NCBI GenBank assembly: GCA_002633005.1
Contig: NMRA01000310.1
Location: 66,624-130,623, forward strand
DNA from: Phoronis australis
Taxonomy: Eukaryota; Animalia; Phoronida
Direction of reading: 5' to 3'
Length of the DNA stretch: 64,000 bases
Part shown: positions 1 to 64,000 of the stretch, piece by piece
Layout of the letters: every line of letters begins with the position of its first letter
Numbering within the stretch: position 1 is the stretch's first letter
Translations under genes and position numbers: made by a program
Notes under the pieces: model-generated
Told to the model about the DNA's origin: nothing
Databases searched by the model: none
The model's input: only the letters and a program-made list of their open reading frames with translations

Positions 1-781
1 ACGCGAATTAATAGATAACAAAATCAAGTTAGAATTGGAGACAGATTTCGTCGTGGTCTCTTAATTCTCACTGCTTTTTCGTAACAGCATCAGAAATGAT
101 GAATTTCCAAGATGGCCGAGGGCAGATATGATGGACAACCAAAAATGGCTGACGACAAAAATGAAAAATTCAGATATTATATTTACTGGTGACTTTGGCA
201 ACTGGAAAGACTGTATCTCAGATGATTTTTAAATGGAGCAAAATCATTGATGATGAAATTATTCTAAGTTCAATTTCCATTTCATACAACTACTATGCTC
301 CCCATCTCCAAGACAAAAGCTTACGCCGTTCTTAATTTAATTTTCCGTTGTTGCTCTATACCATATTTACATAATTGTGATTCAGTATTTTAGAATAGTT
401 TCACATTTTCAAGGATCAGGTATCTATTTGCAACAAATTAAAGTCAGGACCACACAGAGTTTGATTACTCGACAGATAAGCGAAAAAGCACAATGGACCA
501 ATGACGACGAGAATCTCCATTGAAGCGTTCAGCATAAACAAAAACAATACTCTGGTTAGACGTGATGGTACTATGCGCAATGAAACAACCAACGCTCACA
601 CCTCCTGGCTGTATACTCTTTATAGACTGAAGACCGGACGGGAGTGCCACCTATGGGTCTCTCAGTGAGACCTACGTTAGTAGGACAGGTGTTAGTTGAA
701 TTGTGAAGAGAGTAAAGACAAATAGTTGTCTCCGGGGGTGAGACTGCTTAACTAGAGGGGGGGACAGTGTGGCTCACTTAC

Positions 782-799
782 CCCTTGCCATCCTTAGTC
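782..799 (-). CDS. Cav2: IIIS3-S4 microexon 3 (18 nt), (S)TKDGK(G)
   Basis: gatattacag|GACTAAGGATGGCAAGGG|gtaagt. Confidence 0.7.
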
Positions 800-1127
800 C
801 TGTAATATCAACCATAGCAATCAAAATGTGGTCTACTATAAGACGACAACAACCTCGTATTACTCCGCCTCCACCACTACTGCACCACTACCACAAAGAA
901 ACCACTACCCACACCCAAAGTAGCACCGTGTACCAAGTACAGAAACTATTTGTCTTTAAATGGCGTGTGAATTTTGGACTGGATTTGGAATCATGGGATA
1001 TATCAGTAAAGAGTATACACCATCTCAAATTATAGCACATGAAAAACCCAGTGAAATGATAGGTGACAGCAACAAACCAATGAAATGATCTCATACTAAG
1101 ACATGGTGGTCACTCTGCATGTCTTAC

Positions 1128-1145
1128 CGCACAACTTCAGGATCA
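1128..1145 (-). CDS. Cav2: IIIS3-S4 microexon 2 (18 nt), (S)DPEVV(R)
   Basis: Long pyrimidine tract, then ctttgtatttcag|TGATCCTGAAGTTGTGCG|gtaaga. Confidence 0.7.
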
Positions 1146-1592
1146 CTGAAATACAAAGTGCGCCAATGGTTAAAACGGGGAAAAGTGAAAAGGAGGCTTA
1201 AAAGAAACGGAGTAGACAGAAACGGAATTGTGCAGAACGCAAGAGCAGCTGTTTATGAAGCCTGTATTTAATTTTTCATAGTGGTACAAAATGTTTTTAA
1301 TTAACTCACCTGATACATTTACGCTATGTAAAATGACTGGAGTACCCATTGATAGGTAATGGGTAATGGTTATTAGTAAGTGTGGCATTTTGTCAATGAA
1401 TGTCAGCCACGTGCATGGAATTTTGGCCGTCAAGCGGTCAGTCATTAAAACGAACGTCACGTGTCTCTGCACGAGCAGAATGCCAAGTAACCCTCAGCCT
1501 ACTGCGTTACCCTTTATTTGTTTATCTACCAATAGAGCAAGAAACAAGCTCACGTGCGGCAAAACTGTCATAATCTACACACAACATAATAG

Positions 1593-1697
1593 GCAACAGT
1601 CACTTACAGGGGTCCTGCATTTTGAGGACGTTTTCTCTACTGAAAAATGGCCATCGAACTGCTTCTTAAAGTCTGGGATCCCTGTAAGTAACTATGC
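1593..1697. mobile_element. Palindromic MITE-like repeat, family with ttttgagaaccagttt core
   Basis: Arms agtcacttacaggggtcc and ggatccctgtaagtaact. Related copies at 2641-2738, ~34430-34525, ~36220-36310 and ~38510-38600. Confidence 0.6.
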
Positions 1698-2640
1698 AGA
1701 CATATGGATGTCAGGCTTAATTGCCTTGTGTGCAGTGTTAAAATGCCATGTTGGGTATTAAGATGTAGCACAGAGCTGATGGAACAGGCGCATTTGACCG
1801 GATGTATCACAATTGGAATAAAGTTCTTAGTACACAGTCAAAGATTTATAATGTTTCCGGATTTCACTTTGAGGCCTCTCTCAAACTAATAATGACGTAA
1901 GAGGCTGGGACCTGTGATGTTATCCCGACACATTTCCAGATGTCCGTCAGACGTCCCCATGCAGGGCGACATCACACAACCCAAGTCTCTCATGCCATCA
2001 TTACTTTGACAAAGGCCTCAGCGTGAAGGCCGAAAACGTTAACTAGGTACGTAAATCTTTGACTGTGTACTCAGAAGTTTATTCCAATTATGGAGCATGG
2101 AGCACACTGTGTACGCAATATGAGTTAATGGTATTCCATTTCATTGCACGGATTACAAGAGAAGCTCAATGCAAACTATGTGTAGTAGGGATCTGTTCAA
2201 GGCAGGATGAATATCAGGAGTCATTTTGCGTCAAAAACCTTTGCACATTCAAGTATTCAGTTTGTTTGTAGGTCACCTTAACACCCTGGGGTCATTGACG
2301 AGAGTGCAATCCTTTCACATTCTAGTGCTCAATTTATTGTAGTCGCCAAGTCTGGACATTTTTTGTTGACGTAGTCCCGCTCACATTGAAAAGGAGCCTT
2401 TTTAAAAATTAATAATTTATGGACTGCTGAGATGATCTAGTGACAAACAGCAGTAGAACACATCTACTGGAGCAATGACATGAAAAAAAAACGAAAGATC
2501 CTCATCTAAAATGTAAATTCACATTCAATCTAATGCAACTTCATGACATACGGTGAATTTCTTTCGTAAAACATGCTGTGAAAAACGTGTCAGTCGATTT
2601 GCTCAGACAGACATACTGTCTTCACACTGAGGTCACATCA

Positions 2641-2738
2641 GTAACAGTCACTTTCAGGGGACCCACATTTTGAGAACCAGTTTACTGCCCTGAATAACAG
2701 GCACCAAACTGGTTTTCTCCCCTGTAAGTGACTATTGC
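2641..2738. mobile_element. Palindromic MITE-like repeat (same family as 1593-1697)
   Basis: gtaacagtcactttcagggga ... tcccctgtaagtgactattgc, with inner arms gagaaccagttt and aaactggttttc. Confidence 0.65.
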
Positions 2739-2887
2739 CCTCATAATTGACACCAGTTAACGTAAGTTTTTGAAACAATGACATGCACATAACTGGACTT
2801 GGCACATGGCAAGCCCCGTAACATAATCTTGCTTGACTGGTGATATAGAAGCATAACATGAATTGTGAATCCCTGTGAGTGACTTAC

Positions 2888-2905
2888 CCCGCCGAATCTT
2901 GATGG
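2888..2905 (-). CDS. Cav2: IIIS3-S4 microexon 1 (18 nt), (S)HQDSA(G)
   Basis: tgtctctgtcgccctgtgttcag|CCATCAAGATTCGGCGGG|gtaagt. Confidence 0.75.
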
Positions 2906-4015
2906 CTGAACACAGGGCGACAGAGACACGAAAATCAGTTTAAAAAGTGTATAGTTAAACTGAGTGATTTTGTGGCCAACGTATGGTGTACTCACTGAGA
3001 ACCATCGGATGTGTTCCAATGACACCTCACTTTACGTGTCGTTCACGCAAGCTTTGAATTATTGTCCGACAACAGAATACTAGCAGACAAACCAGTCGGA
3101 CTACTTTGAACAAGTCTTACTTAAACGTAATGGAGAGAACACTGAATCCTTAATTTATGAACATAAACTTTGACTCGTTATGGTCGCTTTTTGCATGAAC
3201 CACAATTACGTCAGAACCAGCGCCCAGCCTCCGTACCTCTGGTAAGGACTCGAGATATCTCCTTAAAGAGTTGAGAAATAAACTCAATCTCTCAATCAAA
3301 AGGTTTATGTATCAGGTGAGGCACAGCATTTGAAACTGCAGTATTTGTTGTGAATCAATGTACAGTACATTTTACTTCATGACAAAATAATCTTTAGACT
3401 TGCACTATCTAGTGTTTCTCACTTCAAAAAATTGTGAAAATGAAGGGCAAAGCTAGGGGCAGGTAGCATCACAGGTAACAAGATAGTTGTAGAGAAAGAG
3501 AGAAGGGTAAGGAAACGACTCATCGTGAAGAAGGGGGTAGGGGGGTCCAACACCTGTGTTAGATACAACCTACCTTTCCTAAGAAACCACCAGATGGCAC
3601 TCATGCACACAAGCTAATGATATCCTTGCTTAACACTGCCGTATGCAAGATTAGTTTGTAATTTGACCACCAGGCGACAGTTTTTCTCAATTCTGATGAA
3701 GTCACTCGAACAATAAAACAATTGAATGCGATACTATACTGTAATGGGTTGGTGCCTAACTTCTTACACAATAATTTGTAACAGAAAACACTATGACATC
3801 CAACTTTTCAATTTTAATATCAGAGTTATGAAAAGAGTTAAGAAATCTACACTGAAAAACATTTTTAGGTATAAAACAAATCAGAAACAGTACCATTCTT
3901 AGTAGAACACAAATTCCGTATCATTAGACTTTCACTCGTCAGGCAGCAGCAGATACTACTAATACTGCAGATTATGTACAAAGGAAGTGGCGTGCATTGC
4001 ATAAATTCCAAGAAA

Positions 4016-4312
4016 TACGGTAAACATTCTCCAATTTGGGACACTATGAAAAATTAATTATTTTTCTCAAGGTCAGACCTTGTCCCAAAGTCTATAAATA
4101 GGCAGTACTGGTCGTCCCAGATTCAAGAATCACGGAAAGATGGCGAATGACCGATTCTTTAAATTGAAAACAAATTGTCTGAAATTTGAAAAATATGGTG
4201 AACGCCAAAATTGCTTTTGTCCCAAATTACGGAATCAAGAAAATTCAATTTATCTGGGAGTTACCGTGTCCCAAACTCAATAGACTGTCCTAAATTGGAG
4301 AATTTTATCGTA
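4016..4312. mobile_element. MITE-like element with imperfect terminal inverted repeats
   Basis: tacggtaaacattctccaatttgggaca ... tgtcctaaattggagaattttatcgta. Confidence 0.55.
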
Positions 4313-4876
4313 ACTTGTCCCCATTCAGGCATAATATTCAAGATTTAGAATGCAAAATTACGACACTCCATCGCTACGTGACCAATAAGCCTGTCATTGG
4401 TTGACGGTCAAACTATCAAGTTCTAAAATTATTCACTATCCCTGTGGCACACCATAATGTAATTCAGTAGGAAGACCCAAGACATTGCTTAGCCCCACGG
4501 TCATCAATACTGAATAAACTAATTATAACTAAAATATGATTCTGAACAATTTTGCAATCACTGGAACATACACTGAGCTTTAGAAAGAAAACAAAAAACA
4601 GATAGGCTAGCCCCTTAGTGCTGTAGATATTGTGACTGTGCCAATTTTGATTACTGGGCACACCGCCACAGGGTGAAATATAATGAAATTCAAAGCACTT
4701 TGAACTTAAATAAGGGCAAAATAAATCAAAATTCTTCGCAAGGCTTTCTGCCTAAAACTCAGCATGAGAACCAGTAAATTCATCAAAATCCAAAACAATC
4801 TGTACAGACATTGATTAAATTCAGATATCACTCGGTTGCTACGACAGTAGTTGCTAGGCAACGGCATCGTACTTAC

Positions 4877-4983
4877 GAGAATGCAAACGCCACCAGAGCA
4901 CAGATGACTACTGTGGCATCCAGAATATTCCACAAGTCTCGTGCGTAGGCACCGGGGTGGAAGAGGAACCCTAGATCAATGAC
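4877..4983 (-). CDS. Cav2: Cav2 exon, IIIS2-S3 (107 nt)
   Basis: [35 protein letters not shown](S); tttcag| ... TC|GTAAGT (phase 2). Confidence 0.95.
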
Positions 4984-6197
4984 CTGAAACATCAGAGGTC
5001 AAAAGTGGTTAGGAGTATAGTACCAAGCAGGACATTTTATAGGTTTAGACCTTATTTCAACCTTACACCGTTTTTTTTTAGGTAAACATTTATTAAATCA
5101 ACCAATACGCGCATAGATGTACAGCAATATGAAATCTAATTAAGTACATCAAACAAATTAAAGCATTATCGAACCCTATAAAAAACTAAGACCCCTTGCC
5201 TAGAATCTCTCAGGCGTCAATATATAATTATTTTAATAAATAATTTTTCCAGGTTGTGGTAAACATAAACCTCCCATAATGACTGAAATTTGGGCATAGC
5301 GTTTTGCAATCTTTGCTTACAGAAATGAAATTTTGCTAAGCAAAGAATTAAATGTACGACTTTCAACCTACAGGCTGGACCTCCAAATAAGGCGGTAGAC
5401 ATATCTGACTGCAGATGGACCTTGCTATACCTGTTATTGTATAGCAAGTGATGTCAAATACTTTCCATGGGAAAGTTGAAAACATTACTCAGCTACAGTA
5501 ATTCTCCACTAGTTTCGCACACCCACCTCATTTCGCACATCTAAAATTATTTGGAAAAAATATTTCGTACTTCACTTATTTCACACGAGACTGCGTGGCA
5601 GGAATTTCACACCTCACCTAATTCACTCATGGTCAGTTTCGCAGGCAAAGCAGTATCATTAACACCAGTAATTAACACCTTTTTAATTGTGTTAATTATG
5701 TCTGACCAATGCATATTCACTTCATTCATGGAATATCTCATGTTGTTGTAAACACGTGGTGGAACAGGTTGTTGGTGATGATTTGTTCGTCAGTTTATTA
5801 CTTAAACTCGACAACCACTTAGTGTAAATATATCGTTTTCAGTGAGGTGTGGAAATATGACGGGACAAAACGTTCGTAACCACCAAGTATGTTCAGTTTC
5901 GTTTACACCCCGTGACTATCGGAGTGAAATAGGCGGAGATTAACCGTAAGTTTCTGCTACAGCTGACACAAAATGGATTCCTTGTTTCGAGATACGTCAC
6001 CCTTCCACACTGTAGTCCATTTACTGACCCTAAGCGCAAGTAATGCTTTGCCGAATAAGCGGATTTCGTATAACTAAGAAGTTTCCGAAGCTGAATCCAG
6101 CTTTTGAACATTGACGAAGGTTTACATAGCTTTATTCGGTAATGTCAGTTGAAAGGTCAAAACTTGAGTTTAGTATCCTTTTAAGCTACCGACCTAC

Positions 6198-6387
6198 CTT
6201 GAGTAATAGCTCAACAGTGAAGACCGCTGTGAAAATGTAATCAAAATAGTTGAGATAGGTGTTTCTGTCGGACTTAGGGTTGACAGGGTCTTCCGCAGCC
6301 AGGGCAACGCTGCTGGCCAGAATGACGATCATGATGAATATGTCGAAGAAGCGCAAGTTGACGACGAAGTGTGCAAACATACGCACT
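6198..6387 (-). CDS. Cav2: Cav2 exon, IIIS1-S2 (190 nt)
   Basis: VRMFAHFVVNLRFFDIFIMIVILASSVALAAEDPVNPKSDRNTYLNYFDYIFTAVFTVELLLK; donor |GTAGGT. Confidence 0.96.
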
Positions 6388-7027
6388 CTACAACAACAAA
6401 CAGGTGATCAGACTGAATAAAGGGTCTCTTTACGCGAGACTTTTTGCTGAATTTTCACTGCACATTTTTTACTCAAGTGGACAAACCCAATAATTCTGCG
6501 TTCAACACAGTCCGTAAAGTTCCACAGAAAGATTTGCCTCAGCGCAGCAGGATATAAATATCTTAGACTAGAAAATACTTCGCAGCAGACATTCCCAACA
6601 GATCAAGGATTCTTTCGTGCTGACAGAAGGATAACTATTATTCAAAAAAAAAAAAACAATAACCCCTATGAAAAGGAAATCAATCTTAAACCTCTTTTAA
6701 ACCCACATGTGAATGACTGTGACCTACATTTGATTCCGTCAAAACAGACAAACGTTGGATGTACCACCACAAGACTGACATCAATTTATTCATAACACTG
6801 TTACACTGGGTTTAGGCAGGACCATCTGTTCATTACTGCTTGAAGCAAAGCACAGTGCAAAACATGGGTGGCAATTAGGTCAAGACAACAAATTGAGAAT
6901 TTAGTTATTTTTTAACAAAAGGAAGCTAGATTTATCACACCTCTATGACTTTAATAATAGTGCGAGTCGAACTTTAAGACATAAAAAAATGAGACGTGGC
7001 CTAAAACTACCAAATATATCCACTTAC

Positions 7028-7222
7028 GGGTTAGTTGGTCTGAACACAAACAATGAGCTATACGGCAACATGGGCTTGGGTTTTGGTGGACCAGAATTCT
7101 CCTCTTCTTCATCGGCTTGGTTAGCAGCAGGGCCCAAGTCAAATTTAGGGTCAATCTCAAGGGCAATCTGCTTGTTGTCCTTGGCACTAGAGTCCGCCAC
7201 CCGGCTGCCACTGAAAGAGATG
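7028..7222 (-). CDS. Cav2: Cav2 exon, distal II-III linker (195 nt; alternative in-frame acceptor at 7210)
   Basis: ISFSGSRVADSSAKDNKQ...EEEENSGPPKPKPMLPYSSLFVFRPTNP; donor |GTAAGT. Confidence 0.92.
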
Positions 7223-8135
7223 CTGTTGTTGAAAAAAAGGTCTTAGAAATTAATAAAGAAAACAGAGTTCAATAGAGAAAGGTGAGGACGATGCATCAAC
7301 GACGCAAACAAGCGTAACTTAAACTTCCATGTTTGTTCATGCAAGTGTGCAACATAACACAGAACAGAAGGTAATTAATTAGCCAATGTTGATTTAAAGA
7401 GGCTATTATTAACGATAAATATTTTAGTAGACACTAGCCAGTCATTGCACCCAACAAATGATATCTTAAAACTATAATATGCAGAAGAAACATATAATAG
7501 CATTGAACTGCCGCATTCACGGTGAAAATCGGATAAGAAACATTGTACTACATAATCTCCAACACCACAGCACTTTGCATACGCAACAGATTGAGCATCA
7601 ACAAGTGAAATATTACACTCAAAGGCTGCTACTGGGAGCAGATAGACATTAGAAAGTGCATATATCTCAATGTATATCAAATGATGGCGTGTCAGCAAAT
7701 ACCAGAATGTATAAAAAATAAGTCCAAAAGCACACTTTAGGTGGAAAACCACCAACAGATATCAGAAAAAGGAACATCGACAGGTGCCTAACAAAGGAAC
7801 ATCAACAGCCATTAGATGACAATGCATCATAGCAGTGTAGATATTAAATGTCAATCAATATGTACCACACGATAGTTCATCTCAAACGACAATATACATT
7901 GTATTAACTTTCACTTTCGGTCAATATGTTGTTTTTCAGAGCACAAAAAGTTATGATGGCTGAGGGATGATTTATTAAGTCGTTACGTCAACTAAGTAAA
8001 GGACTTTGTAAGAGGACTGTTTTTGCCTCTGACTGTGTCATTCAGTCATCTCAAAAACTTGAGAATGTATTTTTTGACACCTAAAAACTATAAACACCAA
8101 TCCAGATGGCGTAGTATACCAGTAAAAACACTTAC

Positions 8136-8257
8136 AAGTTAAAGTTGCCAGTCTTGGGATCCAGTTCATTGTTCTGTGGTGATGGCGGACAGATGTTGAC
8201 CTTTGGTGGCTCAATGCAGGTCAGGTGATCGCCTTTATGAAGAACCACGTCTTTCGC
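8136..8257 (-). CDS. Cav2: Cav2 exon, II-III linker (122 nt)
   Basis: AKDVVLHKGDHLTCIEPPKVNICPPSPQNNELDPKTGNFN; attacag| ... |GTAAGT. Phase 0/2 bridges the flanking exons exactly. Confidence 0.85.
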
Positions 8258-8693
8258 CTGTAATGGCCATTATTAATGAGAATGTGGCTAGATTTGTGAT
8301 TCTTTACCTCCTAAACTAGCAGAGAAAATAACTGATTTCGGTAAATGTCAAAGGTCGTATAATAGCACAGACTACAAGGGTCATATTTAATTGCAGAGAG
8401 TCGCTATCAACAAATACACATGTCCACTGTATGGCACTCTTTTGTCTAAGAACACTTCCAGTTCTCTCTACCCACTTCGACACAGCAGTGCAACAAAGAA
8501 GACTAAGGCTTTCATAAGCACGTATAACTCAACACCATAATCTGAATATTCCTTGTTCAACCTTGGGATCATGGCAGAGGATACGCAGTGTTTTGGGACA
8601 AAGTTATTGCATTATAATTTAAAACACGTTTTGTCCTGTTGAATGTGACTTGGCCATCATGCATGAAATCCATGAGGATGTTAAACTGTGTTA

Positions 8694-8920
8694 CCGGGGG
8701 GTCACTCATATTGACAAGGTCCAATAGGCCCCTAAATTTCCATTTCATCCCTGCAAAAGGCCCACTGCATTGGCCTCAGCCCCGTAAAAGGCGGTGAGGC
8801 AGAAAAATCTACCCCGCAAAAGGAGGTGGAAAGTTAGCAGACCTGGCACCTGTAATAGGGGTGTCTTAGAAATTTTTGGTAGAAGCCTGCAGGCACCTTG
8901 TCAACAAGAGTGACCTCCGG
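8694..8920. mobile_element. MITE-like element
   Basis: ccggggggtcactcatattgacaaggt ... accttgtcaacaagagtgacctccgg. Confidence 0.6.
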
Positions 8921-9049
8921 GCTGTGCTACAGTAACATCTCACCAATTTCCGACAAAAATAATTGTTCTTCAAAATTTTGTTTGAAGGTAGCTATGGTAC
9001 ATAACTTGCTACACGTTTCATGGAAAACATATAATTTCACTTCTTGGCC

Positions 9050-9985
9050 TTAAATTAGCAAGATTTTAATGTAATAAAGCACATGCCAATGTCAGCTACA
9101 AGGCCAACAGAGCAAGCCTCCATGAGAATGAATAAGGTCATGTGGGACCGCATAAATATGTCCAAATCTGGCAAACCACAGAACAACAGAAATGACTAAT
9201 CAGATACATGTGAAACCTTCAGATACTAAAGTGTCCCCCTTTTGCACAAAGGGTTGTCAAAAAAGGGATTTTTATAATTTTTCTGAAAAAATCAAAGTTG
9301 CACGAAACAAAAATGAAATAATTCAGAAAACAGTAAGCATTTTTGAAATATCAAACAAAATTTGGTCATGGTATTATTACCATTGTCTTGCTAAATTTTA
9401 TTGAAAAAACATGGCCACGTGACCAAATTAACGAGAAATTGGTCATAAGTTAAAAAAACAAAATTAATACTACAGACTTTCCACTTTCAATTACAAAAAC
9501 GTATACTTTTNATCCGCCTATGTTAAATTAGCAAGATTTTAATGTAATAATGCACATGCCAATGTCAGCTACAAGGCCAACAGAGCAAGCCTCCATGAGA
9601 ATGAATAAGGTCATGTGGGACCCCATAAATATGTCCAAATCTGGCAAACCACAGAACAACAGAAATGACTAATCAGATACATGTGAAACCTTCAGATACT
9701 AAAGTGTCCCCCTTTTGCACAAAGGGTTGTCAAAAAAGGGATTTTTATAATTTTTCTGAAAAAATCAAAGTAGCACGAAACAAAAATGAAATAATTCAGA
9801 AAACAGTAACAGCATTTTTGAAATATCAAACAAAATTTGGTCATGGTATTATTACCATTGTCTTGCTAAATTTTATTGAAAAAACATGGCCACGTGACCA
9901 AATTAACGAGAAATTGGTCATAAGTTAAAAAAACAAAATTAATACTACAGACTTTCCACTTTCAATTACAAAAACGTATACTTTT
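9050..9985. repeat. About 460-bp near-identical tandem duplication around a single n (9511); probable assembly or haplotype artefact
   Basis: 9050-9510 matches 9523-9985 with a few SNPs and indels; duplicated ORFs at 9192 and 9665. Confidence 0.85.
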
Positions 9986-10270
9986 ACGGCATTAAAATCT
10001 ATTTTTTAACACTTGGTTAAATACAGACTCGTTGATAAGGTCCTAGATAACTTTAAGACCCATCAGTTGTAACTTTTAACACAATGTAAATGTACATAGC
10101 AACTGAAAGAACACAAAGAATGTTGTTTGTCAATCACACAACAGGCCATCGTGCACATTCTGTACACGTCTGAGGCAAACTAAAAAGTCAACTTAAACGA
10201 CAACCTCCGCAACTGCTTTGGACATTCAAGCAATATCAAAATAAAAATGGATAACCCACAGAGAGCATAC

Positions 10271-10372
10271 ACAGATCTGAACTGAAGAGATTCGCCAGAC
10301 AGAGCTGAACGATCCAGTACCAGTACTTGGAGTAGGAGTTAAATTACTACAGAACTCAAACCACACTCCCTT
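10271..10372 (-). CDS. Possible optional II-III linker cassette exon (102 nt)
   Basis: ctctttcacaattag| open phase-0/0 frame KGVWFEFCSNLTPTPSTGTGSFSSVWRISSVQIC |GTATGC. No homology recognised. Confidence 0.22.
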
Positions 10373-13300
10373 CTAATTGTGAAAGAGTTACGCCAAAAGA
10401 TTTCAAAATGTTTTCCACCACCTTTTCATGAATAGAAAGTATCAGAACCCTTGAAGTAGTGACTTAAAATATTTTTAAAATAGGAAGTAAAATTTAATGT
10501 CAATCACTTACTGAAACATAGACTGAATTAAAGAGACATAATGACAACAGATGACGCCCAAGTATAGTTGATTATGGAAAATTCATCAAGCATGGGTGAC
10601 TGAGCATGTCTACAACTTCCACTGCCTTCTACAAAGCGAGAACTTGTGCAAAATTCTTGAAGTATCCGCCTACGCGCATCAAATCACAAAACCAAAATCC
10701 TGATTTATGAAACAATACGAAGTAGAGCTGTAATTAATTCTATTTTGTGTTGCAAGGTGGCAGCAGGAGCCATGAAGGGTCCCATGTGACCAGTCACCAA
10801 ATACTTGTTTATAGAGACATGAAAATTAGGCGTGCACATCCCAGTGTAGAGATTAAGGGAAAGGTTTTAGTAGAGTTGCATAGCAACATGAAGCTCTCAT
10901 GAACAGTGATGTAATTTTTCATTAAGATGAACAATTTGCACTTATCTGCAGATACTAATGACCATTATCACTTCATATAATAGCACATATATTGCCTTGA
11001 CCTATATACGAAAAGGTCAATTGTCTTCTATTAGACAGTACGTTATCATACATCATTAACATGAACCCACATTCATAGGCCCATATGTCCATGACACTTA
11101 AAACAAATCAGGCAAAGGCGTTCTTTAAATTTTCCACGGAGATGCGCAATTTCATCCATGAAGCTTACGTTTGTCATGATTTTGAACGTTAAAACAAGTT
11201 CTATTAGTTTCACGGAATGGTTTTAACTAACCAAGATTTTTCCCAACTTCGACAGACGAAAATAATCAACTCGTGGCTAAAAACACAAGATTAATGATGA
11301 CATGTCGTGCACGTCCTCATATTAAGGAACTTTGTATTTTTGAATTTTTCCACAAAATGCATCACGTTACCAATAAGCGGATAGGGTTATATATACATAT
11401 TAATGCATATGTATATATGTATATGTGTTTGTATATGGGAATTTACTGTAAATTTTAACACTTCTTTTCGTCGAAAATGAAATGAGTAAAATCACGATCG
11501 AATATGTACATGTAGCTTCACAGTTGACCAAAAAGAGAAAATTTTGCAGATAAAAAAGATTTCTAAAATATGTCCAAAGTGAGCTCAAATACCAAAACAG
11601 ATTCACAACAGAAAACTCTTGGGTTGAGAAATATTATCTAATTCTATGAATGTTTATTGAAGCTGTTATTTATTTATTGAAGCTGTTATTTAGAACCCAG
11701 ATGCTTGGTTCATCACAACATACAGGCAACAAAACCCTTCTACATTCGTCAAGACTAAGTGTTACTTTGCATCTTGGACACTGAATAGAAGGGATATATG
11801 TGATTTCTTGAAACTGGAAATGAACGCGAAGTTACGAGGAGGGAATAGCATACATCAACTACAGCAAAAAGTATGCAATACAGCACGTAAGAACACCATA
11901 CAGCACAAAAGTACGCAATACAGCAAACAGCAAAAAGTATGGTACGCAGTCAAAACAAGTGGCCAAGAAGAGGCAACGACCCAAACAACCTTGGAAATAA
12001 GTTCAACTAAGGAAGGCTTCAGTAATTTCATTTAAGACTAGTGAAACAATTGTGATTTATTTTGAAATCAATTTCATGATAAATTTATGCTCTAACCGGA
12101 GTTTTTCAGTTTTCAAATGAGGCAGATTGTTGAAACTGCGTACCTTTGGATGCAAATTCTGAGCCATGTGGAAAACACAATCTTAACGTCTCTCATAAAA
12201 AGAGTATAAACGAAAATAAAGAGGAGTGGTGTGAAAGATGTTGCCATGGTGACGAAAAAGAATGTGCACCTGTTCTGAAGCGTACTCCTGTTTGAGTTCT
12301 TCTTTACGCTGAAAACAACAAAATGTGCATGAAGACAAGAGGGACAAGGTATGTCTGTCACCGGTTGTACCGTCGGCAGTGACCAGCTGTGTCGCTTAAG
12401 GTGACCTGGTGAAAACAGTCCATTAATGAACAGGACTGGTTTGAATGGTCCGTCACACAGAAAAGGGGAGAACAATCCGTAATGTTGAAATAAGGTAGGA
12501 AGTCCGTTACATAGAAAGGTGAAAATAGTCCGTGACACAGAACATGGAAGAAGGATCTGTTACTTAGGGCAAAGGAGAACAGTCTTTTACATAGGACATG
12601 TGTGAGCAGTCTGGATAAAAAGGCGAGAATAATTCGTCACGGTTTGTCAGAGTAAAGGAGTTATACTGAATCCGTTTTTGTCATAAATTTCATCACGGTG
12701 AGCGAATTGTGCTCCGCAAGTGATGATGTCATTCAGCGTGGGCGCGGCTCATACAATAAAGATGGCGGTCCGCAACGGTGAATCCGAACAGTGAGTCCGT
12801 CACAGTTGGTCAGATAATGTTGAGTAGGTCGTGGCAACAAGACAGGGTCACATCTAGGACACAAGGTTGTGCTATACACTTCACCCAGCTGACGTGTGAA
12901 CTACGTAAAAAAATTAAGCTAAAGGTATTAAGGCTGTAATGATGAGATTCTGCACCACTCAACTGGGCTAATGATTCGATTTCCTGACCTTTTTAAATAA
13001 ATAAACGAATATAAAAATTGTATTTCCTTAGAAATCAATACAACGTCATTTGAAATAATCATTATTCCAAAACAGTTTTCTTTTCTAAAACTGCAGTTTT
13101 GAAATACCTCTGAAATAACGAAGAACATTGAAACAGGTCGACCAGTTTGTCAAAGACACCACCACCTTTCTTAAGCAACTTTGCCAACTGGACTCGCTCG
13201 TTTTCATTTCGGTACAACATTATACCAACAATGTACCTCTTGCGCGAGAAATCGTTACAGCCCTAACAGGGGAACGTCTACAGCACGTCCACACAAGTCT

Positions 13301-13973
13301 ATGGTGGGGTGAGTTACAAGCAACGGCCAACCAATATTCACTAGGGACAGGGTAAGGTGAAAACTTAGGCCTTTAGTACAACTGTGCACACCTTAGTCTA
13401 AAGCAGCTGGACTATTGGACATCACGCCTAACACTAGATATTAAAGTTATGTAGGACCCTACAAAAATGTCCACATTTGGCCAAAATGGCCACATCCTAT
13501 CTCAGAAATGGGTAATTGGACTCGTACAAGACTTTCGCACACTAAGCATTATCTGCTGTTTTCCAAAACAGTGTTAAGAATTGTGGTTAAAATGTTCCAT
13601 TTACGAATGACCTTCTATCAAAAAAAGACTGTTAAGATTTTCAAAAGTCGCATGAAACGGAAATGAAAATTTAGAAAACCACAACAGCGTTTTCGATCTC
13701 AGAAAATTTACACTAAACGAAATCAATTTTAATAAAAGGTGTGGCATATTGGTAAAGTCAAAAATGAAATTCAACAGACTTTCATACAATATGTACTTTT
13801 ACCTTTTACCAAGTTAAAGTCACAAGTTTTGCATCTATCTGGCTAAATACAAAGACTGCTCAATAAGGTCCTACACAACTTCAAGGACACGCCAGGACAA
13901 GTCTAACATAAAGTTACGAGTATCTCTTCCACGTGAAGATTACGTTAAGGCGAACTTTACGAACAAGCCCTAC

Positions 13974-14074
13974 CTCTTTACTCGCTTCCTCCGCCTCTTC
14001 TTCGGCCGCAGTGAGCTCCTGGGCATTGGCCAAGTTGTCAACGGCGATAGCCAAGAAGACATTGAGCAGAGTAT
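13974..14074 (-). CDS. Cav2: Cav2 exon, IIS6 end and start of II-III linker (101 nt)
   Basis: (Y)[33 protein letters not shown]; donor |GTAGGG. Confidence 0.95.
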
Positions 14075-14358
14075 CTGAACACAATGGTCAAGGAAAGGAC
14101 AGTTTGAGAACAGTAACATTACTCTAGTACAGTCTATATCTGTGTGTCGTGTCTTGTCAATGCATCCAATGGTGACAAATGCCTTTTCTCTGTTTTGACA
14201 AAAGTGATAAGCCCATGGGTAAATGAAAATAGTCTAGTTGAGAACCTGCTGCTTAAAATAGTCACAGAAATAACATTGGCTAACTATCGTAATTCTTCAA
14301 CTTTTGACCAAAAGTTGACGATTGACAAAATGTCTTCCACTGTGGTAACTAAGGATAC
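14075..14358 (-). other. U12-type GT-AG intron (284 nt)
   Basis: 5' end GTATCCTT; branch site TTCCTTGAC at 14095-14087, close to the 3' CAG. Confidence 0.9.
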
Positions 14359-14476
14359 AGTTACCAAAGAGCACCAGCAGGACAAAGTAGAAGCATATGG
14401 GCATACCATCAGGTACACCTCCGTACGACCGGATGCCATTGTACATGACCTCATTCCAGTCTTCACCTGTCAAGAT
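14359..14476 (-). CDS. Cav2: Cav2 exon, DII selectivity filter and start of IIS6 (118 nt)
   Basis: [39 protein letters not shown]; ends T|GTATCCTT. Confidence 0.96.
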
Positions 14477-16558
14477 CTTCAAAAAGAAACGATTGACACA
14501 ATGCAGTGAATACAGTGACAAAAACTCATTCTCAAGAGCATTTACGGGTATATACGTAGCCTCAAATTTCCTCTCAGAGGTGGACGTTATCTGCACGTGA
14601 GGACTACAGGAAGTCACAATGACCTTCAAAACTGGAGAACGATTGGCTGTGTGACTAGAGTTCGCACATGTGCAGATAATGCTGATACCGAGGGGAAATT
14701 GACGTAAAAATTACCCGCAAGCTTTGGGAGCAAAAGTGTAATAAATGTGACTCACCACCAGGTGGCAACCCTTGTCACAAGTCAAGACAACAACAGGCTC
14801 CACCTGGTGGCTGTATCAGACGATGCCTAACTCGGTCAAAGAATTTGGGCATTCATTAGCTTTCACACATGTTGCCGTTCTCTTTCCATGAATTACAAAC
14901 CATGGGAACACATCCAAGTTTTCACAAGATCCGTAATAAATCTGTGCATTGTGAAAAGCCAGTTAGAAACGCAGTGCAAAGATACGGTGAATTAATTATA
15001 TCTCTTATCAAAAAGAAAATACTTTGAAGTTCGGAGAAAAAATAATACTACAACATTTCATTACAAGTAAAAATTTTGGCATTTACTAATGAACCTCCAA
15101 TGAGCCACACACCACACTGAAGTATGAACAACATTTTAATACTCAATTATTCAATCATTTTTCACAATCTCAAATGAGAAACATCACCAAACACTTTTAC
15201 AACAAGAAACTAGTCACACAATGCTACAAATAACTTAAAAATACAACTACCACAAAGACCTCAATTCCGTCATTTACAAACGAAAAGGTTATTTTCAAGA
15301 GCTTATCTGTGTTTTTCTAATGAAAAACTTTACATGCAAACAGTCGAAGCTCCTATAAACCGACATTCCGCCAAAGAAACAAAACTTTGTATCATTTACT
15401 ACTATAAAACTAGTCCCCACCTTGGACCTAACTCAGTTGACAATTGGTTTCTGGCCATGGAAAGAACCAACAATATGCCTAAGGCCACATTCTGAGCTTG
15501 GAAGGGGTAAGTTGTCCCGGAGTGACTGTAAATCGTGGGTGTCGTTCACGCACAATAGACATTTTGAAATAGACAAGCAAGGTGAATGAAAGTAGCTCCT
15601 AGTCACAAGGCTAGACAAAGGGTTTTTGGTCCTGCCCCCTGAGAAGATAATTGTTTTATTACCCCCTACGGGTTTGAATAGCCAAGCCCTTGAATGCACG
15701 CTTGGCGTTTAAAATCACCCACTACAGCCAGCCTGAACTTCTTGATCAGGCTGTTCACAAGCAATGCTATCATGTTATTCAAAGCCCAAAATCTCATCTA
15801 CAATAAAAAAGTCTTCCGTTTAGGACACAATATGGTGGACAGGTGATATTTTATTTCGTCAAATTTTTCAAAAAAAAATTTTCTGGAAAATTTACTTTGC
15901 TTTTAGCATGGTTTTTATGGTGTACCTAAAAACATTTGGTAAAATTTTGAGCATTTAGATCAAGATGGCAAGCTTTTAAAAAATAGAAATACGGCAATTA
16001 AGCAATTATTTTTGTCCCAAATTGAAGATTTTTTACTGTAATTTGAGTAAGGAATGCAAGGTCGAGACTAATTTCATAATTGTTGTGTTAGTGTTCTACA
16101 TTGAAAGTTTTAGTTTTGACGAAACTACGTCGGTTTATAGCACCACACTACAACACATAGGAAACGAAGATAATTGATGAAAAATGACAGGCTAAAAGAG
16201 TCTTAATCCATATGGCAAGTATAGAAAGGATAAACAATACATACCAGAAAACAAAATGAATGCCATGCAAAAATGAACTTTGTGATCTTGAGTGCAAACA
16301 CGTAGCCCTACGTCATTCACTATTAACCAAATTCAACGGAACGTTCGTCGAGAGGACATCAGCAACAAATGTACCATGTCATAATCACCCAGACCAATTA
16401 TGGTCATTTACCAACTACCAACCAAAGGAATTAAGGGCCACCCATTACCAAAGATGACCGTTAACCCAAAAACAAACAGGTTGACCCAGTTACCACTAAC
16501 AGCCTAAGCACATTGAGCCTGACACAATGCTACCATACACGATACAACAAAGGGCTAC

Positions 16559-16631
16559 CTGAAAGACCGTTAACAGGGCCATAACAAACGTGTCGTAATT
16601 GGCGTGAGGTCGGCCATCAGGAAAGTTCCAT
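16559..16631 (-). CDS. Cav2: Cav2 alternative domain II turret/P1 exon B (73 nt)
   Basis: WNFPDGRPHANYDTFVMALLTVFQ; caccag| ... |GTAGCC; phase 2/0. Confidence 0.92.
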
Positions 16632-16871
16632 CTGGTGAGCGGTGATGGAAAAACAGACAAATCATAATGAGCGTGATCACGCAGATAGGTGGCGCTCATC
16701 TAGAGCATGTGACATCTGGCAGTGGTGGAATGTGTGTGTGTGTCAGCAAGCTGCAGCAGTTGTTTGAAACTGTGTGTCCAATCCTACAGCATGCTGACAG
16801 TTGACCCCAAATGCACAAGCTCTAGATGACCAATCAAAACAATAAATTTGAGCTGCATTTAGCTGATCTAC

Positions 16872-16944
16872 CTGGAACACCGCCATCATTGCCATGCTAA
16901 ATGTGTCGTAATGCTGTTTGGGTCGCCCGTCCTCGAAGTTCCAC
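16872..16944 (-). CDS. Cav2: Cav2 alternative domain II turret/P1 exon A (73 nt)
   Basis: WNFEDGRPKQHYDTFSMAMMAVFQ; caccag| ... |GTAGAT; phase 2/0. Confidence 0.9.
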
Positions 16945-17760
16945 CTGGTGGTGGGCAAGGAAGTAACAACATGGCAATATTAGTACAAGCTATCCAATGT
17001 TAGTCATGTGATTGGCCAAAGGCAATTGAAATAGACCAATCCCAGTACAAACTGGCAATGCAATATTCAATCAACTGAAGAAATGGGTACCAAGGCAACA
17101 ACGACATACTCTGCTTTGAGATTTTTCTCAATCTAGTTATCTACATTTGGGAATGAATTTAGAAAAGAACAGATAAACATGTCATCAAACAAGGAACAAA
17201 ATGGCCGCTTTAATACTACACTGATACAGTGACCTTTCAAAGGTCAACGGGAGTTAACTACAGTTGGAACTGGTGAATTAAATTGGGGGATCACTCTGGG
17301 ATTCCTTCCAAGATGCAGATGCCGGGGATTGGTCCGTCTGTAATTGAGGTTAGTTGCTTAGTATAGGGGTCTACCTAACATGCAAAATAGTGTTCAGCGC
17401 AAGACTGTGAAGGGAGTGTTCTTTAAACGTAACTCATGATTCGCCTGTACGTTTAACTTAAAACTGCAAATACAGTAGCGTGCAAACTGTCTTGAAACTG
17501 AAAAATAAACATTGCAAGCCAGTGATTACATGACGGCCCTGGCGCTTTCCACTTCACTGGCTTTTATGTTATTTCTCAGATAATGTGTAATTTCGACTCA
17601 GTTTCATCCGACTTACTACCCACGATATTGACAACACGTTTGCTGGGTTTCATCGCCTTGCAACAAAATCCCTACAGCAGGGAAACCGTCGTCTGTGACG
17701 GCAGATCTCTACAGTTAATGCCATGGTTCATAGTAAGGGTGCGTCTAGTTAGATACTTAC

Positions 17761-17892
17761 TGGCCTCCAAAGAGTTGCATACCCAGCAGGGCGAAGATCA
17801 ATATGAAGAGAAAGAGCAAGAAGAGAAGACTGATGATGGAGCGCATGGAACTGAGCAGTGATATGACCAGGTTACGTAGAGATGACCAGTAT
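17761..17892 (-). CDS. Cav2: Cav2 exon, IIS5 (132 nt)
   Basis: [44 protein letters not shown]; tttcag| ... |GTAAGT. Confidence 0.96.
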
Positions 17893-18000
17893 CTGAAATG
17901 TAATACCACGAACATTCACAGTTTTGAAGCAGAGTAGTGATGTGACCAGGTTACGTAGAGATGACCAGTACCTGAAATATAATACCGTGAATATTCATAG
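17863..18000 (-). repeat. About 79-bp tandem duplication of the acceptor and 5' end of the IIS5 exon
   Basis: tgaccaggttacgtagagatgaccagta(t/c)ctgaaat occurs twice, giving candidate exon starts at 17892 and 17971. Confidence 0.85.
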
Positions 18001-18091
18001 CTGTCACTATTATTGACCATGGAGCTATCACAACGTGCCAACCACTACACTTTCTTTTTACGATTTTACTCCATCATTGGCTGACACTGAC

Positions 18092-18201
18092 CTTGTGACC
18101 TTGAATATACGTAGTAGACGAAGAGCTCGCATCACACTGAAGCCAAATGAACCGCCTCGAAAGTAGGACCAAAGGACTTCAAATAAACTACCAACTATGA
18201 C
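18092..18201 (-). CDS. Cav2: Cav2 exon, IIS3-IIS4 (110 nt)
   Basis: [37 protein letters not shown]; ttgtag| ... |GTCAGT. Confidence 0.96.
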
Positions 18202-18691
18202 CTACAAGGGAAAATGGGGAATTTGAGCACAAAAATGAAGAATGAACATTGTGCGTGACATCAAGATAAAGGACCACACCATGGCTACATTCCATAGCCC
18301 AAGTTTCTTGCAAGAAAAACATGATCACACAAGTCTTCGCGAGATATTGCCATGCATAACAACCGAAGCACATGACCACAGTAGACTTTCTCGCAAGTTG
18401 CCTTAGATTGACAGAATGCAGGCCTGAGTTAAAAATTAACCACGTTAACCCACAACCAAATACTACTAATGACATACTATCAGAATTCTTACGAGCTTTG
18501 AATAATATAAAAAAACAAAGATAATGGTTACATCTTATGTTTTTTTCAGGGAAAATTGCTTACAAACCATATATACAGCATGGGAAACACCAGAGTAAAA
18601 TATTAATGGAAAATAAATATTATTTCGGATATAACTGTATTGGGCTAATACACAACATTTTACTGCATACTTGAGGAGTCTGTGCACTTAC

Positions 18692-18804
18692 CACACAGTC
18701 AAACTTGTTAAAAGATGATTGCCAATATACACGGAAGCCAAGACCGTACATTTTGATGAGCATTTCACTGATGAACAAACACAAGAACGCGTACTCTGAT
18801 ATAC
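18692..18804 (-). CDS. Cav2: Cav2 exon, IIS2 (113 nt)
   Basis: [37 protein letters not shown]; ttgcag| ... |GTAAGT. Confidence 0.96.
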
Positions 18805-18808
18805 CTGC

Positions 18809-18920
18809 AATGGCAAACAAAATGGCATCAGGACAAACAAAATGGCATCGGGACAAACAAAATGGCATCGGGACAAACAAAATGGCATCGGGACAAACAA
18901 AATGGCATCGGGACAAACAA
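18809..18920 (+). repeat. 20-bp minisatellite (aatggcatcgggacaaacaa x5 plus a partial copy) abutting a 3' splice site
   Basis: Units at 18821, 18841, 18861, 18881 and 18901. Confidence 0.95.
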
Positions 18921-20115
18921 ACATAATTGGTCAGTCGACTTTATTTGAAATTCCAGTTGCTGATGGGGCATTTTGTCAGTTGCTCAATTTTTCAAAACAA
19001 AGAACAAAAACTTCCACCGAGATGATGATGATCTGTGACTTGTTTTTTAATCATCAATAGACAAATTCAAACTTTGCTTAACCTTACTTAGGTGTATTTG
19101 TGTAGCTTTTAAAAAACGCGAACCTTGGCTCAAATTGGTCTGGACGGGAGTTTTTTAAGTCAGTGAGCGCAGGTCTCAAAATGAGTCAGGGTACAGAACA
19201 GAACCAATCATACTTCTTGTATGGCCAAAGCAGTGTGACTACACTGTTCTCCAAACTCGCCAGGAATTTCTAAGAACAAGACTACAAATTTGAAAGAATA
19301 CCTCCACACATCAGGGTTTGCACACAAAGCCCAGGAATATCACCACTGACCCCACTGGCGCCAGCGTCAAAATTAAGCTCGTACTGCTCAGCACAATATT
19401 CCTAAATGCACACGTTACCATACTCGCCAGAATGTGTATTCTAGCAAATTCTAAACAGGCCACATTGCCGCGTCTTCAGTCAACTTTGTGTACAAGACAA
19501 GTTGATGCCACATTATTCCGATGCAATCAACGAGCAGGACACATCCCTCAATTTCATATCCTTGTGTTGTTGCTGTTTTTAAGTCTCTCATTTCCAAGAT
19601 CCGTTAAAAAGGGCGTGATAAATACTGTGCAAGACAGCAAATGGAATTTTGATGTACGTCGCATCGCAAACGCAAGAATGTAGATCACAATGTCTTGCAC
19701 TGTTAAGCAGCGCCATTCAAGACATACGCAAGGTCAATCAGTTTCACCATTTTGTCAGTTATTTTGCATGGAATTACTATAAAAATTCAAAATTTTACAG
19801 AGTTAAACGTTTTTTTCAGCCTATGGCGCAGAATAATCTCGCGCTGACCTAAAGGTTTCAACAGCGTAAAATTTCACCAAATAAAGGCAGAGTATAACAG
19901 ACAAGTAAGACCTTATTGTTTCATTTCTTTTCATAAATTCGTTTAATTTCTAGTAAGCTCTATACCCTAACTAGCATCAGAGAACGTTTTGAGAAATTGA
20001 GAGAATTCACGCAACAAACGCTTTGGAAAACGGGAAGAAGAGCAATTTTGCAAATTATTGTTACCCAAATGAGATCAGGTTTTCCCATACACCTGAGGCA
20101 ATGTCGGATGCTTAC

Positions 20116-20243
20116 CTAAGAATTTGGTCAACCAATCGGGTTGACCGTAATGTTCTACAGCCACACACAGTGTGTTCAGAAACACTAGCACAATGACCAC
20201 CCAGTAGAACCCTTGTGACTTGACCACACGGCGGATGAAGAAC
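20116..20243 (-). CDS. Cav2: Cav2 exon, IIS1 (128 nt)
   Basis: [42 protein letters not shown]; ttttag| ... |GTAAGC. Confidence 0.96.
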
Positions 20244-23200
20244 CTAAAACACAATTAATAATGCTCTGTGTTTGACAATGTGAAAGACGCAACAAGAGGA
20301 CACGATGACTACATAAGTCATTTAGAATTATTTAGTCATTACATTGGATATGCACTTTGGCATGGAGACTAGAAATGTCTAATTTGTAGCTAATTCTATA
20401 AGCAGTCTTTACACAGAACCTGACGATGGTGAATGAATCCAGATGTCGCTTATTTGTAATGGAAATTATCATCACTATCTTCAACGTAATTGGCTACATT
20501 TGTTGCCAAAGAACAGATTTCTTAAATACCTTTCTTACTAACTGTAAGCCCATGAAACTATATATTCTTAAAATACTTGATGACCAAGGAATCGTATAAT
20601 AACCCCATGTTGATAATCACACCATTGCACTGATCCATGTAATTTCCACAAACACAAATTTTTCGAATGAAACTTGAAAAGTCTGTTTCTGAATTACATT
20701 AAATACAAAAGCCTGTCTGCAATTTGCTCTTCTAACCCAAGAACTCCGCTGTCAAAAATGAAGATGTCAACAATTTTTAAAAAAATGCAGGTCTTAATTT
20801 TTGACGGCTAAGTTCTCGAGCTAAGAAGCCTTAAAATGAAAATTGAAGACGCACCTGTTTATAGCTAATAGAATAAAGGAACAAAATTTGCATGTTTAGC
20901 CCAAAGTGCTACACCTGGAAAATATGGTGACCTCCGCAAAAATGCCATAAATGTGATTAAAAACATCCGTGCATTGTTTTCACACACATAAGAAATTTCT
21001 GCGACCATCAAGGATTTTAAAAATATATTGTTTTGTGGGACTGCTGTTAAACACGTAAAAAGTTACTTAAGAGATTCTACCCATAGTAATGAAGGTATTC
21101 CATTACATCAACATTCAATTGGTAAATAACAAACACACTGACAACAAAGGCAGGTTTCCGTAACGCTAGTTTCTTGCGACTTTGGTGAGATCATACTATT
21201 CTTTGCGAGATGGCGCCATGCATCACATGTGAAGCACACGTGACTATCTGACCTTACGAAGTGGGCCGCGGGAAATACGTTTTGGGTTGGTTCGACCGCA
21301 TGTGATGCTGAATATAATGGTCTTCAATAGGGTCGTCCTGGATTACACAGCGACACTCGAATCTCGCTGTATTTACCCACAATGCCGTAAACATCCGTCA
21401 GGCACATTTGCTGCCCCATTTTCGTGCCACTGGAGTTTCACACGTTATTCGTTGATTTCAGGTTTTTTCTCAGTTGCAATACTCTATATGTCCTTCCAAT
21501 GCTAACAAAGTACTACTGCTGTGCCGTGAACTGCAACTTCAATGTGAGAAAGTTTGATAACCAGATAAAATAACCATGGATGCGTGATCTGAAATTCTTC
21601 GCTTTCTCGACATCAATGAGACACGAAAATGTTCCCCATTTCCAAAACGACGTCACAAGCTTTCTTAACTCCAGGACAAAGGAGAGTTCTATCGCCGTGT
21701 AATCCAGGATGGCCCTATTAGTCACATTGTATCACACAATATGATACAATACTCTATAACCAGTTAATTAGGCGCCTTAACTGTAATGGAGCTGTAGAAC
21801 AAACTTGAGTTTTTTACACTTGCAAATTTTTATTGTGAACTACAGTCCATGTCGAAAAACAACAAAAATTTTAACAGAAATCTCACTCCCTCATTTGACC
21901 CGTTAATAATAACACTCTCTCGTCCAACGCATTAGTTGCTATACTCTTTGAAGAATTTGAAAGTCAAAGGTCACGGCCTCTGTCCAACTGCAAGTTGTGA
22001 AAAGTTTGCAATCGCCAGCGCCCCCTCTAGGTATACAACAAATGACCGTCCGGTGTAACACACAAACACACGTTAACTAAAGACAACCAAAACCAACCAA
22101 TCACGTCAGGCCTACCTTAACCTATTTTGACTACGTAGATACAGAAAAGGATAGGATTTAGAATTTAGTCATGCACAACAGCACCGAGCTTAGCCGGAAT
22201 AGCAGGCAGAATACTAAAGACATTTGAAGATCTTCCGTAAAAGAAAAGTAACACGCAGCTATGTGACATAACATTTAAAAACAAGTACAGCATGAAATTA
22301 AATAAGTAATGTCCATTGTCGTTAGTAACGGTCCATTGTAGTGTGACCACATCAAGACACAGTGTCGAGAAGATGGGAATGCAAGAACGAAGCAACACAG
22401 TCCAACATGGACACGTGACAAACTGATACACTGTAAGTCTCCACTTATTGTGTGCAAAAAATCGCCAAAATTGTTGTATTTCCATTTTCAAAGGATGATT
22501 GCCTCATTGTAAACATAATGGAAGATTTACTGAAAGCTGTTTTATGACATCTACACTGCTCAAACCATGCTAGTAATAGACTGAAATTTTCTTAGTAAAA
22601 ACGAGAAAAATTACTTGCTAGGAGACATTTAATTAGTTGAGCATAACATTGCAAGCCCGCAGCTCACATGACTGTTCTTCCCGGTTATGTGATCAAAGGC
22701 CTGAGCTACAGGCTGGAAACGCTATGCTCAACTAACTTAAAGTCTCTTAGTAAGTAACTTTTCTTGATTTTACCATCATCACAGGAGACAACGATGAACA
22801 CTTTTAACCGTAAAATTTTCTAATAATCTATCTTTGTGGAGAAATTTGACCCAATAGAATTTCACTTGTCAGCCCTTTCGCGTGCTAAAAAAGTGTAGGA
22901 TTACCGTATTTTACAATAATCTTAAAGACACAAATACGTTTGAAGAAAAGTATAATCAGAGAGTATTGTAACTATTAAACAAATTTGTAAACATTGTGGA
23001 ATTTTGTTGGCATATTCCTTGCCGAAAAATCGGGAAACAAAGTCACGAAAAGTTGATGGAGAATGGAGAAAGGTGAACCAAAGCCGATATACCATAGAAC
23101 GGTATGTTTTAAAATGATACCGTGTCAGAATATCACCATACCATTTTTGATACTGCATGCAGCCACAATTAGGAAGTGTCCAAAATTAGTGTTCTAGTCA

Positions 23201-23583
23201 ACACACCTCACTAGTGGTATACCACCTGAATGTGTTGTTGTGAACATTGAGCTACAGTCACTGTGTGAAATGACCATAGGTCAATATGGAAAAGTGACCA
23301 CGAGTCACCCTGAAGTGGTGGTCAACAGTCATTATATCATATTGATTGACAGTCACTGTGTAGAAATGACCTCTAGTCACTGCTGTGGTGACCAGTTGTT
23401 ACCATATTATACTGACTGCTAGTCGCTGTGATGAAATGACCATAGGTCACTGTCCTGAAAAGACCGCTAGTCACTATAGCAACTTAAGTAAAGGGTCACC
23501 CGTCAAGAATTTCTTAAGATTTTGAGTTAGTTGCATTCACTTAATGAAGCTTAGCCACATTATGCGATGGTCACTGTGCTTAC

Positions 23584-23764
23584 CGGAATCTCTTCTCACT
23601 TGTCCAGAAGCCGGCACATTGACCGTTCCTAGCCGTCTCGTTGTTTAATGGATTTGACATGTCCATGTCACTAAACAGATCTTCTTCATTGTCCGTCTTA
23701 TTTACATCCACTTCTTTACCACCCTTCATCTGTTTTATTTTCCGCATGGCTGCCCTCCGCCGGG
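23584..23764 (-). CDS. Cav2: Cav2 exon, distal I-II linker (181 nt)
   Basis: ARRRAAMRKIKQMKGGKEV...CAGFWTSEKRFR; ttttag| ... |GTAAGC. Confidence 0.92.
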
Positions 23765-23867
23765 CTAAAAACCCAAACATTCTTCGATGACGCTTTACAG
23801 AATACAAGAAATTCAAGACAGTTGTGTACACGAAGTACAAAATAGATTCATACATCCAGAATAAGCA

Positions 23868-24003
23868 CGACTACTAAAAATTCTTTTGCCATAGGACCAT
23901 TCCCCTCATGTTCATGTCGTCAGTTTGAGGATGGCATAAGAAGGCTGAAAACGCTCACAAGGTATATTTCCGTCGTCTATGCCAAAAGAATTTTTAGTAG
24001 TCG
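23868..24003. mobile_element. Small MITE-like inverted repeat in intron
   Basis: cgactactaaaaattcttttgccatag ... ctatgccaaaagaatttttagtagtcg, arms of about 27 bp. Confidence 0.65.
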
Positions 24004-24145
24004 CCTGTGTATACCTAAGTGATAGCGAAAAGACTGAAAAAGATGGATGGCCTTTTCTTTAATGTTTGGTCAAAAGGGGTACGTGAATGTATCGGTGACA
24101 CAACTGCCACCAAAAGCTCTTAAACATTGTACGCAAAACGCTAAC

Positions 24146-24321
24146 CTTCGATTATTTTCATTTTCTCTTCATCTGTAGTCCTCTCTTCATTTAAAATGAC
24201 CTCCTCCGCTTTACATATCCACTCGAGATAGCCGCTCAACTGACGGTCTATCTGTTGCTGTTTCCGTATCTTCAGAAAAGCCCGTCTATTTTCGACTCTT
24301 TCTCTTTCTTTGGCAAACTCT
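24146..24321 (-). CDS. Cav2: Cav2 exon, I-II linker with AID (176 nt)
   Basis: [58 protein letters not shown]; tttcag| ... |GTTAGC. Confidence 0.95.
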
Positions 24322-26440
24322 CTGAAATCATGAAGCAAACGATTTTACCAAACATCAATCATCTGCTGCAGTTCAAAATTATTGTTACCTGGAATTTTTG
24401 GAATGAACTGAATTAAAATCATTCTTTTTGGCATAAAATCCGCTAACAGGTTAAATATCCATTTATAATGAGCGACAAGTGTCACCTACAGCATGATATA
24501 ATGCTTTCTAGAGCCTTCTCCAATTATTGTTTGATTTTACTTTTTGTGACAAAAATTTTAAAAAGTCTACCACAACAAATCTTCAATTTGGGAAAAACTA
24601 TTTGATAAAATTGCCATTTTACAATGTCATATAATACCGTACCTTCAAATCAAAAATTTGAAACATTGGTATACCAATCATGCTAAAAACAAAGTAAAAA
24701 TTTCTGAAGTCATTTTTGTAGAGAAAATTTACAAAAAATACAATTTTCCACCGTACTGTGTACTAAACTAGAGATTTTTAGTATAAACCTTTTCCAAACA
24801 AAGCTGAAGTTTTTGATGAGACATCACATATTTAAAATAATTACTAAAACGTATTTAGTATTTTTTACATTCTTTTGAGGAATTATCACAATCCACTCCA
24901 TTTCTCTGCCATGTTTTGTGCTACATGGGAGACGACTCCAGTTTCTATTCAATGCAGCAGCTACTCAATAGACTGTGCATTTGATAACTCTCTGATCCAA
25001 CAAAGATGGTATTTATGGCAAATTAATTCCATAGAACTGTGAGGGTTAATTGCATTAGTTCGCAATATAATTTATGAAGGCGAAGAACCGACACTACCAA
25101 TTAGGAGCTGTGTAAATTATATTTGTATTAGCCAATGACGTGGGTGTGTTTATCTCTATGTTTAATAACCGCAAGTTATCTAGTATCAGATGTTAGCACA
25201 GCTACTGCGATCTAAACACTTAAACGCCTATGTATCCATTGCTAACACTACACAAACACTTAACGTTATTATCAAGCAAACAAATTGAATTTTACAATCA
25301 GTTTGTGATCGCAATAGCTCTTATCACATTTGTTTTCGGCCAAAACATGAGTACGAACTTTAAAATCAGCGCTTACATTAACGAAGACATTGTATTCTTC
25401 CACGTTTCGATTTATTATCAAGAACATTTGTCTTGAGAATGGTTTAGTGAAAACAAACTGAAACATTGAGTAATACGTCTTTGTTGTATGCGCTGATTTT
25501 AAAGTTCATACTAACAGCTCTTATGTTATGGTACTTTTTCGCTTATTTTGCATAAAAAAACTGCCAGACAATTTTTGCTATTCAATGGCTGACAACCTTG
25601 TTGCAAATAACAGAAACATTCCCAAATGTTGTAATATAACTTTTAAATGGTACAAACATTAACACGCTAATAGACAGAAAACCTGAAAAATAAGCTTAGA
25701 ATTATTGGAAAATTTGCGTACACTCTTTTCAGGCAGTGAATAGCCTCTCACTCTGTAGCCTGTTACATGACCGAAGATTTTCACATAACTTTTTGAAAAA
25801 CATCAAGTTTATCACCTTCACTAACACCTCCATGAATTTTACTCGCAGAAAAACACAGAAGAAAAAATACATACTGACACTAAAAGTTTTAACCTTTAAG
25901 CAAGGGTCAGTGGACAGCTATTATTTATGAATGGGAATTCCCAAGGGATGGCAAATTTGGCAAACCCCAGGTGTCCATTTTATGGCAGGTGGCTTAATAC
26001 TGAAATCTGGTCTTAATCTCCACACAACTATTTCAGAAAATTCTAATTAAACCTCACTTGAGCAAAAGTGAAGTCTCTGAGAACATACACATAACTGTCA
26101 GTTAATGAGGTAATTTCCACAAGTTATTTCTAGACTGTGATGCGCTCGTAATTTATTTGGCTAAACCTTTTTCAGCAATTGCGAAGAGGGAGTGAAAGAC
26201 CAAATATATCTGTATAGAGACTTACAGCACTTTCATGAAGCAGGCAGGCCTCTGGGCTTCAACCACTGTTGAGTATAACAGGCCATGAGCTAGTCATGAC
26301 TTGGGCAATAACCATGACTGTCAATACTGGTAAATGAAATGATTTTTCTAGAGCAGCTCTATTGGGGATGATTAAATTTGCAGAAGTCTCAAGACTGTTA
26401 TTATGTTTGTGTCAGCATACACATTAATTTTTCGTTGTGA

Positions 26441-26495
26441 CTATATATATATATATAGGTATGTATATGTATATGTATATGTATATTGTATATAT
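26441..26495. repeat. TA / TATATG microsatellite
   Basis: Direct inspection. Confidence 0.85.
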
Positions 26496-27210
26496 GTTGA
26501 GTACATATAGTCTCAAAGTCAAGGTCTTTAACGGACAGACTTCTACAGACCTATGTCACTGCCAATTAGCAACTAGTTCCATATTAAATAGATCCCCAAC
26601 CAATGCCGTATGACATCATTCCCAGACCACATGAGCAGACAATGTAAGTTTTGCATGCTGTGCACCAACATGAGCAGACGATTGTAAGTTTTGCATGTGG
26701 AGCCAGTTATCTCTGTGACATGCGGCTGAGTGTGAACATTAAAAACAGGTGTTTTGCTAGCAACATTAGTATGGCTTGGCCATGCTCACGACTATACATT
26801 GTATCTGGGTTCAGTTTCATGAAATGTGACTTCAAAGACTGAAGTCAGAAATTTGGTCTCACGCTCCACATAAGTATTTCTGAAAAATAATTTAAAAGAC
26901 TCGAGCAAAATTTTACTTAAGTACAAAGTAACTGATAATATCTGCAAGTTACTGATAATTTATACAAATTATTTCAACATTGTGATGACTTCAAATTCTA
27001 AGTCATTTTTCATGAAACAGACAATAGGACACTACGATGGTTACACACATTATGAATTTTTGAAGCAACACTTTTATGTTGTCATTCGACATCTCAGTAA
27101 ATGTATCAGATACTCCACTCACATTCAATTACCATGTTAATTGGTATATTCATAAGAACCATCTCTTTTCAAGCCATTAACAGATATCACTTCAGCTGAG
27201 AATCTTTAAA

Positions 27211-27360
27211 GCCACTTACCCACTGAGAACACCAAGGAATAGGTTGTGAGATTATACCTTTAAGAAGGCCACTTACCCACAGAGAACACCTAGGACTAGG
27301 TTGTGACACTATGCCTTTAAGAAGGCCACTTACCCACTGAGAACACCAAGGACTAAGTTG
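27211..27360 (-). repeat. 57-bp tandem triplication spanning the IS6 exon 3' end and its donor site
   Basis: gccacttacccac(t/a)gagaacacc starts at 27211, 27268 and 27325. Confidence 0.9.
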
Positions 27361-27437
27361 AGCATGAAGAAGGAGCCAAGAATAATGAGTGGGATGAAGT
27401 AGATCCAATTGAAGTCCGGCCCATGGGCATCGTTTGT
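27334..27437 (-). CDS. Cav2: Cav2 exon, IS6 (104 nt)
   Basis: [35 protein letters not shown]; tttacag| ... |GTAAGT. Confidence 0.96.
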
Positions 27438-30142
27438 CTGTAAACACCAAATACATCCGGCACTGTTATAGGCACGTTATTGGTCAGGAGTTGATTTTCA
27501 CTAAAATGCAACTTAAATCATTCCCCTTAAACTAATTTGGTTTGCTTTTTATTCAAAATATGTGAAACGACGTATAGTTCTCAAAGAGTCATACTTCTGC
27601 ATTCTGTTTCACTGAGAAAAGACAACGACCAACTCTTTCATTGCAAAAGATATAATTTCAATTGCTTTTGATGGTAGAAACTAATTGTTAATATTACAAT
27701 TCCGGAACCACTGTCCTTCACCAGTCCACATGAGTCCTTGAAATATTTGATTAAAAACTGACTTATCATTTGGCATGAAATTTGACTTTACTCAAAGCGT
27801 GCAACGCCTTAGGTGGACTTCAAGTCTCTAGTAAATTTGAGTGGTATCGGCCCAAGGTCCATAGAGTATCGAATCACTGAACCCAAGACTTGACTAAGGC
27901 TTAAAACTTAACCAGTCATGTCACATGATTTGAGAGCAAATTTCGAGGTTTACTTGAACCAGGCGATAGAATGACTAATGACAAAAAAGATAAAAATTTT
28001 TTAGGAGATGCATCGTTCCACAAATAGGCTTGTGTCATAGACATATGTTTTGTGTTGTAAAATTTAATTGAAATAAATGTTTTTGCATCAATAAAGTCCA
28101 AATCAAAATAAGAGAGACAAAACAGGGGAAACTGGAAATCAAATAAAAAGGAAATCGAAACCACAAAAGAGGAGATCCTCTTAAGACACGAAAATTCCAA
28201 GCCCCATTGAATTTTGACATGTAACTGGTCATTTTTTAGTTGAGTTCCCAAGTAGAGATACCAGGCTAGGGCTGTAAGACTGAATTTGCCTTAATTTTCC
28301 AATTATTTGTTTAGACCACAAGTAGCAACGTGCTCACCTTACAAATGCCACCGACCTGAACTACAACCGCACTATTCAAAATTCAGAAGACAATGAGATG
28401 GTGGGGAAGTAACTATGGCGTTCATGCGGAACAGTTAGTCGTTCTCAGAACCCAATAATAGAATATCACGGCGATGCACGTTAAATATTCTCCAGTTTGC
28501 GACAGCCCATTATTTTTAGGACACCGAACTTCAAGCGGGAACATGTGTTGGCGTTCACTAATATTTTTCACATATGGGACACTGTTTTTTGCATCAAGTC
28601 AGAAAATTCTGATGACGTGCTATTGAAACTAGTGAAGCCCGTATCATACCACACAGATTCCAAAATTTCAGACATAGGTAATTTTGTTGTCTCTCAGAAT
28701 TCTTGAATTGAGACAGCCAACAGTGCCCGTTTCTAAAATTTGGTACAAGCTTTGACCTTGAGTAACATAATTCACAATCCCAACCTGGAGAACTTTTACA
28801 GAATTTATACTTTTTTCTGTAAGTTGTTAAGATTCAAAAATTACACTCAATCGCAGTTGACAAATAAAATATCATTTGAAATTATATTTCTTTCTCATTA
28901 TGTTGTTTTACAAAAAGCATCGAGTCTAAACAAAACAACATTCCCTTTTAAACAACATATTTTCTATATTCACTCACTCACTGAAAGTAAAAAACGTAAT
29001 TCCCCCTATTTCCCAGAATTCACAGCGGCAACCCTGGTAAACGACACTATCGCCTGGTAGCCGAGCATGGCCAACAACAAAGGCTAAGTTTAACAGGACA
29101 TACAATTAAGCAACACTACTGCAGAGGTATCATGAGCATAATGCATACAACATTGACACACTAAGTAAACTATTCCTCTGGACAAAAGATTTCATAACAC
29201 TAATTGTAAAAACGCAGTAAGAAATACAGTTTAGGTTAAATAACAGTGGTATTGCCCGATGGAGTGTGTAAACATCCACTTTGTAAATCTGTGGTTACCA
29301 CTTCAATTTTGGTAATAGTTGCAGTTAGAGATTTAAACGGACGTTCTGACAAGTTGTTGAATTGGTGAAACACCTGCTATGAATCAGGATATCCAACCGA
29401 TTTAACATTTAAAAATCTAAAAAACAGCACAATTTCGACATATAGAACATCAGGCAAACATTATGCAAAGCATGCCATTCTAGGTATTCTTTAACAGTTT
29501 TGGTCTACAACACCTAGAGATTGACGGGGTAAAGTCACATCTACACATATGTACATGTACCGGTATAAAGCCTACTATCTGATAACGTAGTCACCAGGCA
29601 ATCCGCATTTGAGGCATGATATTTTCTCAATCAGAAACCCAGTGACAAGACTTCGAGGCAAATGGCTACCAGTCATGTGGAACTCAATAATGACTAACAG
29701 GCACTAATGGCTACAATTGAAATCTACGTGAAGAGGGTGGAACATTTATTCTCAGCAGGAGATACGAGGACCAGCTTTTCACTCTGTGGGGGGTGAATGC
29801 GGCTATAGTTTAGGCCGAACATGAACATAACTTTGGCATTCGAGAATGAACATTACGCTAGGCTAGCATTGTTGATTTGAAGGAAAAATGGTGAATTTCT
29901 CGGACAGACAAGTAATGCGGAAGCCAGGAGACTAGATTTTGAAAAAACAGCAGTTATTAATATCCGGGGGGGGTCATATTGGTGGTGATGATCATCTGGC
30001 ATATGAGTGATTGTTCTCAAAACAAAAAAATCCAAATCATTGCACGCGATTAATGTAACCATCTGCTATTAAGTCCATCGCCGACACTCGAGCGAACATT
30101 GAGATCCTACGCCAATGCAAGGCGTGTATTGCAGTCACCTAC

Positions 30143-30342
30143 CCAATAAAGAACGTCTGTCCATCCCTCCATTGTAATACACTGGAATACTGTTAACATG
30201 GCAAAGCCTATATGATCATAGCTGGTGATGCCATCGTTAGGCCCGGGCCAGTCCAACAATCGACAAATGGAGGTATTACGCTGGCAGGTGGAATTCGAAG
30301 AGCACGGCACTGGCCTCCCCTCCCATTCGTCGATCTGGTCAG
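30143..30342 (-). CDS. Cav2: Cav2 alternative domain I turret/P-loop exon B (200 nt)
   Basis: [66 protein letters not shown]; gtgtctag| ... |GTAGGT; phase 1/0. Confidence 0.92.
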
Positions 30343-31396
30343 CTAGACACGATGGAAGATCACGTGTTAGGGTTGTAGAACATGCGGGGATCACACAACA
30401 TCAGAGTTAAGAGACATGCATGGTATGCCTAGTGTCAGAGTATGACAGTGTTGGTCACGTGAACACCACAGTGGCGCTACCTGTAGGTAATCTGATTGTA
30501 CTAGATGACCCAGTATAATATGACTCGACTGATTAGTCAGTATCTCTAAATGTTAGCTTAAGTAGATGCTGCAGCCAAAATAACACGAGTTTACATAACG
30601 TTGATGTCTGATCCCTTGATTTTTTTCATATCTGATCCATGGTATTGTAGCCCACATTTAGAATCTGTATAGTACAAAGAAATCATGATTCTCAACAGAC
30701 TTGACCATTTGCCTTGCTTTTTGTATTTATTGTATTATATCAGTGTTCTAATCCGAGTTGTTTTGGGACAATAGCTTCCCTGGGTGCAAAGTTCAAAGTA
30801 CGCGTTATCCTTCTGGCACACAAAACTGTTGAATCTCTTCCGGACCCCTACCGCTTAGCGAAACGGGAATTTTGATACTTTTTATTTTCAGATTCTGTAA
30901 AAAGCATTTTCAACAAAAACACATCATGATGTCATAGCCATAAACTTGCCAATTGCACTGTGTAATAATCTAGGTGAACAGTGATTTTACGAGTATTTGT
31001 AAGAGTATATTTGTTAAACGTTAAGGTTATTAACCAGTAAAAGGGAGGCTAAAACATTTTCAGCAAGCATACCAGTCTGCATAACGAAAGTTGACAGACA
31101 ACTACATTTTTGTCAGCTTGTGACCAATATAACATCAGACCCACCAAAGCGTGTTGCGATGCATCAGAATTTCATGATCGGGATCAAGTTGAAAATGTCC
31201 ATTATTATTCATATTAATTTTACACTTTGGCGCCACACGTGATTTTGGCAGCACTACTACGTCCTTTGTCAACGAATGCAGATTTGACATCACTGCCAGG
31301 CAGTCCAACAAGTACGTCACACTCTAACACCACGCAGTACAACATAGGTCAGTCCTCGACTATAGGGGGCGACCATGCATAGCACGTCCTACTTAC

Positions 31397-31605
31397 ATCA
31401 TATAACACATCTGTCCAACCCTCCATCGTAATACATTGAAAGACCGTCAGAATGGCTATGCCAATATTGTCAAAACTGGTAATGCCATCGTTTGGCCCGA
31501 TCCAGCCCTCCTGGCACATAGACTCGTTAGTGCACTTGTACCCATTGTTACCTTTTGACACGGAACAAGGATAGATGGAGCCACCTATCTCTTCGATTTC
31601 GTTGC
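31397..31605 (-). CDS. Cav2: Cav2 alternative domain I turret/P-loop exon A (209 nt)
   Basis: [69 protein letters not shown]; attacag| ... |GTAAGT; phase 1/0. Confidence 0.93.
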
Positions 31606-32340
31606 CTGTAATCCAGGCAGTTAGATTTAGCATACGACCTCGCTCAATACAGACAGATGGTAATAGCTGTAAACAAGTTCTGATGAATGTTGGGAGAGCC
31701 AACTTGGGAATATTAATGCATTAGTTAGACAAGAGGAGAGGCAACAATTAAAAATGCAATGTCTCACTAAAACCATGAATATTTAAATTTATAGCAAGCG
31801 CCACCTTGTGACGTCCTGGAGAATTGTGTGTACAAGAATACGGTGTTAAAGAAAACACCACAACTGGTACACTTAAAAACGAGACAGTGTGAATGTATAA
31901 AAAACCCTTACTAGTAATTTCAAATATTACATGTTCCTTATTTGATAGTGAAATGAACAAATAATAAAAGCTGTGCCATGTTTTATTAGGGTAACGATGT
32001 CATATTACCTTCTCGTTTACATAAAAATAGTCTCGCAAAATGAGACTTTCGCAAGATTGTAATGGTGTAATGGCAAATGGTTCTCGGATGGTTTCCGGCA
32101 CACCGGAAGAGCCGGAGTTGTTTGTAAACTAGTACTTCATTTGCATATTCACAATTTAATGAGACATAACATCTTTAAATATAATAAAAATAATCGCAGG
32201 CGGTCTGATACACGTTGTACCAGACGTGCGCGGGCCTCGCATGTGGGCCTATTGCACTGATCACCTGGAAATATTTTTATGCTTTATTGATATATCGTTA
32301 AAACCGAGCTGAGGAGCTGGAAACCTGGCTCAAGGGTTTA

Positions 32341-32416
32341 GCAGTGTGACCTGGTGGAACTTGAACCCACGACCTCGAGTAATGAAAGCGGGCACTTATC
32401 AACCAGGCCGCACTGT
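32341..32416 (-). mobile_element. Degenerate tRNA-derived SINE head or tRNA-like fragment
   Basis: Minus strand has an A-box-like gcggcctggttgataag and a B-box-like gggttcaagttcc at tRNA-like spacing. A full cloverleaf is not convincing. Confidence 0.4.
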
Positions 32417-33082
32417 CTCCTCTAGCATCTTTAAGTTATAATAATGAAATAACTGCTGCCAAGTCAGTGTGATCTCTCTAACAGGGTCCTCCATATGTCT
32501 GTCAAACTCAGTCTAAGATTGACCAATCACGCGACAAACCTTCCACTCAATCACGTAACTTCCAAAAACGAAAACAAGTTTTTTTGTTGGATGGAGTGAA
32601 GTAACAATTGAACCAAATGGTATGGATAAAAATTTGTGTTTGAAAAATTTTTGTCAGGATTCTAGGAACAGCAGATGCATGGGGTATCCAAATAAGAAAC
32701 TAGGATTTAAATATTTCCATTTCAGATTTACAGGGTGGCTCAGTTATGAGAAAAGACTGCACAGCACTGAGATGTTTGTATCCAACTGTTTGTATCCACA
32801 AAAATTGTCATAACCACCATAGTCAGCAATAGTTCGAAAATCGTTGAAATTTTGAAGCGAAAATGTAACCGCTGATTTTCAAATGGTTACATGACATCTT
32901 TCGGCTGATTTTCTGCAGCAGATTTGGCACAACCTTGACGAAATCAGACGAATTTCGAAGAAAATAGTCAATATTTTTTTGAAAACTACTGTATGTATGT
33001 ACCAAGGCCACAAGGTTGTTCATTTTTCTTTTCTATGCCTCTTGTAATCTCACAGTCACCTATTCCTAGTACACATACTTAC

Positions 33083-33232
33083 TGCCCACAAGATAACATG
33101 TATTGTGAAAAGCCCCATTGTAGAACTCTAAGCCAATAATGGCGAATATAACGATAGCAAATAACACGAGAAGAGCGATCTGCAACAGTGGCGCCATCGC
33201 TCGGAGAATTGAGTGTAGAACCACTTGTAAAC
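33083..33232 (-). CDS. Cav2: Cav2 exon, IS4-S5 linker and IS5 (150 nt)
   Basis: [49 protein letters not shown]; tttgcag| ... |GTAAGT. Confidence 0.96.
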
Positions 33233-33524
33233 CTGCAAAACAAAAAATCTTATAAGACAGCAATCAAGAGACAAGCTTATAACAATTAATCATCCATTTT
33301 ACCAATAATGAAAGCTTGCCCATAAAAATTCTGTAATTCGGCATTTATACTTTGTTGATTTCACAAACGCATATAAACAAACTTAAAACAAAACAATTAC
33401 GTATGACTGATTTATGTAACAAGCAAAACGCTCTCACATTTGACCTATTTCATAACTCATTCATAAAACCATGCTGATTAATTTATTTACATAATTTGGT
33501 TCACATACTACACCAATACATGCC

Positions 33525-33966
33525 AAATTCAAGGTACCTAAACTACATGGTCAACGGACTCGCAAACACAACTCACAGACCTGTAAACACCGTCCACTGA
33601 CTCACAAACACGGGAACGGACTCACAAAACACGTTCTACGCACCCAAATACACGGGACACAGACTCACATTCACCAGGAAACACGGTTAAAGGACCGCCA
33701 AACACGGGTCACGGACTCATCGGCTTCTTGGGTCAGCTGACATCTCCATTTTGTCCGTGACCCGTGTTTGGCAGTCCGTTAACCGTGTTTCCTCAGGAAT
33801 ATGAGTCCGTGTCCCGTGTATTTGGGTGCGTGGATCGTGTTTTGTGAGTCCCTTCCCGTGTTTGTGAGTCAGTGGACGGTGTTTGCAGGTCCGTGAGTCG
33901 TGTTCATGCGTCCGTGCCCCGTGTTTATGAGTCCGTTGACCGTGTAGTTTAGGTACCTTGAAATTT
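33525..33966. mobile_element. Foldback/MITE element with ~200-bp inverted arms made of aaacacgg/ggactcac subrepeats
   Basis: ttcaaggtacctaaactacatggtcaacggactc ... gagtccgttgaccgtgtagtttaggtaccttgaa. Confidence 0.8.
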
Positions 33967-34380
33967 ATACTTTATTACTAGATCAAACTTTCCCAGTGCT
34001 CGGTCAGGTTGGAAATGGTAAATGTTTCCAATAGGTTCTGAATTCTCCAGCACCATGCATAAATTTTTGAAATTTAACATCAATCAAAATGAACAGAGAG
34101 ATATGAAAACATACATTTTTCTTCACTTGTGTCAAAAATGATTTTAAGTTCCGATATTAAAAATTAATTACTTTTCCAAAACTTAAGAATCATGCCAATG
34201 ACTTGAAATGTTTTGAACAAATTGACATCTCCGAAAATGTGTTCTTCCCTCATCTCATAACATGTGAAATTTCAACGGGAGAAAAAATTGAATCCCACAT
34301 AAGCCGCCCGATGCTCGTGCGGCTGACTGGCGGTAACAAGATATGGTGCAGAAAATAACTGGCCATGCTGGGAAAAGTTG

Positions 34381-37300
34381 CTGTTCAAAATTGTAATATT
34401 TTATTTTTCAAAGGCTGATTACGGTTTAATGGTTTGATATACCGTGTCCGAATTTTGAGAACCAGTTTTCTCCACTGAATAACGGACATCAAACTGGTTC
34501 TCAAAATACGCGCACGTTATATCAGACTGTTGCCCCTATTACTTCACTGCAAATAATGTGTACATTACGAAATTTTGTTACGTGGCGTCTAAACAGTAGA
34601 AGCCAAGCTAAAACCAGGCTAAAATTTTCTCAGTACTTAAATTTCCCTTGCCTGCCATACTGTATGCTAAATACGTCTGCCATATTGAATGCTAAATATG
34701 GCTGCCATATTGTATGCTAAATACGTCTGCCATATTGTATTCCAAATAGGTGAAGAGTTATGGAGACCTTTCTTAATTCGACAATTTTCAGTAATTATCC
34801 CAAGATACGTAGTGAAATAATGTTATAATGCCACGATATGTTACATTAGTCAGAGTACAAGCTATCCCACAATCAACACAGCTCCGACTAGGAAGAACAT
34901 TCTAGAATAAGATCAATAACTAAACAATAACTAAACAATAACTAGAGAGCACCTGACATCATGCAGTTAAAACAACGTTAGTTGGAGAAAAGAATGAGGG
35001 GACTTGGTAAATATTCACACCTGTTGAGTGCCAGTGATATCTCACCATTACACCAGTTGACTTTCCACTAGCGTGAGCGGTTAAATACCTGTGCTATCAG
35101 CCCTAACACATGCGTAATTTTTAATCTCACCAGTTTAGGACGCAGTATGGCAGACAGGTGAAATTCAATTTTCTGTTTCTTCGCAAAAGATAAGCAACAC
35201 GCAAGTTTTCCACGTTCCAAGCTCTGTATCCAAGGTACCATGAGACATTACTTTAACTGATTTTGGTCATTCAAAACAATCATAGCCTTTGAAAATGGAA
35301 AAAATAGCAAGTGTAGTAGTTTATCTTTCTGAGGTTTTAATTAAATGAATGCTGAATCAAGTTTCTGGAAAAAATATTCCATGCTTACCATGGACTCTTC
35401 ATTTTCAGGATATATGGCAAATTTTCTTTCCATGTGTTGAATTTATTGTTAAGCGTAACTACAGACATGACGCGACTCGCTACACGAGGGCTTATATTTA
35501 CCAACGGAAACTTCCTGTGAGGTTGCCAAGGGCATTTATATCCTGCTTTCATGTTCTGAGTTTCCAAGCATGGAAACTATCTTTTCATATTTTCCAGGTT
35601 TGTCCTGGCAAGTGGGAGTGTGAAATTTTGACAAACACTGGAACCTGTGCGATTATTTTTTGTGAATAAATTACCCTACTTTGCAAAACAAACCTGAATA
35701 CTGAACTGATAGCAATATAACAGGAAAATCAAGAAAATAACTGATTATCATTTAAAATTAAGACCTCTACAGTCAACACATTCACAAAAGCCCCCTTTAT
35801 ACCATGTTAAAAGTTTTGGAGAGTGTCGGTTTGTATAAATTGTCGGTCTTCGATACAAATAGAGATCAAGGGTTAATTTTGCAATAAATTGATGAATTTA
35901 AGAGCGAGGCATTTATGCTTCAATTTTAATATGAAAGGTTAATATCGGTATTATCAGCAAGAGTTGCTGCCAATAACATAATGAGTTCTGTAACCTTTTG
36001 ACCTTTTATTGAAATGTTAACCATCTAACATGACTATAAGCACTTCATTTTCCTTATTATCCAAACGTACGCACCACACTTCATATTCAAAAAAATTGTA
36101 CCCACATAATGTTTCGCATCACCAATTTTCGACGAGTTCTACAACCCAAGCAAGAACTCANAGTCTCTGTTCAAAATTGTAATATTTTATTTTTCAAAGG
36201 CTGATTACGGTTTAATGATTTGATATAACGTGCCCGAATTTTGAGAACCAGTTTTCTCCACTGAATAACGGACATCAAACTGGTTATCAAAATACAGGCA
36301 CGTTATATCAGACTGTTGCCCCTATTACTTCACTGCAAATAATGTGTAATGATTATGAAATTTTGTTACGTGGCGTCTAAACAGTAGAAGCCAAGCTAAA
36401 ACCAGACTAAAATTTTCTCAGTACCAAAATTTCCCTTGCCTGCCATACTGTATGCTAAATATGACTGCCATTTTGTATGCTAAATACGTCTGCCATTTTG
36501 TATGCCAAATACGTCTGCCATGCTAAATACGTCTGCCATATTCCAAATAGGTGAAGAGTTATGGAGACCTTTCTTAATTCGGCAATTTTCAGTAATTATC
36601 CCAAGATACCCAGTGACATAGTGTTATAATGCCACGATATGTTACATTAGTCAGAGTACAAGCTATCCCACAATCCACACAGCTCAGACTAGGAAGAACA
36701 TTCTAGAATAAGCTCAATAACTAAACAATAACTAGAGAGCACCTGACATCATGCAGTTAAAACAACGTTAGTTGGAGAAAAGAATGAGGGGACTTGGTAA
36801 ATATTCACACCTGTTGAGTGCCAGTGATATCTCACCATTACACCAGTTGACTTTCCACAAGCGTGAGTGGTTAAATACCTGTGCTATCAGCCCTAACACA
36901 TGCGTAATTTTTAATCTCACCAGTTTAGGACGCAGTATGGCAGACAGGTGAAATTCAATTTTCTGTTTCTTCGCAAAAGATAAGCAACACGCAAGTTTTC
37001 CACGTTCCAAGCTCTGTATCCAAGGTACCATGAGACATTACTTTAACTGATTTTGGTCATTCAAAACAATCATAGCCTTTGAAAATGGAAAAAATAGCAA
37101 GTGTAGTAGTTTATCTTTCTGAGGTTTTAATTAAATGAATGCTGAATCAAGTTTCTGGAAAAAATATTCCATGCTTACCATGGACTCTTCATTTTCAGGA
37201 TATATGGCAAATTTTCTTTCCATGTGTTGAATTTATTGTTAAGCGTAACTACAGACATGACGCGACTCGCTACACGAGGGCTTATATTTACCAACGGAAA

Positions 37301-37947
37301 CTTCCTGTGAGGTTGCCAAGGGCATTTATATCCTGCTTTCATGTTCTGAGTTTCCAAGCATGGAAACTATCTTTTCATATTTTCCAGGTTTGTCCTGGCA
37401 AGTGGGAGTGTGAAATTTTGACAAACACTGGAACCTGTGCGATTATTTTTTGTGAATAAATTACCCTACTTTGCAAAACAAACCTGAATACTGAACTGAT
37501 AGCAATATAACAGGAAAATCAAGAAAATAACTGATTATCATTTAAAATTAAGACCTCTACAGTCAACACATTCACAAAAGCCCCCTTTATACCATGTTAA
37601 AAGTTTTGGAGAGTGTCGGTTTGTATAAATTGTCGGTCTTCGATACAAATAGAGATCAAGGGTTAATTTTGCAATAAATTGATGAATTTAAGAGCGAGGC
37701 ATTTATGCTTCAATTTTAATATGAAAGTTTATCGGTATTATCAGCAAGAGTTGCTGCCAATAACATAACGAGTTCTGTAACCTTTTGACCTTTTATTGAA
37801 ATGTTAACCATCTAACATGACTATAAGCACTTCATTTTCCTTATTATCCAAACGTACGCACCACACTTCATATTCAAAAAAATTGTACCCGCATAATGCT
37901 TCGCATCACCAATTTTCGACGAGTTCTACAACCCAAGCAAGAACTCA
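34381..37947. repeat. About 1.78-kb near-identical tandem duplication around a single n (36161); probable assembly or haplotype artefact
   Basis: 34381-36160 matches 36167-37947; identical ORF pairs 35349/37139 and 35385/37175. Confidence 0.88.
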
Positions 37948-38954
37948 CGGTACAATACTTTGGTTCACTTTCGACACCAGCCTTAAAGGTTCCGCTAACT
38001 AGTTGGTTCACACTGATAACCTTCTGGTACAGTTGGTGTGAAAGGGTCTTAAGTGAGTGACAATCACGCGGTAGAGACGGTCTGTATTTCACATGCATAG
38101 GTCTGAGTTAAAGCATAACAACACAATGCATGCTCAATTCGAATGCAATGACATGGTGCGAACACGCGCATAACACAAACAGGTAGAAATATGAGATAAG
38201 AAGGTACAGTAACTCCCAACTTATTTCATATAAAAAATAATTGCCAAAATTGTCATTTTTTCCATTTTTGTTAAACTGATTACTTTACTGCAAACCAAGA
38301 AAAAATTACCAAAAGTTGCTTTACGACATCAACACAGTAAAAAGCATGGTAGCAATGAGACTAAATTTTTCTTAATCTTTATTTTTGTTTAGAAATTTGA
38401 CATAATAGAACTTCACTTGTCTGCCATATTGTATGCTACAAAAGTGAAAAAATACCATAAGATAACTGTGTTCGTCTCAAGTGAGAAATACCATGCAGGG
38501 TAATGCTCAGATACAACGCGCCCGAATTTTGAGAACCAGTTTTATCCACTGAATAACGGGCATCAAACTGGTTCTTAAAATATGGGCGTGTTATATCAGA
38601 ATTTTCAAGAGAATATTCACGACTTTACGCTAACCTGGAAAGCAGAATACAGTGTCATGCAGTAATGAACATGCCGAGGTAAATAATCAAGTCAACAGAG
38701 GCCATACTAAACAGTCGTGCACACATTACAGACAACAGAGGGCGTACTAAACACAGTCGTGTACACACTACAATCCACAGATGCAGCAGACTTACGGTAC
38801 CTTCCACTTAGAATTCAATATCAATTAACATGCAACAAAGGAAATGAATTCAACATTGGTGCACGAAACATGAAGCATCAAACTTTTTTATTGCACATAA
38901 AATGATGTGAACCAATTAGCGGAAGGTACCGCGGCTGTACAGTAAACACATTTA

Positions 38955-39173
<219 letters not shown>

Positions 39174-40332
39174 TTACAATACATTTACAGACGGACACAA
39201 ACAAAACGAACTGCAAGTAATACTGTATTGTCTAAATCAGTAGACATGACCATGAAATGCCCGACTTTATCTTAGCAACATTAGAACAGCATGAATAAAT
39301 TAACATTCTCAAACATGTCTTTGAACAAACAATTGATAAATCCACTAACGACCCGAACACAATCTCCATGTGTCTTCTCTCCCTTAATTAACAATGAATA
39401 AAGTGAAAAAGGAAGATGTTCAGTCCCAGGGGATGTACTTATAGTTTCATGCCATCGTACAGCTGTATGGTAAAAAATTTCACAACGCACAGTCGCACAC
39501 CTGAATTTCAATCAATTTCATTAATAAACGCCAGGCTCAGTTATGCGCACCCGCCCCCAATTTACATTTGAGACTTTCAGGCCAAGACCTTGTTAATATG
39601 TACCGATATATCGCAATCACAAATCTCAGCAACCAAAAACCTCACAGTTCACATGAGCACGTCCCTGTCGTATGCGAATTAATTGTAAGTCGCTTGTGCT
39701 GCAGTCGTCTCCACTTAAAAATTTCAAGCTGAATTTTGCCCTGCTTGCCTTAAAAATGAAAATCAAATTAGACCCCTACTCTGATAAACTCAGTCGCATA
39801 CTTCTTATCACAATAAGATCTGATGTTTGTTTCCAACAAGAACATCAGCAACTTGAGAAAACTCATCCAAGTTTATCGGGCTTCGCCAGCCATGAAATTG
39901 TGAATTTAAAAAATTGGTGCGCACAAGCACTGGTTGTAACAATCTCAAAATTGCGAATGCAAAAATTGCGCATGTAGACACGCATTGCCTGTGACTTGAG
40001 TTGGCAACAGAATAGAATGCTGTCACAGACACTATTATCAGACCGATTTTATGAGAGTAAACGGCCAAATTCAATTTTCTTTTTTAGCCAGTTAGACAGG
40101 CCAGTGAAATATAGCTTTAGATGTAAAATTTAACAGTACATTGTAAAATGTAAATTGAGCCACTGAACGCACAGATCTCAAATAAATTCTCCCACCAGGA
40201 CAATTCTGAACAGAAAGCTGCCACACAACTCACAATCGTACATTGACATTTATATAGGGACACACGGCTCCACCTAGTGGGTAACATTAATCACAAGGTC
40301 AAGGACAGACAAAGACATCATCCCTGACTTAC

Positions 40333-40424
40333 TCTCAAAACCAGTCACTAATTTCAAAGGACGCAACACCCTAATAGCCCTGAATGCCGGCTGTTTAAAT
40401 GCCGGAATAAGAATGGAGAAACAC
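40333..40424 (-). CDS. Cav2: Cav2 alternative IS4 exon A (92 nt, divergent, R1->P)
   Basis: [30 protein letters not shown](S); tttcacag| ... |GTAAGT; phase 2/1, same as exon B. Confidence 0.88.
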
Positions 40425-41529
40425 CTGTGAAAATCATGGCAAGTTGAATGAGTGAACAACAGAATTAGGAAAGACCTAATAAATGCATTAACTAATACAA
40501 AAAATTCTTGTATTTCAATCAACTATATCAAGCTCCATTTTCAACTTATGCTTTGCAAATATGAAGACGTTAATGACTGACGAATCCTCGAAAAAATGGC
40601 GCAGTCCCTGCTAACATGTAAAAACTAACAGTTTAAAGTATGCTAGACACAGGTAAGTATGACACACAGAATTCCCACGGCAAGTTCTTTTAATCATGCA
40701 TCAACCAGGAATCTCTGGTTGATGAAAGGCACCAACATAAAACAAAAACACTGAATTGTAGGCACTAACATGTCTGAATACTAAGGAAGCTATACAGTGG
40801 TGCATTTAAGGCCCCCCCCNAATTCTTCTTGATTCCAACATTCTATATGGCCGTTCGGGGAAGCATATGTCTGAAGGGCAAAATCCTGACTAATATTCTT
40901 CCTTGCAACCGCCCCCAACTCAAAATCATGGATCCGCCCCAGCTATACACCCCCTATTCCAGCCAAGTGGTGAGCTTCTTGTTTAGACAGCTCACCTCTA
41001 TAAAACTGGTCTTAAATTGTTCCTAACTGAGAGAAGTGGTTCATGGTTTTGAAAAGAACTGGCAAAACCTCCCTTCTTCTTAAGTTTATGTCCAACCCTA
41101 ATTAGTTACTTCCACTCTAAACAGATTATTAAAAAAACTGAGATGTCACCTGACAAAAAGTATACATTTTTTGAAAGTATAAAAATCAGGGATTCTGTAA
41201 AATATGCTTTTTACCAGCACCAGTAGTACGACTTTATTTATATGCTCATGTCAACATGTTTTCAGTTGAATTTTCATTCTATGTAGGATCCTAGAAAAAT
41301 TGTCAAATTTGGCAACTTCGGAGAATCAAATCTCGGGTATTTCCTATCTGCTTCATATGAAACATTCGGATACACGATTTATGCACTGTCCTCCAAAACT
41401 AGTTGGGAACTGTTTTCAAAAATTTAACGCTCCTGAGACTTTTGCATAAGGTGCTATCAAACAAGAGTAACGCGGAGCGTTGAAATGCGCTCACGAATGC
41501 ACTACAAACGGTGTGCTTCTAGGGTGTTG

Positions 41530-42660
41530 TATCATAAAAATGGCCACTAGATGGCGCAAAATATTTCGAATCCATCAAAAAACTGAAAAATGTCACCATT
41601 TTTAACGGAGAGTTATTTACCACATTTCATGAAAATCCATCAAGAAACTAGCAAAACGGGAAAAATGAAATTGCTACTATGGACACAAAGGTTTATCAGA
41701 TCCACTTGAAAGTTGTCGACTTCTGTTGTCAACGTCATATAAATACACTTGCTAAATTCAATAAACATTCTGCAGAGGGTTTAGGAAATACAGCTAAGGG
41801 TGCAAAAAAAACTGCCACTAGGAGGCGCCAGAGTAATTGAAGCTGGAAAATCATCGTCAACCATCCTCTTCACGCTAACAATATATAAGCCAATTTTCAT
41901 GATCATCATAAGAGTGGTTTGGTTGACAGAGGGCACACGGCAAAAACAGACTAAAAAACAGTAAAACTGGCCACTAGATGGCGCAAAATATGTTGAATCC
42001 ATCTGAAAACTGGAAAATATCACCGTTACTTTAAAAGAAAGCTATTTAACAAATTTTATGAAAATTCATAGAGGAACTTCAGAGAAACACAGAAAATGAA
42101 GTTGCCACTAGGGGGCACTGTTAGTCAAACCCGTCTGAAAGTCATCGTCTTCTGTTGTTAACTTCACATAAACACACATTGCTACATTTAATACAGATCC
42201 TGTAAAGCGTTTAGGAGATACTGCCACTAGGACGCGCCACAGTAGTCGAAGTCATCGGAAAATAATCGTCAACATCCTCTTCATGGTAACTTGAACATAC
42301 ATGCCAATTTTCACAATCATCCTTAAAGTGGTTTGGTTGGCAGAGGGGCGGACGCCAAAAAAAGACTTGAAAACAGTAAAAATGGCCACTAGGTGGCGCA
42401 AAATACTTCGAATCCATCAGAAAAGTGGAGGATAGCGCCACCTCATTAATAGATGCCTACGTATGTGCCAAATTTCATGAAAATCGGTTGAGGATCTTTG
42501 AAGATACAGAGGCAAATGTAAAAAACTAAAATTGCCACTAGGGGGCACAGCAGTATTCGGATCGATCCGAAACTCTTTGACCTCTGTTGTCAACCCCACA
42601 GAAACACACCTGCCAAATTTCAATAAGATCCTGTAAGGGGTTTAGGAGAAACAGCCGCGG
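41530..42660 (+). repeat. Diverged ~420-bp tandem repeat (about 3 units) carrying seven CTCF-like GCCACTAGRNGGCRC motifs
   Basis: Motifs at ~41543, 41814, 41970, 42104, 42223, 42385 and 42534, all in the same orientation; the 42223 copy is degenerate. Confidence 0.75.
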
Positions 42661-45600
42661 ACACCCGGACAAAGATAACGGCAATATGCACCCACTTATA
42701 AATATGTGGGCGCATAATGACGGCAATCTGCACCCACATATAAATATGTGAGTGCATAAAAATAGGTCTTGTGAGATTTTTGAAAAAAACAATTGTACAA
42801 AACGAAAACGAAACGATGCCTTAGAAAACTGTAAGTAACCATGATTTCTGAAATTTCATCTCAAACTGTCAGTTCTTTCAAATCCCTGATATCACCTCCA
42901 TTTTGAACAACTCGACACATTTTGACTCATTTCATAACCCCAATCTAAATCAAGTTGTTTTCTGAGAAGGAAGGCAGGATTAGTCTGCATCTTACGTGCT
43001 TTAAGCCATAATGTTGCAGTTAAAATCTATATAAACACTATTAGAGTCCACTATGTGGCTGGCTTAATCAGATGACTAAGAAATCCCCGGTCATACAACT
43101 TTCTCCAGTAAGTAATAATTAATCACAATAATTTGATTGTGAGACTGTATTGCAAAACTTTTCTATGTCTTCCCATCTAATGCATGAGAATGATTCACTA
43201 CCGCACACTCATGGTTACTGCCTACAATACATTTGATTCACTTACACAGACCTTCAGGCTTTCATTCAAATCTAACATCCACTGGCAAATAACATTCTCA
43301 TATCCATACACAAATATTCATACACAAGACTGGGTGGTGAGTCTATACAGGTGCCCAAATACCTGATGAGAGCAAGGACATAACAAGGCTTCACATAATG
43401 CACCCGGGGGGGAGGGGTTCTCTTCCCAATAATGGGGACCGTGTTGCCACCACATTCAATATCTAGAACATCTGAGCCCAGAATCTAACGCACTCAAGAT
43501 TATTTTCTATTTTGTCCGCCCTTATTATGAACACAGCATAAGTGTCTATTAATCTAGAGGCTAGTGCATTGTGGTCTACACAGATGAGATTTCAGACCAA
43601 ATTTGCATGATTACCCGCAGATTTGAACTACAAACTTGAGATTTCAAGTAAAAATTCAAAATTTCAAGTTCAGACTTGAACTTAATTGCAGTTTAAATGC
43701 AGGGGTTACCAAGTGCAAATTAGGACAAGATTATCATCCAAGACATAAACCACAACATTCTGGAACACAGCATACAGACACTAATATGAGTTTGTTAGAA
43801 AATGGAAAAGTAAAAAAACAATTTGAAGATGCGGAGATTAGAAACCTTCCACCTGACCTTTTAATACCAAGTGATGAAAAAACACCACAGACAATACCAA
43901 TCAATCAGAGCCAATTTGTCTCACCTGAGTAGAAAGGTACCTCAGTCTTTTGATGGCCAAACTTTTTTTCGAGTGAGGGAATACATGCCCTTACATGGAT
44001 ATGGTAGACACCAGATTCAAGGGACTGTGTACCAAGTTAAAAGATTCAAAACCCAATGGGATTTTTTTTATCATTGGAAGGGAATTTTTGGCTCTGACGG
44101 TCGCCGGGGGAGGGTAATTTTGCTGATGGCATCTCTGAGGCAATATCAAGAACTGGAAAAATATAGCGATATAAAAAAATCCACAAATACCAATATCCAC
44201 AAAAGTGGTGAAAATTCCCACTCGATGCAACACCAGTTGCCTAGCGTTGGAAGTGGAACCCCGCTCAAGTGAATGGCACTGATTCAGTGACAGTGGGTAT
44301 TCCCTCTCGAGCACTGAAAAATAGGCCGCTGTAAAATGTAACCCCCCCCCCGGAATGTATGTCATGCAACTACCTTCCCAGGGCTCGAAAGTTTCGCACT
44401 GGTTGGATAACGTGGTTCCCAATTAAGAGAACCCGTTTCATCCACTAAAGAAGGATTGCATTATTTGGTTAATCAGGGGCCGATAGGCTTACAAGGCCGG
44501 CATCAGTGCCTGAAAGTTCACCCTGTCCCGGCGATCGATTCAACCAAAACCCCACTATTCAGACCCAGTTGATGTGGGGTTTCAGGTGACCGTAACTAAC
44601 CAGGCTTTGACTGGAACTGGGATGCCGAAACCTCGTAAATTCGATGAAACATCGCTGTCTTTGCACGCGGCGTAGTGAATCCGACCATGATCAGCACCGA
44701 CATTTAACTTGTCACGTGACTCATTCGTATTTCCCGCGTCTGGCCTGGAAGGAGCTCAGGCGAAACCCAGGCCTAGTACATCCCGGAAGCGGCATATTTG
44801 TTTTGCGTGAACGGTGAAGATGGCGTATTTCATATCTGTTAATGGTGATCGCGATTCTGTGAGAATTGTTTGCGCCCGGAGTGAGTGGAGCTTGATGAAG
44901 GCGACCACTCGTAAAATTCCTCAGTTACACGTTTTTGCACACATCCTCGTGGGAATAGGCTGTGTGAATTTTTACCTCCAGAGCCCCCATGAAAGTGGCA
45001 TGCCACAACATTAAACCTTAGGCTCTAACCCCTCGTGTGCTAAGGCTGATCACATTGTTACAGTTGACGAAGCTTGATTCAGCGCGCTATTATACGGTCG
45101 TTGCTAAATAACTCGAGCCTAACTTACAAATTGAGCTAAACTTTCGGTGCCCGGGGAGAAAAAAATCACGAGGTTTTTCAGTAAGAAAAATCAACACCGA
45201 TGCATGTTTGAATTTTTTAAAATCTCAGTGTGAACCGTTTCAAGTTACCCGGTATTGGAATCCCAAAAACATTAAATGGCATCCGAAAGACTTTGCCTCG
45301 CTGTCCGCCAACTATATGTTCACTACCGATTCACGGTTGGGGATCTCCACATATGTAATATTAGTGCAACGTGTCTGAATTTTCAAAAGGCTTTGGGATA
45401 ACTCATTGTCTAAAGTTTCGACTTTGAACCAGCGTTTGAAATACACGCTGGCCCGGTGTCCCGGGGCCAGTGGATTTGCCACCGGGCCAATAACTTTTAA
45501 AAGTTAACTTGGCTGACCCGGACCAGTAAATTTTCAGCCAGCACATTTATTTGCTGTAGTCGAACACTGCTTTGAACCAACCGATGAGGAAAGAAAATCA

Positions 45601-45886
45601 GTAGTTATCATGATGAAACGACAAAAAGTGCGGCAGTGAATTCTGAAACACGGGCAACCGTGACGCGTGGCCTTGAGTTGGTCTTACTAAGGCAATCCTG
45701 TACCAATATGTACTCTACTTGTGAAAGCATAATTCCATTAACATTTTCGCTTAAAATTTATCACGCCTACATTGGCCACGGGGGGCAGGGCATAACGGAT
45801 CCGATGTCCCTCCCTCTGAGCATTGCAAAAAGCCGCCACCATTCCGACGGTCGACACCCATTTCAATTTTGCGGTTAACACCCTTC

Positions 45887-46145
45887 NNNNNNNNNNNNNN
45901 NNNNNNNNNNNNNNNNNNNNNNNNNNNNNNNNNNNNNNNNNNNNNNNNNNNNNNNNNNNNNNNNNNNNNNNNNNNNNNNNNNNNNNNNNNNNNNNNNNNN
46001 NNNNNNNNNNNNNNNNNNNNNNNNNNNNNNNNNNNNNNNNNNNNNNNNNNNNNNNNNNNNNNNNNNNNNNNNNNNNNNNNNNNNNNNNNNNNNNNNNNNN
46101 NNNNNNNNNNNNNNNNNNNNNNNNNNNNNNNNNNNNNNNNNNNNN
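45887..46145. other. Assembly gap (N run)
   Basis: Run of n. Confidence 0.99.
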
Positions 46146-46530
46146 CCCCCCTACTAAAAACTGTCACCCATTTCAGCCCCCCTCTCCCCGGCTCAGCTCA
46201 GTGCGGTCGGCAAATGAATAATTTTGAGCTCGCCTCTTTCCTGGCTGATTGTTTCTGTCAGCGTGTATTGGCCTTAATATGGTTAAATTCCCGCATTCTG
46301 GGGCCCTTAGGTCACGATTCAATCAGTCGCGGACTGCACAAAATTTTGCTCATGGCTATTGAGGAACTTAGTGAAAGGTCAACAACGACTGTGGCATAGG
46401 TCGGTCGCATCAAATGTGGAATGACAGAAAATAACGATTAACGTCATTTGCTCCCGCATCTAACATACACACATACCTCAGGCAACATTGTACATTTCGA
46501 CCACGTGACTATTGATTTGTTTGTACTTAC

Positions 46531-46670
46531 CCTGTGACGACCACGATAAAATCCATAATGTTCCAAACATTCCTAAGATAAGCACCCGGATGTAGCACGA
46601 ATCCTAAAGCTGTGATTTTCAATAATGCCTCCACACAAAAAATGGCTAAAAAGTACTGTTCTGTTTTTTC
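46531..46670 (-). CDS. Cav2: Cav2 exon, IS2-IS3 (140 nt)
   Basis: [47 protein letters not shown]; ttgtag| ... |GTAAGT. Confidence 0.96.
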
Positions 46671-48515
46671 CTACAAACAAATAAGAGACAAGTAAATATA
46701 TATGCGGGGCTGGATATACCTGCGACAATCAACAGTCAAATGCTATTGCGGGGAGAATTGGGAGTGACTATCAGCACTAGGTGTAAGTTCCAGTCTGCAG
46801 ACAGTTACGAAAACGCTCGGTCATGCAAATCTTCGCGAGATTACAGTGCGTCTCAGGTAAAGTACTAGCATTATTCGCGATGTTCTCGCGTTTGCGGAAC
46901 TCAACTCATATGCGTGCAAATGAATAATTAAAATTACCACACGCAGCGCTGCAGGTCTTGTCGAAATCATATTAAACTTCAAGTGTTTTTTCTTTCGTTG
47001 AAACATACAACGAAGCACATTGAAACAACAGTTTCACCGTGTTTAGCCTAATTCGGAATGCCGTATCAAAATTAAACAAAGGGTTCCACGACTCTGATAC
47101 GTGAATCAAAACAATGGTTTCCAAAAACGCCACAACATTGTTCTTTTTAAAAGACGTCATTTCGCATATGACCTGTGTACTTCGCTACAGAACACGCAAA
47201 GTTTTCATAACCCGCGAATACATATTTCGTCCAAATGAATACATTGAAAACGCGACATCCAAAATTGCACCTTCTCGAAATCGTTCTCCGAAGTGGACTT
47301 AAAATAAAACGCCATTTCAAATACCCACGTTTTCCAATACGACGACGACACACCAGACAGATGAGTAAATATGCATTGCCAGCGTTTTGATGGCATTAAG
47401 TGTTTTCGTCTCGATGGATAAATGAAATGAAAATAATACACGCATGTACACGCATAAGTTTTCAAAATCAAAACGCGATTACATAAACATGTGTCATTGG
47501 AATATTTGTTGACGACATTCGTAAACAGAAATATTGCCAAGCGGTAACTTCCTTCTTCTCGCTACTAAATGCAAATTACAAAGGTAAAACTAAATATAAA
47601 ATACATGCCTTTCCATATCATTGATGGTCGGAAATCGTTTTCACCCCAGCAGTGACATCTCTGATGGGGTCGGCGACTAAAAGGATTATCAAAAAAGGAA
47701 TCGTTCTGATCATGTTGGCCATCCCTTCCGTTTTGCACTGGCAAATGATCTTGGAGGTAGAAACCCCTGGGTAAAAACGACCTATTGCTGTCCGGAAGGA
47801 AAAACTGAAACAATTTTGACGACCAGTCTGCTTTAAGATGTTCATGTTAAGGTGGTAAGTTGGAAGGAAATTCCATTTGAGGTGAGGGGCAAACTAGGTC
47901 GCGTTCCGTAGACGCAAGGCACTCGGGAAGCACTTGTGGCTAGTATAGATCTTCGCTTGTGGGACGGGAACAGTAAATAGGCCTTTTGCGAGTTTATAAC
48001 AATAACGCGAGATTATGTGAGACTTAACTGTGACGTCACGGGAACAGTAAATTGTATATAATAAATGCCCCAAGCTCATTGATAAGCCACCTCAGGCCTC
48101 AAGCATACTCACGAAGCACTGGTCTGATTTTGCGCGATCTTGCGTTATCTTGCTAAGTTCCCCCGTGTTGCTGGAGCCTAAGTAACACGCCCCTGAGCAC
48201 CGCGGCGCCAGTTGTCGCCTCGACTTATTACATCCCTTTATTATTAGACGTTGAATAATATACCTGCAAGGGTCCCTTATGATTCAGTAATGGCCATTCG
48301 CTCAGGATATCGTTTCATCGCCTGCAGGCTTAAAAGAGTTTCTCCCAGACGAAACCTCCGACAGTGATCTTGGGTTCAAGTACAGCAACGTCCCGGATAA
48401 CAATACCAGGCGCGGCACTAAACCCACGCGTTGCGGACGTGTCAGCCTGGTGCTACCAAACCATTTTGGTTCGCATCAGCAGACAAACGATAGGTGTTAA
48501 CATGCAGAAACTTAC

Positions 48516-48621
48516 TAGTTTGACGACGAGAGGCGTTTTGTCTTCTTTTGGTAGATGCTCCTCCAAGGCTAAAACCACACAGTTGGCGATGATGGTTAAG
48601 ATTACCATGTACTCGAACGGC
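48516..48621 (-). CDS. Cav2: Cav2 exon, IS1 (106 nt)
   Basis: [35 protein letters not shown]; donor CTA|GTAAGT. Confidence 0.96.
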
Positions 48622-48819
48622 GTGACGTAGAGTTAAGGAAGACATGCAGTGAGAATATACGAGACCCTACAGTAAATTGACAAACACTTTCTGATCAGTT
48701 CAAGGGTGCTTACATTTATACCATCCCATTACGAAGTATGAAACTTCACACGTTTGCCGCAGCATGCAAAACAAGCAAATAGTTTGTCCCACTCAACAAC
48801 TTCATTCTTCCTCCTCTCA

Positions 48820-48976
48820 CAGTGTACCAATGGCAGATTTGGGGGGCAAGGGGACCATGTCCCCCCCCTAAAATTCTCCCAGATTTTATTTGGTAGTTCG
48901 AGGGTTCGAATGTTTGACGGATTAAAATGGCTAATACTCTGCCCTGCCCCCTTAAAATCCTGCATCCGCCCCTGTG
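48820..48976 (+). mobile_element. Dispersed short repeat ending aaatcctg(g/c)atccgcccc; related copies at ~40795-40942 and ~63530-63685
   Basis: Shared G/C-run core and terminal motif seen in three places. Confidence 0.45.
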
Positions 48977-49617
48977 CAGTTTTTATGTTTTATATACCCA
49001 TATTAGGTCAAACTGTAACCTTAAACTATCGGTCAAAATTTTTATATAATTGGTTGATATTCTTGAAACCAGGATCCAGACAAAAGCGACACGGCTTTTG
49101 AGAGAAGTTTGGGCGCATCAAAGTGACCTTCCAATTATATAGCCCGTCAATCAAATTATCAAGCGTCTGCGATGTCCCCTTTCATAGACCCCAGTAATAC
49201 GTTTTACTGTTGTTGCTATGAATTTGTAATTCAAATAAAAAGAAGTGGACAATCGTGATCTGCCTTGAGTTTTCAAACGTGAGCGTTTATGATCACAAGC
49301 AAAAGAACCAGATACTCCGGTACATTTGTACTTGCCACCTTGATCTACTGTATCCGTTTAGAATGACAAAAACCTGAGTATACGATTTCTCTTTTGAATA
49401 TAACAGCTCTATTTCCCGGAACATCGCATGTAATTAAAACGCCCATAATACTTTTCCGACGTCGATCGTACCGGCATTATAAACTGCAATTAAAAATTCG
49501 ATTTTAAACACTTTGTAAAACCATGAGCCACGGACAGTGATACAGAGCAACGAATATAAACGAAGGAAAAAAATAACTTGACGCAGTAACGGGACCGAGA
49601 ACATTTAGTGTCAAGGC

Positions 49618-49750
49618 GTGCGTTCAGTAGACGCTAGGACCTAGCTAAAACCTAGTCAAAGTCACGTGCTCTCATTTAAAATGCACGGTAATATCTCACG
49701 TAATCTCGCGAAGTCTTGCTTTTTAGCGAGGTCCTTGCGTTACTGAACGG
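49618..49750. mobile_element. MITE-like element (TIR cgttcagta); inverted sister copy at ~52238-52380
   Basis: atctcacgtaatctcgcgaagtcttgctttttagcgaggtcc is nearly the reverse complement of ggacctcgctaaaaagcaagactttgcgagattacgtgagat. Confidence 0.7.
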
Positions 49751-50587
49751 GAGGCAGGTTTAAGAGCTGGTAGACACTTTACACTTTGCCACGATTCTTT
49801 ATAGCTAGGGAACGGATACGTTTACTGTTCCGAAGAACAGTAGAACGAAGGTACAGTAGACACGCGTTGTCATTGTTTCCTGTTTGTTCAACTATAAATG
49901 ACACCGCCTTGAGAATACCACCCACCAGGTGCTGATAAATACTTGTGTTATATCAGCTAATTAAACATTCCTCTTTCTTAGACCAGTGTTGATTGCACAA
50001 TACGACTACAAGTGTGCATTATTTTCAGTGGTGGATCACTGCGATTAAACCCTCCTTGTACATTTTTGCACGAGCGGGTCCATTGCGCCTAGTATGCAAT
50101 CACCAAGACGAATTTGGGATGTGACAAGGGGGATAATCACAATTTTCGAAGAAACCCCTAAACATCAATTGCACGCCATGTAACGTTATTTTTGGCTGGG
50201 TGCAGGGATTTAATTGTCTAATAATGAAGAAAAATGGTTTGCTGGAATGAATAGCTTGAAAGGAATTTAATTAACGTTTAGTTAGGTTTATGTTCTCAGT
50301 AAGACCCTTCCCAAAGTCCTGGATCCACTCTTCCTTTTAGTTCTGTCCTTGCGCCTTCTGTTTTGCATGTCCCCTAGTCCCTAGCTGCGCTATTCGCTCG
50401 TTCAGTTCGACGTCATTTTGAAGTTTTGGGCCCAGACAAATAAAATCCAGATGCCAAAATTAAAAATAAGTATTAATAATTATAACAGATTCACGTAGCG
50501 CTGTAAACGACAAAGCACTTTGAAAAATTATCACTTGGGCATGGATCTGGTCAATCTTAATCCTTTTCAAATGCACAGGAGCATACA

Positions 50588-50699
50588 ATGGGTGCAACCG
50601 TTGTCAGACCACACCGATTAATCAAAACATGTAATTTTATAAAAAATGGGTGCAACCGTTGTCAGACCACACCGATTAATCAAAACATGTAATTTTATT
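50588..50699. repeat. About 58-bp tandem duplication
   Basis: atgggtgcaaccgttgtcagaccacaccgattaatcaaaacatgtaattttat x2. Confidence 0.9.
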
Positions 50700-52237
50700 A
50701 AAAAAAAAACAAGTACTAAATTGTCCCCGTGGATACCTGAACCGGAAAAAAATCAAAGACCAGCATTTTTTGACAATGTTACGTGACTGAGTATTTCTAT
50801 CGTGGGTCAAAATCACGTCATAATAGCGACAGACACCTCATCACCAAACATCCGAATGCCATTACTTTTCGTCCTCACGTTGCATTTAAACTCAGTCGCG
50901 TGACCAACGTCATTGGCGATATTATGTTGCGTCACACACAATGCACAGCGCACTCAAAGTTATACGACGCGTGAAATCGTACACACAGAGAAGGAAAAAG
51001 GCACATCAACGATCTCGTATAATCATTGTTTTGGCGTAATGAGGCATAGACGTACGAACTACACGCTTATGTTCTGTGCCAGCCAAGGAGTAGAAAGATT
51101 GAACATATACACGTAACCTCGATATGGATAGTTTTTCCGTGGAGCCTCTACATATGTATACCGTGAACCTGCCCATGGTAACATTACAGTGCAATGTGGA
51201 CATAAAACCCGGGGGCTCTCTTCATAATAGGTAAGGGATGTCGCCGCACATTCAAAATGCGAAAACTGAGCATCTGGAAATGGACAACGGGTCATTGTCA
51301 AATAAAAAACAACATCCTAGACCCGTGGTTTTGTCCCTACCCCCACCCTGGTCTTCGCTACAAAGCCAGCTAAAATACCCCTACTTGTACTGTCAGAGAC
51401 GATACGAGGACAAAAATCCATCTGAGTGAGTTGACGGCGCGTCCCATCCAAGTCCCCCTATTGGAAAGGCCCGTCAGGAAATGTTTTTTCTTATAGTTAT
51501 ACAGTGTCAGAGCCATTGTGTTTTATACTAAAATTTACATATATGATACACAGCAGTGCGACCCTCCTTGGCGACTTCACAAAGAGCTACGTACGCTGAG
51601 ACCACACAAGAACTATACGTGTTGTGATATGTTAAGCTCATGAAAACAAAATATCTTGTTATTTAATTTCAAAACTGATTCAAACTAACGGATCCGTTCT
51701 TTACTGAGCTGGGCCCCGTATCTTTTTCATTTTAATTCAATTTATTTAATATAGTTTGTTGCAAATAGTTGTAATTCTGTTTAACCCAAGACTTCCTACC
51801 ATCATTCAGAACATATGCCACACAAAGACAGCGTTACAATTCAAAATGTCTGAAACGAAATCACGAAAATATGAACCGACTGAAAATGACAAAAACTTTC
51901 AGCAAGCTTAAAAGTGAAACACATTTGACCCGTGACTACCGCCTTTTTAAATTAGCCCCACATTTTCCTGCGGCAGTTTCTGGCAATTGTTGCTGGAAGG
52001 TTACACATGTATGTCAAGTCACCTAAAGATCGGCTGATCATCAGGGTCAATTACTAAGCCATGTATGTACACACCTGTAGTAAGCTCAATAAAATACAAG
52101 CTAGCTGACCAAACAGAGCACAATAGACGACAATTGACATTTACAACGTCAACAATTACAAGGAGTGTTATTCGGTCGGTGCTAATCGTTCGCAGTCCAA
52201 CTTGTCAATACATAAACGCACACGCGACTACTCCCTC

Positions 52238-52380
52238 TCGTTCAGTAACGCCAGGACCTCGCTAAAAAGCAAGACTTTGCGAGATTACGTGAGATGTTGA
52301 AGTGTATTTCAAATGACAACACGTGATTTTAAGTATGTCCTAGTGTACGTCCTAGCGTAGGTCCTAGCGTTACTGAACGC
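52238..52380. mobile_element. MITE-like element, inverted copy of 49618-49750
   Basis: cgttcagtaacgccaggacc ... ggtcctagcgttactgaacg. Confidence 0.7.
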
Positions 52381-52709
52381 ACATATGGACACGGGTGCTG
52401 TGAACTTTACGTACTGCGTGACGTAATTGCTGTCGCACCTAGTAGCAGTGGAAGGTCGCTTGGTTTTTAATTAAAATTCGACCTAAATATGACATGACCC
52501 CTGGATGAATGGTTTCTATGGTAGTTATATATAGCGACCTAACATATGGCTGCAATACAACACCGTAGGTCCATAACAGTCAGTTGATCACCAGCTGAGC
52601 GTGAATTAATTATGCTTATTATAATTATGACTGCTGCGTAACTACTAATTAAAAGTATTCTGCACAATGTCAGCTGTAAGGTCAATAGTTCAGCGTCAGA
52701 GAAATCGTT

Positions 52710-52754
52710 TCTCTCTCTCTCCCCCTCTCTCTCTCTCTCTCTCCCTCCCTCCCT
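52710..52754. repeat. (CT)n microsatellite ending at an n
   Basis: Direct inspection. Confidence 0.9.
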
Positions 52755-53963
52755 NAATGGAATTCCCAACAAAAATGTTCATTTTAAGACTGTAACTCCA
52801 ACAGTCAAAGAGTTGTTACAGACTACACCAGTATTTACGTGGCACATTGCTCTATCACTTACTACAAGCCAGCAAATAGTCAAGCCAGGGGTGCGGTTCC
52901 GCAAAGCAAGATGCTTGCGAGTGAAAGCTTAATTCATCACGAGCTTCCCTAGAAATACATTGACTATATCTCGTTGAGGACTTTGGTGATCTCGCCTTTT
53001 TCGCAAAAAATTGCTCTGCGGGCTGCACTTTAGTCCTCGTTACGACATGTGGGTTAGCAGCTCGATAATCCAAATGGTTATCTGAACACGTTCATTACAG
53101 TTAAATTTTACGACCCGACACGTGAAGAAATACGTCTGATAAAATTTTTAACGGGTGACAGGTAAAAAGAAACTGACAAATGCAATGGCAAAATGACCGT
53201 TTACTAGCTAGAAGCTATACTTAATTCAGTGTAGATATTTTTATTATTAAATTATAGGCCAACGCCTACAGATGATTCGAAAGCCGCAATTCCTAAAGTA
53301 CCAGAAAATATTGAGCTTTTCGCAGTGCGGCAATGCGATTTCTATCGATAACCAGAAGTTGCATTAGTCGTAATCCTGCAGCAGTGGAACCCGCATCAGC
53401 GTCGGAGAGCGATCAATGGCAATACAGAACGACCGACATGGAATGGAACACAGTTAATCAATAACGTAGCAAAACGAACTAAACTCCCTAACTAACAGTC
53501 ATTGAGATAAACAAACTGACAACGTTGACTCGACACTTGAATGGGGATTAGGTAGTCGCTAATCACCAGTGAAATGGTGACGGGAAATTTTCTACGAAAA
53601 CGATTGTGAGAAGCAGTGAATTTTGGGATTTCTCCAGATCACATTTGTTGAATTTGCATTCAATGTGCTGATTGTCGTGCAATGCAACCAGAGAAAACTT
53701 AAGATGGTTGAATTATGTCCAAATCATACCACAGTCATCGCAAGACGGTGAATGTCACGATTTTATGACATCACTGAGCACCCATTAACCTAATAAACTT
53801 TAAACCCACTGACTTTTTTGTTCAATGGTTTGACTGAAGAATTCCTGACATTCTGAAGACAGTGAAACAATGTCTGCTCTTTGTCTATTTTTGAAGACTG
53901 CTGACAACAACAGCGTGCCACCTATTGTACTTACTCATCCCCGTCAAAATAGAAAAAGGATAT

Positions 53964-54178
53964 CCCCATTCAATGATGATTTTGGCGTATTTCCTGATGA
54001 AGTTTTCCTCACTGAATATGAAAAGTGACCGAGTATTGGAGCCTCCAAGACCTGGTAGAGATATGTGTGTCGCCTTCTTGGCAAATCCTCGTATCCCTGA
54101 GAGTTCTTTCCCGCCAATTCTCTGTTGGTTGTCGTCTGTTGCCCTTCCCATGGTCGCCATCCTGGTAAGAGAGTCCAT
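53964..54178 (-). CDS. Cav2: Cav2 first visible coding exon (N-terminus to IIIEWG)
   Basis: MDSLTRMATMGR...RSLFIFSEENFIRKYAKIIIEWG; ends GG|ATATCCTTT (U12 donor). The start is uncertain: ATG at 54178 or 54160, and an acceptor-like ctcttaccag sits just before 54161. Confidence 0.9.
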
Positions 54179-54509
54179 AGTTATACCACACGCACACACA
54201 CAAAAAGGGACAAGTCTGAGACAGTCTCCGATTCAGAGCTTATCCACCGTTGACATTGCCAAGCACTTTAGAAGAGGGAAGACTGCTGACAGGAATTGTG
54301 CTCTAATGTTAGACACAAGCTGACCCTATTTTGTCTGGACACAATCAATTGTCTTGTCCTCTGAGCACTTTCACGATATATTAGCGGAGAACAGGCCAAC
54401 ATGGTGTACTCTGCTATCGACTCCCAGCTATCGGTAAAATTATGCGTTCTCATTATACACGATGTATTATGGCAAATCGATTTTTAGGTTGCAATTCACC
54501 AGCCTGGAA

Positions 54510-54600
54510 AAATTGACCAATCAGATCGCGACGAGGCAACAATAATAAAACTGCATTCTATGAAAAATTAAATAGACGCGTGACGTCACCCGCGGTGAAA
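54510..54600. promoter_or_regulatory. Candidate proximal promoter elements (CCAAT box and palindromic CRE) about 350-400 bp upstream of the first coding exon
   Basis: gaccaatcag at 54515-54524 and TGACGTCA at 54581-54588, in locally CpG-rich sequence. Confidence 0.35.
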
Positions 54601-55874
54601 CAGAGTTGACTCTCTGGACTGTTTTCTGGCTGGCGCCGATGGCGTAGGACAATGTTTGCCGTTGTATTTGAAACTCACTTTCGTTTGTCTGTCTCTTGTA
54701 ATGCCAGGAATTACTAATCTGGGTTAATTCATGAACTGGGACTTCCTGGATTGTGCAGTCGCGTTCAGTACTAGCTATTCAGTCACAGCTTATATGGTGG
54801 ATAATTCTGATAATGTTGATTTATTAACGGTTGTGGTTCAGCTGTCCACGCCGTGTTTCAGCCGGAGGCGCCAATAACCCTGCGTGCCAGATTAACCTGA
54901 TGCCTCGGTCAGCTTCCGACGTTGCCGATTCGAAGAGTTTGCGGCGGAAAAATACTCATATCGGACGGCGATCAGACGATTACTAGAGAGCGCAAGGTGT
55001 CGATAAAACGCCAAGCCACTATCATGAGTTAGACCTCATCGTCCGAAAAACGACAAAGAAATGGATGAGCTGCGTAATATTCTAACTTTTTCCTAATAGA
55101 AAAAAGTGCCTGTCGGGAACGCGTGTCCACATTTGCGGATCACAAATTTGCAGAGCACCTTTTGGTTACGTTAACAGAGCTGAGACTAAGAAGTGACACA
55201 ATAACGAAGAGCAAACACAATGCACTAAGTGTTAGACTTCTGGATATCAAAATGAGACTACGGTAAACAGCTCATCACCGATTTCGAACAAAAATAATTG
55301 CTAAAATTGCCATTTTCTCTTTTTCCATTGTCTTCTAACATAACTGTTGCGAGTGCCCAGAAGTTTTCAAAATTTTGTGTGACGGCAGATATCAAACAAA
55401 CTTTGAGCATGGCGAAGCATTACCTTTTGTGCTGCATACTTTATTTGAAAAATAAGAAAATAAAATGTTAGCTGCCGGCCTTATGATATGTGTTTCCTAA
55501 ATTGGCGAGATTTAAACGTAATCGTAGGATTATTTTCGAGAATTCGGACAATACAAATATATACCCCTGTCGTAGGAGTTTCTGTGGATATTGTAGCCAG
55601 TTACAACGAGTCAAATATGAGTCCAAGTCATATTCACTCGTACATCGACAGGGGGCGGGGGAGCTTTAAAACCTTCTACATCCGGAGCAGTCCTCTAACC
55701 TGAGTGTTCCATTCAGTTTAAGGTGTACCAGCAACTTATCACACGATTCCCCGCACTTTGTGGATACAATAACAGTTATCATTCACCTACGCAATGTGCT
55801 GCTTTTCTGGTACTCGTTACATATGAGACGAGTAGAAACCGTACGTTTCCGGACGCGACAGGAGCAAATCCGGA

Positions 55875-56130
55875 CCTGGAGCCTGTTCCAAGAAACTGAC
55901 TTAAGTTCATTTTTGACTTAAGTTTAAGATTTGTCTTAATTTCCAATCTTTGAAACTTCCAAATTCGGTAAGTAAGTCAAAATTAAGACAAAACTTATGT
56001 CAAACACTTAAGTCAAGCTTAAGATCTATTTCTTGAATTGGTTTTGAGACAAATTTAACTTTTACTTTAAAATTTACAAAAATTTAAGATTTGTCTTTGC
56101 TAAGTCAGTTTTGTTGGAACGGGCCCCTGG
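55875..56130. mobile_element. MITE-like element with internal cttaag subrepeats
   Basis: gcctgttccaagaaactgactta ... taagtcagttttgttggaacgggc. Confidence 0.55.
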
Positions 56131-59100
56131 TCCTCATTTAGCATTGAGCCTCTCAAAGACATTCACGTACTAAGTGTAATTAGACAAACCACAGAAGAGT
56201 TTCTTTGAACATGAATGATCGAGGATATGGCGAGAAGGCAAACCCAATCTCCATCGGAAATTTGATATTTACCCACAAAGAGTAAATTACCTTGTACTTT
56301 TACCAACCGTCAATGCCACCTGTCTCAAGGATTAATTAAATACGACCATAATAATGTCAACACAAGTTCATACGTAACAAAAGCCAGGCAAAGAAATGCA
56401 AAAAGTACCTTTAAAGGCGTGCGAGACAATAATTTGACCGCCTATAATGGGTAGCTGCAACAGTAAAAAATGACACAAAAGTGCTGCTACCTCACTCTTT
56501 AAAAATAACAGCAAATAAAAATATAAAATGTATAGCATTCAATATTTGCAACAAAGGGACACAGCATTTGGTATTTGAAACTTAGCAGGCGTACTGTATT
56601 TGTTTTGATAAGGAATGAACATGAGATAAAATGAAATTATTATAACGGGCTCGGCACTTGTTGGAATTGGCTCTAAGCGGTAGCTGCCACCATCTCCAAA
56701 ATCCTAGAGCGACTACTGCAGTAAAGTCAAAGCCGCCCGAAAATCGCATTGCCGTCGCATACCTCTGTGTCAAGTTTCTTTGAAATTCGTTACCCGGTTC
56801 TCCAGATATGAGCCACAAAAATTATGAAAACCAAAATGGCTATAAAGGGGTGACACTGTGGTTGAATTCATCCTAAAATCATCGACTTGTGCCGGTGAAT
56901 TTTTGTCACATATCTCTGAGTCAAGTTTCATTGAAATCTGTCAATCAGTTCTCAAACTATCATCTGGAAACGCTATTCCAAAAATATTGAAAAGCCACGC
57001 CTCCTCGCGTGGGAGGAGGGGCATATCGAAAAAATGACACATACCGTCAGAGTGATGGCCTACACCCTTGCGCCAAATTTCATCGACAAACGACCAGGGT
57101 TTTTGATTTGTCAAGCAGACAACTGCACATTGGGATAACCGGATTGAAAGATCAATAGTGAGCAAGTCAGCTCAAAAATTCAGTGGTTCGGTTCAGCGCA
57201 CTGCCGTCACACACCATTGAGTTAATTTTTCATTAAAACTATCACTCGGTTTTGATATCAGCCGGAAAGACTCTTCCCCAAAAAATATTGAAAAGCACCT
57301 TGTCGAGTCCAAAACTGTCACAAAAAGTCTTGCAGTCGTCGAATTCGTCTGGAAAATAATTGGTACTGGCGCCCGCCACGAATCTTTCTCATAGAAATCA
57401 AACAGTTCTCTAGGTGTCATTCTGAAACACTCTTTATTTGTTTAGATGTTTATTACAAAAAATATAATGTACAAAAATTGAAGTAAACCCAGAAAGCGCT
57501 AGAAAGCACAAAATCTTGGCGTGAAACGCTCTTCTCCCAAACGTACTGAAAAGGCATCTTGTCGAAACCAAAATGGTCACAAGAGGGGTTGGCTATCATC
57601 AAATCCGCCCGAAATTCAACTGGTGCCGGCTCATTGCCGTCACCTACTTGTTCGCCAAAAACCATTGAAATCCGCCCATCGATTCTATGTATCATGGTAC
57701 GGAAACTTTTGAAAGCCCCAACCCTGACCACGGGGGCGGGGCAATTTGGAAAACGGCATGAACCGCCTTAGCGTTTCCCTTCACCCTTGTTCAATATGTT
57801 ATGATTAAAATATAATCAGGTTTTATTAAGATGTCCGGAAAAATGGTTACTTAAGTTGCAGTAGTTGAAATTGCTCAAAAATCGACTACTGCCGGCGCAT
57901 CACCGTAACATACCTATATGTTACGTTCCTTTGAAATCCGTGAATCGTTTCCCTAAATATCATCCCGAAACGCTCTTCCGCCGCACAAAAATACACAAAA
58001 CCCTCATCCGGCACTTCGAGACCATATTTTATATGTAGTGGACGCATAAAAACACACTACGAACTGCTATTCAATGCAAATCCTACAAGTTGATGAACAC
58101 CATAGTAAAATCTACGAGGAATGAAATTGGAATTGATAAAATAGCCGAAAGAAAGTTTCAGCAGTGAAGAACTATGACAAGGGAACAGTAAAAGCCAGGG
58201 GCCTTTCAGCATGACGTTCTTGCGAGAAAGGAAGATCTTGCAACACCTCGTCAAATCTCGCTAGTAAAAGGCGAGAGTTGCGAAAATGGTTGGCCGCTTA
58301 CAAGCCTGCCTTGGCGAAATGGCGACCACTGGGTCAATGAGGTTGGAGTGTTGAATTTTGAGAACGAATTCATTGGTTTCGTTCCATAAGCAAAGATCTT
58401 TGACACAGGTGCGCTGTCTCACATCTAAGAAACTCAGTCCAGGCTGTGCTCCCAAAGAATTTCTTTGTTCAAAATCTTAAAAAGTGAAAAAACTTAGAGA
58501 GCAACAATTCTCGTCGTCGAAAACGAAAAAGCTAAGGACATCATTGACGAGAAGACCACGACTCATGCAATGAAGCGACGTGCACATTTTCGTCGCTAGG
58601 ATTGCTAGGAGAGTGGGGCGTTCCCCACTAACTCAAAAAGGGTTATAAAGCCGCGTCCCGTCCAAGAAGTGAACTTACCACTTACCGCTGTAAAATTGGT
58701 CTCAACTTGTTCCTCACACAGACGAGAATTGACTTCTGGGTTTGCAAGGAGTTATGGTTCGATATTCCTTTAATGGACCAGGGGACCAGCGCATAAAATG
58801 ACACGGGTCATGCAAGCCAGATTGTACCACTCGGTCTCCATCAATAACGTGCTTAAATAATCTCCCATCTAACTTAGGAACGATTTAAAGTGAATTTCAT
58901 CGCGTAAGTGGTTTAAGTCAAAAGTTCATTTTCGTGATGCGGGAAGGCGGGATTATTGCCGCTTCAATGAACTGGAAATTTAAAGGAAAATATTGATGTT
59001 TCCAAATAATGCAACCAGCTGGCTGGATTACAAAATAAGATTGTCTGCAAAACGATTCCTCGCCTTTTCTCACTTATGGGCGAGGCGAAACATTATTTGA

Positions 59101-60250
59101 AAGCTAAATTCTTTAGTAAAAAGTGACGTTTAGTATACAGGCCTACCGTAAGATATTATAGTATCAAATCTCACGTTTCATTAAATTGACAATGTCGTGC
59201 AGAAAAATGATTTTCTGAAATCAGCTGCAACGCGGGATAAAAGGCACAACCTCAGTAGTGGCAGCCCAGCGCTCGGCTGACGGAGGTAGACCCCACCCGA
59301 TAAATGGCAGAGTAGATTATGCTTACGTAACTGGTAAAGTCACCCGCCTTGATTTCAGCGAATGGCTGGCAGGCAACGGCGAGTGTTGGCAACCTGTCAT
59401 ATAACCTCCCCAAAATACAACGGATTTTGTTGTTTCATACCTCTAGTCAAAGCTAATAACTTCAAGAGGTCTATCCCATCCAGCAATAATACCAAAATGG
59501 GTTTCTCGATCGTAAAACCGATTATTCCCCTTTAGAATATTGTTCTTCAGTGATGTGAATTGGCATAAGCTATAAAGCGAATAAGCGGAAATAAACCTCT
59601 GAGGCTCGTGTTATCAATGGTCGTAAGGCCTGTCGTAGAAAAGACGGACTGCGTATCTTTAATTTCTGTGGCTAAACAATCCATTAACGTGGTTCATAGA
59701 GGCAGGCTTTCAATGTGAATGTGAACTACGATCACGTACGCGATAGTGCCAGTATTGCTCTGACATGAAACGTAACGTCGTTAGCAAAAACGTAACTTTA
59801 CGACTGACTTAGCTACGACATTTGAAAAAACGGGCCTTGGTTGCATGTCCACTTTTGTCCGTGAAACAGTGGGGGTTATAACGAGTTACCAAGCAAAACT
59901 TCGTCCGCCCAAAATATATTAACCATTTTTAACCTACGAAATGGATTTTAATATAAGTGAAACGCTTCCTAACAGTCTTCGAAAATCACACCATTCGTTT
60001 GGACCAGTCATGCCAGATACACACATACTGTTGCTGAGCGATCACGTTAACATTTTTTCAGCAGCGACAGCTTCAGAGAAAAATCGCCAGCGATAACGTA
60101 TCGCAGAATAATGATGCACAACACGATTAAATAGACAAAACATGTTTACCACACCAAAATGTAATAGAAAAATAGTGGTGATATTTCACTCAGAAAGTTA
60201 CAGAGACTGTCTCACAAAACATCCAATATGCAACGAAGGCGCTACCACAT

Positions 60251-60377
60251 TTCGATATTACATTCCCTTGAAAGGATACTAAACCCTGTCTTGAGTATTT
60301 AAACCAATCATCGTTCTTCGATATTACATTCCCTTGAAAGGATACTAAACCTTGTCTTGAGGATTTAAACCAATCAT
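60251..60377. repeat. About 66-bp tandem duplication
   Basis: ttcgatattacattcccttgaaaggatactaaacc... x2. Confidence 0.9.
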
Positions 60378-63300
60378 TTTTCTGCTAACTGCTATTGCAT
60401 CATTGACGTCAATCTTAAAAGATAGAACCCGGAATCGTCTAAAGACTCATCCCAGTGTCACAAGTGGCTCTTAGTCTTTCCCTACAGATGTCGCGCACTT
60501 TGCTAAAAGCGTTGATCACGCTTGCCTGTTCAACAGACCTTGAAAGGAATTTTCAAATTTTCCTACAAACCTTTGATGGTTGTTGAGGGCTACAAAGCAT
60601 TATTTTGTTTCAGAGAACTGGATGGAAAAGTCGTTTTTAATGTCTGTTAATAGGCTAAAACCGGGTTTGGTGTCCTTTTAATAAAATGAATAAACCGCGT
60701 CTTTTCTGTTCCAATAACTCTGCCAGTGATTTTTAAAGGCAGTGAACACACAGAAAAACGCACTGTATAAGCAATCAGTGAAAACGGAAATCATAACTGG
60801 AATTCACCACGAGAGTGAAGACCTCCTGAACGTATTAAATATCTGCCTGGAAGATAAAATTTAGAGCTTGGGTAGTTCCATCACGCATAAATGTTAAAAG
60901 CTGTCATTTGCACCTATTGCATGACAAAAATACGTGTTACGCTCGTTCATCGAGACAGTAAACAAAGTCCAATTGACTTGTTGCTGTCATTTCCAGATTA
61001 ACAGTTAAACTCTCCGGAAATTTTCATGAAATCTGAACGTAACTTGTTTGAGCTTGAGCTAAACTGGTGATTGCCAACTAAGCCAACGCTACCTCTTTAC
61101 CAGTCTCACTAGGCGGAGATAATAATTTCCATACAGTGTAACTCACCCAAACGTCAGCTATGTATTATTATTAAATATAGGAAAGCTTGTACGCGGTTTC
61201 ATCAGTACGCTGTTAATGGTTCGATACCATCTGTCTGAAGTATTTAACTATAATGATGTTTGATCGAATACCGATTGCATTCAAAGGTTTGTGTACAAAA
61301 AACTGACAAAAAGAATAGTGACGCCACGTGACGTGACCACGGATACAAATAAATGCATCAAAATGTTGCAATCCTGGCCGGGGATGCAACCCCGAAAGGT
61401 TTTACTCCGAAAAAAAATGTTTTCACAGCGTCGGGAGACCCTTTTATAGGCGCAAATCATATTATCATCCAGTTGTTACTCCGAAAGATCTATACTCCGA
61501 AGGAGGTTTACTCTGAAATAAATTGACATGGTTACGAATTTTGTTCATGTTTCTCTAGTCTCCGAAAATGCATTAAATTACAAAAAAAAAACGCTCAAAA
61601 GTGTTTAGCAATAACCTGTTTGCTTAGATAATATAGACACGTAATAAGAATTTACAGCCCAATCATTAGGAGTAATTTCCAGATACTTATTTGTTTAATT
61701 AAGATGATATATTATACTGTAGTAAGTTGTAAAGATACGTAGTTGAGGCTATCCAACCCCAGCCGTATCTACTATTCATTAATGATATGCTTTTTGGGTA
61801 AATAAACGTATTAAAAAAAAGTATTTACAGACAGTATGTTTCAAATTGACCCAGGTTTTGATTATCGAAACGTTTCCTATGGTAGGTGCGATGTCCAGTA
61901 AAACACTATATCACAGTGCCTGTACTAATCACCATGTACTGGAACGATTCGTCAAGTTCTTTCGCAATAACAAGTTTGTATTTTGGACAACAGGAGGAGC
62001 TGGTGGCGTCAGATATGATACCATTATGCATGGTATTTAGCTGCGGGAACCTGGCGTGCGTTTCGTAGATGCGAGAGCATCGCGAAAATGCAAGCTAACG
62101 CAAGAAGTCGTAAGATATAGCCCCTATTTATTATAAGCGAAGCACGTGATCACACTAGCTTCCTCCGAGAGATTCTTGCGTCTACAGAGCTCAATTTTGC
62201 TAAATGTTAAATTGGCTGGGACGGTTTACATGGAGTTAATTTGCATATGGCATGGGTTCAAGGGGCACGTGTATCCCACATTTAAAAGTGCATTATCCGT
62301 TGCGAATGCATGTTTCGTGCAATAAGGGCTCCATTTGAACGGACAATGTAATTTTCAGTAAAGGTCAATCAAACATAAGTAGGTATTTGATCCATGAAAT
62401 TATTTCATAAAAATTAAAACTTATAAATGTGCCCCGAAACAACAACTCTTGGGAGCATAGAATATCCGGAGTAACGGCCCTAGGAGTACACACAATTCCG
62501 ACTATTTGTACTTCGAAGTAAAGACCCTTCGGACTGGAGATCTAGATCCCCTCGTGATTGGCGATCTCTTTTAAAGTCTAACGCAGCGCCATCTTTGAGA
62601 AGCATTGTTGTTTGGGGTGAAAACCTCGTTTTGGGTAGTAGCAATCCAAACGTGCCGCTCATAAGGCTGACTTTTTCACGACCAGTTTCTTGTAAAAGAT
62701 TGCCTTTTCTGACAAAATTCCCTACAAAAGAGTCCAGGCACTCTATAAAAAACTCTACCCACATTAAAGTACACGTGAGTTTTCACTGAATATTATCTCT
62801 TTAAAAACTTTTGTTGCCGAAGTACTGTGCTCGTTTTAGACAACATGATAGTACTGTTTCTGACGTAACGGGTTAATTCAGCTGTCCAGGAATTGACCTA
62901 TCGCAAGCTCCGCCCCTTTGCAAAATGTCGACAAGCAAACAATAACTTTTACCCGGCAACGTGATGTTTATCGGGTAAAATGGCAGCATGGGAAACGAAG
63001 GTGTGTCAAGAATACTGCGTTCTGATTGGTCAGTTAAGCCGTCCGTCACTCAAATTCCTGGCGTCAGGTCAATCTCAAGGTTAAGGATCATGGAATTGAC
63101 CCTTGCAAGAGGTAATGTTTCTGGAACAGAATCCTAGGAAAGGGTGATTCTTATGGAATTCCCGCTCTATAAAAGTGTGAATATCCTAATTTTCTGCACA
63201 CCCTTAAAATATGGTCGACTACTTCCGGTTTCTAGTTATGCATGACAACACCAGAGACCAGTTAAAGGTGTTTGACTAGTCGGCGCAACGGCAAATTCAT

Positions 63301-64000
63301 GGAGGTTGAACTGGATTTGTTCACTGGGTTGGAAGTTTGGGATTATGGCTTCAGTGATCTGACGGGGACTTAAATGTAGATGACATTGTTTCCCACGACC
63401 AATTCACGGGTCCAGTTCTGTTGATGCAAAAATATCGCCGAGGAAGCACGTGCGACCACCTGCTTTGCTTTTAATAAATGTCGATATCTCACAAACTTTT
63501 GCGGGATCTGCGTTTTCGTGAGGTTCTCCCCAGTGGCAAATTTAGGAAGGGGGCCAAAGGGGGTCATGGTCCCCCTAAAATTCTTCCAGTTTTCATTTGG
63601 TAGTTTTGGTTTGCGAATGTGTGATGGGCAAAATCCTGACTAACACTCTGCCCTGGCCCCCCTAACTCATAATCCTGGATCTGCGGAACGCATGTTTTGC
63701 CACATAAAACACGCCTCGGGCATTTACATGTCATACAAACAGAAACGCATAGGCCGCTTGTGTTACGTAAAAAGAAGGTCAAAAAGCCATCAGTTTTGAT
63801 AGGGTTGACAAACCCCTCCATATATTACATATTAATCGCACACTGCGTAATCTCTCGTAGTGCAGAAACTGAATGGTATCATGATAAGAAAATAACATTT
63901 ATGTCTATTTTGTGAGGCTGTTGATGAGCCGAGTGGCCTTTTGTTGCAGGTAAGTTGCTGCGCCTATTAAGTTGCATACCTAGACTAATAACATCACCCA

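Follow-up and report, generated by a model that had tools for sequence, protein, structure and literature searches.

The intron that follows the IIIS3 exon of a Cav2 alpha-1 gene in Phoronis australis contains three segments of exactly 18 nt with the appearance of microexons, here called A, B and C in the order of the gene, and these raise the question of whether they are exons at all and, if so, whether a transcript takes one of them at a time or may combine them. The window, meaning the whole stretch of DNA that was analysed, is 64,000 nt long. The reading preferred here, to which we give a probability of roughly 0.6 on the strength of the sequence, is that all three are optional cassette microexons of the e24a type, used singly or stacked, and that a Nova-type protein drives A and B.

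Most invertebrates have one Cav2 gene, which is diversified through splicing (PMC11828482). In vertebrates the IIIS3-S4 linker is the site of exon 24a (e24a), which adds SSTR in CACNA1A and SFMG in CACNA1B; SSTR shifts the activation of human Cav2.1, while SFMG apparently leaves Cav2.2 unchanged (PMC11580629), and zebrafish seems to own an additional alternative exon beside 24a (PMC2014790). Exon 27 of Aplysia, termed orthologous to e24a, adds AFDS, is used in the nervous system, was not detected in sensory neurons and is described as of unknown function (PMC10657410). Likewise, an oyster carries an NTNVPS insert at III S3-4 (PMC5818475). The link to e24a drawn in a preliminary description of this DNA is sound in that e24a, Aplysia exon 27 and the oyster insert all lie in the IIIS3-S4 linker, the position of the three segments being shared with e24a and exon 27 and their sequences not alignable. 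The best-known splice site of a Cav2 channel that concerns paddle toxins lies in domain IV, not in domain III. No description of a three-exon array at this linker was found in the literature searched, supplements aside; the splice site itself is already known, and the array of three is likely an expansion of it.

Exons of the gene were traced on the minus strand between about 48,600 and the IIIS3 exon, with the IIIS4 exon lying beyond position 1, outside the window. When compared with solved structures, the I-II linker exon scores 61-75 bits against Cav2 chains and at most 43 against Cav1, and the IIIS3 exon is best matched by residues 1203-1236 of human Cav2.2, followed by Cav2.1 and Cav2.3, such that for both exons human Cav2.1, 2.2 and 2.3 score above Cav1 and Cav3. 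The best-matching homologs, with 74-80% identity, come from molluscs, annelids and nemerteans. In a tree with 29 homologs, built on 14 exon blocks (588 columns), the gene falls among lophotrochozoan-type sequences but is excluded from the mollusc clade (support 100), and no sister group to it has support; that it pairs with the Bugula and Priapulus rows, which are short, is not trusted. Judged by its sequence, the gene is of the Cav2 alpha-1 type and lophotrochozoan.

Transcription was followed in three raw-read runs and one contig run labelled as the same species, with about 18-19% of each raw run read. In a search of 500-7400, the joint between the IIIS2 and IIIS3 exons is spanned by four reads in run X1 and four in run X2, with CT..AC ends, which shows transcription and splicing of the gene in both runs. 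The same search returned no joint at the 18-mers, but no read got to the 3' end of the IIIS3 exon: across the four runs only 10 RNA reads fall on 4450-5095 and none of them covers 4868-4911. RNA reads that originate at other loci pile up by the hundred on a repeat at 2640-2720, and repeats filled the table of loose read ends.

Features of the window and of related loci. Microexon candidates A to C are read from DNA; positions in loci L016 and L077 are those of the respective locus.
Feature	Position	Strand	Remarks
Exon IIIS1-S2 of Cav2	6198..6383	-	tblastn to Cav2 homologs; upstream edge approximate; RNA joint to IIIS3 exon
Constitutive IIIS3 exon	4877..4983	-	phase-2 end, TC|gtaagt; RNA joint; solved-structure match
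Candidate microexon A	2888..2905	-	18 nt, cag/gtaagt; x-HQDSA-GG, adds HQDSAG
Candidate microexon B	1128..1145	-	18 nt, cag/gtaaga; x-DPEVV-CG, adds DPEVVR
Candidate microexon C	782..799	-	18 nt, cag/gtaagt; x-TKDGK-GG, adds TKDGKG
YCAY cluster behind A, predicted Nova-type enhancer	2788..2887	-	6 motifs/100 nt; reached by 1.6% of same-strand windows
YCAY cluster behind B, predicted Nova-type enhancer	1028..1127	-	8 motifs/100 nt; reached by 0.14% of same-strand windows
CAG..GTGAG segment before B	1336-1310	-	27 nt; 126 AG-free bases upstream; stop in phase 2
Two nested perfect inverted repeats around C	610..1019	-	1019-1007 with 622-610; 958-944 with 727-713
Two IS4 exon versions	40390-40333 and 39071-38961	-	upstream edge of first uncertain
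Two domain I turret and pore-loop exon copies	31605-31397 and 30340-30140	-	intact-looking; edges approximate
Two domain II S5-pore exon copies	16943-16872 WNFEDGRPKQHYDTF and 16630-16559 WNFPDGRPHANYDTF	-	about 310 nt apart; edges approximate
Candidate microexon in locus L016, unannotated	744-761		18 nt, phase-2 open, GG|gtaag; 69 AG-free bases upstream, 6 YCAY downstream
Candidate microexon in locus L077, unannotated	2196-2207		12 nt; incomplete intron

All three segments are short, in frame and stop-free, as e24a-type cassettes are, and occupy a phase-2 intron bounded upstream by the IIIS3 exon, as seen directly, and downstream, presumably, by the IIIS4 exon. The split codons at the successive joints begin with TC, GG, CG and GG, which are all fourfold degenerate, so that every combination of exons stays open and the boundary residues are fixed. 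The sites are not equally furnished: the 20 nt of the acceptor tract hold 15 pyrimidines in A, 13 in B and 10 in C, and the stretch free of AG upstream of the acceptor extends for about 52 nt in A and about 49 nt in B, with the nearest AG of C at -35. Neural microexons of the eMIC/SRRM4 type are at most 27 nt long and have UGC just upstream of the acceptor; all of A, B and C fall within that length, and within 60 nt upstream of the acceptor TGC is found at C only (at -20). C is the weakest-signalled of the three.

The 4876-nt stretch past the IIIS3 exon contains seven strict pairs of the form CAG(3-60)GTAAG, three of which enclose 18 nt. Dinucleotide shuffles of this stretch (n = 5000) had on average 0.06 strict pairs of 18 nt, never three of them (0/5000), and three of any one length in 0.14% of cases; similarly, none of 228 real control windows of 4876 nt taken elsewhere in the window held a triple of one length. 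With loose sites (YAG/GTRAG), a same-length triple arises in 12% of shuffles, or 3.8% if only frame-keeping lengths are counted, so the statistical strength depends on the strict sites. Furthermore, two CAG-18-GTAAG pairs are also present on the plus, non-coding strand, which means that a lone pair of this kind may be due to chance. The preliminary description had given the coordinates and reading frames of the three segments, which are all correct, had assigned the gene to Cav2, which the scores above uphold, and had held the array unlikely to be a product of chance, which is borne out for strict sites.

A second signal, independent of exon length, comes from the sequence downstream of the segments. 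Clusters of YCAY downstream of an exon enhance its inclusion. Of 308 YAG(3-60)GTRAG pairs on both strands of the window, just two are followed by at least six YCAY motifs within 100 nt, namely A (6) and B (8); as the cut-off of six was picked after A had been seen and the 308 pairs overlap, this count is taken as support and given no P value. C, with three motifs in its downstream 100 nt, is of ordinary density (strand mean 1.75), such that Nova-type motifs beside the exon, as in e24a, are present at A and B and not at C. Nova binds YCAY, and Nova2 enhances inclusion of exon 24a in brain (PMC12149502); the Nova cluster of Cacna1b is retained in chicken and zebrafish (PMC2014790).

Together, the strict-site statistics and the YCAY motifs at A and B make the microexon status proposed in the preliminary description probable at the level of DNA: A and B are each very probably used exons, and C probably is one as well. 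It is highly improbable that none of the three is ever spliced and that all are intronic look-alikes due to chance, given these two lines of evidence and the position of the segments at a known cassette site that carries six-residue inserts in molluscs, although the frequency of loose-site triples would accommodate such an origin, as would the fact that RNA support for the 18-mers was not obtained from the portion of the raw runs that was read. A narrower doubt attaches to C, which might be decayed or a chance pseudo-exon, leaving only A and B, or one of them, in use. Its low pyrimidine content, short AG-free stretch and ordinary YCAY density are what this would predict, the non-coding strand provides two chance pairs of the same form, and the paired isoforms of relatives stack no more than two inserts among the members listed; nevertheless C, which is open in phase 2, combines a full GG|gtaagt donor with the TGC at -20, and with only 0.06 strict 18-nt pairs expected in the stretch we regard its dismissal as improbable.

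The same intron was examined in relatives, represented by the best 80 of 92 metagenome loci carrying the IIIS3 exon. A GT donor is present at the identical phase-2 position in 70 of these 80; six are without it, comprising two intron-less loci, three with a different exon end and one that is cut off, and four fell outside the donor search pattern. In all 31 loci that have both exons, taking the acceptor judged best, the IIIS4 exon holds a linker of its own (DSGSAG, GSSTG, ENGAG or SDGG...GAG), and the segments are therefore likely to be optional additions rather than a missing linker; an obligate linker exon is unlikely for the same reason. The preliminary description had hinted that DSAG and GKG in the segments represent the residues usually preceding S4, and this is not supported, as relatives encode such residues in the IIIS4 exon. 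None of the homolog linkers compared matches the three peptides except in these DSAG-type residues, and the DSAG likeness of A is, by this comparison, probably incidental.

In the related loci 31 introns are complete, many of them short or from distant groups, and none contains an 18-nt candidate; as the peptides are also unmatched, direct conservation of the segments is not established. Candidates do occur in incomplete introns, as in L016 and L077; that of L016 has 8 of 18 bases in common with A, too few for orthology to be established. Three further 18-nt candidates, in L022-L024, have weak donors. Annotation pipelines probably miss exons of this kind.

Variation at the linker is nevertheless evident in database gene models, for which ten isoform clusters were tallied with at most 15 members listed each, all counts referring to the members listed. 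Six of the ten clusters vary at this position. A six-residue insert is present in 9 of 15 Haliotis asinina models and absent from the other 6; in H. cracherodii/rufescens, two six-residue inserts occur together in 14 of 16, with the second alone in one and neither in one. Similarly, among the 12 Crassostrea/Magallana models that include S4, five have no insert, six have six residues and one has six plus nine. Of the Ruditapes models with S4, 11 of 13 have a six-residue insert and 2 do not, while Lineus has a five-residue insert in 14 of 15 and Gigantopelta a nine-residue insert in 9 of the 11 with S4. The remaining four clusters, of Glandiceps, Argopecten, Mytilus and Amphiura, show no linker variation among the members listed. 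Stacking is represented by the models XP_071097067.1, XP_071097066.1 and XP_071097094.1 of Haliotis and XP_065931420.1 of Magallana gigas, in which, these being protein-level gene models, the second insert could be due to an alternative splice site and need not be an exon.

These isoforms bear on whether the segments might be real exons that exclude one another, with at most one in each transcript, or exactly one if the IIIS4 exon of this species has lost its own linker. Identical length and phase in A, B and C would suit such an arrangement, as would the DSAG within A, which is like the mollusc linker, the three apparent duplicated exon pairs elsewhere in the gene, and the inverted repeats around C together with one 14-nt pair around A. 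However, tandem duplication is not evident, with pairwise identities of just 8, 8 and 6 of 18 bases between the exons and 11-14 of 37 between the upstream flanks, even if an old duplication is possible for exons this short. The spacers of 1742 nt (A-B) and 328 nt (B-C) exceed the range of steric interference, all sites are GT-AG, all lengths are multiples of three so that double inclusion stays in frame, and no docking site or selector common to the exons was found among the 25 longest of 50 inverted pairs. Thus none of these hallmarks of exclusion was found at the array, and nothing found enforces it; with inserts stacked in the models of relatives and a linker within IIIS4 at 31 of 31 loci, mutual exclusion appears improbable as well, if by a hair less so than the loss of C. 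The preliminary description left open whether the segments are exclusive or additive, and the stacked inserts of relatives and the absence of evident duplication incline us to optional and additive use.

The inverted repeats nested around C could have a different role. At least two such pairs are seen in just 0.2% of 1000 shuffles, but the real window holds 18 of them, many from hairpin elements. The nested repeats could act as RNA stems looping C out, although the fold predicted for the region around C is no better than that of shuffles (z 0.0) and includes the outer stem alone. Hairpin-type interspersed elements were observed at 1808-2092, at 1592-1693 and 2643-2739, and at 33528-33962. Were the 27-nt segment before B used, its phase-2 stop would make it a poison or decoy exon; its donor is part of a perfect 14-nt inverted repeat whose other arm is at 3307-3320, the two arms lying on either side of A.

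If the segments are optional, additive cassettes, each would lengthen the outer S3-S4 loop of voltage sensor III by six residues, placed after an invariant Ser. The basic linker would likely come from the IIIS4 exon beyond the window, in which case skipping all three yields a normal channel. A Nova-type protein acting on the YCAY clusters would switch A and B on in some neurons; C may be included more rarely, or RNA stems may keep it out. We infer the splicing, the additivity, the Nova control and any effect on gating, the last of which could be nil. An extended form of the proposal, in which all three segments are used combinatorially to give up to eight versions of the loop with 0-18 extra residues, with Nova acting on A and B and the nested stems gating C, is unlikely, though less so than either mutual exclusion or the loss of C.

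Among known systems, vertebrate e24a is similar in being a short in-frame insert in the IIIS3-S4 linker with Nova-type YCAY motifs; by contrast, it measures 12 nt rather than 18, is one exon in mammals as opposed to three candidates, and has no likeness in sequence. The Aplysia AFDS and Crassostrea NTNVPS inserts are closer in being optional at the same site of a lophotrochozoan Cav2, that of the oyster also having six residues, yet both are single cassettes as described and their peptides are unrelated. Haliotis cracherodii/rufescens and Magallana gigas offer two co-occurring inserts, both of six residues in the abalone, rather than three, and are known from gene models. Finally, the mutually exclusive exon pairs of invertebrate Cav2, as in Drosophila cacophony and exon 33a/b of Aplysia, are also same-position alternatives within the gene family, but serve as obligate alternatives for a fixed segment, whereas the 18-mers show no evident duplication and can probably be dispensed with.

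An array of this type likely lets neurons vary both the length and the charge of one voltage-sensor loop. If used, three inserts of equal length and differing charge would amount to a natural series in which loop length can be parted from loop chemistry. The YCAY clusters present a testable case for Nova-type control of this site predating vertebrates, and were combinatorial use to prove true, Nova control would be common to vertebrates and lophotrochozoans despite a full turnover of the exon sequences.

Other parts of the gene also have apparent alternative exons. Near-identical reading frames mark a tandem duplication of about 470 nt (9055-9486 and 9528-9961), which adjoins an N at 9511 and may be an assembly join. 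The two IS4 exon versions are probably mutually exclusive and presumably resemble the cacophony IS4 pair of Drosophila. The two copies of the domain I turret and pore-loop exon, which have the same 16-residue ending and differ in their cysteine-rich turrets, are likely to be mutually exclusive, and this is likewise likely for the domain II S5-pore copies; in snail Cav3, alternative exons in the domain II S5-pore loop alter ion preference (PMC9694082).

Follow-up and report, generated by a model that had tools for sequence, protein, structure and literature searches.

Does the domain II pore loop of a Phoronis australis calcium channel come in two exchangeable versions, and would the choice between them alter ion selectivity? 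The question is raised by two neighbouring 73-nt exons, here named A and B, in the window, the whole 64-kb stretch of DNA that was analysed. The sequence-only reading had presented them as mutually exclusive turret exons corresponding in position to the exon 12a/12b permeability switch of Cav3 channels.

Identity of the host gene

The minus strand of the window holds a Cav2 calcium-channel alpha-1 gene with its ATG at 54178; it reaches at least as far as 4876, where the last exon found encodes IIIS3. The AID motif, defined as GY-WI in the available part of PMC7939481, is present in its I-II linker exon (24146-24321, minus strand). The exons around the domain II filter are the following:

17761..17892, minus strand: upstream exon for the IIS4-S5 linker and IIS5, its end in phase 2; best PDB matches Cav2.1, Cav2.2 and Cav2.3, with RNA joints
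16872..16944, minus strand: exon A, the upstream one of the two copies (73 nt, WNFEDGRPKQHYDTFSMAMMAVFQ), encoding the domain II turret with the P1 helix; open frame, flanked by AG and GT
16632..16871, minus strand: intron between A and B, 240 nt, with a predicted long hairpin at intron nt 43-176 (z -2.98)
16559..16631, minus strand: exon B, the downstream one of the two copies (73 nt, WNFPDGRPHANYDTFVMALLTVFQ), for which splicing was observed; RNA joints on both sides
14359..14476, minus strand: downstream exon, which encodes the domain II filter Glu-Asp, P2 and the beginning of IIS6 and has the U12-type donor GTATCCTTA; with an RNA joint

The top three PDB matches of the upstream exon, and likewise those of exon B, were all Cav2 channels (human Cav2.1, Cav2.2 and Cav2.3), which places the gene closer to Cav2.1-2.3 than to Cav1 or Cav3. 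A 27-row protein tree placed it with none of four groups (molluscs, arthropods, flatworms, vertebrates). The filter residues within the window are a Glu in both copies of the domain I exon described below and Glu-Asp in domain II, the pore loops of domains III and IV being situated beyond it. Judged by its sequence, the gene is a Cav2 alpha-1 gene, so the pair does not sit in a Cav3 host as the exon 12a/12b switch does.

Two minus-strand introns of the gene are of the U12 type: an AT-AC intron after exon 1 (53963-48622; donor ATATCCTTT, branch motif TCCTTAAC) and a GT-AG intron after the domain II filter exon (14358-14075), with the donor GTATCCTTA. At about 17890-18000 on the minus strand the acceptor of the IIS5 exon and its first codons form a short tandem duplication, and 13 of 13 junction reads take the downstream copy. 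A further tandem repeat of about 20 nt at 18820-18920 stands directly upstream of the IIS2 exon acceptor.

Structure of the exon pair

As had been proposed from the letters, two 73-nt exons separated by 240 nt fill the stretch from 16559 to 16944; they lie on the minus strand, and the next exon opens with ILTGE at 14476, its filter Glu being the fifth residue after either A or B. Both encode 24 amino acids without Cys, and the earlier statement that the cysteine number does not change between them was correct. The two copies are identical at 48 of 73 nucleotides (66%) and 16 of 24 amino acids, and each is preceded by AG and followed by GT. Third codon positions differ in 13 of 24 codons and second positions in 3 of 24, with neither stop nor indel. 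In a chance control that compared exon B with 63,926 24-codon windows of the minus strand, exon A scored 16/24 and the runner-up, the domain I pore exon, 8/24. As in tandem duplicates, A and B are homologous neighbours of equal phase, and their splice sites are intact. Moreover, they share a Tyr that is absent from 62/62 other turrets, which points to local duplication or conversion. An assembly artefact (a collapsed haplotype or a misjoin) as the source of the second copy could be suspected from the N runs elsewhere in the window, but copies of such low identity with single flanks, with no N nearby and with an identical layout in independent assemblies make this explanation negligible.

Half of the eight amino acid differences (A/B) belong to the loop, namely E/P, K/H, Q/A and H/N, and half to the P1 helix, namely S/V, M/L, M/L and A/T; this helix occupies columns 15-24 in a structure prediction for the Bugula homologue, whose mean pLDDT is 70.5. 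The term turret exon is accordingly apt for the first portion of A and B, columns 15-24 belonging to the P1 helix. The Lys of exon A at column 9, where B has His, had been missed by the earlier reading. The Asn that exon A replaces with His at column 11 had been called conserved, but His occupies this column in 14/33 unique single-copy exons of other hosts and 11/61 distinct turrets; it is also found in Lymnaea, Haliotis, oysters, Octopus, Bugula and nematodes, and Cav1.2 has Thr. The change from TVFQ to AVFQ is indeed unusual, since Thr stands at column 21 in 62/62 turrets, and Ala in 1/61 (Mnemiopsis). Most residues of exon A have precedents in other calcium channels: His in Lymnaea, Ala in Mnemiopsis and a basic Arg at the Lys column in Cav1.2.

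The donors read GTAGAT (A) and GTAGCC (B), as reported before, but they can hardly be called non-consensus: they match CAG/GTAAGT at 7/9 and 6/9 positions, the same 6-7 range as the other U2 donors of the gene. A GTRAG donor follows just 2/33 homologous single-copy turret exons, weak intronic halves being the rule for this exon. Upstream of exon A lie two strong branch-point-like motifs, CTAAT at -39 and CTAAC at -59.

Exon use in RNA

About 18-19% of three raw RNA runs carrying the same species label (X1-X3, tissue of origin unstated) was mapped onto 14330-18259 at 96% likeness, and joints were listed from three reads upwards. The use of exon B in RNA is shown by 10 junction reads, five across the joint 16631-17761 to the upstream exon (4 in X2, 1 in X3) and five across the joint 14476-16559 to the filter exon (2 in X2, 3 in X3). 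These joints come from two of the three runs, with zero B junction reads in X1, and all first mates of the B junction reads are on the plus strand, as for minus-strand RNA in most stranded libraries. No exon A joint, A-B joint or skip joint was listed in 14330-18259 at the three-read threshold in the roughly 19% of the three runs. The bin of exon A had a depth of 0.29 in X3 only, over about 38 letters and with empty neighbouring bins, a signal that fits one partly mapped spliced read. Exon A is thus minor or unused in the sampled RNA; of the mutually exclusive splicing claimed before, the junction reads bear out exon B on both sides and no listed joint corresponds to exon A.

Exon A might be an unused or decaying duplicate, or only a poison exon whose inclusion together with B leads to decay. 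The absence of listed A junctions, against 10 reads for B, is what this explanation predicts, and the residues of A are rare, with Lys in 0/61 turrets and Ala for Thr in 1/61; nevertheless, 13 third-position differences from B have accumulated without a stop, an indel or the loss of a splice site. In addition, the gene was weakly expressed in the sampled runs, and with about 19% of the three runs read, a minor form is easily missed. Taking these points together with the homologous exons of other animals described below, we consider an unused or poison exon A unlikely.

Reading frame and control of exon choice

Both exon lengths are 3n+1, and the frame test showed that the transcript stays open with A alone or B alone. 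When both are included, a stop arises at nt 13 of B and precedes a later junction by 179 nt; when both are omitted, the stop is at nt 5 of the following exon, with 114 nt left to a later junction. Transcripts with A+B or with neither would be cleared by nonsense-mediated decay. The decay of frame-broken transcripts is described in passages of PMC4165533 as a recognised support for exclusive splicing, for example in the 3n+1 pair of C. elegans cca-1. Mutual exclusivity of A and B appears well supported by the frame arithmetic, the intact splice sites and the matching pairs in other hosts, and splicing factors or RNA pairing would set the choice. The stop that follows joint inclusion is also what a poison exon would produce.

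Steric exclusion by a short intron was rejected, since the intron measures 240 nt and the distance from the donor to the likely branch point is 204 nt. The same intron forms the predicted hairpin (z -2.98), yet 4/59 other intron windows fold equally well and the hairpin is missing from the homologous introns of two loci from other animals, L005 (z -0.26) and L044 (z -0.12); hairpin-assisted exclusion, in which collapse of the stem would leave 70 nt, is thus unsupported. Incompatibility of U2 and U12 sites was rejected as well, because A and B both have U2-type sites and the U12-type intron comes after the next exon. Comparison of the three intervening introns gave no common intronic word of at least 9 nt. 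One candidate element lies in the intron downstream of exon B:

14748..14770, minus strand: intronic element complementary to the exon A acceptor, 13 perfect pairs, candidate silencer (-32.9 kcal/mol)

This pairing energy was reached by 0/100 shuffles and surpasses 28/28 other window chunks, for an element chosen post hoc from 27 inverted pairs and having a local competitor at 14795-14815. No counterpart of the acceptor-pairing element was found in L005 or L044. We treat it as a candidate lead for local control, in which the element would pair with, and mask, the exon A acceptor; an acceptor that can be masked in this way would also suit an exon A that is not used. The motif CCACCWGGTGG occurs at just three sites in the window, namely 14748-14770, 14795-14815 and the exon A acceptor, and competing RNA pairing is possible.

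Homologous exons in other animals

A metagenome scan covering 35/64 parts confirmed 265 loci; among the best 80 of these, 40 have the turret as a separate exon, and tandem 73-nt copies flanked by AG and GT were found in 3 of these 40 (L005, L044 and L054). L044 and L054 are 95% identical and represent one species, from which L076 has the second copy only. The domain II turret exon is hence tandemly doubled in two other animal hosts. The upstream flank is included in 26 of the 40 loci, 25 of them single-copy and one double, and a relaxed scan of the 25 single-copy loci revealed no hidden second turret exon.

Exon A is identical to the first copy of L044 at 56/73 nucleotides, above its identity with exon B (48/73). 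In a 29-row tree of 73 columns, exon A clusters with the first copies of L005 and L044 (support 97/91) and exon B with the second copies and two single-copy exons (96/93); this tree was obtained from one of 40 rows by dropping four long-branch rows and seven close relatives of kept rows, the 11 rows being removed after a first tree had been seen. Topology tests did not reject a clade of A and B (p-AU 0.21) and rejected a clade of all six copies (0.027). One old duplication and parallel duplications appear about equally probable from these data.

The first copies of L005 and of L044/L054 resemble both exon A and an annotated Bugula neritina protein, in which the A-like exon is the annotated form (P0166, P0429). 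Furthermore, the Gln-His-...-Met pattern of exon A was shared, among 111 turret-like strings, by Bugula alone. An A-like exon that is annotated in Bugula and kept in two other hosts argues against a useless duplicate. Exon A differs from the other first copies by 6-7 amino acid changes, against 2 between those first copies, and this drift may also fit relaxed selection. The annotated isoforms of 11 mollusc sets (up to 15-17 proteins each, clusters up to 185) included no within-species alternative of the domain II turret. Searching 1.84 billion representatives with a profile yielded 152 matches, and among the 142 new proteins inspected there was neither an A-type exon nearer than that of Bugula nor a Lys at column 9.

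The second copies of L005 (4058-4130) and L044 (921-993) are strongly divergent, with an acidic residue at column 9 and Arg at column 17, and are identical to each other at 20/24 residues. L056 and L073 are divergent Cav2-like loci whose single turret exon groups with exon B; possibly, one copy was retained following gene duplication. At about 1213 and 2465 of L010, the Cav2 IIS3-S4 exon is apparently duplicated in another host.

Comparison with the Cav3 switch

Like exons 12a/12b of Cav3 (Lymnaea LCav3; 18a/18b of C. elegans cca-1), A and B form a putatively exclusive pair that spans the domain II turret and P1 and ends before the filter. The cca-1 pair is likewise of 3n+1 length and, according to the available text of PMC4165533, partly decay-dependent. 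In contrast to the Cav3 pair, the Phoronis exons belong to a Cav2 gene, start after S5 and are equal in length (24 amino acids, against 39 and 50 in Cav3); both are Cys-free, whereas the Cav3 exons have 3 and 5 cysteines, and the cysteine loop that holds the switch lysine is absent from the short Cav2 turret. The analogy drawn before thus stands for position, the 3' end lying just before the domain II filter, and is weak for mechanism.

A selectivity switch of the Cav3 kind would require that the Lys of exon A neutralise the domain II Asp and admit sodium. In the part of PMC9694082 that describes it, the Lymnaea Cav3 switch is one lysine with a modelled salt bridge to the Asp after the domain II Glu, and exchanging this lysine exchanges the ion preference, so a single lysine suffices there. 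Exon A occupies the same channel region, ends directly ahead of the filter and has Lys where B has His, at column 9, which equals Thr643 of Cav2.2; Thr643, like Asp664, contacts the pore-blocking peptide ziconotide (PMC10761187, in the section available), and column 9 therefore likely faces the vestibule. However, the first copies of L005 and L044 and the Bugula exon all have Ala at column 9, and A and B are equal in length and lack cysteines altogether. Human Cav1.2, moreover, carries Arg at column 9 and is calcium-selective. In Cav3, as given in the available portion of PMC7382465, K1067 lies within the C1054-C1075 loop, which is set between F891 and D902 of Cav3.1; residue counting from the filter Glu, assuming no indel, would put D902 at column 8 and the Lys of exon A just outside the equivalent loop rather than inside it, as the conserved Cav3 lysine is. 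Cav3 additionally requires a particular domain IV loop (PMC10120453, as excerpted). We therefore regard a selectivity switch in this gene as improbable, and it is very doubtful that the Lys of exon A reaches the domain II 'beacon' Asp and renders Cav2 sodium-permeable. If it did, this would be the first case of ion selectivity switched by splicing in a channel of the presynaptic type, independent of Cav3 and without cysteine loops.

The reading that we consider probable is a tandem exon pair, likely used one or the other, in which B is the spliced form and A a minor, cell- or stage-restricted form that fine-tunes a channel still selective for calcium. Exon A would act on the outer mouth and the pore helix; the predicted consequences concern the charge of the vestibule, sensitivity to blocking ions or peptide toxins, gating, or the contact with alpha2delta. 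The extracellular loops I-III touch alpha2delta according to the structural description in PMC10761187, and PMC10120453, in the text available, presents the pore loops of Cav1/Cav2 as alpha2delta-constrained, with loop variability concentrated in Cav3.

Two further exon pairs

The gene carries two more pairs of homologous exons:

40333..40424, minus strand: IS3-S4 exon, copy a, 92 nt, a type found also among flatworms and in a single isoform each of Pomacea and Haliotis; from sequence
38966..39072, minus strand: IS3-S4 exon, copy b, 107 nt, the common type; from sequence
31397..31605, minus strand: copy a (209 nt) of the exon for the domain I turret and P-loop, filter Glu kept; from sequence
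30143..30342, minus strand: copy b (200 nt) of the exon for the domain I turret and P-loop, filter Glu kept; from sequence, with a read depth of 1.74 in its bin in run X3

The domain I copies are 58% identical, belong to the same phase class and both keep three turret cysteines. With one exon taken from each of the three pairs, all eight combinations are open in the frame test, and both-or-neither inclusion leads to stops. Because loops I-III contact alpha2delta, both pore-loop pairs could alter the alpha2delta interface. The IS3-S4 pair sits at the position of Drosophila IS4A/IS4B and, by comparison of the exon types, looks widespread in spiralians; having the copy a type in common with flatworms and two gastropods suggests that the host is itself a spiralian. 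In the wider read mapping, intronic repeats dominated and no usable joint emerged for the domain I pair. The intron that directly follows domain I copy a showed a one-strand depth of 1.26 at 30722-31368 in run X2, which may reflect intron retention or an alternative end.

Significance of the exon pair

Diversification of one invertebrate Cav2 gene by exclusive pairs is likewise known from Drosophila cacophony (IS4A/IS4B and I-IIA/I-IIB), whose exclusive exons at IS4 and the I-II linker tune presynaptic function (PMC11828482, in the part available). While the cacophony pairs concern the voltage sensor and the I-II linker, the Phoronis gene adds pairs in the domain I and II pore loops. Duplicated pore exons also occur in NALCN (15a/15b and 31a/31b) of lophotrochozoans and other invertebrates, where, as stated in the accessible sections of PMC4436565, they alter the filter residue itself (E/K); here, in contrast, the domain II filter is encoded by the unduplicated exon that follows A and B, and Glu is retained in either copy of the domain I exon. 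A literature search with supplements and most subscription papers outside its coverage found no published Cav2 domain II turret exon pair.

The pair is a real feature and most likely one of fine-tuning, with exon A as its putative second form. The locus thus presents a Cav2 gene with exclusive-type pairs in the pore loops of domains I and II, the doubling in domain II recurring in two hosts. A and B constitute a natural minimal swap of eight residues where pore-blocking peptides are known to bind, and their comparison bears on the question of whether the beacon Asp in Cav2 can be affected by a single basic residue in the column of Thr643. Whether old and shared or repeated, the duplication would suggest selection for alternative pore mouths. 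With three pairs and eight open combinations, all within the half of the gene seen in the window, one Cav2 gene could cover roles that are split among three genes in vertebrates.

Follow-up and report, generated by a model that had tools for sequence, protein, structure and literature searches.

The locus analyzed here raises the question of whether a calcium channel gene of the phoronid Phoronis australis possesses two alternative exons for the pore loop of domain I, and whether both of these exons are functional and used one at a time. We analyzed a stretch of 64,000 nucleotides (assembly GCA_002633005.1, contig NMRA01000310.1, positions 66,624 to 130,623 of the forward strand), which is referred to as the window; all coordinates are given as positions of this window. 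Gene identity, the structure and age of the two exons, their RNA coverage, and their distribution among other animals were particularly considered.

The window contains a part of a CaV2 alpha1 gene. The gene starts at 54178 on the minus strand, and the coding exons found (4879..54178), all of which lie on this strand, extend from the N-terminus to domain III S2-S3 near 4880. The filter Glu was found in domain I, in both copies of its pore exon, and in domain II; the pores of domains III and IV lie outside the window. In a quick tree of 31 rows based on domains I-II, the Phoronis australis gene was placed on the CaV2 side (26 rows, SH-aLRT 100), apart from CaV1, and outside both the mollusc (99) and the arthropod (100) clades. 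It adjoined spiralian rows with a support of only 90 in this quick tree, and the nearest row was that of the annelid Ridgeia, with 76% identity. The assignment to CaV2 rests on the remaining exons because CaV1 structures slightly outscored CaV2 structures when the pore exons were taken alone.

The order of exons in the region of interest is IS5, exon A, exon B, and IS6. The IS5 exon (33083..33232) is present in a single copy, encodes the first turret Cys, and ends with a phase 1 donor, while the IS6 exon (27334..27437), also a single copy, has a phase 0 acceptor. Most of the domain I turret is encoded by exon A (31397..31605, 209 nt) or exon B (30143..30342, 200 nt), each of which runs from phase 1 to phase 0 and encodes the turret, P1, the filter Glu, and P2. 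The coordinates given in the initial annotation (30143 to 31605 for the pair, with junctions from 33083, the end of the upstream exon, to 31605 or 30342) turned out to be exact. Both exons are flanked by canonical AG/GT sites: tacag/GC and GAT/gtaagt in exon A, tctag/CT and TGG/gtaggt in exon B. The donor of exon A matches the consensus GTAAGT, and a branch-like TCTAAC is present as well.

Comparison of the translations bore out that the motif GPNDGITS, a 16-residue filter segment, and three turret Cys are retained in both exons. The turrets themselves differ in the way originally described: the Cys residues are separated by 10 and 5 residues in exon A and by 5 and 6 residues in exon B, the glycosylation sequon NES of exon A is replaced by NST and NTS in exon B, and FDN in A corresponds to YDH in B. 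A gap as short as that between the first two Cys of exon B is rare, five or fewer residues being found in 1 of 98 distinct turrets. The last codon, eight residues after the filter Glu, encodes Asp in exon A and Trp in exon B. Turret charge is alike, with six acidic residues in both copies and two versus three basic ones.

Each of the exons matched solved CaV chains with E values from about 1e-25 to 1e-29. These values, together with the confinement of the likeness between A and B to the exons (75% DNA identity over 118 nt, the flanking introns showing no similar match), indicate that the matches are not due to chance. Exon-sized protein searches (proteins of up to 2000 aa) revealed no close relative of either turret among the matches listed (120 for each exon), where the best identity on partial spans was 71% for exon A and 73% for exon B. 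No close copy of the two turrets was found in a representative-sequence search either. When the peptides of the two exons were modelled in isolation with AlphaFold, the models (mean pLDDT 63.9 for A and 53.7 for B) were too poor for use.

The reading frame from IS5 to IS6 is open with exon A alone or with exon B alone. Inclusion of both exons leads to a stop at residue 354, and omission of both to a stop at residue 286. Exclusivity would therefore be kept mainly by the reading frame, since the intron between A and B, at 1054 nt, exceeds the length at which steric exclusion operates, and an early stop would cause transcripts containing both exons or neither to be degraded. Nonsense-mediated decay would be the route of their removal. 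We failed to find a long complementary docking/selector pair around exons A and B; the inverted repeats present there were short and chance-like. Under this mechanism, the choice of exon would equip the same filter with either of two turrets, exon A presumably being spliced in some cell types.

Selection was measured between copies A and B and against homolog cores. In the 36-codon core, 30 of the residues are identical, and half of the corresponding codons (15/30) differ silently. Silent divergence between the exons is saturated (pS 0.773), while pN is as low as 0.119 (Fisher p 5e-9), which shows that both copies have been under purifying selection. In neutral-drift simulations (20000 trials per rate), a stop-free core with at least 30 of the 36 residues retained was obtained once when 0.3 changes per site were allowed and never at 0.5; at the lower rates of 0.05 and 0.1, the cores still looked intact in 58% and 18% of trials, respectively. 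Both copies have thus been constrained for most of their history, and a recent loss of one of them is compatible with the simulations. The suggestion of an old duplication with both copies maintained is supported by these simulations and by the contrast of saturated silent sites with a conserved core.

Compared with the consensus of 72 distinct CaV2-type cores, a set dominated by insects and molluscs, exon A has seven differences and exon B six (homologs, 0-11). The rare residues are Ile at −12 (0/72) and Asp at +8 (1/72) in exon A, and Tyr at −17 (0/72) and His at −15 (3/72) in exon B. Since single-exon species also show very diverse turrets, the differences between the turrets of A and B could be partly neutral. 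In a tree of the pore exon only, from which one of 26 homolog rows was omitted as it had no motif, exons A and B were placed in an open fork, so the duplication cannot be dated from that tree.

Transcription was assessed in three raw RNA runs of the same species label (X1, X2, and X3) with low coverage, of which ~18-19% each was read. The bin of exon B had a depth of 5.63 in X3, with zero depth in both flanking bins; its reads were in a single orientation, the same as that seen on the other exons of the gene. In X1 and X2, the depth of this bin was 0.22 and zero, respectively. Exon B is expressed, and it is very likely spliced because the coverage is bounded exactly by the ends of the exon. 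In X2, the two bins overlapping exon A reached depths of 0.57 and 1.22, and neither X1 nor X3 had reads there; by this sparse and ambiguous signal, the exon A region is transcribed in a different sample (X2) from exon B.

In X2, reads were also found in the intron after the exon A donor (depth of 3.24 at 31143-31342 and 0.56 at 30943-31142), and IS6 was without X2 reads. This intronic coverage is sense-oriented and ends before an AATAAA motif of the A-B intron (30881..30886, minus strand), a candidate intronic polyadenylation signal; later non-repeat bins of the intron were empty. The intronic reads (4/4, with four starts) share one variant at 31172 and show no other difference.

Splice joints of exon A or B with at least three reads were not found in the ~18-19% of the three runs. 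A wide read mapping at 90% likeness, which was swamped by repeats, listed a single joint that links exons of the gene model, 17892-18092 (1, 10, and 2 reads). For the junctions proposed as a check, from 33083 to 31605 versus 30342, no joint was listed. Mutual exclusivity is supported by the logic of the frame, with no junction read listed and with clean exon-bounded coverage for exon B only.

The pair could owe its existence to an assembly or haplotype artefact, as the window is draft-like, with isolated N positions here and there and a gap of 259 nt. However, an identity of just 75% in the core, together with introns that are unalignable, is far beyond an allelic difference. Additionally, region 27300-33300 is free of N, and IS5 and IS6 are present as single copies. 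We consider an artefact very improbable, in agreement with the initial view that these are not assembly duplicates. A more serious alternative is that exon B works while exon A is mainly unproductive, read-through of the latter to intronic polyadenylation resulting in a truncated domain I product or in down-regulation. The sense reads of X2 beyond the exon A donor, stopping before the AATAAA at 30886, fit this explanation, and read-through of the donor leads to a stop 15 codons on. At the same time, the signal amounts to very few reads, all from one run out of three, and could represent nascent RNA, and the donor of exon A is a perfect GTAAGT. Moreover, a truncated product needs no intact P1-filter-P2 core, yet exon A keeps this core under strong constraint. 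Mainly unproductive use of exon A is thus rather unlikely.

It is somewhat less probable still that exon A, after a long functional past, is now a silent relic. It lacks a listed junction or exon-bounded coverage in the three runs, and two of its residues, Ile at −12 and Asp at +8, are seldom or never seen in CaV2 cores. RNA sampling was thin, however (~19% of three low-coverage runs), and Asp at +8 is common among the CaV1-like exons of the fetched loci. Exon B also has a residue found in none of the 72 cores (Tyr at −17) and is nevertheless covered by reads. The frame of exon A, both of its splice sites, the three Cys, and the sequon are all intact. Our analysis indicates that A and B are intact, frame-matched domain I pore-loop exons with the same filter Glu and different turrets, which are likely spliced in a mutually exclusive manner; the probability of this reading is estimated at about 0.78.

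If exons A and B are spliced alternatively, a candidate signal for their choice is the hexamer TGCATG, which we take to be an Rbfox-type site. It was found on the minus strand 18 nt after the donor of exon A (31374..31379) and 78 nt before the acceptor of exon B (30415..30420), the latter, a candidate repressive site, being accompanied by GCATG at −43. Rbfox sites located downstream of an exon activate it and those located upstream repress it. With sites after the A donor and before the B acceptor, an Rbfox-type factor would favor exon A over exon B. TGCATG occurs in neither of the outer introns (before A and after B), and five hexamers are common to the two 100-nt flanks with TGCATG. The naive joint chance of this placement is ~0.001, for a pattern that was noticed post hoc. 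A TGCATG switch around the two exons is thus a lead only, drawn from motif positions. Near the single-copy IS1 exon, TGCATG was also detected at 48768, 48648, and 48506 (−147, −27, and +10), next to a U12 acceptor.

When 21 exon translations were searched against the window, two further tandem pairs and no others were found in the gene; these pairs, like the identity of the channel as CaV2, are absent from the initial annotation. One is a pair of IS3-S4 exons (40333..40424, 92 nt, and 38966..39072, 107 nt), both running from phase 2 to phase 1. The other pair encodes the domain II turret/P1 (16872..16944 and 16559..16631, 73 nt each). The copies of the domain II pair share 16 of 24 residues, with saturated silent sites (pS 0.77) and a pN of 0.23; Cys is absent from them, and inclusion of both copies or of neither results in a stop. 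Whichever copy is chosen from each of the three pairs (eight combinations), the frame of 713-721 aa is free of stops. The IS4A/IS4B-like pair appears ancient, as both types are annotated in 4 of the 13 isoform groups examined, namely the gastropods Haliotis, Pomacea, and Patella and the crinoid Antedon. An alternative domain II turret/P1 exon was not found among the annotated isoforms matched in these 13 groups.

The occurrence of a second domain I pore exon in other animals was analyzed using annotated isoforms and genomic loci. The isoform survey comprised 174 annotated proteins from 13 groups (molluscs and a crinoid), no cluster being represented by more than 15 listed members (for Mytilus, 15 out of 59). 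The region is covered by 167 of these proteins. No second domain I turret was evident in the 167 isoforms listed, beyond small differences tracking species. Turret differences in oysters belong to the latter type, while those in Biomphalaria are likely due to paralogs, as the IS5 sequence also differs. Three proteins with two pore motifs (from a tapeworm, a bird, and a tortoise) contain near-identical or partial repeats and are likely gene-model artefacts.

A metagenome scan yielded 563 confirmed stretches, the best 80 of which were considered; 37 of the 80 span IS5 to IS6. An intron after the pore exon was present in 24 of these 37 loci (12 CaV2-like, 11 CaV1-like, and 1 unclassed, with some near-duplicates). 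None of the 24 intron-bearing loci, taken from the best 80 of 563, had a second domain I pore exon. As a control, the same queries recovered both exon A and exon B in the window. With no second domain I pore exon in the 24 loci or the 167 isoforms listed, the A/B pair looks lineage-restricted. The 3′ border of the exon lies at the same codon in many of the fetched loci, which indicates that an ancestral exon was duplicated whole. Judging from these sequence comparisons, whole-exon duplication probably occurred within this lineage. In a CaV1-like locus (L058:658-810), the last part of the domain I pore exon is repeated in tandem over a short stretch together with its donor.

Ion-channel genes commonly contain mutually exclusive exons. 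Exons 8/8a of CaV1.2, a tandem mutually exclusive pair, encode IS6, i.e., the exon directly following the one duplicated here, and two IS6 starts were found among CaV1.2 homologs. In vertebrate CaV2, the tandem mutually exclusive exons 37a/37b are known (PMC7235277); they are located in the C-terminus, whereas A/B are located in the domain I pore loop. Cacophony, the CaV2 channel of Drosophila, has mutually exclusive exons 5/6 (IS4A/B) and 10/11 (I-IIA/B) (PMC12370356). Exons 5/6 and the IS4 pair of our gene agree in position, channel family, and splicing mode. The two cacophony pairs named in that paper alter the voltage sensor and an intracellular linker, neither of them being in a pore loop.

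Closer counterparts are found in other four-domain channels. Invertebrate CaV3 genes, including LCav3 of Lymnaea, possess exons 12a/12b, alternative S5-P1 loop exons with different Cys patterns (PMC7382465; PMC4436565). Like A/B, these are alternative extracellular-loop exons of a four-domain calcium channel. However, CaV3 exon 12 lies in domain II, encodes the turret only (with three versus five Cys), is widespread, and produces a measured Na/Ca switch. The pair described here belongs to domain I of a CaV2 channel, additionally includes P1, the filter Glu, and P2, has three Cys in each copy, and is apparently lineage-restricted. NALCN has alternative exons (15 and 31) that encode the filter residue of a single repeat (PMC4436565). 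There, Glu is swapped for Lys at the filter, while in A/B, the Glu is kept and 16 surrounding residues are identical. Alternative pore-loop exons are thus known for CaV3 and NALCN, and the domain I pair of CaV2 is a variant for which no published match was found. No published description of an alternative CaV2 domain I pore exon was retrieved in a search that included few subscription journals.

A section of PMC7382465 asks why CaV3, and not CaV1, CaV2, or NaV1, has alternative extracellular loops, and links this to the binding of accessory subunits. If the pores formed with A and B are functionally distinct, they would be a counter-example to the view that the alpha2delta-tied loops of CaV1 and CaV2 lack alternative forms. 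If both exons are spliced, they would also offer a comparison made by nature, in which backbone and filter stay constant, of how the domain I turret, the glycans on it, and the flanking P1/P2 residues affect trafficking, gating, and permeation. The pair represents a single lineage, in which it is known here from sequence and from RNA coverage of exon B.

The contact of the domain I extracellular loop with alpha2delta, stated in the initial annotation, agrees with a review according to which alpha2delta touches the IS1-S2 loop in addition to ECL I-III (PMC10761187). The gene in the window has alternative versions of two of the three alpha2delta-contacting pore loops. A change in alpha2delta dependence with the choice between A and B is only a possibility, because the turret is a contact, but the metal-bridging Asp for alpha2delta sits in the IS1-S2 loop (PMC10761187; PMC12303104), encoded here by a separate exon without a duplicate in the window. 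An effect on the block by peptide toxins is a weaker guess, since the contacts of ziconotide and calciseptine listed in the review are all in repeats II to IV, with none in repeat I (PMC10761187).

In human CaV2.1, loss of the domain I P-loop sequon by N283Q decreased current density by ~72% and slowed inactivation (PMC5855841). The selectivity filter and turret charge are nearly alike in A and B; given these facts, the result on the CaV2.1 sequon, and toxin contacts located elsewhere, a tuning of trafficking and gating is favored over a selectivity switch or toxin block. The choice of exon is predicted, with roughly even odds, to tune surface delivery, current size, and inactivation via glycans and the alpha2delta-facing loop, without a selectivity switch. 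A wider proposal, in which the two pore-loop pairs and the IS4 pair yield functionally distinct CaV2 pores in eight combinations and the turret choice alters permeation, block, or alpha2delta dependence by cell type under an Rbfox-type switch, is regarded as unlikely.

Several other features of the gene were recorded. The first intron (53963-48622) has U12 AT-AC ends, with an ATATCC donor, a TCCTTAAC branch, and an AC acceptor; a U12-type intron is known at this place in CaV genes. The intron after the domain II P2 exon (14358-14075) resembles a U12 intron of the GT-AG type: it opens with GTATCC, and a branch-like CTTGAC lies close to its acceptor. Two sets of short local repeats copy a splice junction and may provide decoy splice sites: the IIS5 acceptor region is duplicated over 76 nt at 17846-18000, and three 57-nt copies lie around the IS6 donor at 27208-27378. 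Upstream of the IS5 exon, a MITE-like 172-nt inverted repeat composed of 21-nt units was located at 33525-33965.
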